Assembly: GCA_025934735.1 (NCBI GenBank)
Contig: JAICWP010000009.1
Span: 71,640 to 135,639 of the forward strand
DNA: 64,000 nt
Origin: Terriglobales bacterium
GTDB lineage: Bacteria; Acidobacteriota; Terriglobia; Terriglobales; Acidobacteriaceae
Reading direction: 5' to 3'
The position numbers and the translations under genes are program-made. The notes beneath the pieces were generated by a model. The model was given only the letters and a program-made list of their open reading frames with translations. It was not told where the DNA came from and did not search any database. How positions within the stretch are numbered: the first letter of the stretch is position 1; every line of letters starts with the position of its first letter. Positions 1 through 64,000 of this stretch are shown in pieces.

Positions 1-1296
1 GCGGTGATGGCGCTCGAAACCGCGGGCAAACTGGGAGCACGGGATCTGATGTGGTTTCCCAGCGCTTCGTTTCCCTCCCAGGCGGCGGTGGTGGATTTGA
101 TGGAGGCGGGCGTCGTCCACCACATTGAAGGCAGCATGAATGGCCCCCTGGGCGCCTACACTACCCAAGGCAAAATGCGTGGTGTAGGGGTGCTGCGCTC
201 CCACGGAGGGCGCTGGCAAGCCATCCAGGATGGCGAAGTTCACATTGATATCGCGGTGATCGCCGCGCCCACCGCCGATGCCTTCGGCAATGCCGATGGG
301 TCGCACGGCAAATCTGCCTGCGGTTCGCTGGGTTTTGCGCTGGCCGATTCCATGTACGCCGAGCGCGTCATCGTGGTCACCGACAGCCTGGTGCCCTTTC
401 CCTGCGTGCCCTGGCAAATCCAGGGCAACAGCGTGGATTATGTGGTGCAGGTGGATTCCATCGGCGATCCCGGCAAGATCGTGTCCGGCACCACCCAGAT
501 CACGCGCAGCCCCGACCGGCTGCGCATCGCCGAGTTCGTGGCTCGTTTCCTGCGCGATGCCGGCATCATGCGCAATGGTTTTTCTTTTCAAGCGGGCGCC
601 GGCGGCATTGCCCTGGCGTTTGTGGATTACCTGCGCCATATGATGAAGGAGGATGGCGTCAAAGCGCGCTTTGTGCGCGGCGGCTCCACGCGCTATCTGG
701 TGGAGATGCTGCAGGAGGGCCTCACCGACTACATCCTCGATGGGCAGACCTTCGATTTGGACGGCGTGCGCTCCATCGCCGATGACCCACGCCACGTGGC
801 CACCTCGCCGTTCACTTCTTACAACTTTCACGGCAAAGGCAACTTCGCTTCAATGGTGGATGCGGTGGTGTTGGGCGCCACAGAAGTGGATGTGAATTTC
901 AACGCCAACGTGGTCACCCACTCCGATGGCCGCCTGCTGCACGGCATTGGCGGCTGGCAAAATTGCCTCTTCGCCGGCTGCAGTATTCTGGCCGTGCCCT
1001 CCTTCCGCGACCGTATTCCCGTGATTGTGGATGAGGTTACGACTATCACCGGCACCGGTGAAATGATTGACGTAGTCGCCACCGAGCGCGGCATCGCCAT
1101 CAATCCCCGCCGCCAGGACTTGCTCGATGCGGTGAAGGGCTCCCGCCTGCCTATTCGGCCGATTCAGGACATTCAGGCGGATGTGGAAAAAATCTGTGGC
1201 GGCAAGCCGACACGGCCCCGCCGCACCGACCGGCCCGTGGCCATTGTCAAATGGGTGGACGGATCGGTGCTCGACACCGTATGGCAACTAGGCTAA
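1..1296 (+). CDS. citF: Citrate lyase alpha subunit (citrate CoA-transferase), N-terminus cut by window edge
   Basis: ORF 4..1296 is open to base 1. The translation has CitF-like blocks (HGGRWQAIQDGEVHIDIAVIAAPTAD, FSFQAGAGGIALAF, LHGIGGWQNC). TAA stop at 1294-1296. Confidence 0.8.
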   Translation, partial: AVMALETAGKLGARDLMWFPSASFPSQAAVVDLMEAGVVHHIEGSMNGPLGAYTTQGKMRGVGVLRSHGGRWQAIQDGEVHIDIAVIAAPTADAFGNADGSHGKSACGSLGFALADSMYAERVIVVTDSLVPFPCVPWQIQGNSVDYVVQVDSIGDPGKIVSGTTQITRSPDRLRIAEFVARFLRDAGIMRNGFSFQAGAGGIALAFVDYLRHMMKEDGVKARFVRGGSTRYLVEMLQEGLTDYILDGQTFDLDGVRSIADDPRHVATSPFTSYNFHGKGNFASMVDAVVLGATEVDVNFNANVVTHSDGRLLHGIGGWQNCLFAGCSILAVPSFRDRIPVIVDEVTTITGTGEMIDVVATERGIAINPRRQDLLDAVKGSRLPIRPIQDIQADVEKICGGKPTRPRRTDRPVAIVKWVDGSVLDTVWQLG

Positions 1297-1367
1297 TTGA
1301 CCCTTGAAAAGCGGCTCATGCGCCACCCAATCGTCAATCAGTTTCCTTTGTGTCTCTGTGGCTGATT

Positions 1368-3698
1368 TTAAAAGCGGAACAAATAGGAAACTTTCACGAA
1401 TACCTGCCGGCCATCGTTGAGGTAGCGCCCGCGGGTGCGCAGCAGGTTGCCACTGGCATCGAAGCCCAGGGGTGAGACCAGGTTCTGCAGGTCGCTGTTG
1501 TAGCCCACGTAAATCGCGGTGCTGGGATGCACCAGGTAGGTAATGAGGAAGTCGGCGTTGAACTGCTTGCTGGTTTCCAGCGAGGTGAAGCGCTGATTCG
1601 ACAGCACCGTGGTGTACTGCGGGATCAGGCGCAGCGACAGGGCGCGCGTAATCTGATAGTTCCACTCTGATCGGATGATGTGATTGGTGAACACGCTCAT
1701 GCCCGTCGGCCGGTCCACCAACCGGTTCAGCAAGTAGGTGTTGTCTATCTTTAAATTCTTGGAAGGGTGTATGGTCAGGAACACCTGCGCCAGATCGTTG
1801 TTGTCGAGCACTGGCGCCTGGTTGATGGGCGTGTCGTAGTTTACGTTGGTGCCCCTCCCATAGAACGCTCCCAAGACGACCCATCGAAAATAGCTTGTGC
1901 CAAACGACGTACCGACCAGGTGCTGGTTGTAAGCGGCTACAGCGGGCAGGGTCGAGAAATCCACGGGCCGCAGTTGCTCCGGGTAGCTGCCGTACGGAAT
2001 AAAGTTCCAATAGGTCTGGCCCTTGAACTCGAAGGTGAGGTGCGGTTCGTAGGAGCCATCCAGAAACGTTCCGTCGTGACCGTAAATGCGGTCGAAGAAC
2101 ATGGCCGGGCCCCAGGAAACGAGGAAGCTGTTTTTAGGGCGGAAGCGGTAGCGGGCAAACTGGCGCACTTCGCGCATGTCCACGCGGGGCACGAATCCGG
2201 GATCACTCACAAAATTAGGACTGATGTCGTTGTACTGCATTTCATAGCTGGTGTGCAGGTCGTTGTATTGCAAATCTCCCTTGTACGCCGGGCCGGCCTG
2301 ATAAGTGCCGTCGAGGTTGCGGGTTGAGCTCACCACACCCTGCCCCAGCGCGGTCCAGTTCTTCCCGAATTTCAGCTGCGTGTCGAACCCGCCCACGCGG
2401 TTGAAGCTGCCATTGAACTCAAAGTCGGTGAAGATCACGCCCACACTGGACTGCTGGGCAATATCGCGCTTCAGGCGCGCGATATTGAAGTAAGCGCCCT
2501 TGTGAAAGCTGGGATCGCCGTCGGCTACGTCATAGCCCGGCCCGCGGTCGTTCACCGCGAACATGCCCAGTGAATAGGAACCTAGGCGGCCAGTTAAACG
2601 GGTGCCGAACTGCGGGTCCTCAATGCGCCGCGTGAAAACCAAATCCATGGGAGTGGAGAAATAATCCGCGTTTTCCAGGAAAAACGGACGCTTTTCCGGG
2701 AAGAAGACCTCAAAACGCTGGTTGGTGGTGATCTGGGGTTGGTCGGACTCCACCTGGCTGAAGTCCGGGTTGGCGGTCACGTCCAGCACCAGGCTGTCGT
2801 GCAGGATGAACTTGGAATCCAGCCCGAAGCGGCCCTGGTCGGCGGTCTCGAAGTAGGGCAGGGCATCGCGCGTATCCACGGCGCGGAAGGAGCGGAAGAT
2901 GCCGTAGGGAATGAATTGCATGTTGCGCCCGGGAGCGATTCCCTCCATTCCCTTGAGCGTGGCTTCCTGGTTCAGCCGCTCGTCCACGCGGCGCGTGATT
3001 TCCGGCCAGAAGGTGTTCTCGTTATTGCGCGGAATGCTGCGGTTGAGGATGATGCCCCAGCTCTGGTCAGGGTCGGAAGAAAAGCGCAGGCTCTTGAAGG
3101 GAATTGCCATCCAGACCACAAAACCCTGGCCCGTTAGCTTGCCCTTGGAGTCCCATACCGTGTCCCAGGAAGAATCGAAGTTGCCGAAGTCGCCCTGCGC
3201 CTGCTCGGCGTAGGTTCCGTCCCATTGCACGCCCAGAGCATTGCTCTGAAACACATAGGCGCGGCGCTGGTCGTGGAAGGTGTCGAGCATGACCTCCACC
3301 GTGTCGTCGTCGAAAATATCCTCGCGGCGGGAGAGGCGGGCGCGAGTTTGCCGGGGCTGATTGTTGAAGCATACGAACACAAAGTAGAGGTTCTTGCTGT
3401 CGTAGCCGAGGTACACGTGGGTGCGTTGGGTGGAAGGCGCGCCGTCGTTGGGATCGCGCTGCAAAAAACGGGAAACCTCGGCCATGTGTTCGGCCGCCGG
3501 GCCGCTGGGGTGCATTGTGAGAAAGTCTTCCAACGCGGGTGCTTGCGACAACCGGGGAATAGAGAGGACCGGGCGCGTGCGCTCGACCATAGCGGCAGCC
3601 GTGTGAGGATGGTCACGAGCAACGGCAGCCGACGCATGGAGCAAAAGGCTGCTCAGCACCAGGATGCTGAGGACGCGCAGTGGTGACAGGCGGGACAA
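1368..3698 (-). CDS. Secreted outer-membrane beta-barrel protein, DUF5916 / carbohydrate-binding-family-9-like
   Basis: 776-aa ORF with an N-terminal signal peptide (LSILVLSSLLLHASA). It has the block DDDTVEVMLDTFHDQRRAYVFQSNALGVQWDG, an alternating beta-strand pattern and a C-terminal ...SYLFRF aromatic end typical of OM barrels. Confidence 0.6.
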   Translation of the reverse strand: MSRLSPLRVLSILVLSSLLLHASAAVARDHPHTAAAMVERTRPVLSIPRLSQAPALEDFLTMHPSGPAAEHMAEVSRFLQRDPNDGAPSTQRTHVYLGYDSKNLYFVFVCFNNQPRQTRARLSRREDIFDDDTVEVMLDTFHDQRRAYVFQSNALGVQWDGTYAEQAQGDFGNFDSSWDTVWDSKGKLTGQGFVVWMAIPFKSLRFSSDPDQSWGIILNRSIPRNNENTFWPEITRRVDERLNQEATLKGMEGIAPGRNMQFIPYGIFRSFRAVDTRDALPYFETADQGRFGLDSKFILHDSLVLDVTANPDFSQVESDQPQITTNQRFEVFFPEKRPFFLENADYFSTPMDLVFTRRIEDPQFGTRLTGRLGSYSLGMFAVNDRGPGYDVADGDPSFHKGAYFNIARLKRDIAQQSSVGVIFTDFEFNGSFNRVGGFDTQLKFGKNWTALGQGVVSSTRNLDGTYQAGPAYKGDLQYNDLHTSYEMQYNDISPNFVSDPGFVPRVDMREVRQFARYRFRPKNSFLVSWGPAMFFDRIYGHDGTFLDGSYEPHLTFEFKGQTYWNFIPYGSYPEQLRPVDFSTLPAVAAYNQHLVGTSFGTSYFRWVVLGAFYGRGTNVNYDTPINQAPVLDNNDLAQVFLTIHPSKNLKIDNTYLLNRLVDRPTGMSVFTNHIIRSEWNYQITRALSLRLIPQYTTVLSNQRFTSLETSKQFNADFLITYLVHPSTAIYVGYNSDLQNLVSPLGFDASGNLLRTRGRYLNDGRQVFVKVSYLFRF

Positions 3699-3949
3699 GA
3701 CTCTCCTGCATTGTGGCGCCCAGACTGCGTTATAGCCGCCGCCTCGGGTCCGAAAACGATCAGCCAGCGTTTAATTTCAGTTTAGCGAGCGAAAGTGCGG
3801 CAGCATTGTAACAGCAGGCCGCCCCAGTCGCGGGCGATAAAGGCCGGATTCTGGAATGCAGAACGAACCTCTGCCGAGTTTTTGCAGCCTTTATCTTTAC
3901 GGTAGGTGGCAGTTAGTAGTTGGTGGCGCGTTCTGCTAGTTATTGCTCT

Positions 3950-4990
<1,041 letters not shown>

Positions 4991-5227
4991 TCTGGCCGGA
5001 GTGTAAGACGAAACTGAGCCGAAGGCAATAACACAGTCAACCGCTGACGTTCGAGGTCAGAATCTATTCACCGCCGAGACGGCGAGGGCGCAGAGGTTCG
5101 GATTGTGCGTTGCTTCTCACCCCTCTTCTGCGGTACGCCTGAACGGTAAAAACGCGGAATACCCCTTCTCTTTTTCCTTCCCCTGTGAATACTAGTGGGC
5201 TCGTATCTGCTCCGAGGAGGGACTGTC

Positions 5228-6874
5228 ATGCCGCAAAACCGTCCAGTTCTGGCTGTGCTTACGCTCCTGTGCTGCTGCTTGCCGGCCACATCCCAGAAAG
5301 TGCGGGCAGAGGCTCCCATCGAACTTAATGGCCACACCATCTTCGTCCTCAAGTCCGGGGTAGGCTCGGTCACAGCGCAAGAGCGAGCTCAGATTGTGAA
5401 TCAGCGTCTGGCTGCGCTGGAGCAATCCCAGTCCACCACGAGTGTTCTGCGCGTGGAAAAATCCGACACCGGACTGGTAGTCATGTCGGGCAATGAACCG
5501 ATCGTGTCGGTCACGCCGGGCGATGCACGTGCGGAAGCCAGCAGTGAAGCGGCCTTGGCGGAGCGCTGGGCCAAGCTGCTGGGAGACACCCTCGCACAGA
5601 GCCGCCAGCGGCATCTTGATTACAGCTTCTGGCGCCGCCTCGGGGTAACCCTGCTGGTGTTGGCAACCGCCTTATTTTTGTTGTGGCTCATCCGTCGTGA
5701 GCGGGTGCGGTTGGTGGCGGCCATCATTCGGCGCCGGGACCACATTCCGGAATTGAAGCTCCGTGGCCTGCAACTGATATCCGCGCGACGCGTGTTTCGC
5801 AGCACGTTACACACCTTGCAGGTGTGCTACGCGGTGCTGCTCGGCTCCACCGTCGTGGCCGCTCTTTTGCTGGTATTCGGCCAGTTCCCCAGCACCCAGG
5901 CCTATGCCCGCCGCGTTTTCTTCTGGATTTGGCAACCCCTGATTCAGATTTTCTGGGGTGTAGTCGGCTATCTGCCCAACCTTTTCTACATCGCGGTAAT
6001 CGTCGTGGTGACTCGCTTTGTCCTGCGCACTCTGGATTTCTTTTTTAAACAGGCGGAAGCCGGAGTGATCAGCTTGGAGCCCTGGGTTCAGCGAGACGTC
6101 GCCCGGCCTACCAGCCAGATTCTGAAGGCCGTTATGATTGTGCTGGCGCTCTTCTTTATCGCTCCCTTGATTCCCGGCACCGGCAGCACCGCCGCCCGCG
6201 GCTTGTCGGTCATCATTGGCCTGGCCATCTCCTTCGGCTCCAGTTCCACTGTGGGCAACATGATTGCTGGCATCATTCTTACCTACATGCGGCCTTTCCA
6301 GATCGGCGACCGGGTAAAAGTCGCCGATACCACCGGCGATGTGCTAGAAAAGAGCTTCCTGTACACCAAAGTGCTCACTATCAAAAATGAGGAGGTCATT
6401 GTCCCTAGCCTGCAAGTATTGAGCGGGTCCATGGTCAATTACAGCGCGCGGGCACACTCGGCTGGACTGATCCTGCATACCTCGGTCACCATTGGTTATG
6501 ACGCCCCCTGGCGTAATGTCCACGAGTTGCTGCTGCGCGCTGCCCAAAATACCGCCGGCATTTTGCAAGAGCCCAAACCTTTTATCCTGCAAACTGCGCT
6601 TAACGATTTCTTTGTTACCTACCAGCTTAATGCGTACACCAGTGAAGCCAGCAAGATGGCCAACATCTACTCTGAGCTGCACCAAAACATTCAAGATTCG
6701 TTCAACCAGGGAGGGATTGAGATTCTGTCGCCACACTACATGCAGCTCCGGGACGGCAACCTGAGCACCATAGCAGCTCAAAATCAGGGTAATGATAACG
6801 AGAATGAGCGTAGGCGCTTCCTAGTGGACAGCCGCGTAAGTGCGCAAGCAGCCACCGCGGCGAAGGGTGCATGA
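5228..6874 (+). CDS. Mechanosensitive ion channel (MscS family) protein
   Basis: ATG at 5228 is preceded by a GAGGAGGG RBS; the track ORF starts at GTG 5195. Signal/TM segments are followed by an MscS core block (GNMIAGIILTYMRPFQIGDRVKV...TGDVLEKSFLYTKV). Confidence 0.8.
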   Translation: MPQNRPVLAVLTLLCCCLPATSQKVRAEAPIELNGHTIFVLKSGVGSVTAQERAQIVNQRLAALEQSQSTTSVLRVEKSDTGLVVMSGNEPIVSVTPGDARAEASSEAALAERWAKLLGDTLAQSRQRHLDYSFWRRLGVTLLVLATALFLLWLIRRERVRLVAAIIRRRDHIPELKLRGLQLISARRVFRSTLHTLQVCYAVLLGSTVVAALLLVFGQFPSTQAYARRVFFWIWQPLIQIFWGVVGYLPNLFYIAVIVVVTRFVLRTLDFFFKQAEAGVISLEPWVQRDVARPTSQILKAVMIVLALFFIAPLIPGTGSTAARGLSVIIGLAISFGSSSTVGNMIAGIILTYMRPFQIGDRVKVADTTGDVLEKSFLYTKVLTIKNEEVIVPSLQVLSGSMVNYSARAHSAGLILHTSVTIGYDAPWRNVHELLLRAAQNTAGILQEPKPFILQTALNDFFVTYQLNAYTSEASKMANIYSELHQNIQDSFNQGGIEILSPHYMQLRDGNLSTIAAQNQGNDNENERRRFLVDSRVSAQAATAAKGA

Positions 6875-7143
6875 AAATCGCTGCGGCTTTAAGGCACCGG
6901 CGCGGCTTGCAGGGGAAGGTGCTCAGGCAGAGACCGCTGGAGTGGACCAGCCTGGAACCACAGGGCATGTGCACGTCGCATCGGCTTCAGCTACAACGTG
7001 CTTGAGGCGGCGAACAATAGGCGAATAAATCCTTGATTTCCGCTTCCCTCCACAACATAATCTGACCTCTAACAGCTTATTCACAAAGCAGTTCAGTCTG
7101 TTGTTGCGCTCTCGTGCCAATTGGACGATTCTTACCCGGCAAC

Positions 7144-9057
7144 ATGGCCAACCCCGGCGATTTCGCGTACACGGTCAAACAGCAGGCGGATATCGTCCGC
7201 ATCGTGGGCGATTATGTGAAGCTGAAGAAGGCCGGAGCCCAGAACTACTCCGGCATTTGCCCCTTCCACCAGGAAAAGACGCCCTCCTTCTCGGTCCACG
7301 CCACGCGCCAGTACTATCACTGTTTCGGCTGTGGGGTTTCCGGCGACGTGTTCAGCTTCGTGCAGAAGATCGAGAACATCACCTTCCCGGAAGCCGTCCG
7401 CGCGATAGCCCAGAAGGTGGGCATTGCTCTCCCCAAGATTTCCTACAACAGCCCGGCAGAAGCTGAGGAAGCGAGAGTCAGGGGCAAGCTGCTGGAAATG
7501 CAAGAGCGCGCGACCGATTTCTTTCGCGAGCAACTGCGCCGCCCGGAAGCGGCTCACGCCCGCGAATACCTGGCCGGCCGCGGCCTCGACCAGGAAATGA
7601 TTGCCCGCTTCCGCATCGGCTTTGCCCCGGAGACCGGGTTCCTTCTTCGCGACGCCCTGCGTGGGCAGTTCGATGAAGAGGCGATGAGGGCGAGCGGGCT
7701 GTTTTCGTGGAAGGAGAAAGAGCAGTCGACGGCTGACAGTCCACGGTCGGCTGCAAACTCGCGGAGTGCGCCAGAGAGACCGCAGACGCCCGTTGACAGC
7801 CGCCCGTCGACGCTTTACTCAAAGTTCCGCAACCGCATCATGTTTCCCATCGCCAATGAGTCGGGGCGGGTGATCGCCTTCACCGGACGCACCCTCTCCA
7901 CTGACGAAAAGGCTGGGCCCAAATACCTCAATTCGCCAGAAACGGGCATCTATTCTAAGTCGCGTGTTTTATTCAACTTAGACTTGGCCAAGGAGGCTAT
8001 TCGCAAGCTCGATTACGCCATTCTGGTGGAAGGGCAGATGGACTGTATTTCCGTGTTTGCCGCCGGCTTCCACAACGTGGTAGCCAGCTCCGGAACTGCC
8101 TTCACAGAGCTCCATGCCAAGCTGCTGGGCCGCTTCAGTAAGAACGTGGTGGTCAACTTCGATCCCGACACAGCCGGGGCCAATGCCACCGAGCGTACCT
8201 TGGGGCTGCTGGTGGCTGAGGAATTCCACATCAAGGTGCTGACCCTGGAACCCGGCTTCGATCCTGACCTGTTTATCCGGCGCAAGGGCAGGGAAGCCTA
8301 CGCTCTGGCGCTCAAGAACGCCCAAAACTACTTCGATTACCTCATTGAGCGCGCCCGCGCTTCCTTCCCGGTGCGCAGCCCGGAAGGCAAGGTGAAGGCG
8401 GTGAACTTTCTCCTGCCCCACGTGCAGCGGGTACCCAGCCGAATCGTGAGGGACGAACTGGCTCGAGAGATCGCCCAGAAACTGGGCATTGACTCCGCCG
8501 TGCTTAGCCAGGAACTGCGCCACGCGGCCACGCAACGATCGTCAGCCCAGCTCAAGGCCCCGGCAGAGGCCCAGGTGACGCAGGCGGAGCGCATCCTGAT
8601 ACGCGCCCTGGCCTCCGCCGGCCAAGTGCAGGGAGACGAAAGCCGCGTTTCCGCCCGCGACGGGGTGGATGAGGAATTCGAGCCGGCCCGCCAGGCGCAG
8701 TTCGCGCTCAGCAGCGAACGTCTCCATGAAGGCCTGGCTACCGAAGCATTGCTGGACGTGTTGCTGCAGGCTGACCTGGCCGAGACCGGCGCCGACCCCC
8801 TCTCCCTCGCTCTGCCTGAAGCCGACCAGCGCCGGCTGGCGGCCACCCTGATGCAGGAAGACGAAGAACTCACCCCTGAGCTCCTGGAGGGAGCCATAGA
8901 AGCCCTCCGTCGGCGACATTTGCAGCGCCGCCAGCGTCAAATCCAGGTACAGATCGCAGACGCCGAACGCCGGCAGGACAGCACGGTGCTGGGGCAGCTT
9001 TTACGCGAAAAGCTGGTACTGGACCGTACCTTGGCAGGCGTAGCGGCCAGGGAGTAG
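7144..9057 (+). CDS. dnaG: DNA primase DnaG
   Basis: Zinc-ribbon CPFHQEKTPSFSVH...YHCFGCGVSGDVFSF and a TOPRIM block (ILVEGQMDCISV...VVNFDPDTAG). Start is set at ATG 7144 (MANPGDF...). Confidence 0.95.
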   Translation: MANPGDFAYTVKQQADIVRIVGDYVKLKKAGAQNYSGICPFHQEKTPSFSVHATRQYYHCFGCGVSGDVFSFVQKIENITFPEAVRAIAQKVGIALPKISYNSPAEAEEARVRGKLLEMQERATDFFREQLRRPEAAHAREYLAGRGLDQEMIARFRIGFAPETGFLLRDALRGQFDEEAMRASGLFSWKEKEQSTADSPRSAANSRSAPERPQTPVDSRPSTLYSKFRNRIMFPIANESGRVIAFTGRTLSTDEKAGPKYLNSPETGIYSKSRVLFNLDLAKEAIRKLDYAILVEGQMDCISVFAAGFHNVVASSGTAFTELHAKLLGRFSKNVVVNFDPDTAGANATERTLGLLVAEEFHIKVLTLEPGFDPDLFIRRKGREAYALALKNAQNYFDYLIERARASFPVRSPEGKVKAVNFLLPHVQRVPSRIVRDELAREIAQKLGIDSAVLSQELRHAATQRSSAQLKAPAEAQVTQAERILIRALASAGQVQGDESRVSARDGVDEEFEPARQAQFALSSERLHEGLATEALLDVLLQADLAETGADPLSLALPEADQRRLAATLMQEDEELTPELLEGAIEALRRRHLQRRQRQIQVQIADAERRQDSTVLGQLLREKLVLDRTLAGVAARE

Positions 9058-9378
9058 CGAAACCAGGGGGTAAGCCACGTGGCCGGATGCGAGCCAAACC
9101 GCTAAACGGCTGACAGTATTGAGGGTTCCTGATTCGGGAAAGGGGAAGATTTCGTCCGGCTACTTAGAAACCAGGCAGCTGTTTGCGTCATCTAACATAT
9201 TGACTTTATTAGCTTCCACAAATCGGGGCAAAAGGTAGTCGGGTTGCCATTGGTAGCAGGCGGACAACTGTGCTAAACTTCATAGGTTTCTGCCGGCACT
9301 AAACCCGCAGTTCACACATCCCACCTCGAAAGGAAGCTGCGCCGTCCGCTCCGGGCGTCGACAGAGGGGTAGACCGTT

Positions 9379-11070
9379 TTGGCTCTTGAAGACAAGTTTG
9401 ACGATATCAAAAAGCTGATCGATGTGGGCAAGGAAAAAGGATATCTCACCTATAACGAGGTGAATGACCTGATTCCTCACGACGTCCACTCGCCTGAGGA
9501 CCTGGATGACCTGCTGACCACCATCGGCACGCAGGGCATCGATGTCCTGGAAGGCCCGGCCAAGATGCCCTCCGGCGGCTTGGACAAGGCCGAGGACATG
9601 GAGGTCGGCGAAGATGTCGAGCTGGACCTGACTCCGGGCGCGCTGGAAAAAACCAACGACCCGGTGCGCATGTACCTGCGCGAAATGGGCACGGTTCCAC
9701 TGCTCACCCGCGAAGGTGAAGTGGAAATCGCCAAGCGTATTGAGCGCGGGCAAAACCGCGTACTCAAGGCGCTTTCCCGCTCTCCCATCGTGATCCGGGA
9801 GATTCTCGCCCTGGGCGACGACCTGCGCCGCGGCGTGCGCTCCATCAAGGAAATCGTCACCTTTGACGAGGAGGAAATCACTGACGAGGTCCTGGAGAAC
9901 CGCCTGAAGGACATGGTGGGCCGGATTGACGAGGTGGCCAAGCACTATAAAAAAGTCAATCAGCTGCTGGAAAAATTCCAGGCCATTAACAGCAAGAAGC
10001 GGCCCAAGGATTACCGCCGCTACCGCTGGAATCTGGCGCGGGAAGTGGTGCGCATGTCGCGCGCCATGCGCAACCTGGGCGTCACTAATATTGAACGCAA
10101 GCGCCTGATTGACCGGGTGAACAAAACCGTGGACTCCATGCGGGCCTTGGAGCGTCAGGTCAACAACCTGGAGAAGAAGGCGGAAGCCACCCGCAACGAC
10201 GAGCAGAAAAAGGAATACCGGCGGCAAGCGCGCCAGCTGCGCTCGGACATGGAGAAGCTGGAAGCCGAGTCCGGCGTCGGCTATCCGGAACTGAAGCGCA
10301 CGCAACGCGAAATCATTCAGGGTGATATTGACGCCGACCAGGCCAAGCGTGAGCTCATCGAAGCCAACCTGCGCCTGGTGGTTTCGATTGCCAAGAAGTA
10401 CACCAACCGCGGCTTGCAGTTCCTCGACCTGATCCAGGAAGGCAACATCGGCCTGATGAAGGCGGTGGACAAGTTCGAATACCGCCGCGGCTACAAGTTT
10501 TCTACCTACGCCACCTGGTGGATCCGGCAGGCCATTACGCGCGCTATTGCCGACCAGGCCCGCACCATCCGCATTCCGGTGCACATGATCGAGACCATCA
10601 ACAAGCTGATCCGCACCTCGCGGCAGTTGGTGCAGGAACTGGGCCGGGAGCCTACGTCGGAAGAAATCGCCAAGCGTATGGACATTCCCGTGGCCAAGGT
10701 GCGCAAGGTGCTCAAGATCGCTCAGGAGCCCATCTCGCTGGAGACGCCGATTGGTGAAGAAGAAGATTCGCACTTGGGCGACTTCATCGAAGACCGCGCC
10801 GTGGTATCGCCTTCGGATGCTGTCATCAACGTCAACCTGAAGGAGCAGACGGCGCAGGTGCTGCGCACGCTGACGGCGCGCGAGGAGAAGGTGATCAAGA
10901 TGCGCTTCGGGCTGGAGGATGGCAGCGAGCACACGCTGGAGGAAGTGGGCCAGTCGTTTGCAGTGACTCGTGAGCGTATCCGCCAGATCGAAGCCAAGGC
11001 GCTGCGCAAGCTACGCCATCCTTCCCGCTCGCGCAAGCTGCGGGCCTTTATGGATGGAGTGCACGACTAA
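9379..11070 (+). CDS. rpoD: Primary RNA polymerase sigma factor RpoD (sigma-70)
   Basis: Regions 1.1 to 4 are recognisable ([116 protein letters not shown]). The apparent start is TTG. Confidence 0.95.
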
Positions 11071-11073
11071 GTC

Positions 11074-11100
11074 TCACCACGGAGTCACAGAGGCACGGAG
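11074..11100. repeat. CACGGAG/CACAGAG REP-like element directly after the rpoD stop
   Basis: TCACCACGGAGTCACAGAGGCACGGAG begins 4 nt after the TAA at 11068-11070. Confidence 0.6.
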
Positions 11101-11116
11101 CCAGTCAAAACATAGA

Positions 11117-11145
11117 GCCGCAGGTCATCCGATCTGCGGCTTTTT
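11117..11145 (+). terminator. Rho-independent terminator after rpoD
   Basis: GCCGCAG (11117-11123) pairs with CTGCGGC (11134-11140) around a 10-nt loop, followed by TTTTT (11141-11145). Confidence 0.7.
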
Positions 11146-11199
11146 AACGCTGCCGGGACGGATTGCGCTAAGCTGTGAGGTGCAGGAACGGGAGGCGAA

Positions 11200-11568
11200 A
11201 TGACCCCAAAAATGGCCCAACTGCTGGACGCGGCGCAGGAACTGCAGATCACGGTGACGGGAAGAAGATCGGGGCAGAATATTTCCCTGCCGGTGTGGTT
11301 TGTGCGCCAGCACGACCGGCTTTACCTGCTGCCTGTGCGCGGCTCCGACACGCAATGGTATCGCAACGTGCTGCAGACGCCGGTGCTGACCATCGCTGCC
11401 AAGGGCACGACGGCGGGAGTGAAGGCCAAGCCAATCAATGATGCGAAGCGGGTCAGCGAAATTGCGGAGCAGTTCCGCAAGAAGTACGGCGCCGGCAATG
11501 TAAAGAAGTACTACTCCAAGCTTGACGCCGCGCTGGAAATAGAGCTTCCCGCCGAAGCCGCGGCCTGA
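11200..11568 (+). CDS. Small split-beta-barrel protein, DUF385 / deazaflavin-dependent nitroreductase-like
   Basis: 122 aa. The pattern TGRRSGQNISLPVWFVRQHDRLYLLPVRGSDTQWYRNVLQTPVLTI resembles the DUF385/PNPOx-like fold family. Confidence 0.45.
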   Translation: MTPKMAQLLDAAQELQITVTGRRSGQNISLPVWFVRQHDRLYLLPVRGSDTQWYRNVLQTPVLTIAAKGTTAGVKAKPINDAKRVSEIAEQFRKKYGAGNVKKYYSKLDAALEIELPAEAAA

Positions 11569-11619
11569 AGCGAGATTTGTTCCCAGCCAGCCTTTTGCCA
11601 ACGCAAAGTCGAAGAGAGC

Positions 11620-11898
11620 CTAGGAGCGGCGGATGAGCCGCCGGATTCCAAAGAACAGGCACCAAACGGCAAGGCTCCAGCAGAGCCAACACAGGAGGAT
11701 TGCCAGAAAGAAACCAAGTGCTCCCTCGCCCTCGTGAATATCCACGGAGAGAAAGCGGGTGATGATCAAGCCCGGCCCATCCACCATCCAGTTTAGAACG
11801 TCAAACTTGAAGGCGGCGGCCACGAGAGCCGCGCCGGCGGCTCCGCTGCAAAATGCGAGGAGAATCTTCTTCTGCCAGAATGTTGCCGGAGGCGGCAT
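11620..11898 (-). CDS. Hypothetical small membrane protein
   Basis: 92 aa with 2-3 hydrophobic segments. No family recognised. Confidence 0.35.
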   Translation of the reverse strand: MPPPATFWQKKILLAFCSGAAGAALVAAAFKFDVLNWMVDGPGLIITRFLSVDIHEGEGALGFFLAILLCWLCWSLAVWCLFFGIRRLIRRS

Positions 11899-11928
11899 CT
11901 CTGATTAGACCGCGAAGCCACCGCCCGG

Positions 11929-12417
11929 TCAGCTTTTTTTCTCTTCCTCGCTGTGGAGCTGTTGGGAAAGATAGTTCTGCAGACCCATTTCATCAATGGC
12001 GTGGAGCTGGCCTTCCAGCCAGTCAATGTGGTGTTCTTCGTCGGAAAGGATCTTGTTGAGCAGCTCGCGGGTGCCGTTGTCGCCGGCGGCCATGCAGAGC
12101 TTGATGCCCTCATTCAGTCGCTTGACCGCGTCATATTCCACCTGCAAGTCGTTTTGCAGCTGCTGCTTGACGTTTTCGCCGATGTTTATTTTGAAGTAAT
12201 CGCTCATGTTCGGGGTGCCGTCGAGCAGCAGGATGCGTTCAATGAGCACCTCGGCGTGGCCCATCTCCTCAATAGATTCAGCCTTGGTCAGCCCCGCCAG
12301 CCTGGAGTAACCCCAGTTCTCACACATTTCGGAGTGCAGGAAATACTGGTTGATGGCGGTGAGCTCCGCCTTGAGCACCTGTTGCAGCACCGCAATAATT
12401 TTGGGATCGCCTTTCAC
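11929..12417 (-). CDS. bfr: Bacterioferritin
   Basis: MKGDPKIIAVLQQVLKAELTAINQYFLHSEMCENWGY...EEMGHAEVLIERILLLDG...DEEHHIDWLE, which includes the di-iron and haem-Met ligand pattern of Bfr. Confidence 0.9.
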   Translation of the reverse strand: MKGDPKIIAVLQQVLKAELTAINQYFLHSEMCENWGYSRLAGLTKAESIEEMGHAEVLIERILLLDGTPNMSDYFKINIGENVKQQLQNDLQVEYDAVKRLNEGIKLCMAAGDNGTRELLNKILSDEEHHIDWLEGQLHAIDEMGLQNYLSQQLHSEEEKKS

Positions 12418-12509
12418 GAGCGCCTCCTTGCAGGGGTCAAATATATCATCTAGAGGACACCTGTTAGCAGGACGCGGCTGGTAGTTGTTAGCTTGTAGGC
12501 GGGAGCGAA

Positions 12510-13331
12510 TTACGCCTTTACAGGCGCGAGGGGGTCTGCGGCTTCGATTTCAGCTTGCTTCTCCTGGCCAGCTGGAGCAGCGGGAGCAGTCGCCGGGATA
12601 GGCAGGGGCGGCACCGCGTCGGTGTTATCGAGCAGCCGATGATGCAGGCAGTAGAGCGCCAGCTCGAGGCGATCGGAAACTCCCAGCTTGTCGTAAACCT
12701 TGCGCAGATAGTTCTTCACGACCTGCTCAGTGGTGTTGACGCGTACCGCGATTTCCTTGTTCTTCATGCCCTGGGCCACGCAGGCCACAATCATCATTTC
12801 CTTTTGCGTGAGGTGCACCTTGGCGGCGGGGGCGATAGGGCGGGTAGCCTGGGTACGGTACGCGTGCAGCACCCAATTGACCGCCTGCTCATCCAGCCAA
12901 ATATCGCCTTTAGCCACCTTGTGAATGCAGGCCACCAGGGTCTCTGGCGGAATGGAGCGGTCCACAATGCCATAGGCGCCGCGGCGCAAGTATTCCAGAA
13001 CCTCTTCCTGGCTGGTGCCGGCGGTGAGCACCACCAGCTTGGAACTGGGGGCACGGCGCATCAGTTCGGAGATGGCTTCGGCGGGCTCAGCGGCGAGCGT
13101 GGTTTCGAACAGAATCACGTCGGCACTGAACTTGGCCAGGGCCGCGATGGCCTGGCCGTAACTTTCGGCTTGGCCGACCACGCGAATGTCGTCTTCCAGG
13201 GCAAAGATCTTGCGCAGCCCGACGCGGAAAATGGTTTGGCTGTCGGCCACGATCACGCGCGTGAACGCCTTGCCCTGGCTGTCCTGCGCGTTCTCGCTAC
13301 CGTCCTCAAGTTGGACCGAGCTGCTGGCCAT
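12510..13331 (-). CDS. LuxR/NarL-family response regulator with atypical (pseudo-)receiver domain
   Basis: C-terminal GerE HTH (LTQKEMMIVACVAQGMKNKEIAVRVNTTEQVVKNYLRKVYDKLGVSDRLELALY). The receiver aligns to NarL but reads VIVADSQ (DD becomes AD), DVILFETT (phospho-acceptor D becomes E) and GIVDRS (conserved K becomes R). Confidence 0.85.
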   Translation of the reverse strand: MASSSVQLEDGSENAQDSQGKAFTRVIVADSQTIFRVGLRKIFALEDDIRVVGQAESYGQAIAALAKFSADVILFETTLAAEPAEAISELMRRAPSSKLVVLTAGTSQEEVLEYLRRGAYGIVDRSIPPETLVACIHKVAKGDIWLDEQAVNWVLHAYRTQATRPIAPAAKVHLTQKEMMIVACVAQGMKNKEIAVRVNTTEQVVKNYLRKVYDKLGVSDRLELALYCLHHRLLDNTDAVPPLPIPATAPAAPAGQEKQAEIEAADPLAPVKA

Positions 13332-13336
13332 AATTC

Positions 13337-13654
13337 TTATTGCTTCCTCGTGGGCGAGGTTCCCACACGTTCCAAACCGTACTCGTCAATGACCACGCCT
13401 ACCCAGTAGGCTTGGTTTTCCTGAAAGCAGCGCACGGCGCGACCGCGGCAATTGACCATTACGCCGGCGGTGGTGCCCAGCACGGTGGCGGGCATGCAGA
13501 TGCTGAATTCCACGGCGGAGCCTATGGGAATCTCCGTATCAGTTTGAAAGAGGACGCCGTTGGCGGAGATGTTACGAGTCTGCCCGGGATGGTCGCCGCT
13601 GGGGCTGTGAAATTCCACCGGCAACTGCAGAGGGAAACGGGCCGCGCTCTGCAT
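13337..13654 (-). CDS. Stand-alone PilZ-domain protein (N-terminal RxxxR motif degenerate)
   Basis: Start set at ATG 13654 (MQSAARFPLQLPVEF...). N-I-S-A-N-G fits the D/NxSxxG motif. Paralogous to 37648..37980 (shared RFPLQLP, GS.VEF.I, GR.VR, VID.Y). The stop lies 5 nt before the start of the regulator gene. Confidence 0.7.
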   Translation of the reverse strand: MQSAARFPLQLPVEFHSPSGDHPGQTRNISANGVLFQTDTEIPIGSAVEFSICMPATVLGTTAGVMVNCRGRAVRCFQENQAYWVGVVIDEYGLERVGTSPTRKQ

Positions 13655-13877
13655 ATCGTGGTAGCGAGCCGAGTGTTGCGGCGCTTCCGCTACCGCCAAA
13701 TGTGGCCTGATGTCTTTGGACACGCTGTTTCTCCACGATGGAGGCAGCCGGGGGTAGCGCGCTCCAGCCCACACGTTGGATACGTAGGGGAGCTTACAAC
13801 GGCGTTGGGAGCGGGAAAAGTTACGAAAGTTATGGCCTGTTCGGGTAGGGTTGTGAGCGCGGGGGTTCACCCCCGCC

Positions 13878-13950
13878 TTGCACGGGGCAGAGCCCCGTGT
13901 CCACACGCTCACACTTGCACGGGGCAGAGCTCCGTGTCCACACGCTCACA
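13878..13950. repeat. Tandem duplication (period 37 nt) of a 36-nt hairpin-containing unit
   Basis: TTGCACGGGGCAGAGCCCCGTGTCCACACGCTCACA (13878-13913) is repeated at 13915-13950 with one mismatch. Each unit holds the hairpin CACGGGGC-AGA-GCCCCGTG. Confidence 0.9.
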
Positions 13951-13978
13951 GCGGCCGCGAGCTCGGTACTTAGATGAA

Positions 13979-15292
13979 CTATTTGTACAAGTCAGCGGCG
14001 GTGTCGTGCAGGTAGGCGTGCGCCATTTGCAGGGCACGATCTTCGCTGATCTCGTGTTCTGAAACCATCTCCGCCAGCGCTCCGGCCAGCGATTCTCTTA
14101 CCGTCTGGACGCCCAGCCAGTAGCTCTCTTCCGCCCCCATCACGTCGTTATAAGGGAAGCAATCGGAGCCGTAGGTGATCTTATCGGGGAACAGTTCCAG
14201 CCACTCTTTGAGCGAGCGCTTGAACTGGGCGGGATACATGTCTACTTCCATCAGGGATGAATCAAGGTAAACGTTCTTCATCGCGGCCAGCCAGATGGCG
14301 ACGCGCTCCAGCGGATATCCACCGTGGATCATCACCCAGGTCACGTTGCTGTAGCGGGGATCGCGCAGCACGTTTTCCAGGTTCATGATGTTGCCGTGAG
14401 TGATGTCGAAGTAGTCGCCAATGCCCACGGCAGTGTGGATGTGCACGGGCAGATGGAGGCGGCCGCCTTCGCTTACCAGGTAACGGAAAATGTAGTCCTG
14501 GAAGGTGGTGTATTCCTGTATCGTGGGCACGCCGCCGGCGTGGTACTTGCGATAGAGTGCCTCGGCCTGAGCTTTGGATGGATCGCCGAAATGCAGCGAG
14601 CGGAAGTAGGCCGCCTCAAACTTCATGGCGATGCCGCCTTTGCGCTGGTTATCTTGCAAGGTGCGCGAGATAAACCTCAGGTACTCATCGAAGCTCGAGG
14701 GCAGGGCACTGACGTTTTCCTGCTGCATCCAGCGGTGCAGCATCTTTTCCTGCAGCGGGATGTAAACCTGCTCGTCAGAATTGCGCGCGGTCATTTCGCG
14801 ATTGTTGAACGGCCACATGAAAGAATCGGCGAAGAAGACCCACTTGAAGCGGTGGGGATCGAGGTAATCCATCATGGCGCGGTTGGCAATGGAAGTTTCA
14901 ATGCCCAGCTTATCGAGAATGCTGTCCCAATAGCCGGCATCGCCGAGTTGCTTGCGCAACTCCGCTTTTTTGGCCACCAGCCATTTGGCATGCTCCGGGC
15001 TCATGTCATCGTAGGGATAGCCCCAGAGCGCCTTCATAGCGGCAATCATCTCGGGATTGTCGAGGCGCTCGCGCAATGGCGAGCTGTAGTTGGGAGGCGC
15101 CGCCATGGCGTCCACATCAGGGTCGTCGGCGAAGCCTGGGTGGGCGTGATGGTCAAAGAGGGGAATCTTCTGAATTTCGCCCAGCAGGCGCTGATAGGTA
15201 GCTTGCAGATCCGGGCTGGGATAAGGCTGAGCCTGGGCCAGGGCGAGAGTGGGGAGCAGGAGAATCAGAGCCAATGTGCGAAGCATAATCAT
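13979..15292 (-). CDS. Secreted amidohydrolase-family (metal-dependent hydrolase) protein
   Basis: Start set at ATG 15292 (MIMLRTLALILLLPTLALAQA, a signal peptide). Contains HHAHPG and later HTAVG / MIHGGYP metal-ligand-like blocks. Confidence 0.75.
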   Translation of the reverse strand: MIMLRTLALILLLPTLALAQAQPYPSPDLQATYQRLLGEIQKIPLFDHHAHPGFADDPDVDAMAAPPNYSSPLRERLDNPEMIAAMKALWGYPYDDMSPEHAKWLVAKKAELRKQLGDAGYWDSILDKLGIETSIANRAMMDYLDPHRFKWVFFADSFMWPFNNREMTARNSDEQVYIPLQEKMLHRWMQQENVSALPSSFDEYLRFISRTLQDNQRKGGIAMKFEAAYFRSLHFGDPSKAQAEALYRKYHAGGVPTIQEYTTFQDYIFRYLVSEGGRLHLPVHIHTAVGIGDYFDITHGNIMNLENVLRDPRYSNVTWVMIHGGYPLERVAIWLAAMKNVYLDSSLMEVDMYPAQFKRSLKEWLELFPDKITYGSDCFPYNDVMGAEESYWLGVQTVRESLAGALAEMVSEHEISEDRALQMAHAYLHDTAADLYK

Positions 15293-15314
15293 TTGGCGAT
15301 TGATGATTCCTTTG

Positions 15315-15381
15315 CCACAGAGGCACGGATACACGGAGGAATCGTTTCCATAATCTTCTCAGTGGCTCTGTGTTTCTGTGG
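15315..15381. repeat. Imperfect inverted repeat of the CACAGAG/CACGGAG REP-like family
   Basis: CCACAGAGGCACGGATACACGGAGG (15315-15339) faces CAGTGGCTCTGTGTTTCTGTGG (15360-15381). It lies between the aminotransferase stop and the amidohydrolase start. Confidence 0.6.
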
Positions 15382-15393
15382 CGAATCCCTTAG

Positions 15394-16581
15394 CTAGCGG
15401 CGCGCAATAGCTGCCGACCAGGCCGCGGAAACCTTTTGGATGCGCTCGGTCGCCTCTTTCAGAGTCGCGTTGGAAGAGGCAAAGCTGAAGCGCACAAAGT
15501 CACGTCCAGCATCGCCAAAAGCGGCGCCAGAAATGGCGGCCACGCCCGCTTCTTCCAGCATGATGCGGCACAGTTCCTCGGCCGTTACGCCTGTGTCGGC
15601 AATATTCACCCAGGCATAAAATGCGCCCTCCGGCGGCAAGCAGCGGAAACCGGGAATGCGGTTCAGGTCGGCGATGAATTGCTGGTGGCGGCGCTCAAAT
15701 TCGCGCACCATGCGCGGGGTGGCGCCCTGGGCGTCGCGCAGGGCCTCAATGGCCGCCCACTGCGTAAATTCGGCCACACAGGTGTAGCTGTTCACGGCTA
15801 GCAGGTCGAGGGCGGTCACAAAGCGCTCAGGTGCCACCGTGTATCCCAGGCGCCAGCCGGTCATGGCAAAGCTCTTGGAGAAGCCGTCAATGATGAAGGT
15901 GCGCTCCGCCATGCCGGGGTAGCTGAGCATGGATTGGTAGGCGCCTCCAAAAATGATGCGGGCGTAAATTTCGTCCGAGAGCACGAGCAGGTCGTGCTTG
16001 ACCGCCAGTTCAGCCAGGGCGCGCTGGACTTCGTCCGTATAAACGGTCCCGGTGGGATTGTTCGGCGAACAGGTGATCAGAACCTTCGTGCGCGAGGTAA
16101 TCTTGCGCGCCACTTCTTCAGGATCGGGCTGGAGGCGATTGCGCTCGGCCAACTCATAAGGGACCGCCACGCCGCCGAAGCCGCGCGTAATGGAGGGATA
16201 TCCGGGAAAGCCAGGATCGGGATAGAGCACCTCGTCGCCGGGCTCAAGCAGCGCCATCAGCGCAAGAAACAGGGCAATCTTGCAGCCAGGAGCGAGGACG
16301 ATGTTCCCGGGTGGAACGCGCAGGTTGCGGGTGCGCGCCATGTAGGCGGCGATTTCCTGGCGCAACTCGGGCACACCCTGCACCGGGCAGTAACGGTCCT
16401 TGCCGGCATCGAGCGCATCTTTGGCCGCTTGCAGCACCTCGGCAGCAGGGTGGAAATCCGGCTCGCCCAGTTCCAGGTGAATGATAGAGCGTCCTTCGGC
16501 CTCCAGTTCCTTGGCGCGGGCGTAAACCGAGAGCGCGCCTTCGCCGCTCATCACCGCCAGCCGGGAAGCGAGTTGCCGCAC
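15394..16581 (-). CDS. Pyridoxal-phosphate-dependent aminotransferase (class I, aspartate aminotransferase-like)
   Basis: 395 aa. Blocks LGEPDF, SPNNPTG, and FSKSFAMTGWRLGY with the PLP-lysine motif. GTG start lies 2 nt after the upstream stop. Confidence 0.9.
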   Translation of the reverse strand: MRQLASRLAVMSGEGALSVYARAKELEAEGRSIIHLELGEPDFHPAAEVLQAAKDALDAGKDRYCPVQGVPELRQEIAAYMARTRNLRVPPGNIVLAPGCKIALFLALMALLEPGDEVLYPDPGFPGYPSITRGFGGVAVPYELAERNRLQPDPEEVARKITSRTKVLITCSPNNPTGTVYTDEVQRALAELAVKHDLLVLSDEIYARIIFGGAYQSMLSYPGMAERTFIIDGFSKSFAMTGWRLGYTVAPERFVTALDLLAVNSYTCVAEFTQWAAIEALRDAQGATPRMVREFERRHQQFIADLNRIPGFRCLPPEGAFYAWVNIADTGVTAEELCRIMLEEAGVAAISGAAFGDAGRDFVRFSFASSNATLKEATERIQKVSAAWSAAIARR

Positions 16582-16583
16582 GG

Positions 16584-17150
16584 TTATGCCTTCCTCGCGA
16601 CTGCCGCCGGTACCGGGGTGGTAGGAATGCGCAACGCATCCACGAAACGGGGAAAGAATACGAAGGCCGCGGCCGTGGCCGTTAATTCGATGATTTCCGG
16701 GTCGCTGAAACTGCGCTTCAGCTCCGCGTAGAACTCGTCGTCGAGTTCATAAGGCGAGCGGTAAAGCCGGTCAGCCGCGCGAAATCCCAGCTTTTCCTTT
16801 TCGTTATACGGACCTTTCTCGAAGTCCTGCAAGCCGGCCACTTGCGCCTCGCTGGCGCCCTTCTGCTTCGCCGAAGCAGTGTGGGCCGAGGTTCAATAAT
16901 CGCAATTCTGCAGAATGGCGACCCGGGTGGCAACCAACTCCTTGTAGCTGCCGGAGAGGGCGCCATCACCGAGCAGCGGCTTGAGAAACCCCGCAATCCC
17001 CATGGCCAGGGCGGGCGTGTGAGCAACCGTCTTGAACATATTGGGCACCGCGCCCCTCTGTTCCAGAAGGAGATCATAAAGCTTGCCGATATCCTCCGGA
17101 ACCTGGTTGCGCTCCAGCAGGGGAATACGCGGATGATCGTGGCCCTTCAT
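16584..17150 (-). CDS. AhpD-like / carboxymuconolactone decarboxylase-family protein with in-frame TGA (candidate selenocysteine, CxxU)
   Basis: Track ORFs 16893..17441 (from ATG 17150: MKGHDHPRIPLL...VATRVAILQNCDY) and 16584..16841 are in the same frame, separated only by TGA at 16893-16895. The read-through gives ...AILQNCDY-U-TSAHTASAKQKGASEAQVAGLQDFEKGPY..., which is the family CxxCxxxH motif with TGA at the second Cys. Confidence 0.7.
16858..16895 (-). promoter_or_regulatory. Candidate bacterial SECIS hairpin immediately 3' of the in-frame UGA
   Basis: mRNA reads UGA ACCUCGG CCC ACA CUGCUU CGGCG AAGCAG AA GGG. There is a 6-bp upper stem (plus-strand 16863-16868 / 16874-16879), a 5-nt apical loop with GG, and a 3-bp lower stem (16858-16860 / 16883-16885). 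The loop begins about 22 nt after the U of UGA. Confidence 0.5.
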
Positions 17151-20100
17151 CAGAATGCGTACCTCAACGAGAACTGTATCAGACGCGGTGTGCCGGTGGT
17201 ATTGGTGATCTGGCCGAAGTTGGCGGGGCTCTCCACGTCGGTGAAGGCCGGGCTGGCAAAGTTGGGATGATTGAAAAGGTTGAAGAAGTCGGCAGTGAAG
17301 CGCAGAGACTGCCGCTCGGTGAGGTGGAACATCTTGATGGCCGAGAAGTCGAAATTCTGCTGAAAGGGCCCGCGATAAATGTTGCGGCCGAGGTTGCCGA
17401 AATCGGTGCCGCAGAAGTTGGGGTTGTTCACGGGATCGCACTGCGCTGGATACAGCAGAGGCGCGGTGGTGAAGGCGGCGGGATTGAGGTAGCCGTTAAT
17501 GCGGTTAAAGATGTCACCGCTGCTCAAACCCGAGGACAAGGCGGCGCCGGGAGCCAGGCTGGCGCCCAGCAGCGGGGTGCTGCCCGCGCCCAAGAAGCCG
17601 GTGCCGGCGGCCGAATCAATGATGGAGAAGGGCGTGCCCGACTGGAACACAGTCACGCCGCTCACTTCCCAGCCCTTGAGCAGAGCGCCCTTGGCGCCGG
17701 TGGCGTTCTGGAAGACAGGCAGATCGTACACATAGCTGATGGCCAGGCGGTGAGGACGGTCAAAGTCGGAGAGGCCGCGCGAGGCGTTGATGTTGCTCTG
17801 GTCGTTGTAGGCGGTGTTGAACGCGGTGTTTCCGGTGGAGGTAGCGTCGGTGGAGCGGGAGAAGGTGTAAGCGGCCAGCAGGTAGCCGCGTCCCCAACGC
17901 CGGGTCAGATTGACCTGCAGAGCGTTGTAGTGGGAGTAGGCGTCATTAGCGAAGATCTGGTAACCGGAGTAGCCATTCAACCCGGGAGTGGGGGTGCGGG
18001 CAATGGCATTGTCGAGGGTGTTGGTTGTGATGGCGTGGGTTACGCCGCCGGTGTCGGTCACGAAGAATGGACTGCTGGGGCTTACCCGGACGGACTGAAT
18101 GCCATCGCGCGTTTCACGGAGGTGAATGGAGTGCGTGCCCACGTAGCCGACTTCCAGCACGAAGTTGTGGCCCAAGTCGCGCTGCAACGTCAGGTTCCAC
18201 TGCTGAGTGCTGGGCACAACAAAGCGCCGCGGGACTTCGAGGCCGAAGATGCCGACGGAGGGAACGCCGTTGCAGGAGGCATAGTCGGCGGCATGATCCG
18301 TGCCATTTGGAAATCCGGAGATCTTGGACAAGCAGGGAATGTAAGCCGGGCTCAGTTCGCCTGCCGGGGGGAGAGCGTTTGGGTTAGTCGCCAGCGTGCC
18401 AGAGAAGAAATTGGCCAGAGCGCCGGGAGCGGGCGCGCCGCCAAAGGCGATGGGTAACAGGGGCGCCTGGAAACTGAGCTGGTCAATGTTGCCCACGTCC
18501 TCCCGCACGTAGTAGATGCCGTAGCCGCCGCGCAGCACGGTCTTGTGCCGGCCCATGATGTCCCAGGCGAATCCGATGCGCGGGCCCAGCCCGGTAGAAA
18601 TCTGGTTGTTAAAGGTGGATGCCGAAGCGTTTCCGGAGAAGCCGGGCACATTGAGCTTGTTGACGCACCTGGGATACACGAACGGGTATTGGCCGCTCTG
18701 TGTTAGCGAGGATTGCAGGTTGCCGATATGGCAATCCCCGTCGGTGAAAGCGCCCATCAGTTCGGTGCGGAGGCCGAGGTTGAGGGTCAGGTCAGGACGC
18801 GCCTTCCAGTCGTCCTGGGCAAAGAAGCCGAAGTTGTTCTGGCGGTAGGCGTGGTTGAAAACGCCGCCGCCGCCGAAGCTGAAGTTGGGCTCGCCCAGCA
18901 GGAACTCCTGGAAGTCAGTCAGCCCGCCGTTGTTGACGAAAAACAACTGGCCATTAAACGTCTGCGGAAACTGCTTGTCCAGGTTGACGCGCGTCGCCTC
19001 GCCACCGAAGCGCCAGTTGTGGTTGCCATGGGTCCAGCTCAGAGTTTCTACGAAATTGTAGTTGTTCTGGTCCTGGAATTGGTCAGCCTGGGGGGTGGGA
19101 CCAAACTGGAAGCCGGAACTCAGCAGCGTGAACTTGTAAATGCTCTTGGTCAGGTTGTTAGTGGGGCGGTTGATGCCCACGTCGCTGACCGTGACCGGCG
19201 GCACGTTGATGGCGCTGTTGTTAATGTGTACCCAGCCAAAACGCAAGTCATTGACCATGGTGGGAGAGAAGAGATGGGTCTCGGCCACGGACATAAGGCG
19301 GTCGTCCACCGGAAGGTCGAAGGGGAAATTGAGGTCGGAGCCGCTGATGCTGCCGCCCAGGGAAGCCTGCAGGCCGCCCGCGCCGAAGGGCACCAGTTGC
19401 TCGGAGTTGGAGAAGAAGAAGCGGTAGGCGACCTTGTCCTTGCCGCCGCGGAACTCGCGGTCCCAGTTGGTGGTGAACTGGTCGTCGGTGAAGCGTCCGG
19501 GTTTGCTGAAGGCAAACGGACCGGTGTTCAGGTTGCCGGCGCTGTCCAACCCGGCTTGACCCGGCACACTGGGGAAAAGGAAGCCGCCGGGCGTATTGCC
19601 GAACTGATTACTTTTGAAATTGAGCACTTTGAGGGCGACAGGGTCAATCTGCACGCCGGTCTGGCCGGGGAAAAAGGTGTTGAGCAGCGACTGTGCGGAG
19701 CGGTCGGCGGGCATAACCGGCAGCAGAGTGCTGATGAACGTGCCGCCAGAAAGGCCACTGCGCTGGCGCGTGCCCTGATAATTAACGAAGAAGAAGCCAA
19801 ATTTGCCGTCTTTGCCGATGGGCCCGCCAAGGCTGCCGCCGAAGATGTTTTGCTTGATCACCGGGCGAGGCTGTCCGCTGCGCTTGAGGAAGAACTCGTT
19901 GGCATTGAGCACGTCATTGCGGAAAAACTCATAAACATCGCCGTGAAACTCGCGGGTGCCCGATTTCAGGATGGCATTAACGTTGCCGCCGCCATTGCGG
20001 CCCTGGCTGGCGTCGTAAAGCGAAGTCTGCACCTTGAATTCCTGCACCACGTCCGGGTTGGGCAAGGGCGTGTTGGTGAGTTCCGCCACGTTGTAGTCAG

Positions 20101-20704
20101 TGGCGGTGATGCCCTCAACCAGGTAATTGTTGTTGTCCTCGCGCTGGCCGTTGACGATGATGCGCACGTCACCGCGGCCCAGCTGCGCCGAGGCGTTGAG
20201 CTGGCTGGAGGCGCCGGCGGAGAGGCTCAACAGCTGCTGGAAGTTTTGTGTGGCCAGGGGCAGGGTGCGGATGGTGTTGGATTCGATGGCCTCGCCGGTG
20301 GTGGCTGTGGTGGTCTCCACGGTTTGCACTTCGGCCTGAACCTGGACCTCCTGCTTGACGGTCTGCGGCACCAGTTTGGCGGTCATGCGCGTGGTTTCGG
20401 TGACGCGCACGTCCACGGAGTTGACCGTGCCCTGGGCAAACCCGGGCGCGCTCACGGTGACGTCATAGCTTGCGACGGGCAGCAGCAGCGCGGTAAACGA
20501 GCCGCTGGCATCGGTTTTAAGCGTGCGCGCCACCTGGCCGGTGGCGTGGTTCACGATCTTCACCGTGGCGCCGGGCACGACCGCACCGCTGGGATCCAGC
20601 ACCTGCCCGGTCATGGCGCCGGTGGCGCCGCCCTGGGCCCATACCACGGCCGCCAACAAGAGCGGTAACAGTGCCAAACCAAGAATTCTGAGAACCGTCC
20701 GCAT
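17150..20704 (-). CDS. Giant TonB-dependent-receptor-like outer-membrane protein with N-terminal carboxypeptidase-regulatory-like domain
   Basis: 1184 aa. Signal peptide MRTVLRILGLALLPLLLAAVVWAQ, a CarboxypepD_reg block (GQVLDPSGAVVPGATVKIVNHATGQVARTLKTDASGSFTALLLPVASYDVTVSAPGF), beta-barrel repeats and terminal ...LRYAF. Confidence 0.85.
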   Translation of the reverse strand: MRTVLRILGLALLPLLLAAVVWAQGGATGAMTGQVLDPSGAVVPGATVKIVNHATGQVARTLKTDASGSFTALLLPVASYDVTVSAPGFAQGTVNSVDVRVTETTRMTAKLVPQTVKQEVQVQAEVQTVETTTATTGEAIESNTIRTLPLATQNFQQLLSLSAGASSQLNASAQLGRGDVRIIVNGQREDNNNYLVEGITATDYNVAELTNTPLPNPDVVQEFKVQTSLYDASQGRNGGGNVNAILKSGTREFHGDVYEFFRNDVLNANEFFLKRSGQPRPVIKQNIFGGSLGGPIGKDGKFGFFFVNYQGTRQRSGLSGGTFISTLLPVMPADRSAQSLLNTFFPGQTGVQIDPVALKVLNFKSNQFGNTPGGFLFPSVPGQAGLDSAGNLNTGPFAFSKPGRFTDDQFTTNWDREFRGGKDKVAYRFFFSNSEQLVPFGAGGLQASLGGSISGSDLNFPFDLPVDDRLMSVAETHLFSPTMVNDLRFGWVHINNSAINVPPVTVSDVGINRPTNNLTKSIYKFTLLSSGFQFGPTPQADQFQDQNNYNFVETLSWTHGNHNWRFGGEATRVNLDKQFPQTFNGQLFFVNNGGLTDFQEFLLGEPNFSFGGGGVFNHAYRQNNFGFFAQDDWKARPDLTLNLGLRTELMGAFTDGDCHIGNLQSSLTQSGQYPFVYPRCVNKLNVPGFSGNASASTFNNQISTGLGPRIGFAWDIMGRHKTVLRGGYGIYYVREDVGNIDQLSFQAPLLPIAFGGAPAPGALANFFSGTLATNPNALPPAGELSPAYIPCLSKISGFPNGTDHAADYASCNGVPSVGIFGLEVPRRFVVPSTQQWNLTLQRDLGHNFVLEVGYVGTHSIHLRETRDGIQSVRVSPSSPFFVTDTGGVTHAITTNTLDNAIARTPTPGLNGYSGYQIFANDAYSHYNALQVNLTRRWGRGYLLAAYTFSRSTDATSTGNTAFNTAYNDQSNINASRGLSDFDRPHRLAISYVYDLPVFQNATGAKGALLKGWEVSGVTVFQSGTPFSIIDSAAGTGFLGAGSTPLLGASLAPGAALSSGLSSGDIFNRINGYLNPAAFTTAPLLYPAQCDPVNNPNFCGTDFGNLGRNIYRGPFQQNFDFSAIKMFHLTERQSLRFTADFFNLFNHPNFASPAFTDVESPANFGQITNTTGTPRLIQFSLRYAF

Positions 20705-21058
20705 GATGCACCTCTTCCCTGAAAGTCGCTCCCGCCGGGAGTCTTACGTATAACGCGGCATCCGTAACGAGCGTATTGGCAGCCCTGATCGGCGATGCCG
20801 CGAGAAACTATTCGAAAAGATGTGAAAGTCCCTGGGAAAGGACTGGAATCCCTGGGAATGGCGAGCAGTCTACCGCAAATGCACGAGGTTCGGAAGAGCG
20901 TGGACAGAAAAATCGTTTCACTAGCTGCTAATTGCCCCTTCCGAGGAGGTGGGTACGCGATCCAATTTGTTGTGTTTTTCAGCGGTGCCAATGTCGGCTT
21001 CGGGAGCGTGTCAGTTTCCGACCCGCGCACTAGCTACTTACAAGCTGCGTTTACACGG

Positions 21059-21850
21059 CTAGCTTGTGCCCTTGTAGGTTCCGCCGTCCACCAGCAGGGT
21101 CTGCCCGGTGACGTAGGAGGCGCGCTCGGAAGCGAGCCAAACCACGGCATTAGCGAACTCCTCAGGCTGGCCGACGCGCTTTACGGCGGTGTCGGCCGCC
21201 CAGCCCTCGAACATCTCCTGCTCGCTTTTTCCCGTGACTTTGGAGCGCGCGGCGGCGAGTTCTTTTAGGCGGTCGGTGGCGGTGTAACCCGGGCCCACAT
21301 TGTTGACCAGGATGCCATCCTTGCCGAATTCATTAGCCAGGCTCTTGACCAAGCCCACCACGGCCGAACGCACGGAGTTGGAGAGCACCAGGTCAGGCAC
21401 GGGCTGTTTCACGGCTACCGACGTGATCGTGATGATGCGGCCCCAGTGGTTGCGCTGCATGTGAGGGATGACCTGGTGAGCGAAGTAAACCACACTGAGG
21501 AAATTCAGCTCGGCGGAGCGTTTCCATTCCTCCACCGTGGTGGCCATGAAGCCTTTGGCGGGCGGTCCGCCGGCATTGGTGACGCAAATATCAATGCGGC
21601 CAAAGCGTTTGGCGACGTTCTCCACGAAGCGCTGCACGGCTGAGGCATCGGTCACGTCGAACGCTTCGTAGTAAACATCGGCGCCGTGATTGGTGCGAAT
21701 CTCTTCGGCGGCGGCTTCCACCGCTTTGAGATTCCGGGAGCACATGGCAACTTTGCAGCCTTCGGCGGCGAAGGCGCGGGCTGCCGCCTGCCCCAGACCG
21801 TGGCTGGAAGCAGCCACAATGGCAACACGATCTTTCAGTCCCAAATCCAT
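21059..21850 (-). CDS. SDR-family oxidoreductase (3-oxoacyl-ACP reductase-like)
   Basis: Start set at ATG 21850 (MDLGLKDRVAIVAASSHGLGQAAA, a TGxxxGxG-type motif). Contains NAGG and the S...Y...K region. Only the C-terminal 263 aa of track ORF 21059..23068 look like protein. Confidence 0.85.
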   Translation of the reverse strand: MDLGLKDRVAIVAASSHGLGQAAARAFAAEGCKVAMCSRNLKAVEAAAEEIRTNHGADVYYEAFDVTDASAVQRFVENVAKRFGRIDICVTNAGGPPAKGFMATTVEEWKRSAELNFLSVVYFAHQVIPHMQRNHWGRIITITSVAVKQPVPDLVLSNSVRSAVVGLVKSLANEFGKDGILVNNVGPGYTATDRLKELAAARSKVTGKSEQEMFEGWAADTAVKRVGQPEEFANAVVWLASERASYVTGQTLLVDGGTYKGTS

Positions 21851-21907
21851 AGGGAAAGGATTATACAAAGTGAGTGGTGATTGAGGGGGCTGAGAACAAC
21901 GGGCCAA

Positions 21908-21947
21908 GGCGAGCTGCGCTCGCCCGCACAGGCGAGGGCGCCTGTGC
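21908..21947. repeat. Two adjacent GC-rich hairpins (REP-like) in a divergent intergenic region
   Basis: GGCGAGC-TGC-GCTCGCC (21908-21924) and GCACAGGCG-AGGG-CGCCTGTGC (21926-21947). Similar hairpins occur at 42056-42075, 13881-13899 and 33509-33529. Confidence 0.6.
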
Positions 21948-22093
21948 CCACGTGTTCTATCGTCCTCACCCGTGCCTACAAGAGAGGGGCGGTCCACGGA
22001 CAGCCAAGAATGTGAAGAGAATAGAATTCCAGGAAATAGAATTCTTTTGTGGTGGCGGCAACCCCGGTAATCCATTGGCGACTCGGAAGTAGC

Positions 22094-23113
22094 ATGGACC
22101 GTCGCGAATTCGTCAAGCTGAGCCTCACCACCGCACTGGCTTCCGGCGTCACACCATATTTGTTCGCGGAGAAAACTGGCGAGATGCAATACCGCACGTT
22201 GGGACACACGGGAGAGAAGGTTTCGATTGTCGGACTGGGCGGCTACCACATCGGAATGCAGAAGGATGCGAATGAAAGCATCCGTATCATCCGTACCGCG
22301 CTCGATAACGGCATGAACTTTCTCGACAACTGCTGGGACTATAACGACGGCGAGAGCGAAATCCGCATGGGAAAGGCGCTGCAGAACGGATATCGGCGGA
22401 AAGCCTTCCTTATGACCAAGATTGACGGACGGGACAAGGACACGGCGGCGCAGCAGATTGAGCAATCGCTGAAGCGCCTGCAGACCGATCACATTGACCT
22501 GCTGCAGTTCCATGAGGTCATCCGGCTGTCGGATCCGGAAAAGATTTTTCGTCCGGGCGGGGGCATGGAAGCGGCGCTGGCCGCCAGGAAAGCGGGCAAG
22601 ATCCGCTACATCGGCTTCACCGGACACAAGAATCCGGAAGTGCACCTGAAGATGCTGCACACCGCCTTCGTGCGCGGTTTCACCTTCGATTCGGTGCAGA
22701 TGCCGCTCAATGTGATGGACGCGCACTTCGAGAGCTTCGAGAAAAAAGTGCTGCCCGTGCTGGTGGAGCACAAAATTGGAGTGCTGGGCATGAAGTCCAT
22801 GGGCGACACTAATATTCTGTCCAGCAAAACGGTCACCCCGGTCGAGTGCCTGCACTATGCCATGAACCTGCCCACCAGCGTGGTAATCACGGGCTGCGAT
22901 TCCATGCAGATTCTGCAGCAGGCCCTGAACGCGGCCAGCAGTTTCCGGCCCATGGACCGGCAGGCAGTAGCTGCCCTTCTGGCCAAGACCGCCAAGGCGG
23001 CACAGAATGGCCGCTATGAGCCCTACAAAACCACGCACGATTTCGACGGCACCTACCAGAACCCGCAATGGCTGGGGCCCACCCAGAGCGGCGCCACGTA
23101 CCCCCAGGCGTGA
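22094..23113 (+). CDS. Aldo/keto reductase with twin-arginine (Tat) signal peptide
   Basis: Start set at ATG 22094 (MDRREFVKLSLTTALASGVTPYLFA). AKR blocks present (GGYHIG, FLDNCWDYNDGESE, DHIDLLQFHEV, IGFTGHK). Confidence 0.85.
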   Translation: MDRREFVKLSLTTALASGVTPYLFAEKTGEMQYRTLGHTGEKVSIVGLGGYHIGMQKDANESIRIIRTALDNGMNFLDNCWDYNDGESEIRMGKALQNGYRRKAFLMTKIDGRDKDTAAQQIEQSLKRLQTDHIDLLQFHEVIRLSDPEKIFRPGGGMEAALAARKAGKIRYIGFTGHKNPEVHLKMLHTAFVRGFTFDSVQMPLNVMDAHFESFEKKVLPVLVEHKIGVLGMKSMGDTNILSSKTVTPVECLHYAMNLPTSVVITGCDSMQILQQALNAASSFRPMDRQAVAALLAKTAKAAQNGRYEPYKTTHDFDGTYQNPQWLGPTQSGATYPQA

Positions 23114-23246
23114 GCAGCAGAAGAAGGCGAGTTGTCACCGGCGTGGTTCACGCACCCGCTCGCGCCGGCTGGTAAAATCAGCGGAACGCCACGCTTCCTC
23201 CGGGTTAGTCATCTTAGTAAGAAGGGAGGAAACTGCTATCGCCAGC

Positions 23247-23582
23247 ATGCAATCGCGACACATTCGCCGGTTTCGGATGGTCAATTCGGCTATTGGATTC
23301 GTACTCTGCGGCTTCGCCGCTTCTCTGCTGGCCATTCTTTTCTGGAACAGCCAGTATCAGGTTCTCGCCCCTATCCTGTTTACGGTGGTAGTTGTGGCGG
23401 TCGCTGTCCGGTTCGGCAGAATGGTTGGGATCCTGGGAACACTGTTCGGGGCGGCGCTGTTCGCGCTGTGGCTCTATCCTCCGTTTGGAAGCTTGGGCGT
23501 GAGCGGACAGCAGGCTCGGGGCAGCCTGAATGCCCTGCTGCTTGGCGGACTCGTATTGTCATACCTGCTGGGCGAAGAGTAA
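23247..23582 (+). CDS. Hypothetical membrane protein (DUF4118-like, 3 TM segments)
   Basis: ATG 23247 follows a GAAGGGAGGA RBS. The 111-aa hydrophobic protein contains ...AILFWNSQYQVLAPILFTVVVVAVAVRFG... Confidence 0.45.
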   Translation: MQSRHIRRFRMVNSAIGFVLCGFAASLLAILFWNSQYQVLAPILFTVVVVAVAVRFGRMVGILGTLFGAALFALWLYPPFGSLGVSGQQARGSLNALLLGGLVLSYLLGEE

Positions 23583-23668
23583 GTGCCGTCGCAATGAACT
23601 CTCGTTTCCGGTAGAGAATTACCCCACCTCAGTCTGTCTTTTTCTTGCTTCTCTCTCTTCGGTGAAAA

Positions 23669-25108
23669 CTAACGAGAGCGCAAACAAGCTTGCGCGGCGA
23701 AGTAGCCACACATCCCGTGCACGCCGGGCCCGGGGAAAGTTGAGGACGAACATAAATACACGCGCCAGGGCGAGGTGGTAGACGGTCGCGCTCCCATGCG
23801 CAAGAACATCTGCCGGAAGTCCATGCTTCCCCCGCTGATATCGCCGCCCACGAGATTGGCATTATGGGATTCCAGTTCAGCCGGGGGCATCACTGACCGC
23901 GCCAGAATCAGGTTGCGGAACCCGGGAGCAAAGCGTTCGATCTGGTTTTCGATGCGGGTCAACATGTCTTCCTGCGATCCGTTCATGACATGGCAGTAGG
24001 CCCAGGCGGTGTGCCGGCCGGCGGGCGCGCGGCTAGGATCGAAAAGCGTGTGCTGAGCCAGCAGCACAAAAGGAGCGTGTACCGGCTGCCCCCGCCAGGC
24101 CGCTCGCTCGGTCGCCGCGATTTCCTCCAGCGTGCCGCCCAGGTGGACAGTTCCCGCGCGGCGGCATTCCTCCGCCCTCCATGGGATCGGCCCACTTAAA
24201 GCCCAATCCACTTTGTAGGCGCCCATCCCGTAACGATAACGTTTCAGGCGGCGGCGCAAAGCGGGTGGGAGCTCCTGCGCCCCGAGATTCAGCAACTGGC
24301 GGGGCGTGATGTCGCACAACACTTCGGCGCCTCGCGGCAGCTCTTTCAACGAAGTTACCCGCGTTCCGGCGCGGATCTCGACCCCTAGGGATCGTGCGTA
24401 GGCGGCAAGCGCGTTGGAGATTTGCTGGGCGCCGCCACGGGGAAAGGGCCAGCCTACGGCGTGGCCGGCAACTCCCAGCGCCAAAGCGATGGCAGAGGTG
24501 CCCAGGTGCTCCAGCGGCAGCACGGCATGGGCGCCCAACCCGGCGAACAGGGCTCGGGCATGCTCACCGCGAAAGCGGCGGTGCGCCAGCCTGGTCACCG
24601 GCTGCAGGGCCTCCCAGCCCAATCGCGTTAACAGCCCAGGGTGGCGCGGAAAGCGCGGCGAAAGCACCAGCGCCAGCATTTCGTCCCAGTGCTTCACCGG
24701 GGAATCGAATAGCCGGCGGTAGTTGCCAGCGTCTTCGCCTAGACGCGCGGCGGTTTCTTCCACGGAACGGGCCATGATGGCCGCGCTGCCGTCGTCGAGG
24801 GGGTGGGCCAGCGGGATCTCGGGATGCACCCACTGCAATCCAAATTTCTCCAGGGGGAAGGTACGGAATACAGGCGAGCCCACGCCCAGAGGGTGAATGG
24901 CCGAGCAGATATCGTGCACGAAACCAGGCAGTGTGAGCTCGGCGGAGCGGGCGCCGCCGCCAATGCTTTGTTCCGCTTCAAAAACGGTTACCCGGCGGCC
25001 TGCCTGGGCCAGGATGATGGCGGCGGTCAACCCGTTGGGCCCGCTGCCCACCACGAATGTGGGCTGCGAACGCCTTCCATTCCCTATGGTTGTGCCGCCC
25101 GTTGCCAT
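23669..25108 (-). CDS. NAD(P)/FAD-dependent oxidoreductase, phytoene-desaturase-like family
   Basis: 479 aa. Rossmann motif VVGSGPNGLTAAIILAQAGRRVTVFEA..IGGG, with COG1233-like architecture. Confidence 0.8.
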   Translation of the reverse strand: MATGGTTIGNGRRSQPTFVVGSGPNGLTAAIILAQAGRRVTVFEAEQSIGGGARSAELTLPGFVHDICSAIHPLGVGSPVFRTFPLEKFGLQWVHPEIPLAHPLDDGSAAIMARSVEETAARLGEDAGNYRRLFDSPVKHWDEMLALVLSPRFPRHPGLLTRLGWEALQPVTRLAHRRFRGEHARALFAGLGAHAVLPLEHLGTSAIALALGVAGHAVGWPFPRGGAQQISNALAAYARSLGVEIRAGTRVTSLKELPRGAEVLCDITPRQLLNLGAQELPPALRRRLKRYRYGMGAYKVDWALSGPIPWRAEECRRAGTVHLGGTLEEIAATERAAWRGQPVHAPFVLLAQHTLFDPSRAPAGRHTAWAYCHVMNGSQEDMLTRIENQIERFAPGFRNLILARSVMPPAELESHNANLVGGDISGGSMDFRQMFLRMGARPSTTSPWRVYLCSSSTFPGPGVHGMCGYFAAQACLRSR

Positions 25109-25192
25109 CTGGTGCCTCTTCTGGCTTGCAAGATGATATCAACTCACGCGGTAGCCCTCGCCAAACCTGATCCCTGTGGCTACCATACAGCC

Positions 25193-25567
25193 ATGGAGCG
25201 GGAACGGTTCGAAGAACTGATGGAGGAGTCCCTGCGGGAACTCCCCGCCATGTTTCGCGAGAAGGTGGAAAACCTGGCCATCATGGTGGAAGATGAACCA
25301 GAAGAGCAGGCCCGGTTTCTCCACGGCCCACGCGGCGGCCCCAGGCGCCTGCTGCTGGGCATCTTTCAGGGCGTTCCGGCGACACAGAAGAGCGTGTGGG
25401 ACATTGTGACCGCGCCCAACCGCATTGTGCTCTATCAGAAAAACATCGAAGCCATCTGCCGCAATGATGACGAAATTCGCGAGCAGGTGCGAAAGACCGT
25501 GATGCACGAACTGGGACACTATTTCGGAATGAGCGAAGAACAGCTGCGCCAGGCAGGGTTGGGATGA
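25193..25567 (+). CDS. Small zinc metallopeptidase-family protein (DUF1025-like, HExxH)
   Basis: Start set at ATG 25193 (MERERFEELMEE...). Contains VMHELGHYFGMSEEQL. Confidence 0.7.
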   Translation: MERERFEELMEESLRELPAMFREKVENLAIMVEDEPEEQARFLHGPRGGPRRLLLGIFQGVPATQKSVWDIVTAPNRIVLYQKNIEAICRNDDEIREQVRKTVMHELGHYFGMSEEQLRQAGLG

Positions 25568-25974
25568 AACTCTCCACCGCTTTGCTCCTGGTCTTCACCC
25601 TGGTTATGGTGGCAGTCCACCTGACCAGCACGCGCCTGCTGCGGCGTGCCTGGAGTGCACGGGCGCCGGCGTGGTTAAGCGTGCTCAACATCTTCCGGTT
25701 TGAAGGAATCTACTACCTGGCTTTGATGGCCTACGTGGCTTGGCAGCGCAGCCGCTTTCTGCTGGCACCGCTGGTGATTATGGCGGCACTGCATGTGGCG
25801 GGTTGGGCGGTGGCGGAGTGCAAGCATGGCTGGCTGGTAACCACGGGCGGAGAGGCGGCGCAGGCGCGCATACTGACCGGTGTGCAGATTTTCGACCTGG
25901 GAGAAACCGTGGTGCTGGTTTACGTCGCCTATGTGCTGGCGCGGGGCATTCTGGGCTACTGGGTGGGGGCGTAA
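25564..25974 (+). CDS. Hypothetical membrane protein
   Basis: 136 aa with 4 predicted TM segments. The start overlaps the upstream stop (ATGA at 25564). Confidence 0.45.
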   Translation: MKLSTALLLVFTLVMVAVHLTSTRLLRRAWSARAPAWLSVLNIFRFEGIYYLALMAYVAWQRSRFLLAPLVIMAALHVAGWAVAECKHGWLVTTGGEAAQARILTGVQIFDLGETVVLVYVAYVLARGILGYWVGA

Positions 25975-26957
25975 TACCCAGGGCGGGCGCGAACGTGCAC
26001 CTTCTTGTTGACGGCGATGATCTCGATGGAGTGGTAGCGGCCGTCGGCGGCCAAATCCGCCGGCTTGTAGGCCACGGAATATTGGCTGCGCAACTCCTCT
26101 TCGATGGAAGAGAACGCCTTGGTGATATCACTCATCTTGTAGGGAAAGAAGGCGCGGCCGCCGGTGGCATTCGCTAACTGCTCGAGCACGCCGTCGCCGC
26201 GCATCACCAAGCCGCTATCGTCGGTGCTGATGGCGTAAATAACGACTTCGGCGTGCTGCGCCATCTGAATGGCCGTGCCCAGGCTGACCTGGCTCTGGTT
26301 ATCTTCGCCATCGCTAAGCACGATGATGGCGCGCCGCACCGGCCTCTCATCGCCGGTCCGCAGCAGCTTTTCCTTGCAAGCCAGGTAAATGGCGTCATAA
26401 AGCGCCGTGCCGCCGCCCGCGTGGAGGCTGTAAACGGCTGAAGACAGCGCTGCATCGTTGTCGGTGAAATCCTTCATCAGCTTGGAATGGCTGTTGAAAC
26501 CGATCACAAAGGCGCGGTCAGCGCCGGCGCGTACCACCTGTTTGAGGAAAGAAATGGCGGAGTTCTGCTCGAAGCTGAAACGGCTTCTCACCGAGCCGCT
26601 AACGTCAACCAACAACCCCACGCGGAGGGGCAAGTCGGTTTCACGGCGGAAATCCAGAATTTGCGGCGCCTGATTGTTATCCAGCACACGAAAATCATTT
26701 TGGGAAAGGTCGCGCACGAATTTCCCGCGGCCATTGGTGGCGGTGAAGACTACGCTCACCTCATCCACACGCTTGTGGATGGTCATCACGGAGGAGCTGC
26801 CCGCTTGCTCGGGGTAGGCGTCGGTTTCCGAAGCCGCCGCAGCGCTGCTCAGATAGGGAGTAGTAGGATCTTGAAGTGGTTGCACCTGAGCGGACACTTC
26901 CGGAGCCGAGAAGAACAGCAGCAGTACCGCAGCGAAGCCGAGGAGCAAAAATTTCAT
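25956..26957 (-). CDS. VWA-domain protein (VWFA-related acidobacterial-type)
   Basis: Start set at ATG 26957 (MKFLLLGFAAVLLLFFSAPEVSAQ). MIDAS-type LLVDVSGSV...GGTALYDAI...VLSDGEDN, preceded by the DFRVLDNNQAPQI block typical of this family. Confidence 0.8.
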   Translation of the reverse strand: MKFLLLGFAAVLLLFFSAPEVSAQVQPLQDPTTPYLSSAAAASETDAYPEQAGSSSVMTIHKRVDEVSVVFTATNGRGKFVRDLSQNDFRVLDNNQAPQILDFRRETDLPLRVGLLVDVSGSVRSRFSFEQNSAISFLKQVVRAGADRAFVIGFNSHSKLMKDFTDNDAALSSAVYSLHAGGGTALYDAIYLACKEKLLRTGDERPVRRAIIVLSDGEDNQSQVSLGTAIQMAQHAEVVIYAISTDDSGLVMRGDGVLEQLANATGGRAFFPYKMSDITKAFSSIEEELRSQYSVAYKPADLAADGRYHSIEIIAVNKKVHVRARPGYYAPTQ

Positions 26958-27140
26958 AAAACGTGCATTTTCTGCCGCGTTTCGGGGCACAGAATACTCC
27001 CTAGTGATGTAGTGCATTTTGAATGCCAGAAAGAACTGTAGGTCAGGGCTAGGGGGAAGCCAAGTTACAAACGGGGAACAGACTTTAGTTACACACTAAC
27101 GGTTACGGTTTAAGATGAGAATTCCCCCGTGGAGGATTCC

Positions 27141-27857
27141 ATGAAAAAGCTGGTGGCGGTACTGACTTCCGTGCTCATCCTCGCCGCTCCACTGCTAGCG
27201 GCCAAAAGCAACGAAAAAGAGCAGGACCGGGTCAAAGACGCCGGCGAAGTGCTCAAAGAGATCATCAATATTCCCGATAACATCCCCAAAGATCTGTTCG
27301 ATCGGGCGGAATGCATTATTGTGCTGCCGTCGGTTAAGAAATTCGCTATCGGGTTGGGCGGCAGTTATGGACGCGGTGTGATGAGTTGCCGCACCGGCCA
27401 ACACTACACCGGTCCCTGGAGCGCTCCCGCCATGTATGCGCTGGAAGGCGGCAACATCGGCTTCCAGTTGGGCGGGCAGGCGACCGACTTCGTGCTTCTG
27501 GTGATGAATCCGCACGGGGCAGAGTCGCTGTTGAAGACGAAAGTGAAGCTGGGTGCGGATGCAGCGGCCGCTGCCGGACCTAAAGGCCGCGATGCGACGG
27601 CCGCCACCGACGTAGCCATGCGCGCGGAGATTCTGTCCTATTCGCGCTCGCGCGGATTATTTGCCGGCATTTCACTGGAAGGCTCGACGCTTCGCCAGGA
27701 TAACGGCGCCAACGAGAAACTCTACGGCCGCAAAGTTACGGCGCGTGAGATCGTGCGCGAGCACCGCGTAGGCGTGCCTGGCGCCGGACAACAACTGGTG
27801 TCGCTGCTGAACCATCATTCGCCCCGCAACCGGTCTGATCCCAAATCACTGGAGTAG
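27141..27857 (+). CDS. Secreted SYLF (Ysc84/DUF500) lipid-binding-domain protein
   Basis: MKKLVAVLTSVLILAAPLLAA signal, then AECIIVLPSVKKFAIGLGGSYGRGVMSCR...GGNIGFQLGGQATDFVLLVMN...FAGISLEGS. Confidence 0.75.
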   Translation: MKKLVAVLTSVLILAAPLLAAKSNEKEQDRVKDAGEVLKEIINIPDNIPKDLFDRAECIIVLPSVKKFAIGLGGSYGRGVMSCRTGQHYTGPWSAPAMYALEGGNIGFQLGGQATDFVLLVMNPHGAESLLKTKVKLGADAAAAAGPKGRDATAATDVAMRAEILSYSRSRGLFAGISLEGSTLRQDNGANEKLYGRKVTAREIVREHRVGVPGAGQQLVSLLNHHSPRNRSDPKSLE

Positions 27858-27888
27858 CACGGCAGGCGGCGCAAGAGTCCTTCGAATC

Positions 27889-27920
27889 AGCAGGCCGGTG
27901 GGCACATATGCCGGCCTGCT
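27889..27920 (+). terminator. Possible terminator hairpin after the SYLF gene (no U-tract)
   Basis: AGCAGGCCGG (27889-27898) pairs with CCGGCCTGCT (27911-27920) around a 12-nt loop. Confidence 0.35.
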
Positions 27921-28054
27921 CTCCTCAACATTATGTCCGGTGAGTAATCAGCACAGCAGCAGAAGCGCGGAATCCCGCTCTGGGTCGAGAGCATCTTAGA
28001 GTTGTTCGTCGCACGGCAATTCTGAATCAATTTTACCCGCCGACATCTTGGCTC

Positions 28055-28471
28055 ATGATTTCCCGCTTCATTACTAAGACCGCCGCTATTAGCGCCGTCG
28101 TGGTGGTCAGCAACGCTGTAGGCAATTACGCGCTCAGCAAGGGCATGCAGGAGGTGGGTCACCTGGTTACCTGGCAGCCCGGCCCCTATCTGCAGGCCTT
28201 TGCCGATCCCTGGGTCATGGCCGGCGTGATCCTGCTGATTGCTTGGCTCATCTTCCGATTGGCGCTGCTCAGTTGGGCGGACCTGAGTTACGTGATTACC
28301 GTGACCTCCACTTCCTATGTCATTAGCGCGCTGTTGGGCAAGTTTTTTTTGGCGGAGGAGGTTTCGCCCCTGCGCTGGGTGGGCATTGCGCTGATTACCG
28401 TGGGAGCTGTGTTCGTGGGCGAAACCTTCCCCAGCACCACCGACGAAACCGGAGGTCTGGCCGAGGAATGA
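28055..28471 (+). CDS. Half-size DMT/EamA-like membrane protein (first of a pair)
   Basis: 138 aa with about 4 TM segments. Ends with an EamA-like block (FFLAEEVSPLRWVGIALITVGAVFV). Confidence 0.6.
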   Translation: MISRFITKTAAISAVVVVSNAVGNYALSKGMQEVGHLVTWQPGPYLQAFADPWVMAGVILLIAWLIFRLALLSWADLSYVITVTSTSYVISALLGKFFLAEEVSPLRWVGIALITVGAVFVGETFPSTTDETGGLAEE

Positions 28472-28833
28472 TGCGCTGGATTCTGGTGGCGTTGATTGTG
28501 GTCCCGGGCACAGTGGGCGACCTGCTCACCACCGTGGGCATGAAACGGCACGGAGAAGTGAACGACTTCAGTGTGCCCGGGTTGGCGAGGCTGGTCTGGC
28601 AGTTGTCGCGCAATCCTTACATCATTGTGGGCATCGTGGCCATGGCAATCCCGTTTTTCGCGCTCATGGACCTGCTCTCTATCGCCAAGCTGAGCTTCGC
28701 TGTGCCTGCAACAGCCTCCAGTTATTTGGTGGAGACGGCCCTGGCCAAGTACCTGCTCGGCGAAGAGGTGGGATGGAAACGCTGGGCGGGGGCATCACTG
28801 GTGGCCATCGGCGTGATGCTGATATCAATCTAG
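28468..28833 (+). CDS. Half-size DMT/EamA-like membrane protein (second of a pair)
   Basis: 121 aa. The start overlaps the upstream stop (ATGA at 28468). Ends with YLLGEEVGWKRWAGASLVAIGVMLI. Confidence 0.6.
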   Translation: MMRWILVALIVVPGTVGDLLTTVGMKRHGEVNDFSVPGLARLVWQLSRNPYIIVGIVAMAIPFFALMDLLSIAKLSFAVPATASSYLVETALAKYLLGEEVGWKRWAGASLVAIGVMLISI

Positions 28834-29896
28834 GCGATTCCGCGGTTTCAAGGGCCAACGCCTCAAAGCTTCGCCGCGATTCCGAAACACAGACGCAAGG
28901 CCACCCTAGTCGGGCGGAGGGGCCAGAATTTTCGCCCTTGCCGCTCAAGCCCAAAAGTACCAGGCCAGCCACAATGAGCAATGTAGCCACGGTTTTGCCG
29001 ACCAGCGTCCAGCCCCGAAAGTTCTCTTTCAGCCATTGCGGGCGCAGTTGAGTGAGCAGGTAGGCTCCGAGAAAGATCACGGCGTAGCGCACGCCGGAGA
29101 TGGCGTCCACCACCGCCGGATGAGCCAGATCAATGGCGTAAAAGACCAGGAACGAGCCCACCCCGGAAACGAACCGGTTAACGAAATACCAGAAACGGCT
29201 GCGCGGTTCGGCCCGCTCCGAGGTCAGGAAAATCTGCCGCCGCCAGGAGCGCCGTACCAGCAGAAGCGCCGAACCCAGGAACGTTCCCAGGGTAAAGATC
29301 ACATACCCGCTCACAAAGTTGGTGTGGTCAAATACCACCTTCTGCAGCACGTTGACCAGGCCGAACAATCCGGAGGAGAGCAGGATCGCGGGCAAAATCC
29401 GGCGGACGTTCAATTTTTCTGACAAAAACATGACAAAGCCGCCGATCACCAGCAGCGCAAACGCCAGCACGTGGCCGCGCGCCAGGTAGGGATGGCGCAG
29501 CAGGGGCAGCGCGATAAGCGCCGTGGCCACTGGGGAGAAGCCACCCATAACCGCCAGAGTTTGCGACGCTTCGCCACGCTTGAGGGCGGCGTAATAGAAC
29601 CAAATAGCGGCCAAATGCAGAATGCCGGTGCACAGAGCCAGGGCAGCGATTCCCATGCTCGGCCAGTGAAAACCAAAAGGAGCCAGGAGCAGGCCGAAGA
29701 TGCTGATGGCGCCCAGCCAGAACACGTACGAGACCAGGTTCTGGGTTTCCGGTTGCTTGAGCAGCACCTTGTCCCAGACCAGCGAGATGCCGATCAAGCC
29801 GTTGGAAATGATGGCAATAAAGACGCCGTTGCGCAGGAAATCAAGGCTGGGGGGCAGCCAAGCCGCCAACGCCGCGTCATGAAGAATAGGGATCAT
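28679..29896 (-). CDS. Full-length DMT/EamA-family transporter (C-terminal tail of doubtful reality)
   Basis: About 10 TM segments up to ...LLIVAGLVLLGLSGKG (near 28945). The ORF then continues about 85 codons (R/P/S/W-rich) to the first stop at 28679, running 155 nt into the convergent gene 28468..28833. Confidence 0.6.
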   Translation of the reverse strand: MIPILHDAALAAWLPPSLDFLRNGVFIAIISNGLIGISLVWDKVLLKQPETQNLVSYVFWLGAISIFGLLLAPFGFHWPSMGIAALALCTGILHLAAIWFYYAALKRGEASQTLAVMGGFSPVATALIALPLLRHPYLARGHVLAFALLVIGGFVMFLSEKLNVRRILPAILLSSGLFGLVNVLQKVVFDHTNFVSGYVIFTLGTFLGSALLLVRRSWRRQIFLTSERAEPRSRFWYFVNRFVSGVGSFLVFYAIDLAHPAVVDAISGVRYAVIFLGAYLLTQLRPQWLKENFRGWTLVGKTVATLLIVAGLVLLGLSGKGENSGPSARLGWPCVCVSESRRSFEALALETAESPRLISASRRWPPVMPPPSVSIPPLRRAGTWPGPSPPNNWRLLQAQRSSAWR

Positions 29897-29918
29897 GCGG
29901 GGCGCCGAACCGGATACG

Positions 29919-30371
29919 TCACGCCGATTGTTGCAGCGGGGTAGAGGTGTCAGTGGGGAAGAGCACGGGCTGAAGGAGAACGCGCCGGGCCTCGTCCAAA
30001 GTCAGCGCCTGGTCGGCGGAGAATAACTCTGCCTGGCCGGCGGGTGAAGGGCGAATGGAAAAGAAACCTCCGTCAGGAGCCGGTACTTCCTCGCGCACGG
30101 CGTCAAAGTTGTAGCGGACATGACGGTCGCGAATGCCGGCTTCAATCCGGACCTGCAGCCCGGTGGCGGGATCGGAAACCGCAACCTGCTCTACGCCGGT
30201 GGCGTCGAAAATGGCCGCGCCACCCAAGCGGTTGTATTCATTGATGTCGGCCTGAAGGCCCTCGCGGAGTTCCAGCCAGAGATTGGCCACCGCCTGCTGG
30301 CGGTCCTGGTCGCTGGCTTGCGGGGCCTGCGGCGGTCGCCGCCGGGAAAATTCTTGTGTGATCCAGCCCAT
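29919..30371 (-). CDS. Hypothetical protein
   Basis: Start set at ATG 30371 (MGWITQEFSRRRPP...). 150 aa with protein-like composition. No family recognised. Confidence 0.45.
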   Translation of the reverse strand: MGWITQEFSRRRPPQAPQASDQDRQQAVANLWLELREGLQADINEYNRLGGAAIFDATGVEQVAVSDPATGLQVRIEAGIRDRHVRYNFDAVREEVPAPDGGFFSIRPSPAGQAELFSADQALTLDEARRVLLQPVLFPTDTSTPLQQSA

Positions 30372-30736
30372 GGATAGCAATGTGTTGCTCCTAAAGGACG
30401 CTGAGTTGCCACAACGACCACCGCCGAGAGCTAAGTTGAAGGCGAATTTTCCACATCCCGGGGCGACTCTCGTCATCTAACCAAATACGGAATCTTTCGC
30501 CCCAGGGGAGCCGGGTAGGCCGCTGGACGGGGCTTCTGGACGGGGGTATAGTCGCCGTTAACAGCTGCCCTGAATTGTCCTGGGAGTCAGCGCCGGCCCA
30601 CACAGGGAGCCAGAAGAGGCTAGGTGGACAACTATCGCAGAACGCTCCTGCCTCTAAGTAGGTGAGGACCAGCAAAATCGGCCACTGGTCAGGAGCTCCG
30701 GGGCAGCCCAGTTTGTTCGCAGCAAGAGGTAATTTT

Positions 30737-31741
30737 ATGATTCGCCGTACAATTTCCGCAGCTACGGCCCTGCTTTTCCTGTTTGGCACTTATGCGGCTT
30801 GGGCCGCCAACGAGAGCACGGTCAAGACCTACCACGATGGCAGCATCCGCGACATCGCCGCCATCGGCAACCGCAATGTAGGCTGCGGTGAAGGGGTGGG
30901 AAACTGGTACAGCATCGAGAAACAGGTGCAGATGGGTAAGCAGTTCGCCGCCCAGGTGGAGTCGAGTGTAAAGCTCATCAATGACCCGGTGGTCACGGAA
31001 TACGTGAACCGCATCGGGCAGAACCTGGTGCGCAACTCCGATGCCAAGGTACCCTTCACCATCAAGGTAATTGATTCCGACCAGGTCAACGCTTTCGCTC
31101 TGCCCGGCGGCTTTTTTTACGTCAACTCCGGGCTGCTGCTGGCGGCCGATAATGAAGCCGAGCTGGCGGGCGTGATGGCGCACGAGATTGCCCACGTAGC
31201 CGCCTGCCACGCGGCCCGGGAACAGACCCGCGGCCAATTGGTGAATTTGGCGTCCATTCCCCTTATTTTCGTGGGGGGCGGCATCGGCTATGCGGTGCAA
31301 AGCGCCGCCGGCCTGGCTTTGCCAGTTACCTTCCTGCGTTTTTCGCGCGGATTTGAGGCGGAAGCCGATTACCTGGGCCTGCAGTACATGTATAAGAGCG
31401 GCTACGACCCGCAGTCGTTCATCGCCTTCTTCGAGAAGCTGAAGGCACAGGAGAAGAAGAAGCCGGGATTCCTGGCCAAAGCCTTTGACACGCACCCCCA
31501 GACGCCGGACCGGATTGGAAAGTCACAGGCGGAGATCGCACACCTGCTGCCGCCCCGCCAGGAGTACATCGAGGACACCTCGGAATTCGAAGACGTAAAG
31601 GCGCGCCTCGCCAACATCGAAAACCGCCACAAGATCCAGAACCCCAAGGACAACCGGCCGACGCTACGGCGGACCAACGGACCCGACGATCAGAAGAAGG
31701 ATGATGGGCGGCCTACGCTGAAGAAGCGGGGCGACAGCTAA
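30737..31741 (+). CDS. Secreted M48-family zinc metalloprotease (BepA/Ste24-like)
   Basis: Start set at ATG 30737 (MIRRTISAATALLFLFGTYAAWA). Contains NAFALPGGFFYVNSGLL, MAHEIAHV, FSRGFEAEADYLG and THPQTPDR. Confidence 0.85.
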   Translation: MIRRTISAATALLFLFGTYAAWAANESTVKTYHDGSIRDIAAIGNRNVGCGEGVGNWYSIEKQVQMGKQFAAQVESSVKLINDPVVTEYVNRIGQNLVRNSDAKVPFTIKVIDSDQVNAFALPGGFFYVNSGLLLAADNEAELAGVMAHEIAHVAACHAAREQTRGQLVNLASIPLIFVGGGIGYAVQSAAGLALPVTFLRFSRGFEAEADYLGLQYMYKSGYDPQSFIAFFEKLKAQEKKKPGFLAKAFDTHPQTPDRIGKSQAEIAHLLPPRQEYIEDTSEFEDVKARLANIENRHKIQNPKDNRPTLRRTNGPDDQKKDDGRPTLKKRGDS

Positions 31742-31768
31742 CACAAGAGGCTGGCAAGAGTTGTCCAA

Positions 31769-31800
31769 GCGCAGGGGCGCGAGCCTCTGCGCTTTTTTAT
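31769..31800 (+). terminator. Rho-independent terminator after the M48 protease gene
   Basis: GCGCAGGGG-CGCGAG-CCTCTGCGC (9-bp stem including one G.U pair) followed by TTTTTTAT. Confidence 0.75.
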
Positions 31801-31970
31801 TGTGGGAGTTCCGAGAGCCGGCCAGCGTAAGCCTCGGCGTGCAGGTCAGTCCAGTGTTCTGTTACAAGAAAAGTTCGTGTTACGATTGAATTCCAGGCAT
31901 CCCATCTGTTTACCTGGTAATCGCATTCTGGTATGCCTCCCGGCAACAGAGCACATCTTGAGAAAGAAGA

Positions 31971-33473
31971 TTGAGCACGCCCATGAAAGAGAAAGTCGTC
32001 CGCCTTGGTTATCCTGCAGCCATTCTGGTAGCGGCAGTTTTCCTGGTAATCGGAGGAGTGCTGGGCTGGGTGATTCCGGCCTCAGCCGGCATGCGCAACA
32101 GCAATGGCGTCGTGCCGGTGTACGTCAATGCGGTCGGCCCCAGCGGGGCGCCGAACAGCATGGGCTTTGCCGACGTGATCAAGCCGGTATTGCCCGCCGT
32201 GGTGAACATCTCGTCTTCGCGGCTGGTGAAATCGCAGGGCAACCAGCTCAATCCATTTTTCAATAGTCCCTTTTTCCAGCAGTTTTTTGGCGGGCAGATG
32301 CCGCAGCCGCGTGCGCAGCGCGAGGAGGCTCTCGGATCGGGTGTCATCATCACTCATGACGGCTACATCCTTACCAATAATCACGTGGTGGACAAGGCGA
32401 CACAGGTCAAGGTGTTCCTGTCCAACAAGCAGGAGTACCCGGCCAAGGTGGTGGGCACCGACTCTAAGACCGACATTGCCGTACTGAAGATCCAGGCAAA
32501 CAACCTGCCGACGGTCACCTTCGGGGATTCTTCCAAGCTGCAGATCGGCGATTACACCCTTGCTATCGGGGATCCGTTCGGCATCGGCGAGACGGTGACC
32601 ATGGGAATTGTGAGCGCCACCGCCCGCAGCCAGCTCGGTATTGAGAACTACGAGGACTTCATCCAGACCGATGCAGCCATCAATCCGGGCAACTCCGGAG
32701 GCGCGCTGATCAACGCACGCGGCGAACTGATCGGCATTAACACCGCCATCTTGTCTGGCGGCACCGGCGGAAACCAGGGCATCGGCTTCGCCATTCCCAT
32801 CAATCTGGCGCGTTACATCATGGGCCAGATTCTCAAGTACGGGAAGGTGACGCGGGGCTGGCTGGGGGTCGGCATCCAGGACGTCTCGGCGCCGGTAGCT
32901 AAGGCTTACGGTGTCCCCGCCAACCAGGGAGCCATTGTCAGCGATGTGCAGCCCGACAGCCCGGCCGCCAAAGCTGGCCTGCAGCGCGGTGACGTGATCA
33001 CGCAACTGGATGGGCAGCCGGTACAAGGGGCTAACGATCTGAAGCTGAAGATCGGCGAAATGCGGCCAGGCACGACGGCGCATCTCAAGGTCTCGCGCAA
33101 CGGAACGCCGCACGATATCACGATGACCTTGGGCGAGGAGCCCAAGAGGCAGCAGGAAGGGCAGGGGGCGCCAGGCGGGCAGCCGGAAGGGCTGATGCAG
33201 GGCGTTGATGTGCAGGACCTGACTCCCGATATCCTGCAGCAACTGGGCTTACCCTCGGCCACCAAGGGCGTAGTGGTGGTGCAGGTGGCGCCGGGAAGCG
33301 CCGGAGAAGCAGCGGGCCTGCAGCGCGGCGACGTCATCGAGCAGGTGAATCGCCACCCGGTGGACAGCGTTTCCCAATATCGCCGTGAGATTAGGATGGC
33401 GGGCAATCAATCCATTGTGCTGCTGGTGAACCGGGGTGGGACCACCCGCTTTGTGGTGGTGCAAGCGCCCTAG
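31971..33473 (+). CDS. Periplasmic serine endoprotease DegP/HtrA family (two PDZ domains)
   Basis: Catalytic blocks TNNHVV, TDIAVLKI and GNSGGALIN. Two PDZ-like segments (GAIVSDVQPDSPAAKAGLQRGDVI and GVVVVQVAPGSAGEAAGLQRGDVI). Start uncertain: TTG 31971 or ATG 31983. Confidence 0.9.
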   Translation: MSTPMKEKVVRLGYPAAILVAAVFLVIGGVLGWVIPASAGMRNSNGVVPVYVNAVGPSGAPNSMGFADVIKPVLPAVVNISSSRLVKSQGNQLNPFFNSPFFQQFFGGQMPQPRAQREEALGSGVIITHDGYILTNNHVVDKATQVKVFLSNKQEYPAKVVGTDSKTDIAVLKIQANNLPTVTFGDSSKLQIGDYTLAIGDPFGIGETVTMGIVSATARSQLGIENYEDFIQTDAAINPGNSGGALINARGELIGINTAILSGGTGGNQGIGFAIPINLARYIMGQILKYGKVTRGWLGVGIQDVSAPVAKAYGVPANQGAIVSDVQPDSPAAKAGLQRGDVITQLDGQPVQGANDLKLKIGEMRPGTTAHLKVSRNGTPHDITMTLGEEPKRQQEGQGAPGGQPEGLMQGVDVQDLTPDILQQLGLPSATKGVVVVQVAPGSAGEAAGLQRGDVIEQVNRHPVDSVSQYRREIRMAGNQSIVLLVNRGGTTRFVVVQAP

Positions 33474-33508
33474 GAAGGTGTGCAGCCTGAGTTAAAGGCA
33501 ATTCTCGG

Positions 33509-33529
33509 GGACGGGGCTTCGCCCCGTCC
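33509..33529 (+). terminator. Possible terminator hairpin after degP-like gene (no clear U-tract)
   Basis: GGACGGGGC-TTC-GCCCCGTCC, a 9-bp stem lying 36 nt after the stop. Confidence 0.4.
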
Positions 33530-33749
33530 TCATGGAATTTGCCCAGACCTACAATTACTTTTAAGCGAGCACGCCCGCGATCCGCAAAATGGACCGTGAA
33601 GTCGTCTAAGCCGGAGCAAACCGCCGGAGGCAGAAATCGAGGTTAGGCCAGGGGATTAGCGGCCAGGCGGCTTACTCTGTACTGGCTCGCTCGTTCTCGC
33701 CTGTGATAACTTGCCTGTACGGACCCCAGAAAACTGAAAACCGGAGCCT

Positions 33750-34304
33750 GTGATGGCCCTGATCATTTTTTTAATCGTCATCGTTCTGGTGGTGGGCTTC
33801 TTCATCGCCATGTACAACGGCCTGATCCGTTTGCGCGTGCGCGCGGACGCCTCCTGGTCGGATATTGACGTGCAGCTTAAGCGGCGACACGACCTTATTC
33901 CCAACCTGGTGGAAACGGTGAAAGGCTATGCCGCCCACGAAAAAGGCACTTTCGAGAACATCGCCAAATACCGCTCGGCAGCCATGACCGCCACGTCACC
34001 GGCGGATCGGTCGGTGGCCGAAGGGCAGCTGACGCAAGCTCTGCGCGGCTTGCTGGCAGTGGCGGAGAATTACCCGCAATTGCGCGCCTCCGAAGAGTTC
34101 ACCGCGTTGCAAGGGCAGCTGACGCAGACGGAAGATAACATCCAGAACGCCCGCCGCTACTACAACGCCGTGGTGCGCGACTTCAATACCAAGCTGCAGA
34201 CTTTTCCCACCAACGTTTTCGGCAATATGCTGGGATTCCAGCCACGCCAGTATTTCGAACTGGAAACACCGGCTGACCGCGAGAACGTTGTTGTGAAGTT
34301 CTAA
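33750..34304 (+). CDS. lemA: LemA-family protein
   Basis: N-terminal TM segment, then YNGLIRLRVRADASWSDIDVQLKRRHDLIPNLVETVKGYAAHEK...NYPQLRASEEF..LQ.QL..TE..I...RRYYN..V..FN. Confidence 0.9.
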   Translation: MMALIIFLIVIVLVVGFFIAMYNGLIRLRVRADASWSDIDVQLKRRHDLIPNLVETVKGYAAHEKGTFENIAKYRSAAMTATSPADRSVAEGQLTQALRGLLAVAENYPQLRASEEFTALQGQLTQTEDNIQNARRYYNAVVRDFNTKLQTFPTNVFGNMLGFQPRQYFELETPADRENVVVKF

Positions 34305-36058
34305 TGCTGGGCAGAACGAAGTTCGCGAAGTCAGCACCCTGGCTGCGCGTGTTGCTTCTGTGCTGCCTGGCGCTGGCCGCCTTGCCCGCCGCGGCGGAAT
34401 GGCGCATCACCGACTTTCATTCCACGGTGAACCTTGACCGCAAGGGCAGGGCCAATGTCAGCGAGCGTATCGGCCTGGCCTTCAACGGCACCTACCACGG
34501 CATCTACCGTGATATTCCGCTCGAGTATCCGGGACCGCACGGCACCCATTACACCCTGTTTCTGAATATCACCGGGATCACGGATGGCTCCGGCAACCAA
34601 CTTAAATACGACTCCAGCATCCGCAACGGCTATCGCCACCTGAAGATCTACATTCCCGGGGCGGAGGACACCACCAAGACGGTGGAGATTGACTACAGCA
34701 TCCCCAACGCGGTTCGCTATTTTCCCAGCTACGACGAGTTCTACTGGAACGTGACCGGCAACGACTGGCCCGTACCCATTGACCGCGCTTCCGCTTTTGT
34801 GCACCTCCCGGAAAGCGCCGCAGGCAGCCTGCGGGCCCAGGCTTTCACTGGCCTGTACGGCTCCATTGGCCACGACGCCACGGGGGAAGTGAACGGCGCC
34901 AATGCGCGCTTCGAGACCACGAGTCCGCTCCCGATGCGGGGTGGCCTGACCATTGACATTTACATTCCAAAAGGCATTCTGCAACAGCCTGGACCGCTGA
35001 CCCGGGCGAGCTGGTTCTTGCGCAGCAACCCTCTGGTGCTGCTGCCGCCCTGGGCTTTCGTGGTGATGTTCTGCCTGTGGTGGTTCAAAGGCCGCGATCC
35101 CAACCCGGGGCTCTCAGTGGCTCCCATGTACGGGCCGCCCACGGACATGACGCCGGCGGAGGTGGGCTCGCTAATTGATGACACGGTCAATCCCCGCGAC
35201 ATCACCTCCACCATTGTGGACCTGGCGGTGCGCGGCTTCATCAAGATTGAAGAGACGGTGGACAAGGGGTTAGTGTTCCACCATAAGGACTACATTTTTC
35301 ATCTGCTCATTCCGCAGCCCAAGTGGACGGGCCTGGCGCCGCACGAGCAGGTCATGCTAAAAAATATTTTTGCCGGCGAGGTGAACGAAACCCGCCTTTC
35401 CAGCCTGAAGAACCGCTTCTACACTGCCATTCCGGTCATTCGCGACGACATCATGTCAGCCCTGCGACGCAAGGGCATGTACCTGATTGACCCAGAGTCC
35501 GCCAATGCCTACCTGCTGGGCGGAGCAATACTGGTGGCCGCGCCATTCATCCTGCTGGCCGTGACCGGCACAGCTGATGTTTTTGGGTCGGTACCGATTG
35601 CCGTTGTGACCATCCTGGTGGCTGCGCTGATCGTGTGGCTGTTCGGGCGCCGGATGACCTGCAAGACCTTGAAGGGGGCGCGCACCCGGGTTGCTATCCT
35701 CGGTTTTGAGGAATTCATGAACCGGGTGGATGCCGACCGCATTAAGCGCATGCCCCCGGACACGTTTGAGAAGTTCCTGCCTTTCGCTATGGCACTGGGA
35801 GTAGAGCACCACTGGGCCCAGGCCTTTGCTGGAATCGTGCAGAACCCACCCACCTGGTATGTCTCTCCTAACGGCGTCATGTTCAACCCCATCCTGTTCT
35901 CCAGCAGCATACATAGCATGTCGTACGACATGAACCAGGTGTTTGTCTCCGCACCCCGAGCCAGTTCCAGCGGTTCCGGCTGGAGTGGCGGAGGGTTTGG
36001 CGGGGGTGGCGGCTTCTCTGGCGGGGGCTTCGGCGGCGGCGGCGGCGGGGCCTTCTGA
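34304..36058 (+). CDS. DUF2207-domain membrane protein (LemA partner) with Gly-rich C-terminus
   Basis: The start overlaps the lemA stop (TAATG). Signal peptide, a large extracytoplasmic domain, TM segments and a tail SGWSGGGFGGGGGFSGGGFGGGGGGAF. Confidence 0.8.
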   Translation: MLGRTKFAKSAPWLRVLLLCCLALAALPAAAEWRITDFHSTVNLDRKGRANVSERIGLAFNGTYHGIYRDIPLEYPGPHGTHYTLFLNITGITDGSGNQLKYDSSIRNGYRHLKIYIPGAEDTTKTVEIDYSIPNAVRYFPSYDEFYWNVTGNDWPVPIDRASAFVHLPESAAGSLRAQAFTGLYGSIGHDATGEVNGANARFETTSPLPMRGGLTIDIYIPKGILQQPGPLTRASWFLRSNPLVLLPPWAFVVMFCLWWFKGRDPNPGLSVAPMYGPPTDMTPAEVGSLIDDTVNPRDITSTIVDLAVRGFIKIEETVDKGLVFHHKDYIFHLLIPQPKWTGLAPHEQVMLKNIFAGEVNETRLSSLKNRFYTAIPVIRDDIMSALRRKGMYLIDPESANAYLLGGAILVAAPFILLAVTGTADVFGSVPIAVVTILVAALIVWLFGRRMTCKTLKGARTRVAILGFEEFMNRVDADRIKRMPPDTFEKFLPFAMALGVEHHWAQAFAGIVQNPPTWYVSPNGVMFNPILFSSSIHSMSYDMNQVFVSAPRASSSGSGWSGGGFGGGGGFSGGGFGGGGGGAF

Positions 36059-36247
36059 TCTAAGCTGCGATGTGCGCTGCTGCACGCGAGAGTCTCCCGT
36101 TCTTCAGCAGCGCCCTCCAGCAACACGGCCCTGTGCTGGCCGTGGTACCCGCTTCTCTCCGGCAATCCAGACGCCTGCAAACACCGCGCGTCATATCCAC
36201 ATCCAATGTCAAGAGAAGGGAAAGGTTCTCGGCGGAAAGGAATAATC

Positions 36248-36778
36248 ATGGCTGAAACCAAACGTACGGAAGAGATGCTGCCCCCGGATGTGCCGGTTTT
36301 GGATCCGGAGCGGGAATTGCCGGAAGGTACGCCCAGTAACCCTCGCCTGAACGAAGCGGCAGAGGCCATCGGTGGCGCTCTGGGCACCGCGACGCGCCAG
36401 GTCCAGAACGCGCGTGAGCGGTTTACCGTGATCCGGGGCGGTGGAGAGGGTGGCCCCTCCAGCACTGAGCAGCTGAAGCAAACGGCTCGAGAGAAAGTTG
36501 AAGACGTCCAGGAGAAATTGGGAGAGCTTAAGGAGCGGGCCAGCGCCGCCGTCGAGCAGGCCAGGATCCAGGCCACGGCCAAGCTGGAGGAGGCCAGAGT
36601 TAAGGCTTCGCGACTGGCGCAGAGTGCCAGGGATTCGGCGACCGAACGCGCCCGCATGGTTCGCTGGCGCGCCGTGCGCCTTACCAACGAGCGGCCCCTG
36701 GCGGTCATAGGAGCTATCGGCGGAGCGGCTTTTTTGTTGGGTATCTTTTTGCGGCTGGGAAGGGGGAGACGTGGCTGA
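36248..36778 (+). CDS. ElaB/YqjD-like (DUF883) C-tail-anchored membrane protein
   Basis: ATG 36248. Coiled, charged body (EKVEDVQEKLGELKERASAAVEQARIQATAKLEEARVKA) and C-terminal anchor ERPLAVIGAIGGAAFLLGIFLRLGR. Confidence 0.6.
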   Translation: MAETKRTEEMLPPDVPVLDPERELPEGTPSNPRLNEAAEAIGGALGTATRQVQNARERFTVIRGGGEGGPSSTEQLKQTAREKVEDVQEKLGELKERASAAVEQARIQATAKLEEARVKASRLAQSARDSATERARMVRWRAVRLTNERPLAVIGAIGGAAFLLGIFLRLGRGRRG

Positions 36779-37196
36779 TCAGAGCGTCAATTTTAACGGG
36801 CGAAGCTTTGCCGGAGTCGTGAACGAGGTCAAGGATGAGCTGAAGGAATTCCTGCAGACCCGCATCACCATGTTGAAGGCGGAATTGGGCGAGAAAATGC
36901 GCACCTTCAAAACCGCCCTTCCGATGATAGCCACTGCTGTTGTGTTCTTAACAACAGCTTTCGTGCTGTTCACCCTCTGCCTGGTGGGGCTGATTTCTGT
37001 TGCGTTTTACGGCAATCCGTTCCGCTGGTTCTTGTCCTTCATCATTGTGGCCGTGCTGTACTCCATTGTGGGAGGCATGGCGGCGGCGTTTGGGCTGAAG
37101 GAACTGCGTGCCCAGGGGCTGATGCCCAAGAAAACCATCAAGGTGCTGAAAGAAGATCAAATCTGGCTGCAGCATGAAGCGAGGACCCAAGTATGA
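36771..37196 (+). CDS. Phage-holin-family / YqjE-like (DUF1469) membrane protein
   Basis: GTG start overlaps the upstream stop by 8 nt. N-terminal amphipathic helix plus two TM segments (ALPMIATAVVFLTTAFVLFTLCLVGLI; FLSFIIVAVLYSIVGGMAAAFGL). Confidence 0.6.
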   Translation: MADQSVNFNGRSFAGVVNEVKDELKEFLQTRITMLKAELGEKMRTFKTALPMIATAVVFLTTAFVLFTLCLVGLISVAFYGNPFRWFLSFIIVAVLYSIVGGMAAAFGLKELRAQGLMPKKTIKVLKEDQIWLQHEARTQV

Positions 37197-37411
37197 GCGC
37201 GAGCAACATTCCTACTGATCTGCTGGAACTGCAGGCGGCCGAGCAACGCCGCCGACTGCATAACTCCGTAGCCGAACTGCGCGTGCAAATGCGGGAGAAG
37301 CTGGACCTGCGGCGCAATGCCCGGCGCTACTTCTGGCCGGCTTCGGCGGTGGTCGGCGTGTGCGGACTGATGCTGGGTTACGGCTTCGGCGGCATCCTCA
37401 CGCGTGACTAA
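37193..37411 (+). CDS. YqjK-like small membrane protein
   Basis: ATGA overlap with the upstream stop. 72 aa: LELQAAEQRRRL... followed by one TM segment. Confidence 0.45.
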   Translation: MSASNIPTDLLELQAAEQRRRLHNSVAELRVQMREKLDLRRNARRYFWPASAVVGVCGLMLGYGFGGILTRD

Positions 37412-37647
37412 TTAACGAGTGCGTTGCGAGCACCGGATACCAAGTTCCGGGTCCGGAACTCCCGGGCTCGCCAATGGCTCGGAAGTGCTAGGTACTCCCT
37501 TAGTTACTAAAGTCATGGGAACCTACGTGCTTAAGCCTTGTGGTACATCTCTCCTTTATTCCCGGCTTCCGCCGTGGTATAAGGCTTGCCAGCACTAAAC
37601 TCACAACCCAGTAGGGCCTGTAAAAAGGCCAAACGGGAGGAGGTCCC

Positions 37648-37980
37648 GTGGCGGAAAACCGGACGGGGAAGCGTTTCCCTCTGCAACTGCCAATTCGTGT
37701 TCATAAAGCGGAAGCCGGCGCCGAGCATAAGGCGGTGACCGGTAACCTGAGCGCCGCCGGAGTTTACATCCAGGGAGATGCTTCGCTGGATGTCGGGTCC
37801 CAGGTAGAGTTTGAAATCACCTTGCCGCCGGAGGTAACCGGCAGCGATCACAACGTGACCATCCAGGGCCGCGGGCGGGTAGTACGCACCGACACCCCGC
37901 CGAAGGGCCGCAACGGAGACAAAAATTTTCGTGGGGTGGCCTGCGTGATTGATTCGTACGAGTTCGTTCGCAATACATAG
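37648..37980 (+). CDS. Stand-alone PilZ-domain protein (complete c-di-GMP motifs)
   Basis: GTG start after a GGGAGGAGG RBS. R-T-G-K-R fits RxxxR and N-L-S-A-A-G fits D/NxSxxG. Paralog of 13337..13654. Confidence 0.8.
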   Translation: MAENRTGKRFPLQLPIRVHKAEAGAEHKAVTGNLSAAGVYIQGDASLDVGSQVEFEITLPPEVTGSDHNVTIQGRGRVVRTDTPPKGRNGDKNFRGVACVIDSYEFVRNT

Positions 37981-38000
37981 CACAGCGGAGGCTGCGCGCC

Positions 38001-38672
38001 ATGGTGAAATTGATTCTGGCCGATAATCAGGCAATATTCCGGGCGGGGATCGCCAAAGTATTGGCGGTGGAGGACGACATGAGAATTGTCGCCCAAGCCC
38101 AGACTCTCGAGCAGTTGCTCATGGCGGTGGACAAGTTCCGCGCCGCCGTGGTTGTAGTAGCAAGCAACTTCCATCCTGACCTCACACCTATCGTGCAGGC
38201 CGCCGCTAAAGCCAAGACCCGTGTCGTCGTGCTGGCCGATACGGGCGAGACCTCCAGTCGCTTTATGAACACCGGCGCCCATGGTGTGGTTTACCGCAAC
38301 GTGACCGGTCCGGCGCTGGTGGAATGCGTACGCAAGACGGCCGCCGGCGAAAGCTGGGTGCAGGATTTAGCCGTGCCCACCGAGCTTACCGAGAACGATA
38401 TGGTGGGATTGCGGGTGCGCGATCGCCTGACCGCGAAGGAATTGCGCATCGTGGCGCTGATTGTGCAGGGCTATAAAAATAAGGAAATTGCCACCCAACT
38501 GGGCACCACCGAGCAGGTGATCAAGAATTATCTGCGCAATGTGTACGACAAAATCGGGGTGTCTGACCGGCTGGAGCTGGCGCTGTTCACTATTCACCAT
38601 CGCATACTGGCGGAAGCCGCCGCTGCCACCGCCGCAACCATGACCGCCGCACCCGCTCCCCAGGCAAACTGA
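38001..38672 (+). CDS. LuxR/NarL-family response regulator with atypical (pseudo-)receiver domain
   Basis: GerE HTH (LTAKELRIVALIVQGYKNKEIATQLGTTEQVIKNYLRNVYDKIGVSDRLELALF). The receiver reads LILADNQ, AAVVVVASNF (no acidic residue at the phospho-acceptor position) and GVVYRN (K becomes R). It starts 20 nt after the PilZ stop. Confidence 0.85.
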   Translation: MVKLILADNQAIFRAGIAKVLAVEDDMRIVAQAQTLEQLLMAVDKFRAAVVVVASNFHPDLTPIVQAAAKAKTRVVVLADTGETSSRFMNTGAHGVVYRNVTGPALVECVRKTAAGESWVQDLAVPTELTENDMVGLRVRDRLTAKELRIVALIVQGYKNKEIATQLGTTEQVIKNYLRNVYDKIGVSDRLELALFTIHHRILAEAAAATAATMTAAPAPQAN

Positions 38673-38690
38673 GCGTTCTCCAAAGTGAAG

Positions 38691-38720
38691 CGCCGCGCTT
38701 TGAGCGCGGCGTTTTTATTT
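38691..38720 (+). terminator. Rho-independent terminator after the PilZ/LuxR bicistron
   Basis: CGCCGCGC-TTTGA-GCGCGGCG followed by TTTTTATTT. Confidence 0.8.
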
Positions 38721-38802
38721 GGGTGTTTTTCTTTGCGCCGGCAGCGTGAGCCTGAACATAAACAGTCGCAACCGCGGATTAAGAACTGGACTGGCAAGTG
38801 GT

Positions 38803-39174
38803 TCAGTCGGAGGCGGCCTTTTCGTCGCTTTTGAGCAGTTCGTTGACGATGGTGACCAGTTCTTCGGGATTGACGGGTTTTTCCAGGTAGAGGTCGGCCA
38901 ACGGTTCGGCGGCCTGAAAGGCTTCGGCCACATAACCGGACACCACCACTACGGGTAGGGCGGGCCGGTTTTTGGCGGCCTGCACTACAGCGCGGCCATT
39001 GGCGTCGCCCAGTCGCCAATCGGTGACCACGGCGTCGTAGTTGTTGTGGGAGAGCTTGGCGATGGCATCGTGGGCGGAAGTGGCGGCGGTGACGGTGTGG
39101 CCGGCGGACTCCAGGATGGCGCACTTCAGCGCCACCACATTCGGCTCATCGTCCACACAGAGAATTCTGGCCAT
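38803..39174 (-). CDS. Single-domain CheY-like response regulator (canonical receiver)
   Basis: ILCVDDEP, VVTDWRLGD (acceptor Asp), VVVSG and LEKP are all present. Confidence 0.85.
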   Translation of the reverse strand: MARILCVDDEPNVVALKCAILESAGHTVTAATSAHDAIAKLSHNNYDAVVTDWRLGDANGRAVVQAAKNRPALPVVVVSGYVAEAFQAAEPLADLYLEKPVNPEELVTIVNELLKSDEKAASD

Positions 39175-39391
39175 AACCTACTTCGCCAGTTCCAGCCCCA
39201 CGGGGGGCGAGGCCTGAGATACCCCACCTAGCCATCTCATTCTCCGGCAGGCGGATAAGCCATGTCAATGCTTACCGTAGATCCAGGCGGGCTAGAGGCT
39301 CTAACCAGGAACTCGGGCGCACAGGTCCTCGCCACCTCAGGCAAGCTGCTGCTACCATGGACATAGCGAAGCGACAAAGGCCCGGGTTGTC

Positions 39392-42010
39392 ATGAGCGGG
39401 AAGACGGTTTCCCACTATCGTATCGTCAGCCAGATTGGCGGCGGCGGGATGGGTGTGGTCTACGAGGCCGAGGACTTGAACCTGGGCCGCCGTGTAGCCC
39501 TCAAATTCCTTTCCCAAGAAGTAGCGGGCGATCCCGCCGTATTGGAGCGCTTTCAGCGTGAAGCCCGCGCAGCTTCCGCACTCGACCACCCCAACATCTG
39601 CACGGTTTACGATTTCGGGCAGCAGGACGGGCAGCCCTTTCTGGCCATGCAGTTGCTCGACGGGCAGACGCTCAAGCAGCGTATCGCCGGCAAGCCGATG
39701 GATCTGGATACCGTCCTGGAGCTTGCCATCCAGATCGCCGATGCCTTGGACGCCGCCCACGAGAAGGGCATCGTGCACCGCGACATCAAGCCAGCCAATA
39801 TCTTTGTCACCACCCGCGGGCAAGCCAAGATCCTGGACTTTGGTCTGGCCAAGTCTCTGCACCCCGTAATGGCGGCCCAGGCGACTGTCTCCGGCGCTGC
39901 GACGAGCAGCACAGCAGGCGATTCGCTGACCAGTTCCGGGGTCACACTGGGCACCGTCGCCTACATGTCGCCGGAGCAGATTCGCGGCAAGGAACTGGAC
40001 GCCCGCAGCGACCTTTTCTCCTTCGGTGCCCTCCTCTACGAGATGGTTACGGACACCGTGCCTTTTCGCGGCACAACTTCTGGCGCGGTTTTCGACTGCA
40101 TCCTGAACCGCGCTCCTACGGCAGCCGTCCGCCTCAATCCAGAGATCTCTCCTCAGCTGGCAGAGATCATTGAAAAGGCGCTGGAGAAGGATCGCGATCT
40201 GCGTTATCAGACCGCCGCAGAGATGCGCGCCGACCTGAAACGTCTGAAGCGAGACACCGACTCGGATCGCATACTGGCCACGGCTGACGCGCGGCCACCG
40301 CGGGCTAGTGATTATCGTTGGATCGTTTTGGCGGTAGCTGGCGCAGCAGCGCTGGCCGTGGCGGCGGTGTTCCTTCTGCGCGCTCCTCTTCCCGCGCCGC
40401 GCATTACTGGCTCGCGACAACTGACCAACGACGGCCTGCAGAAAATAATGCTGGTGGGCGACGGCAGCCGGCTTTACGTAACCGAGAGCTCCGGGACCAA
40501 TCAGACCATCGCGCAAGTTTCGGTAAACGGAGGCGAGACTGCGCCCCTCGATTTGCCCCTGAGCAATGCTATGGCCGGTGACATTTCGGCCGATGGGTCC
40601 GAGTTGCTGGTGGCGCAGTCGGCTCCAACGAACAGACCGCTTTGGTCACTGCCCCTTCCGGCCGGCGCACCTCGCCGTCTCGGTTCCATGACCCGCGGCG
40701 GCATCTGGGCGCCCAACGGGCAGCTTTTCTATCCGGTGGGACGGGACATCTATATTGCCGACCACGACGCCGGCAATCCGCGCAAGCTGGCCACGGCTCC
40801 CGGCATTGTGGTCAGCGCGGCTTATCCGCCCGACGGCAGCCGAATTCGCATGACCCTGGCCGATGAGACCACCAACAATTCCTCCCTGTGGGAGATGCGC
40901 GCAGACGGCAGCGGCATGCACGAACTGCTCCCCGGCTGGAATCGTCCCCCGCAGGAATGCTGCGGCAGATGGACGCCGGATGGCCGGTACTACGTTTTTC
41001 AGAGCACTCGCGAGGGAGCGACCAACCTGTGGGTAATGGCGGAGAGTTCGTCATTCTTGCACAGGAGCTCGCACCAGCCAATGCAGCTCACTGCGGGTCC
41101 ACTCTCCTTTTTCCGACCCCTGCCCAGCCGCGACGGCAAGAAGCTCTACGCGATTGGCATGCAACCGCGAGCCGAACTGGTGCGGTATGAAGCGAAATCA
41201 GGCGCCTTCCTGCCGTACCTGGGCGGCATCTCTGCCGGCGAAGTGGAGTTCTCCCGAGACGGCAAATGGATCACCTACGTCAGTTATCCCGAAGACGTCC
41301 TGTGGCGCAGCCGACCTGACGGCAGCGAGCGCCTGCCGTTGACCTTTCCGCCTATGCGAGCCGCACTTGCGCATTGGTCGCCGGATGGCCGCCAGATTGC
41401 CTTTTCCGGGATTACTCCGGGGCAGCCCTGGAAGGTTTTTCTCGTGCCCCGGGACGGCGGAGGTTCTACTGCGCTTACGAATGAAAATGAAGGAGAAACT
41501 GATCCCACCTGGTCAGCCGATGGCAAATACCTGGCGCTGGGCCACCAGCCCCGGGGCCAGCAGCATTTGTACATCGAGGCTGTCGAGTTGCAGACGCGCA
41601 AGGCCTTGCGCCTGCCCGGCTCGCAGGATGTATTTGGCCCGCGCTGGTCGCCGGATGGGCGCAGCATTGTTGCCATTTCCTATGACAATACCAAGCTAAT
41701 GCTCTTCGACACAGAGAAGCAGAGCTGGCGCCAGCTAGCCACCAACTTGGGATTGATTGGGTACATCACGTGGGCTGCCGATTCGCGCTTCCTTTATTTC
41801 GATACTTTGTTCAGCAGCCAACCGGCCTTCTACCAGTTGCGCATCAGCGACGGCGAAATGACCAAGATAGTGGACCTGAAATCGCTGCGTACTTTCCCCG
41901 GTCAGTTTGGCCCGGGCTCGTGGACGGGTCTGGCTCCCGACAAAACACCGCTATTCGTGCGCGACATCAGTACGCAAGAAATCTATGCGCTAGACTGGCA
42001 GCTGCCGTAA
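39392..42010 (+). CDS. Serine/threonine protein kinase fused to a TolB-like/WD40-like beta-propeller
   Basis: Hanks kinase motifs ([32 protein letters not shown]), a TM segment ([19 protein letters not shown]), then repeated ...SPDG..I.F... propeller blades. Confidence 0.9.
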
Positions 42011-42055
42011 AGCCAATCGTTGTTCTTGACTCTAAGCCGTTGGACCCAAAGAGAA

Positions 42056-42075
42056 GGGCGAGCCGCAGCTCGCCC
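42056..42075. terminator. Hairpin between convergent kinase and pruA genes (possible bidirectional terminator or REP)
   Basis: GGGCGAGC-CGCA-GCTCGCCC, an 8-bp stem with no U-tract. Confidence 0.3.
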
Positions 42076-42095
42076 CGCCTCCCCGAAACGATCAT

Positions 42096-43688
42096 CTACG
42101 TGGTTTTAATTCCTACCGACTTGGCCTGGGTGAATAGGTACAGGTAATCCGGGCCGCCCGACTTGGAATCCGTGCCCGACATATTGAACCCGCCGAAGGG
42201 GTGCGCCCCCACGATGGCACCCGTACATTTACGGTTGATGTACAGGTTCCCGACGTGGAACTCACGAATGGCGCGGTCCAGCTTGTCCTTGGAACTGGAG
42301 TAAACAGCGCCGGTGAGGCCGAATTCCGTGTCGTTGGCAATCTGCAGGGCGTCGTCGAAATTGCGCGACTTGATCACCGCCAGGACCGGGCCGAAAATTT
42401 CTTCCTGCTCGATGCGGTCGCCCGGTTTGACGTCGGCAATCACGGTGGGCTGCACGAACCAGCCCTCGCCGGCATTGCTGTCGCGCTTGCCGCCCGTCAG
42501 GACGCGCCCGCCTTGCTTCTGTCCCGCCTCAATATATTCGAGAATGGACTTCATCGAGCCCTCGTTGATCACCGGCCCCATTCCTGGGTTTTTCGCGGGA
42601 TCGCCCAAGGTGATCTTCTCCACGCGAGCTTTCAGGCGCTCCAGGAACTTGTCGTAGATGCGCTCATCAATGATGGCGCGCGAGCATGCCGAGCACTTCT
42701 GCCCGGAGAAGCCGAAAGCAGCCGCGGCCACGCCGTCCACCGCGGCATCGAGATTGGCATCCGCATCCACGATGATGGCGTCCTTGCCGCCCATCTCCAG
42801 GATGGTGCGCTTGATCCATACCTGGCCGGGCGCTTGTTCTGCGGCACGCTTGTTGATGTCTAGGCCCACTTCCCGCGAGCCGGTAAACGCGATAAAGCGC
42901 GTCTTGGGATGCGCCACCACGGCGTTACCGAAGCTGGCGCCCGCACCCGGGCAGAAATTGACCACGCCTTCCGGAAGGCCGGCTTCTTCCAGTGCTTCCA
43001 CGAATTTGGCTGCAATGGCGGGCGAGTCGCTGGAGGGCTTCAGGATCACGGTATTGCCGCACACAATGGAGGCCAACGTCATGCCGCCCATGATGGCGCT
43101 GGGAAAGTTCCACGGAGGAATTACCGCGCCCACGCCCAGCGGGATGTACATGAGCAAGTCGCGCTCGCCAGGCAGTTGTACCGGCGGTTCCGCCTTGGCC
43201 AGGCGCAGCGCTTCTCGCGGGTAGAATTCGCAGAAATCAATCAGCTCTGCGATGTCGGCATCGGCCTCGGCATAGTTCTTGCCGACTTCGAACACCATCC
43301 AGGCGGCGTACTCAAACTTGCGCTCGCGCAGGATCTCCGCCGTGCGGAACACGATGGCGGCCCGCTCTTCCACCGAGGTGCGGCTCCAGCTCTCAAACGC
43401 CTTGAGGGCCGCCTCCATCGCCGGTTCCACATGTTCCTTGCCGGCCTTCTGGAACAGCCCGACCAATTCCGAGGGCTTAGCCGGGTTGATGGATTTGATC
43501 TTGTCCTGAGTTTTTACCCGGCGACCGCCGATGATCAGGTCGTATTCGCGGCCGAGTTGGCCGCGCACTTCCTCCACTGCCGCTCGCATCTTGCGCGCGT
43601 TCTCTTCGCGCGTGAAGTCGGTCAGTGGCTCGTTGACGAAGGGCCCTTCATGAATCCGTGCCCGCGGCGGGGCTTGCATTGTCGCCAT
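42096..43688 (-). CDS. pruA: L-glutamate gamma-semialdehyde (1-pyrroline-5-carboxylate) dehydrogenase
   Basis: Start set at ATG 43688 (MATMQAPP...). Aldehyde-dehydrogenase blocks FTGS, EMGGKDA, GQKCSA and EEIFGPVLAV, plus the PruA/RocA-type end GAHPFGGFNMSGTDSKSGGPDYL. Confidence 0.9.
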   Translation of the reverse strand: MATMQAPPRARIHEGPFVNEPLTDFTREENARKMRAAVEEVRGQLGREYDLIIGGRRVKTQDKIKSINPAKPSELVGLFQKAGKEHVEPAMEAALKAFESWSRTSVEERAAIVFRTAEILRERKFEYAAWMVFEVGKNYAEADADIAELIDFCEFYPREALRLAKAEPPVQLPGERDLLMYIPLGVGAVIPPWNFPSAIMGGMTLASIVCGNTVILKPSSDSPAIAAKFVEALEEAGLPEGVVNFCPGAGASFGNAVVAHPKTRFIAFTGSREVGLDINKRAAEQAPGQVWIKRTILEMGGKDAIIVDADANLDAAVDGVAAAAFGFSGQKCSACSRAIIDERIYDKFLERLKARVEKITLGDPAKNPGMGPVINEGSMKSILEYIEAGQKQGGRVLTGGKRDSNAGEGWFVQPTVIADVKPGDRIEQEEIFGPVLAVIKSRNFDDALQIANDTEFGLTGAVYSSSKDKLDRAIREFHVGNLYINRKCTGAIVGAHPFGGFNMSGTDSKSGGPDYLYLFTQAKSVGIKTT

Positions 43689-44065
43689 GATTACGCCTCT
43701 CTTAAGTGTCCCGGTAGGACCCGGGAAACGGTAGGAAACCATCAATTTTACACCCCGGGGAGCGAGAACACGCCGAGGTGGGATCGTAGTCGGGTGCGCC
43801 GCGCCATCAGGGCAGCAAACCGGCTGGCGCGGGTCTGTCCGTGTAAGAGCAGGTCCCAGAACAACTTAGCCGTCCAACATCTTCTGCCCGGGAAGAATCC
43901 AATTTAACTGTAAACGGGGCATATCCAGTCCTAGAGAAGAGGGAAAAGCTTATGTGGGCAGTGGCATTGAGCGGTGTAGCTGTGTTGATCGCGGCAGCCG
44001 TAGCCGCGGCTCGAGAGGTCCACAACGAGTCTCGGCGGCCCTTCGGCTGCTGCTGAAAAAGAGCA

Positions 44066-44173
44066 GGTTTCAAGGTTTAAAACCAAGTTTCAGAGTTTCA
44101 GGGTCTCCATGGTTCAGAAACTCTCAGCAACAGTCTGGACGCGAAACCTTGAAACCGGCCTAACCTTGAAACC
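44066..44173. repeat. AACCTTGAAACC-family repeat cluster forming a long imperfect hairpin
   Basis: GGTTTCAAGGTTT (44066-44078) is the exact reverse complement of AAACCTTGAAACC (44144-44156). Inner arms AGAGTTTC / GAAACTCT also pair. An extra copy AACCTTGAAACC lies at 44162-44173. Confidence 0.7.
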
Positions 44174-44178
44174 TGCAG

Positions 44179-45216
44179 CTAACGCCTTCCCAGAAACTCT
44201 GCTATCGCGGCGCTGACTTTGGCTTGGTCGCAGCCCGGACCGAGGTGGCCGCAATCGTTTTCCAGCACCATTGTTTCAGCGCTCTTTAGTTTGGCAAAAT
44301 CCAGCGCCGGGCGGGGTGTAACCATGTGATCGTGCGCGTCCACAACGATCAGCATGGGCGCCTTCACCGCGGCGGCTGCTTTTTCCATGGAGCCGCCAAA
44401 GGGCGCGCTCACGTCGAGTCCCATCATGGCCTGCGCCTGGCGAATGCGGTCGTTGCTGTCGAAGCGTGTATCGGCCGGCTTTTTCAGCGAATCGAAAAAT
44501 TTCTGCCGCGTCATCTCGTGGTTGTAATGCTCGGGAGTGGAGAGCGCCAATTCGCCGATCTGCTCCACTTCATGAGGCACCGGCTGCTTTTCGTAGTTTC
44601 CATCCTTCCACAGCGGATTTTGCTCGATGGCGTCAACCATGGTTTGCCAGAGCAGCAGGTCATAGGGCGCCAGCCGGGGCGAGCCTACGATCGGAATCGC
44701 CTTGTCCATGAAGTCGGGATAGGCGACAGCCCACTGAAAGGTCTGCATGCCGCCCATGGAGATGCCCATTACCGCGTGTACATGGGTGAGGTGCAGCACG
44801 TGTGTGAGCAACTCATGCTGGCTCTCCACCATGTCGCGGATGGCGAACTGGGGAAATTTCATGCGCCGCTGTGCCCGGCTGTTGGAAGGCGAGCAGGAAA
44901 CCCCATCCCCCAGTGCGTCCACCGCCACAACAAAATATTTTGTGCTGTCTACCAGCTTGCCCGGACCGATTAAGTCCACCAGGTCCTGGGTGCGCCCGCC
45001 GAACCAGGTGGGAAAGAGAACTGCATTGGATTTGTCGTCGTTCAGCTGCCCGAAGGTGCGATAGCCGATGCGGCAGTCGCGGATTACTTCCCCGCTCTGC
45101 AACTTCAGGTTGCCGATACTGGCGAACTGCTGCGCGCCGGCAACCGGAGGTTTTTGCGCGCTGGCGGTTACAACCAGCACGATGGCGGTCGCGACTAGGC
45201 GGACGGTTTTTTTCAT
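44179..45216 (-). CDS. Secreted alpha/beta-fold hydrolase (homoserine O-acetyltransferase/MetX-like fold)
   Basis: Start set at ATG 45216 (MKKTVRLVATAIVLVVTASAQ). Nucleophile elbow GISMGGMQ and the MetX-like block NAVLFPTWFGGRT. Confidence 0.7.
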   Translation of the reverse strand: MKKTVRLVATAIVLVVTASAQKPPVAGAQQFASIGNLKLQSGEVIRDCRIGYRTFGQLNDDKSNAVLFPTWFGGRTQDLVDLIGPGKLVDSTKYFVVAVDALGDGVSCSPSNSRAQRRMKFPQFAIRDMVESQHELLTHVLHLTHVHAVMGISMGGMQTFQWAVAYPDFMDKAIPIVGSPRLAPYDLLLWQTMVDAIEQNPLWKDGNYEKQPVPHEVEQIGELALSTPEHYNHEMTRQKFFDSLKKPADTRFDSNDRIRQAQAMMGLDVSAPFGGSMEKAAAAVKAPMLIVVDAHDHMVTPRPALDFAKLKSAETMVLENDCGHLGPGCDQAKVSAAIAEFLGRR

Positions 45217-45493
45217 GGCGGACGGCATTCTAATACGGCGGGTTTGTCTCGCGCCGCTGCCCACGGTTGCGTGCGATTGGGTGGGCATAACAATTGTCAT
45301 CTACAAAAACCTGTATTGCTCCTATGTAAATTGGTGGTGTTGGTGGGCCTTAGCTGTCTAAGTTATTGGTTTTTGTCGGAGTTGGCTGCTAAACCCTTAA
45401 CCAGATTTGGGCTCTGAATTGCACAGTAGCTGACAAATCTCTCAGGCCCATTTGTTGGACGTCTATGTCTACAAAAAAATTCAGGAGCACCAG

Positions 45494-48400
45494 ATGCGCA
45501 TCGCTAAGCTGATCTTCCTATTCGCCTTCGCAGCCTTGCTCAGCGTCTACGTATTTGCCCAGACGGGAACCTCGTCCCTACGCGGAACGGTAACTGATCC
45601 TAAGGGAGCAGTGATCCCCGGGGCCACTGTGACCATATCCAACCCGCAGACGGGCTACACCCGGACTGTGAAGTCGAACTCCCAGGGTGTGTACCAGTTC
45701 CTGGAAGTGCCGCCGGCCACCTATAAGCTGACGTCCGACGCCAGCGGGTTTGCCACCCTGACGCAAGCCAACGTGATCCTGATGGTCAACACGCCGGCGA
45801 TGTTGGATCTAGGCATGCAGGTGGCGGGAGCTGCCACGACGGTGGAGGTGACAGGCGCCGCGCCGCTGGTCAATACGCAGGACGCCAGCCTGGGGCATGC
45901 GTTCAACGCCCTGCAAATTCAGGATCTGCCGTTTGAAGGGCGCGATCCAGCAGGCATTCTGAGCCTGCAGGCGGGCGTAGCGTACACCGGCAACAATGAC
46001 CAGGCGATGCCGCAGAGCCAGGACAGCCGCAGCGGTTCAGTCGCTGGCGCGCGCAGTGACCAGGCCAACATCACCATCGATGGTGTGGACAACAATGATC
46101 CCATCCTGGGCCAAGCCTTTCAGGGGGCCCTTCGCGCCACACTGGATTCGTTGCAGGAATTTCGCGTGACCACCACCGGCGGCAACGCCGATGAAGGGCG
46201 TTCCTCTGGAGCACAGGTGGTTCTGGTCACCAAGAGCGGCACCAACGATTTTCACGGCACTTTGTACGAATACCATCGCCCGACTTTCACCACGGCCAAC
46301 GACTGGTTCGTGAAGAACGCGCAACTCGGTGCGGGCGAGCCGAATATTCCCGGCAAGCTGATCCGCAACACCTTCGGAGGCGCCATTGGGGGACCGATAA
46401 AGAAAGATCGGCTGTTCTTCTTTGCCACCTATGAAGGACAACGCTTGCGGGAGAACACGTCTATCGTTCGCACCGTGCCCAGCGCCGACCTGCGCAATGG
46501 CTTCATCAGTTACATCACGGACACGGGCACAGTGCAGCGGCTATCACCAGCTGACATTGCCAGCATGGATCCGAACTGCAGCACCACTTGCCCACTCGGG
46601 CCAGGTGCGAATCCGGCTGTCATGCAGATTTTCAAGCAGTACCCGCTGCCCAATACCAATATCGTGGGCGACGGATTCAACTTCCGCGGCTTCCAGTTCA
46701 CGGCTGGCGCTCCTGCCAAACGGGACACGTATATTGTGAAGCTGGACTACAACCTAACGCAAAACGGCAACCACCGGCTGTTTGTGCGCGGCAACTTGCA
46801 GAACGACAGTGTTGCCGGCATAGGCAACGATGGGCCCGAGTTCCCCGGCGATCCCCCGAACGTCACCAACAAGGGCAATAACAAGGGCATCTCGGTCGGC
46901 TACACCGCTATCCTTCGGGATAACCTCATCAACAATTTCCGTTATGGCTTCATACGGGAAGGCATTGACAACGTGGGCTTGCAGAACTCTGCATTCGTCA
47001 ACTTCCGCGGTCTGAATGACCTCAACGGCCAAACCCCCACGACCCGGGTCACTGTCCCAATGCACAACCTGGTGGACGATGTCACCTGGACCAAAGGCAA
47101 GCACACCTTCCAGTTCGGCGGTAATATCCGCATCATCAATGACGAGCGACTGGGCAATACCGACTCGTTTAACTTTGGCCAGACCAACGTTTCCTGGTTA
47201 CAGGCCGCGGGCATTGCCGGGTCGGGCGGAACCCTTGACCCGGGGAATTTCGGCTTCCCAGCTGTTTCCAGCGACTTCGGCCAGTCCTACGACTTGCCGA
47301 TGGCGGCTTTGGCAGGTCTGGTTCCTTTCGTCGAGGGCGAGTACAACCGTAACAAGACCGCTGCCCTTCTGCCTCAAGGCGCCTTTGTGCCGCGGCATTT
47401 CAAGGCGCACGAGGCGGAATGGTACGCGCAGGACACGTTGCGGGTAACCCCAAGTCTGACTCTGACCTTTGGTGCTCGCTATACCCTGCTGCAGCCACCT
47501 TACGAGGTGAACGGTAACCAGGTTGCCCCAACCATTGACCTCAGCCAGTTCTACACGCAGCGTGGGCAGTTGGCGCAGCAGGGTCTGCCCTACAATGTCT
47601 GCCCTCCCGATCCGAACAAGTGCACTAACCTGGTTGGATTGGGGCTTTCCGGGCCGGCCAACGGCAAGCCGCCTCTCTGGAACTGGGACTATGGAAACAT
47701 CGCGCCCCGCTTCTCTTTCGCTTGGGCTCCGTCGTATGACAGCGGCATCCTCAAGCACATCACTGGGGGCAGCGCTGGCAAATTTTCCGTGCGCGGCGGT
47801 TACGGCATCTACTACGACCATTTCGGCGAAGGCATCGTCAACAGCTTCGACCGCAATGGCTCGTTCGGACTGACTACCCTGATTGACAACCCCGCTGGCA
47901 CGCAGACGCCCGATACCAGCCCGCGATTCAGCCAGCCCAGCGTTACCACTATTCCGACCATGTCGGCCATCGGCAATATTCTGCCGCCCCCTCCCAGCGG
48001 GCCATTCCCCAGTATTCCGCCTGCGGACCTTGGTGGTGGAGGTTTTGCTATTACCTGGGGCCTGGATGGCAAAATGCATACTCCGTACTCCCACGTGGTG
48101 AATTTCAGCGTTACCCGAGAACTGCCAAAGAACTTCGTGGTGGAGGCGTCCTATGTTGGCCGCTTCGCCCACCACCTGCTGCAGGAAGAGGACATGTCCC
48201 AACCGGTGGATCTGGTGGATCCCAAGTCGCACATGGACTACTTCACAGCGGCCACGCTCTTGGCGAAGGCGGCAAACGCCGGCGTGCCGATTCAGCAAAT
48301 CAAGAACATTCCCTTCTGGCAGAATTTCTTCCCCAGCGCTGCCGGAGCTGCCGCTACCCAGCTTGGGTTTGGGTTTGGACCCGGAAACGGCTGCGCACCG

Positions 48401-49447
48401 GGCGACGGCAGCGTGACCGGCAACGTTACCGCGACGCAGGCTGTCTACGACATGTATTCCTGCTTCACGGGTAACGAGACCAGCGCGCTGTACGGAATTG
48501 ACGTGCCTGGCGGCTTCGGTATTACTACCAGTCCGGGCGGTTGTTTCCCGGCTTGCGCAACCATTAACGGAAAGCAAACCAATGGCTACGATTTCTACAA
48601 CCCGCAGTGGTCGTCACTGTATGCCTGGCGCAGCATTGGGAACAGCGTCTACAACGGGCTGCAGCTCAGCTTGCGCAAGCGGATGAGCAACGGGCTGAAC
48701 TTCGACCTGAACTACACCTACTCCAAGTCCATAGATGTCGGATCGAATGCGGAGCGTATTAATGAGTTCGAAGGCTTCGGTGTGGGTTCCAGCCAGATCA
48801 TCAATGCCTGGTCGCCGAAGCAGTTGCGTGCCGTTTCCGATTTCGACAACACCCACCAGATCAACGCCAACTGGGTCTATGAGCTTCCGGTCGGCCGCGG
48901 CAAGCACTTTGGCAGCGGCATGGGAGGCGTGCTCAACGCCCTGGTAGGCGGCTGGTCCATTTCGGGCCTGTGGCGCTGGTCCAGCGGCTTCCCATTCAGT
49001 GTGGGGCCGGGTCTGGGCTTCTGGGGTACGGACTGGCAGCTCACTTCCAACGTGGTGCAGAACGGCCCTATGCCGAAAACTGGTAGCTTCAATGTCGCCG
49101 CTACTCCCGGTGGTTCGGTGCTGCCTAACGTCTTTCAGGATCCAGCCGCGGCGATTAAAGATTTCCGGCTGGCTTTTCCCGGAGAGTCAGGACAGCGTAA
49201 TAACCTGCGTGGTCCGGGCACATTCGACATTGATGCCAGCCTGGGCAAGACCTGGAAGGTTACCGAAGGCAAGGACTTCAGCTTCCGCTGGGAAACCTTC
49301 AACATCACCAACACCCCGCGGTTTGACGTAGGCCAGATGCAGTTCAATGGCAACAACACGCTGGCAACTGCCGCGACTTTCGGCACATTCACCAACACTC
49401 TGAACAAGCCGCGGCTGATGGAGTTTGCCCTGCGGTTCACATTCTAG
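45494..49447 (+). CDS. Giant TonB-dependent-receptor-like outer-membrane protein with carboxypeptidase-regulatory-like domain (second copy)
   Basis: Start set at ATG 45494 (MRIAKLIFLFAFAALLSVYVFAQ). Contains GTVTDPKGAVIPGATVTISNPQTGYTRTVKSNSQGVYQFLEVPPATYKLTSDASGF and terminal ...ALRFTF. Same architecture as 17150..20704. Confidence 0.85.
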   Translation: MRIAKLIFLFAFAALLSVYVFAQTGTSSLRGTVTDPKGAVIPGATVTISNPQTGYTRTVKSNSQGVYQFLEVPPATYKLTSDASGFATLTQANVILMVNTPAMLDLGMQVAGAATTVEVTGAAPLVNTQDASLGHAFNALQIQDLPFEGRDPAGILSLQAGVAYTGNNDQAMPQSQDSRSGSVAGARSDQANITIDGVDNNDPILGQAFQGALRATLDSLQEFRVTTTGGNADEGRSSGAQVVLVTKSGTNDFHGTLYEYHRPTFTTANDWFVKNAQLGAGEPNIPGKLIRNTFGGAIGGPIKKDRLFFFATYEGQRLRENTSIVRTVPSADLRNGFISYITDTGTVQRLSPADIASMDPNCSTTCPLGPGANPAVMQIFKQYPLPNTNIVGDGFNFRGFQFTAGAPAKRDTYIVKLDYNLTQNGNHRLFVRGNLQNDSVAGIGNDGPEFPGDPPNVTNKGNNKGISVGYTAILRDNLINNFRYGFIREGIDNVGLQNSAFVNFRGLNDLNGQTPTTRVTVPMHNLVDDVTWTKGKHTFQFGGNIRIINDERLGNTDSFNFGQTNVSWLQAAGIAGSGGTLDPGNFGFPAVSSDFGQSYDLPMAALAGLVPFVEGEYNRNKTAALLPQGAFVPRHFKAHEAEWYAQDTLRVTPSLTLTFGARYTLLQPPYEVNGNQVAPTIDLSQFYTQRGQLAQQGLPYNVCPPDPNKCTNLVGLGLSGPANGKPPLWNWDYGNIAPRFSFAWAPSYDSGILKHITGGSAGKFSVRGGYGIYYDHFGEGIVNSFDRNGSFGLTTLIDNPAGTQTPDTSPRFSQPSVTTIPTMSAIGNILPPPPSGPFPSIPPADLGGGGFAITWGLDGKMHTPYSHVVNFSVTRELPKNFVVEASYVGRFAHHLLQEEDMSQPVDLVDPKSHMDYFTAATLLAKAANAGVPIQQIKNIPFWQNFFPSAAGAAATQLGFGFGPGNGCAPGDGSVTGNVTATQAVYDMYSCFTGNETSALYGIDVPGGFGITTSPGGCFPACATINGKQTNGYDFYNPQWSSLYAWRSIGNSVYNGLQLSLRKRMSNGLNFDLNYTYSKSIDVGSNAERINEFEGFGVGSSQIINAWSPKQLRAVSDFDNTHQINANWVYELPVGRGKHFGSGMGGVLNALVGGWSISGLWRWSSGFPFSVGPGLGFWGTDWQLTSNVVQNGPMPKTGSFNVAATPGGSVLPNVFQDPAAAIKDFRLAFPGESGQRNNLRGPGTFDIDASLGKTWKVTEGKDFSFRWETFNITNTPRFDVGQMQFNGNNTLATAATFGTFTNTLNKPRLMEFALRFTF

Positions 49448-49483
49448 AACTCCCCACCCGCACCATAGCGTGCGGCCAGCTTA

Positions 49484-49513
49484 GGGGGCGGAAATTCCGC
49501 CCCCAATTTTTTT
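49484..49513 (+). terminator. Rho-independent terminator after the second giant OMP gene
   Basis: GGGGGCGGA-AAT-TCCGCCCCC followed by AATTTTTTT. Confidence 0.75.
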
Positions 49514-49632
49514 GCGCGAGTACCAGGCCAGCTGCCCCCCGCACTGCCAAGGTGAAACTTGGCACAAGCAGCAGGCGCGTGCTCACAGACATCCAACCGG
49601 ACGTTGCGCGTAAAATTGTCCCGGAGGCGGAT

Positions 49633-50049
49633 ATGAAGGCGGAGCCGACGCTGAATGCAGACGTGAGTGCAATCATCCACAAAACCGGAGACGACTGGGC
49701 GCGCTACTGGAACTCGCGGCAGCCCGAAAAGCTGGCCCAACTTTACGCCGAAGACGCGGTCTACCTGCCGCCGCATCACCCTGCCGTGCATGGCCGGGAG
49801 GCCATTCGCGAGTACCTGAGCCGGCCCCTGCACCACGACTACACCGACTTGAAATTTGAAGTCACCTACGTCAAGCAGACCGGCGAGCTGGCCTTCGACG
49901 TGGGCACCTACACCATGAAAGTGCCCAAGGAAGGCGGCGGGCAAAAGCCCGACAAGGGCAAGTACCTGACCGTGTGGAGAAAGCGCCAGGGCGGCGATTG
50001 GCACATCGTGGCGGATTCATGGTCCAGCGATCTGCCACACAACCAGTAG
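49633..50049 (+). CDS. SnoaL-like / DUF4440 (NTF2-fold) protein
   Basis: Start set at ATG 49633. The pattern DDWARYWNSRQPEKLAQLYAEDAVYLPPHHPAVHGREAIREYL...GKYLTVWRKRQGGDWHIVADSW is typical of DUF4440. Confidence 0.6.
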   Translation: MKAEPTLNADVSAIIHKTGDDWARYWNSRQPEKLAQLYAEDAVYLPPHHPAVHGREAIREYLSRPLHHDYTDLKFEVTYVKQTGELAFDVGTYTMKVPKEGGGQKPDKGKYLTVWRKRQGGDWHIVADSWSSDLPHNQ

Positions 50050-50072
50050 TTGGTCAGTAGTCGGGAGTCAGC
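50045..50072. repeat. GGGAGT/AGTAG-word repeat directly at the stop of the SnoaL-like gene
   Basis: AGTAGTTGGTCAGTAGTCGGGAGTCAG. The core AGTCGGGAGTC is at 50059-50069. Confidence 0.55.
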
Positions 50073-50105
50073 CAGGAACCGGGCTGCCCGAATGGAGGCC
50101 TTTGA

Positions 50106-50486
50106 GTGGTAGGCCTGAACATCGATGTAGACGGGCTTGGAAAGAAACTGCTCTCAATAGCAGCCAAGCCACAAATCGCGATCGTCACCGCTAAATTTGG
50201 GATGAGCCCTGATGCCCTCGCCACCGAGAATAGCCTTTACGAGCACCTTCTATTTCTTCTGAAGTCCGGAGTGGCCTTAGAAATTGCGTTACGGCGCCTT
50301 GCAAGTCCCCAATGGCTTCGATACTCGCTCGAATTGCGAAGGAGCGGGAGATCGCAATCTGAGATTGCTTGGGCTCTTACGGACGAAGGCAGATTGAACC
50401 GAAGGGGCTCGTCTCCATTATTCGGAGGAGTAATTCCGTGGGTTCTTAGCTTATTTCGACGCTATCGAACGCCTCCGATCCAATAA
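50106..50486 (+). CDS. Doubtful ORF in an AT-richer islet; possible recombinase-like remnant
   Basis: GTG-initiated 126-aa ORF. Only one short stretch (RRSGRSQSEIAWALTDEGRLNRRG) resembles the HTH / 'IA..LN..G' segment of serine recombinases. No catalytic domain is present. Confidence 0.25.
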   Translation: MVGLNIDVDGLGKKLLSIAAKPQIAIVTAKFGMSPDALATENSLYEHLLFLLKSGVALEIALRRLASPQWLRYSLELRRSGRSQSEIAWALTDEGRLNRRGSSPLFGGVIPWVLSLFRRYRTPPIQ

Positions 50487-50492
50487 GTGACC

Positions 50493-50506
50493 GACTCCCG
50501 ACTCCC
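50493..50506. repeat. Inverted copy of the GGGAGTCGGGAGTC repeat
   Basis: GACTCCCGACTCCC is the reverse complement of GGGAGTCGGGAGTC. It lies 7 nt after the stop of ORF 50106..50486. Confidence 0.55.
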
Positions 50507-50580
50507 CCGCTTTGCCCAATTCAATCGCCAGCTAATACAATCTTAGGTTCGCACTTATATCTTAATGCGAGGAGAGCGGA

Positions 50581-51003
50581 ATGCAACGTAAGGCAAGCGC
50601 GGAGTGGAAGGGCAGTTTGAAGGAAGGCTCAGGAGCGGTTTCTTCCAGCAGCGGAGTGTTTTCCAAAACGCCATTCTCATTTGGTACGCGGTTCGGCGAC
50701 CAGCCGGGCACCAACCCGGAAGAGCTGATCGCGGCGGCACACGCGGGCTGCTTCTCCATGGCCCTTTCGGCGCAGTTGGGGAACGCCGGGCTGACCCCGG
50801 ACAGCATTAAAACCAATGCAACCTTGACCCTGGAAAAGCTGGATTCCGGCTGGACGATTACCGCCGTTCACCTGGACGTGACCGGCAAGGTACCAAAAGC
50901 CGACAAGGCGGCATTCGAGAAAGCGGCGGACGCGGCCAAGGCAGGCTGCCCGGTTTCCAAAGTGCTGAACGCCAAAATTACAATGAGCGCGAAACTGGAG
51001 TAG
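50581..51003 (+). CDS. osmC: OsmC-family peroxiredoxin
   Basis: AEWKGSLKEGSG...GTNPEELIAAAHAGCFSMAL...AKAGCPVSKVL. Both conserved Cys are present. Confidence 0.9.
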   Translation: MQRKASAEWKGSLKEGSGAVSSSSGVFSKTPFSFGTRFGDQPGTNPEELIAAAHAGCFSMALSAQLGNAGLTPDSIKTNATLTLEKLDSGWTITAVHLDVTGKVPKADKAAFEKAADAAKAGCPVSKVLNAKITMSAKLE

Positions 51004-51010
51004 CCAAAAT

Positions 51011-51069
51011 CAGGGAGTCGGGAGTGGGAGTCAGTAGGCAGCGGTGGGTAGCTGGGAGTTAGTAGTTGG
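51011..51069. repeat. GGGAGT-word microsatellite-like repeat directly after the osmC stop
   Basis: CAGGGAGTCGGGAGTGGGAGTCAGTAGGCAGCGGTGGGTAGCTGGGAGTTAGTAGTTGG has four GGGAGT words. The AGTTAGTAGTTGG tail recurs at 3911-3923. Confidence 0.6.
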
Positions 51070-51162
51070 CGATCGGCTGCGTGCAGTTCCCTGGTACTGG
51101 ATCACCAGCTACCCGCCACAAACTATCAAGGCCCCCGACCCTGAGCCTGACACCTTTTAAAC

Positions 51163-51564
51163 ATGGCAGAAAAACTTACCAAAACCGACGCCGAGTGGCG
51201 CCAGCAGCTTTCCCCCGACGAGTACCACGTTACTCGTCAGAAGGGCACGGAACCGGCTTTCAGTGGACGCTACTGGAACTCCAAGGAGCATGGCACCTAC
51301 AAGTGCGTGTGCTGCGGGGAGCCGCTGTTCAGCTCGGAAACTAAGTACGAGTCCGGCACCGGCTGGCCCAGCTTCTGGCAGCCTTTAGAAGAAGACCGGG
51401 TGGAAGCGCACCTCGATCGCAGCCATGGCATGGAGCGGACCGAAGCACTGTGCGCGCGTTGTGGGGCCCATCTGGGGCATGTGTTTGAAGATGGCCCTGC
51501 ACCTACCGGGCTGCGCTACTGCATGAACTCCGCCGCGCTCAAACTAGAATCCGACAAGAAATAA
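51163..51564 (+). CDS. msrB: Peptide-methionine (R)-S-oxide reductase MsrB
   Basis: CVCCGEPLF...GTGWPSFW...[16 protein letters not shown]...RYCMNS. It has the zinc CxxC pairs, and the catalytic residue is Cys, not Sec. Confidence 0.95.
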
Positions 51565-51567
51565 TAA

Positions 51568-51592
51568 TTTCACCACGGAGACACGGAGGAAC
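51568..51592. repeat. CACGGAG REP-like element directly after the msrB stop
   Basis: TTTCACCACGGAGACACGGAGGAAC. Compare TCACCACGGAGTCACAGAGGCACGGAG at 11074-11100, after rpoD. Confidence 0.6.
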
Positions 51593-51614
51593 AAATTGTC
51601 AATTGACAATTTGT
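51591..51614. repeat. Perfect 24-nt palindrome between convergent msrB and tdh
   Basis: ACAAATTGTCAATTGACAATTTGT equals its own reverse complement. It is AT-rich in a GC-rich genome. Confidence 0.9.
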
Positions 51615-51669
51615 TGATGGACGATTGAAAACCGTTCCCAACGGATATGGACGGCACAAAGTTTTCGAC

Positions 51670-51701
51670 CAATCGTCAATGTTCAATCGACAATCGTCAA
51701 T
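51670..51701. repeat. Direct repeat of CAATCGTCAAT spaced 21 nt start-to-start
   Basis: CAATCGTCAAT occurs at 51670-51680 and 51691-51701. It shares GACAAT/ATTGTC-like words with the neighbouring palindrome. Confidence 0.6.
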
Positions 51702-51705
51702 TGCT

Positions 51706-52758
51706 TCATTTCACGCCATTCGGATAGAGCAGGATCTTGCTGGCCTCGCCGGTTTTCAGCCGCTCCATGCCCTTGCTGAAATCCTTCATGGACATGCGGT
51801 CGGTGATCACGGGGTGAAGGTCGAGCTTACCCGCCTTGAGCAGCGCGGTCATCTGGTACCAGGTCTGGTACATGCGGCGCCCATTGATGCCCTGGATGGT
51901 GATGCCCTTAAAAATTATGTCTTCGGAAAAGTTCAAAGCGATGGGCTTGGAGGTCAGGCCCAGGAGGGAAATGCGGCCGCCGCGGCGCACGATGTTGAAG
52001 GCTGTTCGAATGGCGTCCGGGTGGCCCGCCATCTCCAGCACCACGTCCACCCCCAGTCCCCCGGTGTGGTCCATCACAAAGGCGCGCACGTCCTCGCTTT
52101 TGGGATCGAGCACGTAATCCGCCTTCATCTGCTGGGCAATTTTTCGGCGGTACTGGTTGGTTTCGATCGCATAAACCGCGGTGGCTCCCACGGCCCGGGC
52201 AACAGCGATCGCAAACAGGCCGATGGGGCCGCAGCCGGTAATAGCCACTGTCCGGGCGGCGATCTCGCCCGCCAGCACAGTATGAACGGCGTTGCCCAGG
52301 GGGTCGAGGATAGAGGCGTATTCCTGGGGAATCTCCGGATCCAGCTTCCAGATGTTGGATTCGGGAATGCGCACGTACTCGGCAAAGGCGCCGTTGTCGT
52401 CCACCCCGATGATCTTCACGAATTGGCAAATATGAGCTTCGCCGGTGCGGCACTGCAGGCACTTGCCGCAGGCCACATGCATTTCCGCGGAGACAAAGTC
52501 GCCTTCCTTGACGCTGGTGACCTCGCCGCCCACCGCCGCCACCACGCCACAGAACTCGTGCCCCGGGATGAGAGGCGGATGGATGCGGCGCTGTGCCCAG
52601 GGATCCCAGTTGTAGATGTGCAGGTCGGTGCCGCAGACCGACGCCACCTTAACCTTCACCAGCACGTCGGTAAGGCCAATTTTGGGGATGGCGACGTCGC
52701 GGACCTCGGCGCCCGGTTTCGGCTCGGGCTTCACCACGGCGAGCATGGTTTCAGCCAT
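51706..52758 (-). CDS. tdh: L-threonine 3-dehydrogenase
   Basis: ASVCGTDLHIYNWDPWAQ, GHEFCGVV, CGKCLQCRTGEAHIC, ITGCGPIGL and GRRMYQTWYQMTALLKAGKLDL are co-linear with E. coli Tdh. Confidence 0.95.
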   Translation of the reverse strand: MAETMLAVVKPEPKPGAEVRDVAIPKIGLTDVLVKVKVASVCGTDLHIYNWDPWAQRRIHPPLIPGHEFCGVVAAVGGEVTSVKEGDFVSAEMHVACGKCLQCRTGEAHICQFVKIIGVDDNGAFAEYVRIPESNIWKLDPEIPQEYASILDPLGNAVHTVLAGEIAARTVAITGCGPIGLFAIAVARAVGATAVYAIETNQYRRKIAQQMKADYVLDPKSEDVRAFVMDHTGGLGVDVVLEMAGHPDAIRTAFNIVRRGGRISLLGLTSKPIALNFSEDIIFKGITIQGINGRRMYQTWYQMTALLKAGKLDLHPVITDRMSMKDFSKGMERLKTGEASKILLYPNGVK

Positions 52759-52916
52759 TCAGGTTTCTCACCTTCCGTTCCTACGCGCCGGGGGCGGAGT
52801 GCAGCAGGAAACTCCTGATTCTAACATTGGGGCGCGGAGGTGGCTGTTCGTATGGGCACGGGCTCTGGCCCGTGCAGGATGCGTCGCAGCCCCGCCTCCA
52901 CATACGCATCTGCAGA

Positions 52917-53435
52917 TCAGGGCTTAAACTTTTCCTGGCCAGGCTTGGGCACACTAAGCGATTTCCAGTCGGATCCGCGAAAGTGCTTGGCCACATAGGC
53001 GATCTGCCCAATGTGGTAGGCGTAGTGCAGCGAAGCCACATTGAGGGCTTTGAGCACGGAGTAAGGTTCGCCGCGAATGGTGATGGTGCGCTCCAGGTCC
53101 TCAGGGCGCAGCGCCTCCAGGCTGCTGAACAAAATGGTCCAGCTCTCCTCCCAGGAGCGCATGAGTTGGCCGCGCGCCATGCCGGCGGAATCCTCAAATT
53201 CCTGATCGCGATGGCGGTCGGGCTTCTCCCCGTCGCTGGTCAGAAAATCGGTGAAGCGCGAGCGCAGGTTGCCGGCAATGTGCTTCACGATCAAAGCGGC
53301 GCTGAGCGACTCGGGATCGGGCCGGCGAACAAATTCCTCATCGCTGAGTTGGGCAAGCGCGCCTTCCGCAAGCCTCTTGTAAGCTCGGAGCGCGCGAACA
53401 GCTTCGGAAATGTAGGCGGTAGGTAGGTCGGGCAT
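52917..53435 (-). CDS. DinB-family / DUF1572 four-helix-bundle protein
   Basis: 172 aa. Contains ...IVKHIAGNLRSRFTDFLTSDGEKPDRHRDQEF... and ...HYAYHIGQIAYVAKHF.. Confidence 0.6.
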   Translation of the reverse strand: MPDLPTAYISEAVRALRAYKRLAEGALAQLSDEEFVRRPDPESLSAALIVKHIAGNLRSRFTDFLTSDGEKPDRHRDQEFEDSAGMARGQLMRSWEESWTILFSSLEALRPEDLERTITIRGEPYSVLKALNVASLHYAYHIGQIAYVAKHFRGSDWKSLSVPKPGQEKFKP

Positions 53436-53484
53436 AGAGCTCCCGGCAATCGCCAGGCGCCCAAATTATCGCACCGAGTCCGTC

Positions 53485-53859
53485 TCAATTGATCATGAAG
53501 TTCACCGTATTGGAATTCTGACTGTTACTGCGAACATACACGGAAGCCGTACCCTTATTTGCGATGTCGGCAGCGGAGATTGCGGCCGTCACCTGGTTGC
53601 CCGTGACATAGGTGCTGGCACGAGGCGCGCCGTTCCAGTACAGCGTGGCATCGGTGCCGAAATTGCTGCCATTCACCGTCAGCACGAAGCCCATGCCGCC
53701 TGATGTAGCTGAGCTGGGAGAAAGTTGGCTGATGGCGGGCGCCGCCGTGGTGGGCGTGTTGCCGGTCATAGTGTTGTAGTTGTGGGAGCCGTAGCCGCAA
53801 CCCAGAGAAAACAGAACTATTCCCAGCAGCACGGCAATGCCATGATGAGGCAGTCGCAT
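53485..53859 (-). CDS. Lipoprotein with IPT/TIG domain
   Basis: Lipobox LFSLGC, then PAISQLSPSSATSGGMGFVLTVNGSNFGTDATLYWNGAPRASTYVTGNQVTAAI... Confidence 0.6.
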   Translation of the reverse strand: MRLPHHGIAVLLGIVLFSLGCGYGSHNYNTMTGNTPTTAAPAISQLSPSSATSGGMGFVLTVNGSNFGTDATLYWNGAPRASTYVTGNQVTAAISAADIANKGTASVYVRSNSQNSNTVNFMIN

Positions 53860-54104
53860 AGTGACCTCCCGGAGCGCAAAAGTGACTGTCTTGGGCCAAG
53901 AAGGCGAACTCGACTCGGCGGCGTGCCTGCGGCCTCTGATTGGGTAAATGACACAGGGCCGAATGTCATCCGCTGTTTTCCGCCATACGGGAAATGGCGG
54001 TCGCAGGACAACCGAGCCAGCAGTAAATCCGGTTCACGAAACAAGCGGCGAACGTCTTTGGTAACTTGCCCGCTGGTACGGGTGGCGTGTTTGAATTTGT
54101 CAGA

Positions 54105-54422
54105 ATGGAGAAGCGTCCGGCAACCCGCTACGATTTTCGCTGCGAAGCGGAATTTTGCAAGCGGGGGAGCAGCGCCACATTTCACGGCTTTTTGAGCGAC
54201 ATCAGCCTGACCGGCTGCTATATGGAGATTATGACGCCCGAGCCGGTGGGCACCAACGTGGAAATATTGTTTCAGGCCAATGGAGCGCTCGTGCGCCTGC
54301 CCGGCGTGGTGCGCGTGGTGCACCCCAGCATGGGGATGGGCATTGAATTTGCTCAGCTATCCCCGGAGTCAGCCCAGGCCCTGCACGGACTGGTCAAGGC
54401 GCAGGCCGCCGGAGCATCGTAG
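54105..54422 (+). CDS. Stand-alone PilZ-domain protein (third copy, complete motifs)
   Basis: Start set at ATG 54105 (MEKRPATRYDF...). R-P-A-T-R fits RxxxR and D-I-S-L-T-G fits DxSxxG. Confidence 0.8.
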   Translation: MEKRPATRYDFRCEAEFCKRGSSATFHGFLSDISLTGCYMEIMTPEPVGTNVEILFQANGALVRLPGVVRVVHPSMGMGIEFAQLSPESAQALHGLVKAQAAGAS

Positions 54423-54540
54423 CCCGTCTTCTTCGCGCCACAAATACACAAGAACTATCTGCGTCCTCTGCGTTGAAACTAAAAAAGACGGCCCCGGCGG
54501 GGCGAATGCCGAGGCCGCTCGCGCAGTGATGGCTCGCCGT

Positions 54541-54864
54541 TCAAGCCGCCACTGCGGCAATCACATGCTCGGAAATGGTGGTCTCCACCATGAAGGTGTT
54601 CACCACCATCGGCATGGTCAGGAAGGGCTTAACAATTTCGTTTACCTTGGGAAACGCTTCGCGCTCATAGCGCTCGGCGTCGTTCTTGGTGTGCCACAGG
54701 CTGAGAATGCAGAATTTCTCCGGCTTGGTCTCGTTTTCCAGGCCGATGATGTCTACGAATCCGGTGTGCCTCTTGAGTATCGGCAGGATTTCCTGGCGCA
54801 CCTTGGTGAGGAACTCGGGTTTCTTCTCCAGCTTCAGGTTGCCTTCCAGCATACGTGCGTACAT
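54541..54864 (-). CDS. ABM (antibiotic-biosynthesis-monooxygenase-like) ferredoxin-fold protein
   Basis: 107 aa. The pattern ...GFVDIIGLENETKPEKFCILSLWHTKNDAERYERE.F... is typical of ABM/dimeric alpha-beta-barrel proteins. Confidence 0.55.
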   Translation of the reverse strand: MYARMLEGNLKLEKKPEFLTKVRQEILPILKRHTGFVDIIGLENETKPEKFCILSLWHTKNDAERYEREAFPKVNEIVKPFLTMPMVVNTFMVETTISEHVIAAVAA

Positions 54865-55108
54865 AGGAAGCGCTCCTTTCAGTGAGGTTATGTATTACGG
54901 GTTCGACTCCGCCCACCGGGAGGGCGAAATCAGTTTCGCCAGATGTCGCGACATCAAATCTCGGATACCGAAAGCCTAAACCTGGAGAGCCCGAAGGAAA
55001 GACAAAGCGTCACAAAAATTTGCCTGCACGTGCCGATTTGGGAGGGACCTGACGCGCTAGCAAAACTCTATTGCGTGTTATCACCCCAACACAAGAAACC
55101 GCATTCGC

Positions 55109-56572
55109 TCAGGACGGTTCCGGGGAAGGCACCGCGGAAGAGTCGGGCTCGGCTTGTTTGCTGAACGGCAAGTTTACCCAAATGCGCGTACCTTCGTGCT
55201 GCATGCTCTTCGCCTGGATGGTGCCGCCGTAAGCCTCCACGATGGCCTTCGCGATGGCGAGACCCAGGCCAAAGCCTCCTGTCTCCCGCGAGCGCGAGGG
55301 ATCGCCCCGGCGGAAACGTTCGAAGATGTAGGGCAGGTCCTGGGGAGCGATGCCGGTGCCCCAGTCCTGCACGCTGATGCAAGCGTTGTCGGCAGTGCGC
55401 TTCAGTTGCAAGCGTACGGTGGAACTTGGCGGGCTATGCTGGATGGCGTTTTCCAGCAGATTGACCCAGACCAGTTCCAGATCTTCAGGATCGGCGCGCA
55501 CGTCGCCCCCGCCATCGGCGGAGAACTGAACTTCTACTCCCCGAGTCGCGGCCAGGTTCTTGATGCGCGCTACCGCCATTTCGCAGGTGGAAGCGAGATC
55601 GGCTACCTCCAGCGTGCGCGGTTCGCCATCGGCCACCTGCTGTTCCGCCCGCGCCAGGCGCAGCATGCGGTTGAGCAGTTCCTCCAGGCGGTCCACGTCG
55701 CCCAGCAAGTCCAGGAGCCCGGCTCGGTATTCATGGGGCGAGCGCGGCTTCTGCAGCAGGGATTGAAAGGTGGATTTCAGGATGGCCACAGAGGTCTTGA
55801 GCTCATGGGCCGCATCCGCCAGGAATTCACGCTGCTGCTCGAAAGCCAGCTCCAGTTTGCCCAGCACGGTTTCAATGGCCTGCGCCAGAGGCGCCAGTTC
55901 CGGTGTCTCCAAAGCGGCTTTGGGTGGACGGAAATTCCAGTTCTTGACCGAAATGCCGGCCGCCTCGCCCGCCAGCCCGTGCAGCGGCCATAGCCCACGG
56001 CGCACCGCCCAGGCGGCCAGCAAGCCGGTTAGCACCAGCAACATCAGGCTGGCTCCGGCCACCATCATGCCCACCTCGTTGGCGCGGCGGGTTATGTCCA
56101 GCGTTGGCGCGGCGTAGAACACGTCCACGGTCACATCAGTGTCCAGGGTGTCGATTTCGGCATCACGGATGGAGACCTTGCGCAGAATCAAGCCGCGATA
56201 GGGCACTCCTTTGGAGGTGAAGTTCCAGTACTCGCCGCGCGACGGTTCGCCGCGCAGAAATGCCGTATCGAAATTTTTGGAGTGCGCTTCGAACGGCCGG
56301 ATCGCGCTCGTCACCTGGTAAATGTCGGGACGCGAAGCATCGAAAGGAGGGGGCGCCTCGTCATCGTCGATCAGCAACCCTGGCTTGCCACCCGGAGGAT
56401 AGTAAACCAGCGCGGCAATGGCGCGGGCCTTGCCCTGCAGGCTCATATCAAAAGCCGCCAGCAGCTGCCGCCGCGCAAAGGTGATGCCCACCAACACAAG
56501 GCCGATGGCCAGCAGGAGCTGAGCGCCAACCACCACGGCAGTGAGGCGGCCCGTTAATGAGAGGCGTTTCAT
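55109..56572 (-). CDS. Sensor histidine kinase (periplasmic sensor, HAMP, HisKA, HATPase_c)
   Basis: Two TM segments flank a periplasmic domain of about 150 aa. H-box FLADAAHELKTSVAIL, N-box LLENAIQHS, G-boxes DWGTGI and GGFGLGLAI. Confidence 0.9.
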   Translation of the reverse strand: MKRLSLTGRLTAVVVGAQLLLAIGLVLVGITFARRQLLAAFDMSLQGKARAIAALVYYPPGGKPGLLIDDDEAPPPFDASRPDIYQVTSAIRPFEAHSKNFDTAFLRGEPSRGEYWNFTSKGVPYRGLILRKVSIRDAEIDTLDTDVTVDVFYAAPTLDITRRANEVGMMVAGASLMLLVLTGLLAAWAVRRGLWPLHGLAGEAAGISVKNWNFRPPKAALETPELAPLAQAIETVLGKLELAFEQQREFLADAAHELKTSVAILKSTFQSLLQKPRSPHEYRAGLLDLLGDVDRLEELLNRMLRLARAEQQVADGEPRTLEVADLASTCEMAVARIKNLAATRGVEVQFSADGGGDVRADPEDLELVWVNLLENAIQHSPPSSTVRLQLKRTADNACISVQDWGTGIAPQDLPYIFERFRRGDPSRSRETGGFGLGLAIAKAIVEAYGGTIQAKSMQHEGTRIWVNLPFSKQAEPDSSAVPSPEPS

Positions 56573-56615
56573 GGTTATGTCGAAAAAACTAGAGTGTCCC
56601 TGGTTTTAAAGCCGG

Positions 56616-56661
56616 GAAACTTTGAAGCCTGCGAAACCTTGAACCTTGAACCTTGAAACCC
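56616..56661. repeat. Tandem AACCTTG heptamer repeat in the response-regulator/kinase intergenic spacer
   Basis: AACCTTG x3 at 56635-56655, followed by AAACC, preceded by the degenerate copy GAAACTTTGAAGCC. Same word family as 44066-44173. Confidence 0.7.
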
Positions 56662-57348
56662 TTACCTTCGTCCTTCTTCCACGCGCAGGGCATACCCTTG
56701 GCCGCGCAGGGTGCGAATCAATTTTACCGGCGCCCCATCATCAATCTTTCGGCGCAAGCCCGAGATGTACACCTCGATCACATTGCTGAACTTTTCCCAA
56801 TTGTAGTCGTAGAGGTGTTCCAGAAGTTCCGTCTTGGAAACAACGGCCCGGGGCCGGTGCGCCAGGTATTCGAGCACCCGGTATTCCATGGGCGTCAGTG
56901 TAATGTCGCGCCCGGCGCGCCGCACCGAGCGTTCAATGGTGTTCACCTCTAGGTCGGCCACCACCAGCAGGGGGGTAGGCTGTCCCTTTGCGCGGCGTAC
57001 CAGCGCTTTGGCGCGGGCCAGAAATTCCCCAAGGTCGAAGGGCTTGGCCAGGTAATCATCCGCGCCGGCGTTGAGCAGGGTCACGACGGAGCCCTTCTCA
57101 TCGCGCGCAGTCAGCACCAATACTGGGGTCTTGTGTCCCTGCTTGCGGTAGCGCCGCAGCAATTCCAGGCCGTCCATCTTAGGCAGCATGAGGTCGAGCA
57201 CGATTAAATCGTAGTTGACGGACTCAGCCAGGTGCAGCCCATTTTCGCCGTCCAGAGCAACATCCACCGCCCAAGCGGCGTTCTCCTTCAGGCTGCGGGC
57301 GACGTTTTCTGCCAACCGTCGTTCGTCTTCAATCACCAGCACTCGCAT
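56662..57348 (-). CDS. OmpR-family response regulator (canonical receiver)
   Basis: Start set at ATG 57348 (MRVLVIEDERRL...). Contains DLIVLDLMLPKMDG, VLVLTA and LAKPF, plus the winged-helix block LTPMEYRVLEYL...IEVYISGLRRKI. Confidence 0.9.
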   Translation of the reverse strand: MRVLVIEDERRLAENVARSLKENAAWAVDVALDGENGLHLAESVNYDLIVLDLMLPKMDGLELLRRYRKQGHKTPVLVLTARDEKGSVVTLLNAGADDYLAKPFDLGEFLARAKALVRRAKGQPTPLLVVADLEVNTIERSVRRAGRDITLTPMEYRVLEYLAHRPRAVVSKTELLEHLYDYNWEKFSNVIEVYISGLRRKIDDGAPVKLIRTLRGQGYALRVEEGRR

Positions 57349-57571
57349 GGCGCGCCTTGCTTCCAGATTATCCGGCCCGCAGAGGCGTGCACAAGCCTGC
57401 ATTGTAAAACTTACTCCAGCCAGGCTTAAGGCTCGCTTAACTTGCCCGAGATGGGCGACTGGCTGCGCCCCGGCCGTTTTCCTGCTCCTCCGTTTCGGCG
57501 TTACACTTACTGGTTGGAAAATCAGCGTTCTGCCGCAGTGTTGGGCGGCGGCGCACGCGCGAGGCACCCAC

Positions 57572-58789
57572 ATGGCCACCCAGACCTCCACTCGCCCGCA
57601 ACTCTCCTATCTCACCGAGCAGCTGAACCAGTTCAAGCAGAAGGGCACCTATTTCCGCTTGCGGGTGCTGGACGATGAACAGGCGCCGGTGTGCACCTTT
57701 GACGGCAAAAGGGTCATCAACCTGGCTTCCAACAACTACCTGGGCCTGACTACCCACCCCCGGCTGCGCGAAGCGGCGCTACAAGCCACGCGCAAGTATG
57801 GCGTGGGTTCGGGCGCGGTGCGCACCATCGCCGGCACCATGAAAATCCACATGGAGCTGGAAGAAAAAATTGCCCGCTTCAAAAACGTGGAGGCGTCGGT
57901 GGTGTTCCAGTCCGGCTTTGCGGCGAACGCTGGGACCGTTTCCGCAGTGTTGGGCAAGGAAGATTTCATAATCTCCGACGAACTGAACCATGCCTCCATT
58001 ATTGATGGCGCCCGGCTCTCACGCGCGGCCATCAAGGTGTTCCGCCACAAGGATGTCGCCCATGCGGAGGAATTGCTTAAGGAAGTTGCGGGCCAGCCCG
58101 GCCACAAACTGCTGATCACGGACGGTGTGTTCTCCATGGATGGCGACGTTGCGCCTCTGCCGGCGCTTTGCGATCTGGCGGAGAAATACGGCGCCATCAT
58201 GATGGTGGATGACGCGCACGCTTCCGGCGTGCTCGGCCGCAATGGCCGCGGCACCATTGACCACTTCCATGTGCACGGCCGGGTAGACATCCAGGTGGGC
58301 ACGCTCTCCAAGGCCGTTGGGGCGCTGGGCGGCTACGTGTGCGGGTCGCGCGACCTGATTGATTTTCTGTACCACCGCGCCCGCCCGTTTCTCTTTTCCA
58401 CTTCCCATCCACCCTCCGTGGCCGCCAGTTGCATTGCCGCATTCGAGGTGCTGGAGCAGGAACCGGAGCGTATCGAAAAACTTTGGGACAACACGCGCTA
58501 CTGGAAAAAGGAATTGGGCAATCTGGGCTACAACATCGGGGGCGTGAATACCCCCGCCAGCGAAACCCCCATTACTCCGATCATCATCGGCGATGGCAAG
58601 CTCACCATGGACTTTTCTCGTGAGCTGTTCAAGGAAGGCGTAATGGGCACCGGCATCGCATTTCCTACGGTGCCAGAGGGTAAGGCGCGGGTTCGCACCA
58701 TCGTGACCGCCACCCACACACGCGAGGAACTGGATGGTGCCCTGGAGGTGCTGCGGCGCGTGGGCAAGCGCATGGGCATCTTGCGATAA
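57572..58789 (+). CDS. kbl: Glycine C-acetyltransferase (2-amino-3-ketobutyrate CoA ligase)
   Basis: Start set at ATG 57572. NNYLGL, ISDELNHASIIDG, DGVFSMDGD, MVDDAHA, GTLSKA (PLP Lys) and FPTVPEGKARVRT are co-linear with E. coli Kbl. Confidence 0.9.
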   Translation: MATQTSTRPQLSYLTEQLNQFKQKGTYFRLRVLDDEQAPVCTFDGKRVINLASNNYLGLTTHPRLREAALQATRKYGVGSGAVRTIAGTMKIHMELEEKIARFKNVEASVVFQSGFAANAGTVSAVLGKEDFIISDELNHASIIDGARLSRAAIKVFRHKDVAHAEELLKEVAGQPGHKLLITDGVFSMDGDVAPLPALCDLAEKYGAIMMVDDAHASGVLGRNGRGTIDHFHVHGRVDIQVGTLSKAVGALGGYVCGSRDLIDFLYHRARPFLFSTSHPPSVAASCIAAFEVLEQEPERIEKLWDNTRYWKKELGNLGYNIGGVNTPASETPITPIIIGDGKLTMDFSRELFKEGVMGTGIAFPTVPEGKARVRTIVTATHTREELDGALEVLRRVGKRMGILR

Positions 58790-58863
58790 AGATCCAGCCT
58801 GAGGCAACTCCGCTCCTAGGCTGCGGCATCCAGTTACAGGCTTTCCCTGAATTCAGACGTATC

Positions 58864-60723
58864 TTGTTGCGCGCCGTGACCGCTTCACAGCCGAAACCCT
58901 CCGCCCCGAGACAACCGACCTCACGCGAGGTCGGTGTACCGGCATTGGCGGGCGATTCGGAATCGCTGCACCTGCTGCTGCAAGCCTCAGCCACTCTGCT
59001 CGCCAAGCCCGACCTGCACGCGGTGCTGGACCGGATCCTGACCCTCTCGCGCGATTTGATCCATGCCGACGCGTATGCCGTCTGGCGCCTCGACGAAAGC
59101 TCCGACACCTGGCGGGTGCTGGCTTCCCGCGGGTTATCGGACGCCTATCTTGAGATGTCCTCAATCCCAGCCACGGGCATTACTGAACTCAGCGATGAAC
59201 CCATTGTCGCAGCGGACGTTGCTGCCTTGCCGCTGCTCGAACACCGGCTCCGCGGTTACACGGCAGAGGGCATCCGGGCGCTGGTGGCCTTGCCCATGCG
59301 CATTCAGGGCCGCAACGTGGGCACCATTACGTTCTATTTCCGGGAACGGCGTGAACTGCAGCCGTCCGAGTTACAGCTAGCGGAACTGCTGGCCAATCTG
59401 GCCGCATCCGGCATCAGCAGCGCCGAGCTATACGAGGAGCAGGTCCGGCTGCGGGAGCAAGCGGAGGCGCAGCGCCGGCGAGCCACCTTTCTGGCCCAGG
59501 CCAGCGCCGCCCTTGGGGCGTCGCTCGACTTCAATCTTACCTTGCAGCGCGTGGCCGAACTCGCGGTGCCCGAAGTCGCCGACTGGTGCGCCGCCTATGT
59601 GACCAATGAAGAGGGAATCGTGGAGCGCACCGCCGTGGCGCATCGCGACCCCGCAAAAATCGCGCTGGCCATGGAATTCCACACCAAGTACCCGCCCTCC
59701 TTAAGCAGCGGCAGTGCCATTGCCAATGTCATTGAAACCGGCGAGCCGCAGTTCTTTCCGGAAGTCACGCCGGAAATGCTGCGCCAGAGAGCGCTGGATC
59801 CGGAGCGCCTGCGCCTGGTCATGGCGCTGAACATGAGATCGGTGCTGGTGGTTCCCATGTCTGCTCGCGATCGAGTGCTGGGCGCGTTGGTATTCGTGAT
59901 GGCGGAGTCGGGACGCGTGCTTTTGCCCGCCGACATGGAGCTGGCCGAAGCGCTGGCTGCCAGGGCCGCCGCCGCCATTGATAACAGCCGCCTCTTCCAC
60001 CTGGTGGAACAGGAACTGGAGCAGCGCGCGCGGACGGAGGCCGCCCTGGTCAAGACCGAACGCCTGGCCACTGCCGGCCGCTTGGCCGCTACCATTGCCC
60101 ATGAGATCAACAATCCTCTGGAGGCGGTCACCAATCTGATTTATCTGGCCCGCTCCGCTCCCGCCCGCCAGGCTCGCCGTTATCTGGAAATGGTGGAGGA
60201 GGAGCTTTCCCGCATCGCTCACATCACCAAGATGACTCTGGGCTTTTATCGCGAGAGCGGCGCGCTGGTCCCCGTGGGCCTGGCCGACTTGGTCGCGGAG
60301 GTTTTGTCTCTTTACCAAGCCAAGCTGCACGCCAAAGGTATCCAGGTGCAGACTCACATTGAACGCGCACAGCCGATTTTGGGCTCCAGGGGCGAGTTGC
60401 GCCAGGTGCTTGCCAACCTGGTGGCCAACGCTCTGGACGTCCTACCCGCCGGCGGCGCGCTGGATATTTCTGCCGGCGAGGCTGGCGGCAGCGTTCAGTT
60501 GCAGGTCTCCGACAATGGCCCCGGCATTCCGCCGGATAATCTGAACCGCATTTTCGAGCCCTTCTTCACCACCAAGGCGGAACTGGGCACAGGATTGGGG
60601 CTTTGGGTTTCCCGCCAGATCGTTGAAAAACACGGCGGCACGATTGCGGTGGAGAGTAGTCCCAAGGGCACCTGCTTTACCATTACCCTGCCGTCCGCCT
60701 CGCAGCTTTCGCGCGCGTCGTAG
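58864..60723 (+). CDS. Cytoplasmic sensor histidine kinase with two GAF domains
   Basis: Two GAF-like segments (...ILTLSRDLIHADAYAVWRLD... and ...VAELAVPEVADWCAAYV...). H-box ATIAHEINNPLEAV, N-box LANLVANALD, G-boxes DNGPGI and GTGLGL. Start uncertain: TTG 58864 or GTG 58876. Confidence 0.85.
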   Translation: MLRAVTASQPKPSAPRQPTSREVGVPALAGDSESLHLLLQASATLLAKPDLHAVLDRILTLSRDLIHADAYAVWRLDESSDTWRVLASRGLSDAYLEMSSIPATGITELSDEPIVAADVAALPLLEHRLRGYTAEGIRALVALPMRIQGRNVGTITFYFRERRELQPSELQLAELLANLAASGISSAELYEEQVRLREQAEAQRRRATFLAQASAALGASLDFNLTLQRVAELAVPEVADWCAAYVTNEEGIVERTAVAHRDPAKIALAMEFHTKYPPSLSSGSAIANVIETGEPQFFPEVTPEMLRQRALDPERLRLVMALNMRSVLVVPMSARDRVLGALVFVMAESGRVLLPADMELAEALAARAAAAIDNSRLFHLVEQELEQRARTEAALVKTERLATAGRLAATIAHEINNPLEAVTNLIYLARSAPARQARRYLEMVEEELSRIAHITKMTLGFYRESGALVPVGLADLVAEVLSLYQAKLHAKGIQVQTHIERAQPILGSRGELRQVLANLVANALDVLPAGGALDISAGEAGGSVQLQVSDNGPGIPPDNLNRIFEPFFTTKAELGTGLGLWVSRQIVEKHGGTIAVESSPKGTCFTITLPSASQLSRAS

Positions 60724-60835
60724 GGGTTGCAGCCTGCAATCCGGATTCCCTAAGACCGATTGGAGTTGGCAGGTGGTTAAGCTTGCCTTAATCTGTCCCC
60801 CTCTACATTAGCGCCTCTGGAGCTACGGTAGCGCC

Positions 60836-62440
60836 TTGGGAGGAATTGTGCGTCAAGTGGCAGGGGTGATCCTGGCTTGCGGTTGGGCCATGAGCTGGGC
60901 TTGGGGCCAGGCGCCCGTACCGCGTACTGCAGCGGCACCCGCTTCGTCGGTTGCTGTCCCAGCGAACCTCATATCCGGCCCGCGGCCGAGCACACAGACA
61001 ACTACTCCGCAGGATTGGTTGCGTTTGGCCAGGAATATGAGCCCGCCGCCCCGGCGAGCCCAGGCCAGCACCCCGCAGGAGGAGAACGCGCAGGCGCAGC
61101 AGCCTGCACCGCCTCCTGCTTCTTCCGCCGAAGCGCCCGTACCGGTCGTGCAGCTTGAGCAGCCAGGTAACCCAGGGCAAACCGGTCCCCCAATCACCAT
61201 CACTCTCCAGGATGCGGTTGCGCGGGCCAGCAGAAACTATGCACAGTATCTTTCGGCGCTCACCGACGCCAAAATAGCCAACGAGGACCGCGTGCAGGCG
61301 CGAGCCGCCATGCTGCCCTCGCTCAGCTACACCCAGCAGTACCTGGGAACCGAGGGAAACGGCAAGCTGGCCAGCGGGCGTTTTGTCACCAACGATGGCG
61401 TGCACGTTTACCGCGTTTGGGGCGTCGTCCACCAGGAGTTTCCCCCGGGATTCTTCAGCTTCTCGCCATACAAGCGGGCAGCCGCAGCCGCCGCCATCGC
61501 CCGCGCTAAGGAGGAGATAGCGCGCCGTGGGCTCACGGTGACTGTCACCAACTTGTATTACGAACTGCTTGTGTCGCAGCGCGAGTACGCCACGGCACAA
61601 CAGGTGCTGGACCAGGCGCAGCACTTTTTCAGGATCAGCCAGGAACTGCAGCGCGGAGGTGAAGTAGCGCGCAGCGACGTCATCAAGGCCCAACTGCAGT
61701 TCGATCAGCAGAAACAGGCGTTTCAGGAAGCAGCGCTGGCCATGAGCAAAGCCCGGCTCGACTTGGCGGTGGTGCTCTCGCCCAGCCTGGACCTGAACTT
61801 CAACCTGGTGGACGACATGGACCAGCCGCGCGCCCTGCCTCCCTTTGCCGAAGTGGAGGGCATGGCGGCACACGAAAACCAGGATGTGCGCGCGGCAGTG
61901 GAAGCTATGAAAGCGGCGCAATCCGATGTCACCATTGCACGCGCCGGCTTTTTTCCCACCCTGAGCATCGACGGGGTGTATGGCATTGAGGCCAATGCCC
62001 TAGCCTTACGCGCCGTTGATGCCTCTTTCCCCGAACTGGGACCGGTTCCGACTCCCGGCTACTTCATTACCGCGTCGCTGAACGTGCCCATATGGAATTG
62101 GGGAGCGACCCTGAGCAAGTTGCGCCAGGCCGAGTACAGGCGGCAGCAGGCCAGGGTGGAGTTGTCGCAGGCGCAGCGCCAGGCGATCAGCAGTCTTTAT
62201 TCCTTCTACAATGAGGCGGCGGTATCGCGTGCTGAGGTGCAGGGATTGCGCGAGGCTGCCGATCTGGCGGCGGAGAGCCTCCGCCTGACCACGCTGCGCT
62301 ACCAAGCGGGAGAATCCACGGCCCTGGAGGTAGTGGACGCGCAGAATGTAATGGCCACGGCTCGCAACGCCTATGACAACGGGCAGCTGAGATATCGCAT
62401 GGGACTGGCCACGCTCCAGACTTTGACCGGCAAATTCTGA
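60836..62440 (+). CDS. TolC-family outer-membrane efflux protein (long Pro/Ala/Gln-rich N-terminal linker)
   Basis: Signal-like N-terminus, then two TolC repeats (LTLQDAVARA...; coiled segments ...RVELSQAQRQA.., LRYQAGESTALEVVDAQ). Non-ATG start; exact start uncertain. Confidence 0.8.
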   Translation: MGGIVRQVAGVILACGWAMSWAWGQAPVPRTAAAPASSVAVPANLISGPRPSTQTTTPQDWLRLARNMSPPPRRAQASTPQEENAQAQQPAPPPASSAEAPVPVVQLEQPGNPGQTGPPITITLQDAVARASRNYAQYLSALTDAKIANEDRVQARAAMLPSLSYTQQYLGTEGNGKLASGRFVTNDGVHVYRVWGVVHQEFPPGFFSFSPYKRAAAAAAIARAKEEIARRGLTVTVTNLYYELLVSQREYATAQQVLDQAQHFFRISQELQRGGEVARSDVIKAQLQFDQQKQAFQEAALAMSKARLDLAVVLSPSLDLNFNLVDDMDQPRALPPFAEVEGMAAHENQDVRAAVEAMKAAQSDVTIARAGFFPTLSIDGVYGIEANALALRAVDASFPELGPVPTPGYFITASLNVPIWNWGATLSKLRQAEYRRQQARVELSQAQRQAISSLYSFYNEAAVSRAEVQGLREAADLAAESLRLTTLRYQAGESTALEVVDAQNVMATARNAYDNGQLRYRMGLATLQTLTGKF

Positions 62441-62444
62441 AACC

Positions 62445-63737
62445 ATGAGCAGACCTCACCAACCTAACCAGCCGGGCAGGCGCTCTGCCGCCCTCGTTTT
62501 GGCCGCGCTGCTGCCGCTGGCCTTGTTCGGATGTTCCGGAAAGGAAAAGGAGAAGGAGCCGGTGGTGGCGGTGGAATCGGCGCTGGTGAAGCGCGCCAGC
62601 CTGCAGCGCACGGTTACCGCCGAGGCGATCCTCTATCCTCTGCACCAGGCAGCGCTGGTGCCCAAGATCAGCGCCCCGGTGGAGAAGTTTTACGTGAACC
62701 GCGGCAGCCGCGTGCAACAAGGGCAGCTGCTGGCGGTGCTGGAGAACAGGGACCTCAGCGCGGCGGCCGAGCAGAGCAAAGGCGAATGGGAGCAGGCCCA
62801 GGCCGCGTACGAGACCACCACCGTGGCCACCGTTCCGGAAGAAGTGCAGAAAGCGCAACTGGACGCGACCGCCGCCAAGCAAGCCCTGGAAGCGGAGCAG
62901 AAAGTGTACGCCGCCCGGCAAAACCTCTATAAGCAAGGGGCGCTCCCGCGCAAGGACCTGGACGCAGCCGCGATTTCCCTTACGCAGGCGCGCAATGCCT
63001 ACGACATTGCCCAACAGCACCTGAACTCGCTCCTCAAGACCTCCAAGGCGCAGGAACTCAGGTCGGCGCAGGGGCAACTGGCGGCGGCCAAGGGCAAGTA
63101 CCAGGGGGCGGAGGCGCAGCTTGGCTATTCCGAAATTCGCAGCCCCATTTCCGGCGTAATCACCGATCGTCCCTTGTACCCGGGCGAGATGGCCACCGCC
63201 GGGACGCCCCTACTCACGGTCATGGATTTATCGCATGTGATCGCCAAAGCCCACATCCCGCAAGCTGAGGCAGCGTTGCTCAAAGTAGGCGACAAGGCGA
63301 GCCTTACCGCTCCCTCGTTGAGCGAACCGCTGCCTGGGAAGGTGGCGGTGGTCAGCCCGGCGCTGGATCCTAACAGCACCACGGTGGAGGTGTGGGTGGA
63401 TGCCGCCAATCCGCATCAAGAGCTCAAGCCGGGCACCAGCGTAAGCCTGTCCATGCTTGCGCAAACTATTCCGGATGCGCTCACGGTGCCGGCCAGCGCG
63501 GTGCTCACCGAATCTGACGGCACCACGTCGGTCATGGTCATTGGCGACGATAGCCGCGCCCACCAGCACGACGTCAAGACCGGAGTGCGGCAGGATAACC
63601 AGGTGCAGATCGTCTCCGGGGTGAAAGCAGGAGATCGGGTGGTGACAGCGGGAGCCTATGGCCTGCCGGATAACACGCGAGTGCAGTTGCAGGCGGCTGC
63701 TCCTGCGCAGCCCGTGAAGGAAAGCGAGAAAGATTGA
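62445..63737 (+). CDS. Efflux RND transporter periplasmic adaptor (membrane-fusion) subunit
   Basis: Lipobox LALFGC. Blocks VKRASLQRTVTAE, GQLLAVLEN, a coiled-coil hairpin, IRSPISGVITDR and VVTAGAYGL. Confidence 0.85.
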   Translation: MSRPHQPNQPGRRSAALVLAALLPLALFGCSGKEKEKEPVVAVESALVKRASLQRTVTAEAILYPLHQAALVPKISAPVEKFYVNRGSRVQQGQLLAVLENRDLSAAAEQSKGEWEQAQAAYETTTVATVPEEVQKAQLDATAAKQALEAEQKVYAARQNLYKQGALPRKDLDAAAISLTQARNAYDIAQQHLNSLLKTSKAQELRSAQGQLAAAKGKYQGAEAQLGYSEIRSPISGVITDRPLYPGEMATAGTPLLTVMDLSHVIAKAHIPQAEAALLKVGDKASLTAPSLSEPLPGKVAVVSPALDPNSTTVEVWVDAANPHQELKPGTSVSLSMLAQTIPDALTVPASAVLTESDGTTSVMVIGDDSRAHQHDVKTGVRQDNQVQIVSGVKAGDRVVTAGAYGLPDNTRVQLQAAAPAQPVKESEKD

Positions 63738-63753
63738 CCCGGAACTAGGCGCA

Positions 63754-64000
63754 TGAACCTGCGGTCATTCACAGAACCCACGCAGTCGCCAGGCGGAACT
63801 GCGAAAGGCGGTGAAGGGGAAATCTCCCGCTACTGGTTCGCCTACTTCTCCAAGCCCATCATCTTTCTCATCCTGACTCTCGCCTTGGTGGGCATGTACG
63901 AGGCTTTCACCATTCCCATCGCGGTTTTCCCGGAAACCAACTTTCCTCGCATCGTGATCGGCATTGACAACGGCGTGATGCCGATTGACCAGATGACCGT
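63754..64000 (+). CDS. Efflux RND transporter permease subunit (AcrB/CzcA family), 5' part only
   Basis: ATG 63754. My own translation gives MNLRSF...ISRYWFAYFSKPIIFLILTLALVGMYEAFTIPIAVFPETNFPRIVIGIDNGVMPIDQMT, the typical RND N-terminus. The ORF is open to the window end and is not in the ORF track. Confidence 0.8.

Follow-up and report, generated by a model that had tools for sequence, protein, structure and literature searches.

Paired PilZ proteins as candidate signal-input partners of NarL-type pseudo-response regulators in soil Acidobacteriota

A soil acidobacterium harbours two related two-gene operons, each with a PilZ gene followed by the gene for a LuxR-type regulator that lacks the phosphorylation site, and the conservation of this pairing suggests that PilZ, and not a kinase, controls the regulator. 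By analogy with known PilZ adaptors, a single-domain PilZ protein would act as the signal-input partner of a NarL/LuxR-type pseudo-response regulator in place of a kinase, a reading to which we assign a probability of about one half. Support at the level of sequence comes from the co-orientation and tight coupling of the two genes, their invariant synteny, and the loss from the receiver of the acceptor, the second Mg-binding Asp and the Lys; moreover, the predicted c-di-GMP motifs are intact in the PilZ protein of the second operon and in deep-branching orthologues of that of the first.

Two PilZ-regulator modules and their synteny

The window, by which we mean the whole 64,000-nt stretch of DNA analysed (Terriglobales bacterium GCA_025934735.1, contig JAICWP010000009.1, positions 71,640-135,639, forward strand), contains both operons. 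In module 1 the ORFs lie where the sequence-only reading had placed them, on the minus strand and with only the PilZ start revised (see below): PilZ1 (13337..13723) is a stand-alone PilZ-domain protein, probably of 128 aa from GTG 13723, and regulator 1 (12510..13331) a NarL/FixJ-type pseudo-response regulator of 273 aa. The gap of 5 nt between them was confirmed, with the PilZ1 stop codon TAA (13339..13337) followed by gaatt and then by the regulator ATG at 13331. Module 2, on the plus strand, comprises PilZ2 (37648..37980), a stand-alone PilZ protein of 110 aa whose GTG start is preceded by GGGAGGAGG, and regulator 2 (38001..38672), a paralogous LuxR-type regulator of 223 aa. The earlier view of module 2 as a second copy of module 1 held as regards paralogy, the regulators being 41% identical over 212 aa (E 8e-54) and the PilZ proteins 37% identical (E 6e-20), but the acceptor position of its receiver has Ala and not Glu as in module 1. 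Since the two divergences are similar, they would fit a duplication of the PilZ-regulator pair as one unit. Other stand-alone PilZ genes are present in the genome, for example at 54066..54422.

All independent loci with enough upstream DNA, 79/79 species-level genomic loci for module 1 and 75/75 metagenome loci for module 2, have a co-oriented PilZ gene directly upstream of the regulator, the module 1 loci having identities of 53-85% for the regulator and 40-89% for PilZ. The sequence-only reading was to be given up if such synteny were lacking in other genomes; adjacency was instead invariant in ~155 loci spanning 53-95% regulator identity, and the intergenic gaps were operon-like (median 15 nt for module 1 and 18 nt for module 2). 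The genes are real and their pairing is not due to chance. The pair also recurs, with RxxxR of PilZ intact, in P0369 and P0367, which belong to different clusters of a 50%-identity library. A genome scan yielded at least 557 relatives, and a representative search ~800 clusters at E<=1e-30. All loci with a named source are from Acidobacteriota MAGs, mostly Terriglobales/Terriglobia, save for four probably mis-binned records, and hence operon inheritance contributes to the synteny counts. Sampled sister pseudo-receiver subfamilies lack PilZ and have as neighbour either a gene for an ECF sigma factor or a single REC gene in convergent orientation. Receivers of this type therefore do not require PilZ as a partner, and the pairing is a trait of particular subfamilies in a large pseudo-receiver LuxR clade, not of the whole regulator superfamily.

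The flanks of module 1 vary, with bacterioferritin in 25/80 loci and two upstream gene clusters in 57/80 and 52/80, both absent from the window, and around module 2 no neighbour occurs in more than 8/80 loci. Downstream of module 2 in the window lie a convergent receiver gene and then a Ser/Thr kinase gene (39392..42010); neither these nor the upstream membrane-protein genes are conserved across 80 module 2 loci. No cognate kinase gene is adjacent, as had been noted from the sequence: the nearest histidine kinases are at 55109..56572 and 58864..60723, and no HisKA/HATPase gene was found within ~15 kb of either module or among the conserved neighbours of the orthologous loci. An orphan histidine kinase may be encoded elsewhere.

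Operon membership alone would also be compatible with PilZ as an output and not an input. The two proteins might share an operon without contact, the regulator being constitutive or otherwise controlled and autoregulating the operon, with PilZ among its outputs as a c-di-GMP effector that acts on another target. That the pairing stays invariant and tight while all other neighbours change, and that PilZ and regulator are paralogous between modules at similar divergence, as if the pair had been duplicated together, is a pattern that interacting proteins show more typically than does a regulator paired with a single arbitrary target, and we consider this alternative unlikely, even though the partners of single-domain PilZ proteins are varied, with CheR1, SagS and HinK among them (PMC10912698), other stand-alone PilZ genes exist in the genome, and PilZ-regulator fusion proteins were not found among the regulator homologues and loci inspected. 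Without contact between the two proteins, all that would be left is a conserved operon with two domain types that are both common.

Several candidate fusions were discarded. An apparent fusion ORF in locus L040 (with overlaps in L045 and L080) has a TAA stop before the regulator on translation and was an artefact, because tblastn had aligned across the stop. Nine regulator homologues extended by ~60-135 residues (P0182, P0216, P0168, P0164, P0419, P0434, P0411, P0391 and P0503) all lack PilZ, their extensions being mis-called starts, a sigma-70 region 2 domain, a second receiver, or junk. In a plasmid collection PilZ2 gave no match by tblastn, and regulator 1 matched only ordinary NarL-type regulators at <=35% identity, with a kinase annotated under several of the matches.

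The pseudo-receiver regulators and their PilZ partners

Regulator 1 has the CheY-like receiver and C-terminal GerE helix-turn-helix of the NarL/FixJ architecture, as borne out by HMM searches against Pfam (GerE, E 1e-12; Response_reg, E 1e-9, 38.9 bits with a cut-off of 30.2), and its best solved relative is NarL (1a04, E 1e-24). The pseudo-receiver spans residues 24-160 (with D30, S31, E76, T103 and R125) and the helix-turn-helix residues 176-231, between disordered N-terminal (1-19) and Pro/Ala-rich C-terminal (236-273) tails. Its AlphaFold2 model (pLDDT 79.6) comprises a (beta-alpha)5 receiver and a four-helix helix-turn-helix domain, with Foldseek matches to LiaR, VraR, NarL, RcsB and DesR (receiver-only TM 0.85-0.91).

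The receiver fold is recognisable, but residues required for phosphotransfer are missing. NarL D59 aligns with E76 (DVILFETT) and K109 with R125 (GIVDRS), in agreement with the sequence-only reading; Glu occupies the acceptor position in 79/79 species and Arg the Lys position in 77/80 orthologues, and the AlphaFold2 model, of NarL-type fold and otherwise normal, has E76 at the C-terminus of beta3. The replacement of D13 by Ala that the same reading proposed proved to be a mis-registration by one residue: A29 aligns with NarL I12, and D13 is kept as D30, which is Asp in 79/79 orthologues. It is NarL D14 that is lost, being S31 in regulator 1 and T/S/Q, never D, in the orthologues. Thus, where NarL/FixJ regulators have the phospho-acceptor Asp at the end of beta3, there is Glu76 in regulator 1 and Ala in regulator 2, the DD pair is D-S/T in module 1 and D-N in module 2, and the beta5 Lys is Arg. 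The contention that the receiver is not a normal phospho-acceptor is hence upheld, and the domain is a genuine pseudo-receiver.

In regulator 2 only GerE was detected by Pfam (E 3e-13), with the receiver below detection, whereas NCBIfam gave a full-length NarL-like match (E 5e-19); the helix-turn-helix is almost invariant across orthologues. Its pseudo-receiver is more degenerate, with D8, N9, Ala at the acceptor and Arg at the Lys position, and the acceptor is A/S across the family alignment. Because module 2 keeps its PilZ partner with Ala/Ser at this position, the idea of Glu as a phosphomimetic fails as a common principle. Across the wider clade (114 full-length representatives) the acceptor is A in 31, S in 24, E in 23 and D in 16, and R is at the Lys position in 91.

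Chlamydia ChxR is an aspartate-less regulator with Glu at the acceptor position. The regulators resemble such Glu-type proteins in the D->E and K->R changes, in a polar second residue of the DD pair (Ser/Thr in module 1 and Asn in module 2) and in what would be phosphorylation-independent regulation, but none of these is reported with a PilZ partner, and module 2 has Ala/Ser instead of Glu. D->E, Asn at the second position of the DD pair and K->R are among the commonest pseudo-receiver substitutions (PMC12632262), Glu at the acceptor being the commonest and typical of plant pseudo-response regulators (PMC12632262; see also PMC4395418).

With VpsT/CsgD the regulators share a LuxR-family helix-turn-helix and a receiver that is non-canonical and followed by an additional helix; in regulator 1 this helix covers residues 148-160, and an invariant Trp145 marks its start. 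The c-di-GMP motif of VpsT at the start of helix alpha6, reportedly W[F/L/M][T/S]R as described by Krasteva et al. in 2010, is however absent from both regulator families (0/82 locus-derived and 0/240 database members), the equivalent tetrads being WL[D/E]x and W[V/I]QD, with acidic residues in place of the Thr/Ser-Arg of VpsT. Direct sensing of c-di-GMP by the regulator, as in VpsT, a LuxR/CsgD-family protein that binds c-di-GMP and has a sixth helix after the receiver (PMC3359988), is highly improbable, and so is non-canonical phosphorylation (whether on Glu/Asp30 or through the Ser/Thr kinase encoded nearby), either of which would make PilZ incidental: the Ser/Thr kinase gene beyond the convergent receiver gene would suit the latter but neighbours only 5/80 module 2 loci, and the receiver has lost Mg-binding and Lys residues. 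In the reading we prefer, with PilZ as the input partner, the nucleotide site would be carried by the separate PilZ protein, whereas VpsT, which links c-di-GMP to transcription, binds c-di-GMP itself. A PDB search with the alpha5-alpha6 segment alone, tried for the VpsT comparison, gave chance matches only, and the motif count was used.

PilZ1 had been read as a 105-aa protein from ATG 13654, which is not borne out: this ATG is internal, and translation almost certainly begins at the upstream GTG 13723, which GGAG precedes by 7 nt, so that the protein has 128 aa. Many of the 79 orthologues compared have a non-start codon (CTG, GTT, GTA and others) at the position of ATG 13654, and 21-26 codons further upstream a GTG recurs together with a Shine-Dalgarno-like sequence; in public gene calls, identical or near-identical loci are 128 aa long.

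Both PilZ proteins score above the curated cut-off of 22.5 bits for Pfam PilZ (PF07238), PilZ1 with E 6e-10 and 39.8 bits, confirming the domain assigned from the sequence, and PilZ2 with E 2.8e-7 and 31.3 bits. PilZ is their sole domain (110-128 aa), as in 120/120 homologues listed (105-133 aa). The AlphaFold2 model of PilZ1 has the six-stranded beta-barrel (residues 31-120) and flexible, disordered N-terminal tail (1-30) of PilZ proteins, and its Foldseek matches are the PilZ domains of BcsA, VCA0042, MotI, MrkH, PA0012 and Alg44.

In PilZ2 both c-di-GMP motifs are canonical, RTGKR, which aligns with RxxxR of the solved PilZ structures 8u0i and 4i86, and NLSAAG; its orthologues have RxxxR in 74/74 and [D/N]xSxxG in 76/78, and PilZ2 is predicted to bind c-di-GMP. 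In PilZ1, NISANG was correctly recognised as a kept motif, fitting [D/N]xSxxG, which is present in 79/79 orthologues. The revised upstream start does not restore RxxxR, as had been thought worth checking, since the motif position reads QSAAR. QxxxR is found in 66/78 orthologues and RxxxR in 12/78, the deeper module 1 branches keeping RxxxR; the second Arg is invariant, and a conserved N-terminal extension, [R/H]-Y-x-[D/E], precedes the QxxxR motif. Lacking the first Arg of RxxxR, PilZ1 is of doubtful c-di-GMP competence.

PilZ proteins that do not bind c-di-GMP exist in xanthomonads and Pseudomonas (PA2960). PilZ, or at least PilZ1 with its QxxxR, could likewise be a c-di-GMP-blind structural partner or co-factor, with the signal entering elsewhere (redox, a pseudo-receiver ligand or protein level). 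The prevalence of QxxxR in module 1 and the new N-terminal extension would agree with this, as would the loss of binding upon Arg-to-Ala changes in RxxxR, e.g. in TssZ R5A/R9A (PMC10912698), and the existence of non-binding PilZ proteins that need accessory proteins (PMC3131395); but retention of [D/N]xSxxG in all PilZ1 orthologues and the invariant second Arg argue that the nucleotide site is still selected, the full motif persists in deep-branching module 1 PilZ and all module 2 PilZ, and Gln could still hydrogen-bond guanine. On balance, a c-di-GMP-blind PilZ seems to us rather improbable.

Proposed control by PilZ and its precedents

We propose that each module is a two-gene operon in which PilZ would be the adaptor of a regulator without a canonical phosphorylatable Asp. 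PilZ would bind the pseudo-receiver domain and shift the equilibrium of dimerisation or DNA binding, and c-di-GMP, on binding to the flexible N-terminal RxxxR tail and barrel of PilZ, would alter the PilZ-regulator interaction, the second messenger thus taking the histidine kinase's place as input. As to the sign, we would guess that the regulator is constitutively active and is antagonised by PilZ, with c-di-GMP modulating the antagonism, after the model of TssZ-HinK. PilZ1 of the window, with its QxxxR, may bind c-di-GMP weakly or not at all and may be a ligand-independent or differently gated partner. The physical interaction, the face bound and the sign of regulation are all inferred. More tentatively, and with somewhat less confidence than in the adaptor role itself, the pairs may be kinase-less two-component systems in which, within one lineage of NarL-type regulators, a dedicated PilZ has replaced the phosphorylation input, c-di-GMP (or another cue where PilZ has QxxxR) gates the pseudo-receiver by contact, and duplication and divergence of the pair as one unit have generated insulated parallel pathways.

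TssZ, a PilZ adaptor of Pseudomonas aeruginosa, binds the transcription factor HinK and blocks its DNA binding, with modulation by c-di-GMP (PMC10912698). PA0012/TssZ (8u0i) is the closest solved PilZ by sequence (E 0.0023), with a Foldseek match at 23% identity. Both cases involve a single-domain PilZ and a transcription factor, the interaction being a proposed one here, but HinK is LysR-type and not a NarL-type pseudo-response regulator, and it was found in a yeast two-hybrid screen, whereas the pair here is an invariant, duplicated operon. In MrkH of Klebsiella a PilZ domain couples c-di-GMP directly to transcription, but there the PilZ domains are within the DNA-binding protein, whereas the present modules encode PilZ and the DNA-binding regulator as two polypeptides. 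SagS is a hybrid kinase, and HapZ binds its receiver domain. As cited in PMC10912698, HapZ (PA2799) binds the histidine kinase SagS, and a single-domain PilZ adaptor thereby couples c-di-GMP to two-component signalling via a two-component protein, as proposed here, but what HapZ binds is a histidine kinase and not a pseudo-receiver regulator that binds DNA. In Agrobacterium the non-phosphorylatable atypical response regulator Rem is controlled by direct binding of the anti-activator MirA (PMC12632262), a likeness in that a regulator beyond phosphorylation would be under control of a partner protein; MirA, however, is not described as a PilZ protein or nucleotide receptor, and its expression is under another two-component system (PMC12632262).

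Because TssZ-HinK and HapZ-SagS (PMC10912698) and MirA-Rem (PMC12632262) are precedents, novelty is limited to the particular pair. The suggestion that this is not a described system stands for the pair of PilZ and NarL-type pseudo-regulator, of which no published account was found in the literature, and falls for the principle. A literature search on QxxxR PilZ, or on PilZ with an atypical response regulator, likewise gave nothing relevant.

How pseudo-receivers are switched is largely unknown, "a mystery" with few examples of partner proteins such as Rem-MirA (2025 J Bacteriol review, PMC12632262). Both of the paralogous pseudo-response-regulator families described here occur widely among Terriglobales and further soil Acidobacteriota, and each has an invariant PilZ gene in its operon; the pairing is a concrete, testable candidate for the missing input, with a natural comparison between canonical RxxxR (module 2) and QxxxR (module 1). 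If true, PilZ-adaptor signalling would extend to NarL-type regulators, beyond the partners CheR1, SagS and HinK, and would give a first handle on c-di-GMP-dependent transcription in Acidobacteria, on whose PilZ proteins or c-di-GMP no work was found in the published literature. The kinase-less reading, if true, would provide a general, genomically predictable answer to the switching of a large class of pseudo-response regulators.

Upstream elements

A candidate promoter/operator region (13791..13832, minus strand), conserved upstream of the module 1 operon, contains the direct repeat TAACTTT-CG-TAACTTT (13817..13832) and, ~20 nt further downstream, TGTAAGCT (13791..13798). The element GTAACTTT is present at a consistent distance in 66/79 orthologous module 1 upstream regions, with an exact match in the window, and the consensus is GTTCCATGACTTCGGTAACTTTGCA...GGGGTGTAAGCT. 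If PilZ and regulator shared the operon without contact, this conserved direct-repeat region could be an autoregulatory site. The direct repeat was also considered as an operator common to both modules and rejected, because it occurs upstream of PilZ2 in the window lineage only (2/71 loci). Rfam and tRNA scans of the window revealed no c-di-GMP riboswitch or other RNA family. In 55/71 upstream regions of module 2 the conserved motif TCCGTGATATAAC is found; its counterpart in the window is the extended -10-like element CCGTGGTATAAG (37572..37583, plus strand), located ~65 nt ahead of the PilZ2 start.

Gene content and pairing of the two modules

Pfam profiles matched all four proteins of the two modules, in agreement with the domains assigned in the sequence-only reading: PilZ1 (ORF ending at 13337, minus strand; PilZ, E 6e-10) and, with five bases between its stop and the next start, regulator 1, a NarL/LuxR-type pseudo-response regulator of 273 aa running from 13331 to 12510 (GerE 1e-12, Response_reg 1e-9), which together form module 1; and, in module 2, PilZ2 (37648..37980, plus strand; PilZ, E 3e-7) and regulator 2 (38001..38672, plus strand; GerE, 3e-13, with the receiver below detection). 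NCBIfam NarL-like models matched both regulators at full length and below threshold, and the best solved relative of regulator 1 was NarL (1a04, E 1e-24). Module 2 is, as had been proposed, a paralogous copy of module 1 (regulators 41% identical over 212 residues, PilZ proteins 37%), and a tblastn search of the window (60% G+C) gave no further copy of the proteins of either module. Nearly all relatives of the window are MAGs with the label Terriglobales, Terriglobia or Acidobacteriota, and an identical locus is present in GCA_025933835.1.

PilZ1 had been read as 105 aa from ATG 13654, but its start is very probably the upstream GTG 13723, giving 128 aa. GGAG lies 7 nt upstream of this GTG, and a Shine-Dalgarno-like sequence with GTG recurs 21-26 codons upstream in orthologues, in many of which the codon aligned to ATG 13654 is CTG, GTT, GTA, GTC, TTA or CTC. 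Moreover, a [R/H]-Y-x-[D/E] motif upstream of the ATG position is conserved among PilZ1 orthologues, and independent public gene calls at identical or near-identical loci give 128 aa.

The pairing, which the sequence-only reading had made dependent on conserved synteny, survives in samples drawn mostly from one order: a PilZ homologue (40-89% identity) lay directly upstream on the same strand at all 79 module 1 loci with upstream DNA (80 loci from distinct GTDB species; median gap 15 nt), and a PilZ gene preceded the regulator at 75/75 module 2 loci with at least 330 nt upstream (80 metagenome loci; median gap 18 nt). Typical module 1 pairs also occur in MAGs labelled Verrucomicrobiia, Actinomycetota, Candidatus Aquilonibacter and Saccharimonadales (loci L027, L033, L061 and L079); since these are 55-61% identical to Terriglobales proteins, they are most likely mis-binned contigs and not a wider distribution. 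No PilZ-regulator (Rosetta-stone) fusions were found, and one apparent fusion was an artefact.

Across the wider regulator clade the pairing is not universal. Among representatives drawn from other clusters at 50% identity, P0369 has a 105-aa PilZ 24 nt upstream, and P0367 (locus L173) lies between an upstream PilZ and a downstream ferritin gene; upstream of P0366 (Glu type) there is a gene for an ECF sigma factor and no PilZ ORF, and P0380 (Ser type) has no PilZ. Upstream DNA spans only 219-308 nt for P0372, P0375 and P0383, and the absence of PilZ from the 308 nt upstream of P0372 concerns a stretch too short to decide.

A conserved degenerate receiver

In the alignment with NarL, D13 of NarL corresponds to D30 of regulator 1, D14 to S31, D59 to E76 and K109 to R125. 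The proposed replacements of the acceptor by Glu and of the Lys by Arg are therefore both confirmed, whereas the reported change of D13 to Ala was a one-residue slip, because D13 aligns with the retained D30; the acidic residue lost is the second of the DD pair. At the 79 species-level genomic loci that include the receiver (53-85% identity), the first Asp is kept in 79/79 and the second is Thr in 57, Ser in 21 and Gln in one; the Lys position is Arg in 77 and Lys in three (n=80), and the Thr position (S87 in NarL) is Thr in 52/80. The degenerate receiver of regulator 1 is a conserved feature. The sequence-only reading had seen in Glu a phosphomimetic: Glu does occupy the acceptor site in 79/79 module 1 loci, but it is not a shared principle, since in the module 2 family the PilZ is kept with Ala or Ser as acceptor, alongside Asn at the second DD position, Arg at the Lys position and a nearly invariant helix-turn-helix. 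What both modules have in common is the PilZ partner.

Searching 1.84 billion cluster representatives with a profile gave 800 clusters at E<=1e-30; in the best full-length representatives (n=114) the acceptor was Ala in 31, Ser in 24, Glu in 23 and Asp in 16, with Arg at the Lys position in 91. Both regulators of the window thus fall within a large and varied clade of NarL-type regulators with pseudo-receivers. The commonest pseudo-receiver substitutions, as listed in a 2025 review (PMC12632262), include the kinds seen here (D to E, second DD residue to polar, K to R).

In regulator 1 as modelled by AlphaFold2 (from an 82-sequence alignment; mean pLDDT 79.6), the receiver adopts the normal (beta-alpha)5 fold, with E76 at the C-terminal end of beta3 in the canonical acceptor position, T103 at the end of beta4 (canonical Thr) and R125 at the end of beta5 (canonical Lys); the helix-turn-helix (176-231) has an additional helix (148-160) before it, and both termini are disordered. 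The alignment placed no other acidic residue at the acceptor site. Foldseek matched the model to LiaR, VraR, NarL, RcsB and DesR (receiver-only TM 0.85-0.91, rmsd about 2 Å). The model of PilZ1, in which a disordered N-terminal tail leads into a beta-barrel (31-120), matched the PilZ domains of BcsA, VCA0042, MotI, MrkH, PA0012 and Alg44.

c-di-GMP motifs and a possible input partner

PilZ2 carries both ligand motifs (RTGKR and NLSAAG), as do its orthologues (RxxxR 74/74; [D/N]xSxxG 76/78). PilZ1 keeps NISANG, as originally noted, with [D/N]xSxxG in 79/79 orthologues; the upstream start did not restore RxxxR: alignment with solved PilZ structures fixes the place of the motif, which reads QSAAR. 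PilZ1 orthologues have QxxxR in 66/78 and RxxxR in 12/78, the latter being the more divergent ones (L035, L043, L048, L064, L065, L071, L072, L074, L076 and L078-L080); distant pairs have RQARR (L171) and RNARR (L173). From these divergent sequences, considered without a tree, the ancestral pair probably had a canonical PilZ; if so, the change of the first Arg to Gln and the lengthening of the N-terminus would mark a derived clade that includes module 1 of the window. By analogy with RxxxR mutagenesis (e.g. TssZ R5A/R9A; PMC10912698), c-di-GMP binding by a QxxxR PilZ1 is predicted to be weakened, and retention of the rest of the nucleotide site suggests that it is still used. A third stand-alone PilZ protein (54066..54422, plus strand; 118 aa, Pfam E 2e-10) is canonical (RPATR and DISLTG) and unrelated to either module; a gene for a histidine kinase (55109..56572, minus strand) is close by. 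Evidently the genome has more c-di-GMP receptors of the PilZ type than those of the two modules.

What can be read directly from sequence is the operon structure, the invariant pairing, the lost phosphotransfer residues and the ligand motifs; conclusions beyond gene content rest on genomic context. As the sequence-only reading had stated, no cognate kinase gene is adjacent, none lying within about 15 kb of either module. Some functional coupling of PilZ and regulator is likely, and we give a probability of about one half to PilZ being the input partner of the pseudo-response regulator through physical, ligand-modulated control. Alternatively, the regulator itself might sense c-di-GMP, as VpsT does through a motif, W[F/L/M][T/S]R, reportedly described by Krasteva et al. 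in 2010. No such motif occurs in 82+240 family members, which have WL[D/E]x or W[V/I]QD as the corresponding tetrad, and this argues against direct sensing; in VpsT, R134A abolishes binding (PMC3359988).

With PilZ as input partner, the protein would bind the pseudo-receiver of the regulator (we infer the interaction, its site and its sign alike), and would act as a modulator of an intrinsically active regulator, a form favoured by analogy with TssZ-HinK and Rem-MirA. Single-domain PilZ adaptors with protein partners are established, namely MapZ-CheR1, HapZ-SagS and TssZ-HinK (PMC10912698, PMC12564702), and control of pseudo-receivers by a partner protein is known from Rem-MirA (PMC12632262). 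In TssZ-HinK, DNA binding is blocked by the PilZ protein, in a complex that c-di-GMP weakens (PMC10912698); the proposed likeness is a PilZ protein that would here, too, act on a transcription factor. The proposed likeness to Rem-MirA is a partner protein that would control a pseudo-receiver regulator. The literature searches and two recent reviews searched by term yielded nothing on PilZ genes paired with NarL-type pseudo-response regulators, consistent with the earlier view that this is not a described system, and nothing on c-di-GMP transcription control in Acidobacteria.

Regulatory DNA and neighbouring genes

Module 1 operons share an upstream block, GTTCCATGACTTCGGTAACTTTGCA, then about 17 nt, then GGGGTGTAAGCT, with a GTAACTTT core in 66/79 loci; in the window it reads TAACTTTCGTAACTTT (13817..13832) and TGTAAGCT (13791..13798), and it resembles a promoter that carries a direct-repeat site at or beside the -35 region. 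An extended -10-like element, TCCGTGATATAAC, is common to module 2 operons (55/71 loci), which also share a GGAAC-N3-GTTCC inverted repeat farther upstream. Each pair therefore appears to have its own promoter. No riboswitch was found in the window. The direct-repeat motif of module 1, TRACTTYNNTAACTTT, allowing <=2 mismatches, has five matches in the window (9201..9216, 13817..13832, 34318..34333, 37500..37515 and 49256..49271) versus 0.24 expected, one about 165 nt upstream of rpoD and another about 135 nt upstream of PilZ2 on the opposite strand, the latter in the window lineage only (2/71 module 2 loci). A perfect 8-bp inverted repeat, AGTTCCGG-GT-CCGGAACT (37443..37460), lies about 190 nt upstream of PilZ2, just past a small ORF (37193..37411), and may serve as a terminator or an operator; its arms hold GTTCC/GGAAC half-sites, as in the conserved repeat of other module 2 operons. 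In the stretch from the amidohydrolase gene to the PilZ1 promoter region, a perfect-register tandem duplication (13877..13950; 2 x 37 nt, 97% identical), with no other occurrence in the window, carries in each copy an 8-bp G+C-rich hairpin, CACGGGGC-TCT-GCCCCGTG, and is followed by a further hairpin, GCGGGGG-TGAA-CCCCCGC; it is probably a terminator or REP-like element of the upstream gene.

The surroundings of the modules are not conserved. In most Terriglobales genomes two genes (about 440-460 aa, same strand; e.g. 127..1440 and 1586..2971 of L002) lie just upstream of the PilZ1 operon, their clusters occurring in 57/80 and 52/80 loci, and by eye they look like a TldD/PmbA-type protease pair; the window lineage has amidohydrolase and aminotransferase genes in their place. 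A bacterioferritin gene, present at 25/80 module 1 loci and mostly directly after the regulator on the same strand, lies in the window at 11929..12417 (minus strand), 92 nt downstream of regulator 1, and is a possible member of its regulon; a -10/-35-like site (12467..12440) lies between them. None of the window's other module 1 neighbours recurs among the 80 loci, and no module 2 neighbour occurs in >8/80. Directly upstream of module 2 (36206..37411), three small genes, encoding a 190-aa protein with no family match, a Holin-X/Phage_holin_3_6 family membrane protein and a 72-aa ORF, are kept in the closest relative (L081) only.

A single-domain receiver gene (38803..39174, minus strand; 123 aa), convergent and 130 nt downstream of regulator 2, encodes a canonical receiver (DD, D52 and K all present) and occurs at none of the 80 metagenome loci of module 2. 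P0380 and P0387 likewise have a single convergent receiver gene downstream, and this receiver may be a second kind of partner for the regulator clade, for instance by heterodimerisation with the pseudo-receiver. By eye, the receivers directly downstream of these two subfamilies (L165 3235..3615, L176 794..1168) are roughly 75-85% identical.

Follow-up and report, generated by a model that had tools for sequence, protein, structure and literature searches.

The minus strand of the window, the 64-kb stretch of DNA analysed here, carries a gene whose in-frame UGA (16895..16893) is very probably read as selenocysteine (Sec), which would make it one intact AhpD-like gene of 188 residues. The predicted product is an AhpD-like thiol/selenol oxidoreductase of the carboxymuconolactone decarboxylase (CMD) superfamily, of the 'peroxidase-related' type. 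The gene and its UGA are positioned as follows:

16584..17150, minus strand: proposed selenoprotein gene, complete, 188 codons from ATG 17150 to TAA 16586..16584, AhpD/CMD family, 'peroxidase-related', with U at residue 86
16893..16895, minus strand: in-frame UGA, proposed selenocysteine codon (residue 86), from the sequence and its comparative conservation

The sequence-only reading had described two minus-strand ORFs, 16893..17441 and 16584..16841, that lie in one frame and are separated solely by the TGA at 16895..16893. The sequence, the translation and the ORF list were rechecked and agree with this description to the base. The translation around the stop is ...LQNCDY*TSAH..., or, over a longer span, ...VATRVAILQNCDY*TSAHTASAKQKG.... 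The ATG of the CMD gene at 17150 shares one base with the TGA stop of the upstream gene (TGATG; window 17150-17152). Since this upstream gene ends with TGA, the window uses the standard genetic code, and an alternative code was rejected as an explanation for the interrupted frame. Crude screens of the window for a second gene with an in-frame TGA, based on GC3 and free-space filters, returned the CMD gene as the only real-looking candidate.

As anticipated, gene callers divide the CMD gene into two fragments of 85 aa each, and the N-terminal 85-residue fragment is a called gene in 51 blocks of a public assembly collection. The split arises because the in-frame 'stop' almost certainly encodes selenocysteine. 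The reality of the TGA was checked in six Logan assemblies, each from a different sequencing run (SRR32132910, SRR14712111, SRR14712112, SRR34444533, SRR32132918 and SRR32132919), all of which match the window gene at every base, the TGA included; sequencing error is thereby excluded. In each of the six, the callers output two 85-aa proteins without a Pfam match.

Fold and putative active site

The joined product matches the Pfam CMD family (PF02627) over residues 47-105, across the stop, with an E value of 3.3e-16 and 59.5 bits against a cutoff of 23, and it exceeds the cutoff of TIGR00778, the AhpD core domain (40.3 against 27.8 bits). The alignment to TIGR01926 ('peroxidase-related enzyme') is full length, covering profile positions 2-176 of 178, with a score of 60.5 bits that is below the cutoff of 81.8; the product is, therefore, related to this curated family and outside its boundary. 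It also falls under the cutoff of every curated NCBIfam (seleno)protein model. The best NCBIfam match is NF053654 ('YciW-related (seleno)protein'; 68.6 against a cutoff of 310), in which residues 8-177 align to positions 3-173 of 179, and the scores for NF041238 ('AhpD_rel_CFYUT') and NF041047 (GSU3128 family) are 42.6 against 175 and 21.4 against 110, respectively. Judged by these scores, the product is not a member of the equivalog families NF053654 or NF041238.

The fold was assessed from a model of P0010, a homologue of the C-x-Y-C form with 67% identity to the window protein. The AlphaFold model of P0010 is a single all-helical domain with a mean pLDDT of 92.6, and superposes on the 'peroxidase-related proteins' 2prr, 2pfx, 2oyo and 3c1l, on 6k40 and on Bmp8 with TM values of 0.78-0.83 over 174-180 columns. 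The values are 0.81-0.83 for 2prr, 2pfx and 6k40, and reach 0.83 for 2prr/2pfx (174-180 of the 188 residues). The model is much closer to the 'peroxidase-related' group 2prr/2pfx/3c1l and to Deinococcus radiodurans AhpD (6k40), at TM 0.81-0.83, than to Mycobacterium tuberculosis AhpD, for which the structural likeness is weak (TM about 0.5). Because the homologue superposes as a single domain, both halves of the split gene belong to one fold. The initial claim of one continuous AhpD/CMD fold is thus upheld by the span of PF02627 across the stop and by the homologue model.

The residues proposed to form the active site surround the UGA:

16881..16940, minus strand: active-site segment with a putative proton relay, Glu71 (16940..16938), Cys83 (16904..16902), Tyr85 (16898..16896), Sec86 and His90 (16883..16881)

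In a PDB sequence search, the query C-D-Y-C-T-S-A-H aligns with C-x-Y-C-x-x-A-H in 2pfx, 3c1l and 2prr (three printed alignments), and the Cys homologues P0010 and P0080 align Cys with the UGA. The Cys-homologue alignment and the solved structures thus agree with the earlier placement of the TGA at the second Cys of a CxxCxxxH motif. Glu71, Tyr85 and His90 are invariant in 24 aligned sequences, SxYA forms included, and E71, C83, Y85, U86 and H90 are spaced as in the catalytic relay of AhpD, made up of Glu, Cys-x-x-Cys and His. The relay consists of Glu118/Cys130/His132/Cys133/His137 in M. tuberculosis AhpD and of Glu36/Cys48/Tyr50/Cys51/His55 in PA0269 (PMC3141380). The spacing of Glu, Cys-x-(His/Tyr)-Cys and His in these two proteins is identical to that of the window product and their all-helical AhpD fold is the same, whereas the position of their second Cys is taken here by Sec. 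The active site of the window product, Cys83-Asp-Tyr-Sec86-x-x-x-His90 together with Glu71, would reproduce the proton relay of AhpD, except that Sec stands in for the second Cys.

The second Cys of AhpD is the attacking nucleophile, which would fit its being the residue upgraded to Sec. To our knowledge, Sec occupies the second position in all described CxxU AhpD-like selenoproteins. We infer that Sec86 would be the attacking nucleophile and that Cys83 would be the resolving residue, giving a selenenylsulfide that would then be re-reduced by a cellular reductant. Elsewhere in the chain, residue 125 (about 16776-16778) is Ala in the window ('GFRAADRL') and Cys in most SxxA forms ('GFRCAERL'), and some U forms (L010-L012 and L014) contain both the Sec motif and a 'GFRCAERL'-type Cys. 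The alignment suggests that a Cys at this position may be a relocated or additional thiol.

The gene-caller model implies true termination at the UGA, with an 85-residue N-terminal protein and an 85-residue C-terminal protein that initiates at an internal in-frame GTG (16841) and together form a split AhpD-like protein; the hairpin that follows the UGA would then have another role, such as pausing or mRNA stability. The GTG is indeed present at 16841. However, this arrangement would leave untranslated the 17 codons from the TGA to the GTG (TSAHTASAKQKGASEAQ), which include the invariant His90 and whose encoded residues are conserved in all homologues. In addition, homologues of the Cys and SxxA types consist of one chain, and the stop is located exactly at the catalytic Cys position. 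We consider a split protein very improbable, and insertion of Sec into a single chain remains the preferred reading.

Conservation of the UGA codon

A scan with one genome per species yielded 80 loci (L001-L080), almost all from metagenome-assembled genomes (MAGs) of Terriglobales/Acidobacteriota. The codon aligned with the window TGA is TGA in 18 of the 80 (L001-L014, L016, L017, L025 and L028), at 59-91% aa identity, and the first Cys is kept in all 18 (C-x-Y-U). It is TGC or TGT in nine loci (C-x-Y-C) and another codon in the remaining 53, nearly all of which lack both cysteines (S-x-Y-A or F-x-Y-G) and two of which keep only the first. Metagenome contigs were scanned with a DNA pattern on TGYGANTAYTGA and a few flanking bases that left the 18 hairpin nucleotides free. 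The pattern matched 69 contigs, and in 68 of these the match is an orthologue that has TGA at this codon and retains the first Cys. The recurrence of TGA at the same codon in 18/80 genome loci and 68/69 metagenome matches substantiates the initial argument that it is not a random nonsense mutation.

The sequence-only reading had counted close orthologues with a residue other than Cys or Sec at this position as evidence against selenocysteine. Many syntenic orthologues do have Ala there, and to that extent the objection holds in form; nearly all of these, however, have lost the CxxC motif and are more distant (below about 67% identity), whereas the closer relatives, at 59-91% identity, have TGA. 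A search of 5.8 billion protein clusters retrieved no full-length relative above 70% identity, in a collection that may simply exclude sequences with U.

No other stop occurs in the window gene or in the eight relatives closest to it. Pairwise differences at the three codon positions of these nine genes are 0.077/0.033/0.331 for the part that precedes the TGA and 0.086/0.089/0.412 for the part that follows it. This pattern and the absence of other stops show that the 3' half is translated in frame and is under purifying selection.

These data also bear on the reading in which the gene is a pseudogene with a nonsense mutation, or an ordinary CxxC AhpD-like gene with a sequencing or assembly error. 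In its favor, the callers report two fragments, and a few metagenome copies have extra defects: an additional in-frame stop upstream of the UGA (GWYK*LV, in L089), a frameshift after the hairpin (L146), and a CMD frame that runs straight into amidohydrolase sequence (L148). These defects are probably assembly errors or decayed copies. Such a reading is opposed by the same-codon TGA in 18 species-level genomes and 68 metagenome contigs, by purifying selection on the downstream frame in the closest relatives, by the identity of the TGA in the six independent assemblies, and by a covarying hairpin that is confined to the TGA forms. Its probability is negligible, and we regard it as already effectively refuted.

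Four of the MAGs (L004, L028, L017 and L032) are labelled Chlamydiota, Patescibacteria, Dormibacterota and Eremiobacterota, respectively, yet their gene is of the Acidobacteriota type. The full Terriglobales synteny of L004, at 83-92% aa identity, suggests a mis-binned contig, while L017 and L028, which lack synteny, may represent a true occurrence outside Acidobacteriota.

The downstream hairpin and the decoding of UGA

Bacterial SECIS elements have been recognised in selenoproteome surveys by a small G-containing apical loop closely downstream of the UGA (PMC1088965). A structure of this kind follows the UGA of the CMD gene:

16863..16879, minus strand: SECIS-like hairpin CUGCUUC-GGC-GAAGCAG, 7 bp with a G-containing triloop, beginning 13 nt past the UGA and spanning codons 91-96 (T-A-S-A-K-Q)

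The loop of the Escherichia coli fdhF SECIS has a G-U dinucleotide, which the GGC loop of this hairpin lacks. The sequence-only reading had proposed a SECIS check downstream of the UGA, and RNAalifold predicts the 7-bp helix from the 19 TGA genes of the window and the 18 genome loci, with two pairs altered on both sides and none broken. All seven pairs form in each of these 19 genes and in each of the 68 metagenome orthologues, among which five sequence variants occur, so that the hairpin is present in 87/87 TGA genes. Compensatory double changes, from C-G to U-A or from U-A to C-G, are found at four of the seven pairs (1, 4, 5 and 7). Several of them couple a nonsynonymous with a synonymous change: an Ala-to-Val replacement goes with AAG becoming AAA, Ser-to-Leu with GCG becoming GCA, and Lys-to-Arg with GCU becoming GCC. 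By contrast, the 62 non-TGA homologues form at most 5/7 pairs at the hairpin position, even where the peptide is near-identical (e.g., ALSAKQKG). Third-position entropy in 70 distinct TGA genes is 0.00-0.11 bits at non-covarying codons of the hairpin, compared with about 1-1.9 bits elsewhere. The single-sequence fold of the window hairpin region is unexceptional (z = -1.34), and the case for the hairpin thus rests on the comparative evidence. The single-sequence fold also extends the lower stem, but the aligned genes do not conserve this extension, and it is not claimed.

We infer that SelB carrying Sec-tRNA(Sec) would bind this 7-bp hairpin with its GGC loop, 13 nt downstream, as the ribosome nears the UGA, and would deliver Sec at the UGA in place of termination. 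Within the 64-kb window, a part of the source genome, ARAGORN and Rfam found no tRNA or Rfam families, and tblastn with E. coli SelA, SelB and SelD found no selA, selB or selD. The same queries against about 1.7 Mb of fetched loci gave weak GTPase-domain matches only, all in non-TGA loci. One Acidobacteriota MAG (L013) encodes a tRNA-Sec (8881-8978, minus strand) about 240 nt downstream of its Sec-form orthologue (8076-8642, plus strand); this tRNA is the sole piece of Sec machinery in any fetched sequence. It is detected by ARAGORN and by Rfam RF01852 (75.7 bits; gathering score, 47). Its acceptor and T stems follow the 8/5 arrangement, its D stem has 6 bp and a tetraloop, and its variable arm is long; it also has G73, a UCA anticodon and an encoded CCA.

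The UGA could alternatively be recoded to a residue other than Sec, namely Cys through a SelB-dependent tRNA-Cys(UCA) of the selC* type, Ser through an allo-tRNA, or another amino acid through an opal suppressor. Mukai et al. have described tRNA-Sec-like allo-tRNAs with 8/4 or 9/3 structures in Acidobacteria, and selC* tRNA-Cys(UCA) opal suppressors with U73 in other phyla (PMC5389517). These precedents, and the fact that Sec machinery was not seen in the 64-kb window of the source genome, speak for such recoding. On the other hand, the only tRNA adjacent to an orthologue, that of L013, has G73 and the 8/5 arrangement and is, therefore, a canonical bacterial tRNA-Sec, neither a selC* (U73) nor an allo-tRNA (8/4, 9/3), and selC* has been reported in phyla other than Acidobacteria (PMC5389517). 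Insertion of Cys would offer no evident gain over the TGC codon used by nine relatives, and Ser at residue 86 would inactivate the motif. Recoding to a residue other than Sec is, in our estimate, improbable, and selenocysteine remains the favored assignment for residue 86; Acidobacteria were already listed as users of selenoproteins in 2006 (PMC1794560).

Genomic neighbourhood, active-site states and related selenoproteins

The CMD gene is the second member of a conserved four-gene cluster, whose other members were assigned from ORFs and Pfam matches:

17150..20704, minus strand: outer-membrane beta-barrel protein (OMP) of 1184 aa (CarboxypepD_reg + OMP_b-brl_4), upstream
15394..16581, minus strand: class I/II PLP aminotransferase of 395 aa, downstream, starting 2 nt past the CMD stop codon
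13979..15334, minus strand: Amidohydro_2-family protein whose N-terminus resembles a signal peptide, last of the cluster

The order OMP-CMD-aminotransferase-amidohydrolase is kept in most of the 80 loci, irrespective of whether the CMD protein is a U, C or SxxA form. The start codon of the aminotransferase is GTG. The tight packing of the cluster, with its TGATG overlap and 2-nt gap, suggests translational coupling, and the CMD gene probably shares a transcript with the three other genes of the cluster. An NCBIfam search found no specific function for the neighboring aminotransferase or amidohydrolase. Elsewhere in the window, an OsmC-family gene (50581-51003, plus strand) adjoins an MsrB gene with a SelR domain (51163-51564, plus strand), both apparently ordinary Cys forms, and a second CarboxypepD_reg/OMP_b-brl_4 outer-membrane protein, of 1331 aa, is encoded at 45452-49447 (plus strand).

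AhpD proper is an adaptor that recycles AhpC, whereas the CMD gene has no ahpC among its neighbors (OMP barrel, aminotransferase, amidohydrolase and SDR). That thiols in a CMD/AhpD-like fold can be used for chemistry beyond peroxide reduction is illustrated by the tetrabromopyrrole debrominase Bmp8 (6ohi/6ohj), a Cys enzyme from a marine natural-product cluster. Bmp8 is about 20% identical to the window product and shares its fold (TM 0.81), and its CxxC-type motif aligns (E 1.3e-8).

The suggestion that AhpD-like proteins are among the families with Sec/Cys variants is borne out by the literature, in which CxxU forms are documented (PMC1088965, PMC2398784, PMC13188914). The Sargasso Sea survey reported 27 sequences of CxxU AhpD-like proteins in COG2128 (PMC1088965). 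In the GOS data, AhpD-like proteins rank with the most abundant families of selenoproteins, at 299 'AhpD-like 1' and 70 'AhpD-like 2' sequences (PMC2398784). A 2026 review lists AhpD-like, CMD-like and AhpD-related (NF041238) families and a distant AhpD homologue (NF041047), all CxxU (PMC13188914). The AhpD-like selenoproteins of the surveys (COG2128/TIGR01926) share with the window product the superfamily fold, a chain of about 180-190 aa and a CxxU motif in which Sec comes second. They likewise have many Cys homologues and a hairpin with a small G-containing apical loop downstream of the UGA. They are, however, mostly marine or from Deltaproteobacteria or Clostridia, whereas the gene described here belongs to a soil subfamily of Terriglobia (Acidobacteriota) and, unlike them, is fixed in the OMP-CMD-aminotransferase-amidohydrolase cluster. 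NF053654 and NF041238 are also of the AhpD type with Sec/Cys variants, and the C-F-Y-U-T motif of NF041238 resembles the C-D-Y-U-T of the window product; the proteins of NF041238, however, are about 357 aa long rather than 188. The gene is best seen as representing a Terriglobia subfamily that is new and unannotated, within a kind of selenoprotein already known.

The syntenic CMD orthologues at the 80 loci display three active-site states: CxYU (18), CxYC (9), and motif-less SxYA, FxYG and similar forms (53). In a crude neighbor-joining tree, the U forms are paraphyletic, with a CxxC clade nested among them, and three U forms (L010-L012) cluster with FxxG forms in the SxxA part of the tree. 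The paraphyly of the U forms suggests that Sec is ancestral, in a tree that is too crude to rely on. The motif-less forms would fit an origin, repeated or early, from such an ancestral Sec form. We tentatively propose, as a scenario that is possible but less likely than not, that Sec was ancestral, was replaced by Cys once and was lost with the redox motif in most lineages, with Glu71, Tyr85 and His90 retained throughout, the role of the protein in the cluster being either redox-independent or an uncharacterised selenium-dependent step. If this were true, the core role of the CMD protein in the cluster would be independent of thiol/selenol chemistry; alternatively, the cluster would define an uncharacterised selenium-dependent step in the processing of an imported substrate.

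The concepts involved are unchanged by these results, as CxxU AhpD-like selenoproteins and the interchange of Sec and Cys have been well established since 2005. The CMD gene is mis-annotated as two hypothetical proteins of 85 aa in every assembly examined, and its recognition as a selenoprotein would correct the annotation of a widespread gene of soil Acidobacteriota (Terriglobales). It would also extend the family of AhpD-like selenoproteins by a lineage from soil and by a genomic context that is fixed, and the clean SECIS-like hairpin, with its four covarying pairs, would be usable to find further acidobacterial selenoproteins.

What the first reader, a model, noticed from the sequence alone, without database searches (positions are those of the whole stretch)
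16858..16895. Stem-loop with a GG-containing apical loop about 22 nt downstream of the in-frame UGA (SECIS-like)
On the mRNA strand the sequence after the UGA is ACCUCGG-CCC-ACA-CUGCUU-CGGCG-AAGCAG-AA-GGG. This gives a 6-bp perfect upper stem, a 5-nt loop CGGCG and a 3-bp lower stem across a small internal loop. Bacterial SECIS elements are hairpins that start a few nt after the UGA. They have an apical loop bearing G residues within roughly 16-37 nt of the UGA, and this hairpin fits that geometry. It lies inside the coding sequence, as expected for bacteria.
Basis: seen in the sequence. Interest (0 to 1): 0.6.

Follow-up and report, generated by a model that had tools for sequence, protein, structure and literature searches.

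The report
SECIS hairpin in AhpD-like selenoprotein gene
The hairpin is a genuine bacterial selenocysteine-insertion signal inside a peroxidase-related (AhpD/CMD-family) gene of a soil acidobacterium; this is a clean but ordinary new example of a well-known mechanism.

Summary
Confirmed. Window 16584..17150 (-) encodes a 188-aa CMD/AhpD-fold protein. Its in-frame UGA (16895..16893) replaces the second Cys of the C-x-x-C-x-x-x-H redox motif, giving C83-D-Y-U86.

Thirteen nt downstream lies a 17-nt hairpin, CUGCUUC-GGC-GAAGCAG (16879..16863). It appears in the minimum-free-energy fold.
- The same helix in the same register, with an invariant GGC triloop, occurs in 40 of 41 UGA-bearing homologs. 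Six of its 7 pairs show compensatory changes.
- None of 53 Cys-, Ala- or Gly-bearing homologs has more than 4 of 7 pairs, even where the peptide is the same.
- Synonymous sites in the hairpin codons are the most constrained in the gene.

The genome has selA, selB (with its SECIS-binding winged-helix domains), selD and tRNA-Sec. SelD, an FdhA-like gene and six or seven other candidate selenoprotein genes in this genome carry the same design: a 6-8 bp stem and a G[G/U]N loop starting 17-22 nt after the UGA.

- The stem has 7 bp and a GGC triloop, not 6 bp and a 5-nt loop.
- The 3-bp lower stem is not conserved.

AhpD-like CxxU selenoproteins have been known since 2005, so this is a new member of a known kind.

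The parts
16584..17150 (-). Gene for a 188-aa CMD/AhpD-like selenoprotein. ATG at 17150..17148, TAA stop at 16586..16584, one in-frame UGA.
   Evidence: Translation with TGA=U is open end to end. Pfam CMD 59.5 bits against cut-off 23. TIGR00778 ahpD_dom 40.3 bits against 27.8. Full-length homologs align across the UGA. AlphaFold pLDDT 92.9, TM 0.85 to AhpD-core structures 2prr, 6k40 and 2pfx.
16893..16895 (-). In-frame UGA, the Sec codon (U86). It is the second position of the C83-D-Y-U86-T-S-A-H90 redox motif.
   Evidence: It aligns with the second Cys of CxxC in homologs and in PDB peroxidase-related proteins. The UGA is conserved in 15 close orthologs from different MAGs.
16902..16904 (-). 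TGC codon of Cys83, the likely partner of Sec86 in a selenylsulfide pair.
16880..16892 (-). 13-nt spacer between the UGA and the hairpin (ACCUCGGCCCACA).
   Evidence: The same 13-nt spacing occurs in all 40 in-register homologs and in this genome's selD. Synonymous sites vary freely here.
16873..16879 (-). 5' arm of the SECIS upper stem (CUGCUUC).
   Evidence: MFE folds. RNAalifold consensus and pair counts: 97.7% paired, 6 of 7 pairs with compensatory changes.
16870..16872 (-). Apical triloop GGC, the presumed SelB contact.
   Evidence: Invariant in all 31 sequences of alignment A3, which include the out-of-register L056, and in the 10 further orthologs. This genome's selD hairpin has the same loop.
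16863..16869 (-). 3' arm of the SECIS upper stem (GAAGCAG).
16858..16860 (-). It may form in this sequence but is not conserved.
   Evidence: Present in the MFE. Across 31 homologs only 62% of cells pair and there is no compensatory change; the invariant bases are first and second codon positions of Ser, His and Gly codons.
17150..20704 (-). Upstream gene: a 1184-aa outer-membrane beta-barrel protein with a CarboxypepD_reg domain. Its UGA stop overlaps the selenoprotein ATG by one base (UGAUG). This shows that UGA is an ordinary stop in this genome.
   Evidence: Synteny is conserved in orthologs.
15394..16581 (-). Downstream gene: class I/II aminotransferase. It starts 2 nt after the selenoprotein stop, which suggests one operon.
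   Evidence: Synteny is conserved.

Best explanation
The hairpin is a bacterial SECIS element. It recodes the in-frame UGA at 16895..16893 as selenocysteine in a CMD/AhpD-fold thiol/selenol oxidoreductase with active site C83-x-x-U86-x-x-x-H90.

Inferred mechanism:
- While the ribosome translates towards the UGA, the 17-nt hairpin (7 bp plus a GGC triloop, starting 13 nt after the UGA) is still folded at the mRNA entrance.
- The C-terminal winged-helix domain of this organism's SelB binds its apical G-G loop and delivers Sec-tRNA(Sec) (anticodon UCA) to the A site, competing with release factor 2.
- The ribosome then melts the hairpin and reads it as T-A-S-A-K-Q.

Shown here: the UGA at a Cys position, the hairpin, its covariation and restriction to UGA-bearing genes, the RNA-level constraint on synonymous sites, the full Sec machinery, and the same hairpin design in other selenoprotein genes of the genome.

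Inferred from established knowledge of the E. coli and Moorella systems: SelB binding to the loop, actual Sec insertion, and a peroxidase-related redox function.
For: 1. Gene and codon. The frame is open with TGA=U. The protein has a CMD domain and an ahpD core domain. U86 aligns with the second Cys of CxxC...H in homologs and in PDB proteins. The predicted fold is the AhpD core, TM 0.85.

2. Hairpin. It is in the MFE fold.

3. Comparative evidence.
- 30 of 31 UGA-bearing homologs from the same taxonomic family have 7 of 7 in-register pairs and a GGC loop. The mean is 1.8 of 7 in 19 Cys homologs and 2.8 of 7 in 20 Ala/Gly homologs.
- Ten further UGA orthologs from named Terriglobales/Terriglobia MAGs are all 7 of 7. 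Fourteen further non-UGA homologs have at most 4 of 7.
- 97.7% of cells are paired, 6 of 7 pairs have double compensatory changes, 43 cells are compensated, and 0 of 500 shuffles reach the observed covariation score. Slid registers give 35-59% pairing.
- RNAalifold finds the same helix on its own.
- Homologs that encode the same peptide S-A-K-Q-K without a UGA lack the helix.

4. Synonymous constraint. Entropy of hairpin codons +5..+10 is 0.22 bits against 0.99 elsewhere, the lowest of 96 sliding windows.

5. Machinery. selB at 351 bits, with SelB-wing_2 and SelB-wing_3 domains. selD with its own UGA. selA at 554 bits. A 98-nt tRNA-Sec with anticodon UCA.

6. Same architecture elsewhere in the genome.
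- selD: N13, 7 bp, GGC.
- FdhA-like gene: N11, GGUGCCC-GGUCU-GGGCACC.
- CMD paralogs on contigs C9 and C19.
- A hairpin-guided scan also found deiodinase-like, two AhpC/TSA and rhodanese candidates with Sec at the expected active-site position.

7. All four constraints of the published bSECIS model are met (PMC13188914): 3-nt loop, 7-bp stem, G in loop positions 1 and 2, 20 nt between the UGA and the loop, and -8.7 kcal/mol for the bare hairpin.
Against: - There is no experimental evidence of Sec insertion or SelB binding for this gene or organism, which is an uncultured MAG lineage.
- Single-sequence folding is only modestly better than shuffles (z = -2.1).
- The hairpin lacks the bulged U of the E. 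coli fdhF element.
- No Rfam family matches the region at E <= 10.
- One UGA-bearing homolog (L056) has a shifted hairpin, CUGCC-AGUU-GGCAG, instead of the in-register one.
- The covariation counts include related sequences, so the cells are not independent events. However, at least six distinct stem variants occur.
Confidence: 0.93

Rival explanations
1. The hairpin is a by-product of coding. The conserved peptide (T/S)-A-S-A-K-Q-K happens to be encoded by self-complementary codons, and the RNA has no function.
For: The loop GGC comes from xxG-GCx (Ser/Leu-Ala), and Ala is conserved in nearly all homologs. Folding z is only -2.1.
Against: Non-UGA homologs that encode the same S-A-K-Q-K (for example L021, L022, L028, L034, L037, L041) have 1-4 of 7 pairs. 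Synonymous sites in the hairpin are frozen only in the UGA clade. A second CMD clade with a different peptide (T-A/V-L-A-R-R) forms the same helix in the same register through compensatory changes.
Confidence: 0.02
2. The UGA is a true stop, from a pseudogene or a split gene, and the hairpin is unrelated, for example an intercistronic structure.
For: Standard ORF calling splits the gene into 16893..17441 and 16584..16841. UGA is used as a normal stop by the upstream gene.
Against: The UGA is conserved at the same codon in 41 genes from many genera, while the downstream frame stays open and conserved at 70-92% identity. It falls exactly on a catalytic Cys position. The genome has complete Sec machinery. 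No run of U follows the hairpin.
Confidence: 0.02
3. The hairpin is a selected RNA element tied to the UGA but acts otherwise than by binding SelB. For example, it could pause the ribosome or occlude release factor to allow generic read-through.
For: SelB binding was not tested. The element lacks the E. coli bulged U.
Against: The loop G-G is invariant. The spacing is fixed and nearly equals the E. coli minimal SECIS: 17 nt long, 13 nt from the UGA here against 11 nt in E. coli, with loop G at positions 24-25 here against G23 (PMC8659212). The same design is shared by unrelated selenoprotein genes including selD and the fdhA-like gene. SelB with its SECIS-binding wing domains is encoded.
Confidence: 0.03

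Closest known systems
Bacterial SECIS element (bSECIS consensus model; archetype E. coli fdhF/fdnG, minimal 17-nt upper stem-loop)
   Same: It lies in the coding sequence just after the Sec-UGA. [quoted passage not shown] SelB with winged-helix domains is present.
   Different: There is no bulged U in the 5' arm. The loop is a GGC triloop rather than GGUC. The lower helix that embraces the UGA is not conserved. The sequence is unrelated, and no Rfam model matches.
AhpD-like / CMD-domain selenoproteins with a CxxU motif (Sargasso Sea 2005, GOS 2008; 'AhpD-like 1/2'; listed under TIGR01926 and NF041047 in the 2026 review)
   Same: CMD domain, AhpD-core all-helical fold, Sec at the second position of CxxC...H, and a predicted SECIS just downstream.
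   Different: It scores below the curated cut-offs of every specific NCBIfam (seleno)protein family: TIGR01926 60.5 against 81.8, NF053654 68.6 against 310, NF041238 42.6 against 175, NF041047 21.4 against 110. It belongs to a Terriglobia orthogroup in a fixed outer-membrane-protein / CMD / aminotransferase gene order. Most members of that orthogroup have SxxA instead of CxxC or CxxU.
SECIS of this genome's own selD (contig C5, UGA at 142464)
   Same: Identical geometry: UGA, 13-nt spacer, 7-bp stem, GGC triloop.
   Different: The stem sequence is different (GUCCGGC/GCUGGAC, one G-U pair) and the gene family is unrelated.

Membership tests
Bacterial SECIS (bSECIS consensus model, PMC13188914) | Hairpin inside the ORF immediately downstream of an in-frame UGA that aligns with Cys in homologs | tested here: met
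Bacterial SECIS (bSECIS consensus model, PMC13188914) | Apical loop of 3-9 nt and upper stem of 4-16 bp | tested here: met
   3-nt loop and 7-bp stem.
Bacterial SECIS (bSECIS consensus model, PMC13188914) | At least one G in the first two loop positions (G followed by G or U) | tested here: met
   Loop GGC, invariant in all 41 UGA-bearing homologs.
Bacterial SECIS (bSECIS consensus model, PMC13188914) | [quoted passage not shown] | tested here: met
   20 nt (13-nt spacer plus 7-nt arm).
Bacterial SECIS (bSECIS consensus model, PMC13188914) | MFE <= -7.5 kcal/mol | tested here: met
   -8.7 kcal/mol for the 23-nt core; -18.2 for UGA+45 nt.
Bacterial SECIS (bSECIS consensus model, PMC13188914) | Genome encodes SelA, SelB, SelD and tRNA-Sec | tested here: met
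Bacterial SECIS (bSECIS consensus model, PMC13188914) | Structure conserved by covariation and restricted to UGA-bearing homologs | tested here: met
Bacterial SECIS (bSECIS consensus model, PMC13188914) | Binds SelB and directs Sec insertion | not testable with these tools
   Needs a reporter assay, 75Se labelling, mass spectrometry or a gel shift.
E. coli fdhF-type SECIS (specific archetype) | Bulged U in the 5' arm and a G23-U24 loop | tested here: not met
   Perfect 7-bp stem without a bulge, loop GGC. Features as described in PMC8659212. It works like this archetype but is not a sequence-level member.
Rfam SECIS families | Covariance-model match | tested here: not met
   No SECIS family among matches at E <= 10 in 16500..17300.
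CMD / AhpD-core superfamily | Pfam PF02627 and TIGR00778 above their cut-offs | tested here: met
   59.5 against 23 bits, and 40.3 against 27.8 bits.
CMD / AhpD-core superfamily | All-helical AhpD-core fold with the CxxC...H motif at a helix N-terminus | tested here: met
   pLDDT 92.9. TM 0.84-0.86 to 2prr, 6k40 and 2pfx. Helix 84-96 starts at the motif.
TIGR01926 peroxidase-related enzyme (family assigned to 'AhpD-like' selenoproteins) | Score above the curated cut-off | tested here: not met
   60.5 bits against cut-off 81.8.
NCBIfam curated AhpD-type (seleno)protein families NF053654, NF041238, NF041047 | Score above the curated cut-off | tested here: not met
   68.6 against 310, 42.6 against 175, and 21.4 against 110.
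CMD / AhpD-core superfamily | Peroxidase or disulfide-reductase activity | not testable with these tools
   Needs an enzyme assay.

The most novel reading that the evidence does not exclude
Two readings go beyond 'one more SECIS', and the data do not exclude either.

(a) This Terriglobales lineage may use a compact, bulge-less SECIS class: a 6-8 bp perfect stem and a G[G/U]N loop (often a triloop) starting 17-22 nt after the UGA. All roughly ten candidate selenoprotein genes of the genome share it. That implies a SelB recognition mode simpler than the E. coli U17/G23/U24 code.

(b) The focal orthogroup sits in a fixed gene order (outer-membrane protein, CMD, aminotransferase). It alternates between a CxxU form and forms with no redox residues (SxxA, FxxG), with CxxC only in non-syntenic outgroups. 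The Sec/Cys pair may therefore be a dispensable add-on to a protein whose core role does not need it. This would be an unusual Sec-to-non-Cys evolutionary path.
Probability: 0.35. Interest if true: 0.45.

Novelty: new member of a known kind. Interest (0 to 1): 0.25.

Why it matters
The result corrects the annotation of this locus. Standard gene callers split or truncate the gene at the UGA, as they would about ten other genes in this genome. It also gives a well-controlled, covariation-backed SECIS consensus for Terriglobales: UGA, N10-16, a 6-8 bp stem, and a G[G/U]N loop. That consensus could be used to annotate selenoproteins in soil Acidobacteriota MAGs.

The work shows that this soil bacterium invests heavily in AhpD-like selenoproteins, with three CMD paralogs and a fourth weak candidate. 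It does not change how Sec decoding is understood.

Tried and rejected
- An Rfam scan of 16500..17300 at E <= 10 found only two chance hits (TLS-PK1 and sR10) and no SECIS model.
It is not conserved: 62% paired and no compensatory change.
- Longer lower helices in the single-sequence MFE were not pursued, because the two UGA clades have unrelated flanks.
- All NCBIfam selenoprotein families scored below their cut-offs.
- Several hits of the pattern scan were rejected as non-coding or without family support: C20:347844, C17:30981/31034 (a repeated hairpin upstream of leuS), C33:4350, C10, C9:88810, C16, C4 and C9:68166 (no Pfam hit).
- C8:134067, C14:6898, C26:9040 and C46:156766 passed the composition filter of the permissive scan but were not followed up and are not counted as candidates.
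- The plus-strand ORF 16842..17270 overlapping the site is treated as spurious, because the minus-strand frame carries the family match.
- A terminator reading was rejected because no run of U follows the hairpin.
- I did not run the large homology searches (search for homologous proteins, the search of protein representatives). The whole-genome searches already gave 94 homologs with their DNA.

Full report
**1. What is at the site.**
On the minus strand an ORF starts at ATG 17150 and ends at TAA 16586..16584. It is interrupted once, by TGA at 16895..16893. Read with TGA=U it gives a 188-aa protein with the motif N-C83-D-Y-U86-T-S-A-H90. The protein matches Pfam CMD (PF02627, 59.5 bits, cut-off 23) and the AhpD core domain TIGR00778 (40.3 against 27.8).

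In phmmer alignments to solved 'peroxidase-related' AhpD-core proteins (2pfx, 3c1l, 2prr, 2oyo) and the debrominase Bmp8 (6ohi), U86 falls on the second Cys of their C-x-x-C motif. An AlphaFold model built on 30 homologs is confident (pLDDT 92.9). It superposes on 2prr, 6k40 and 2pfx with TM 0.84-0.86, and the motif lies at the start of helix 84-96.

The upstream gene is an outer-membrane beta-barrel protein. It ends with a UGA that overlaps the ATG by one base (UGAUG), so UGA is a normal stop in this organism.

**2. The hairpin.**
After the UGA come 13 nt (ACCUCGGCCCACA, 16892..16880). Then follow CUGCUUC (16879..16873), GGC (16872..16870) and GAAGCAG (16869..16863). ViennaRNA places this 7-bp helix with its triloop in the MFE and centroid structures of 48-, 61- and 161-nt stretches. 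Thermodynamics alone is modest: z = -2.1, and 5 of 200 shuffles fold as well.

Genome-wide, only 10 of 129,930 TGA triplets are followed by N13 + 7 perfect pairs + a GGN triloop. Three of those ten lie in supported candidate selenoprotein genes: this gene, selD and a weakly supported CMD-like paralog.

**3. Comparative test.**
A six-frame search of 150 genomes of the same taxonomic family found homologs in 73.
- The four closest homologs (71-92% identity) all carry the UGA.
- The next tier (52-65% identity) has no stop.
- A more distant clade (33-43% identity) again mostly carries one UGA.

I fetched 70 of these genes and 30 more from named GTDB genomes. The named relatives are Terriglobales/Terriglobia MAGs, which places the window in Acidobacteriota.

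I counted pairs in the fixed register: columns 17-23 with 33-27, counting the U of UGA as 1. Of 41 distinct UGA-bearing genes, 40 have 7 of 7 standard pairs, and all 41 have a GGC triloop at columns 24-26. None of 53 distinct genes with Cys, Ala or Gly at that codon has more than 4 of 7, and the means are 1.8 and 2.8, which is chance level. This holds even for genes that encode the same S-A-K-Q-K peptide.

On the 31-sequence alignment A3:
- 97.7% of cells pair.
- 6 of 7 pairs show double compensatory changes (for example C:G/U:A in 16 and 14 sequences at pair 20:30, and C:G/G:C/U:G at pair 17:33).
- 0 of 500 shuffles reach the observed covariation score.
- Sliding the 3' arm by 1-3 columns drops pairing to 35-59%.
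- RNAalifold predicts exactly this helix without guidance.

Within the focal clade, L018 and L092 carry CUGUUUC/GAAACAG and L093 carries CUGCCUU/AAGGCAG. Among 15 close orthologs, the synonymous-codon entropy of the hairpin codons (+5..+10) is 0.22 bits against 0.99 elsewhere. That is the lowest of 96 six-codon windows, while the spacer codons vary freely.

The closing pair 23:27 covaries (U:A 25, C:G 5, G:C 1). Its invariant bases are first and second codon positions.

**4. Machinery and other selenoprotein genes of the same genome.**
The assembly is 4.94 Mb and 99.8% complete. It encodes the following:
- selB (351 bits; EF-Tu domains plus SelB-wing_2 and SelB-wing_3);
- selA (554 bits);
- selD, which itself carries an in-frame UGA in ...KAAGUASKL...;
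- a 98-nt tRNA-Sec with anticodon UCA, an 8-bp acceptor stem and a long extra arm.

Genes found by homology alone, without reference to any hairpin, show the same design:
- selD: UGA-N13-GUCCGGC-GGC-GCUGGAC;
- an FdhA-like molybdoenzyme (...NQARIUHSS...): N11-GGUGCCC-GGUCU-GGGCACC;
- a CMD paralog beside selB (CHYU): N12, 8 bp, loop GUC;
- a CMD paralog on C19 (CKYU): N10, 7 bp, loop GUU.

A hairpin-guided scan added further candidates, each with Sec at the expected active-site position:
- a deiodinase-like protein (SYTUPPF; Pfam T4_deiodinase 9e-30);
- two AhpC/TSA proteins (WUPxC);
- a rhodanese (CTU);
- a weak CMD-like protein (CSYU).

In this set the loop starts 17-22 nt after the UGA.

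**5. Mechanism.**
The element meets every constraint of the published bacterial SECIS model: loop 3-9 nt, stem 4-16 bp, G in loop position 1 or 2, 16-37 nt spacing, and MFE <= -7.5 kcal/mol (PMC13188914). It closely resembles the E. coli minimal SECIS, which is a 17-nt stem-loop 11 nt from the UGA with loop G23 U24 (PMC8659212). Here the stem-loop is 17 nt long, lies 13 nt from the UGA, and has loop G24 G25. It lacks the E. coli bulged U.

The most likely mechanism is the canonical one. SelB-GTP carrying Sec-tRNA(Sec) docks on the loop through its C-terminal winged helix when the UGA nears the A site. This step is inferred, not shown. The product is expected to be a selenol/thiol oxidoreductase of the AhpD type that forms a C83-U86 selenylsulfide. 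Its substrate is unknown.

**6. Context and evolution (side observations).**
The gene order outer-membrane protein, CMD, aminotransferase is conserved in nearly all homologs of 52-92% identity, whether they carry CxxU or not. Most syntenic orthologs have S-x-x-A, and some have F-x-x-G or C-x-x-G. They thus lack both redox residues, yet keep E71, Y85 and H90.

In a quick maximum-likelihood tree, the CxxU groups are interleaved with SxxA groups inside a supported clade (SH-aLRT 96). Its outgroups are non-syntenic CxxC proteins. The second CMD clade shows CxxC at the base and a derived CxxU group (SH-aLRT 99) with one reversal to Cys. Resolution is low, so I draw no firm direction of change from it.

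**7. Comparison with what is known, and verdict.**
AhpD-like and CMD-domain proteins with CxxU were described as selenoprotein families in the Sargasso Sea (2005) and GOS (2008) surveys, with predicted SECIS elements. They are catalogued in recent reviews and in BSepDB. This protein scores below the curated cut-offs of TIGR01926 and of the three NCBIfam AhpD-type (seleno)protein families. It is therefore an uncatalogued subfamily of a known kind.

Novelty is low. Its value lies in correct annotation and in a clean SECIS consensus for Terriglobales.

Noticed in passing
Own genome outside the window: C5:142464 (selD), C34:234268, C9:55224, C19:97844, C12:36035, C43 (- strand), C20 (- strand), C38:74751, C44 (- strand): The genome appears to encode about ten selenoproteins. 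They are SelD, an FdhA-like molybdoenzyme, a deiodinase-like protein, three CMD/AhpD-like proteins plus one weak CMD-like candidate, two AhpC/TSA proteins (one fused to a metallo-beta-lactamase domain, one to DsbD_N) and a rhodanese. All have a 6-8 bp hairpin with a G[G/U]N loop starting 17-22 nt after the UGA.
   Followed up: partly
Own genome C9:~54926-55520 (+), next to selB at C9:55598-57490 (-): A second CMD selenoprotein gene (motif NRCHYU) lies convergent to selB and less than 100 bp from its 3' end.
   Followed up: no
Loci L019-L030, L032-L037, L039, L094-L112 (orthologs of window 16584..17150): Most positional orthologs (same outer-membrane protein / CMD / aminotransferase order) have S-x-x-A, F-x-x-G or C-x-x-G instead of C-x-x-U or C-x-x-C. 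They have lost both redox residues but keep E71, Y85 and H90. The direction of change is unresolved.
   Followed up: partly
L056 (G056:C1:2217761-2218476) and L071: L056 is the one UGA-bearing homolog without the in-register helix. It has a shifted hairpin, CUGCC-AGUU-GGCAG, starting 11 nt after the UGA. In the tree it groups with L071, a Cys (CxxC) reversal.
   Followed up: no
L087 (JBLMXE010000376.1, labelled 'Chlamydiota bacterium MAG264'): This contig carries the CMD selenoprotein, aminotransferase and outer-membrane genes at 86-90% identity to the Terriglobales versions. It is probably a mis-binned acidobacterial contig.
   Followed up: no
Own genome C17:30982 and C17:31035 (+), upstream of a leucyl-tRNA synthetase gene: Two copies of the same 39-nt GC-rich hairpin-containing stretch (TGAGCTGCGCTCGCCTTGGACGGGGCGGAGCCCCGTCCC) lie 53 nt apart. 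It looks like a small tandem repeat in the leuS leader and is unrelated to Sec.
   Followed up: no
window 17148..17152 and 16579..16586 (-): Gene junctions are tight. The UGA stop of the outer-membrane gene overlaps the CMD ATG by one base (UGAUG). The aminotransferase GTG starts 2 nt after the CMD stop, and an Amidohydro_2 gene follows (13979..15334). This looks like one operon of unknown pathway.
   Followed up: partly
L110 and L111 (two contigs of MAG SMAG_U1107): Both contigs end inside the ortholog at about residue 82, just before the UGA and hairpin. The upstream outer-membrane genes differ (92% and 57% identity). This looks like an assembly break where two strain or paralog variants meet.
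   Followed up: no
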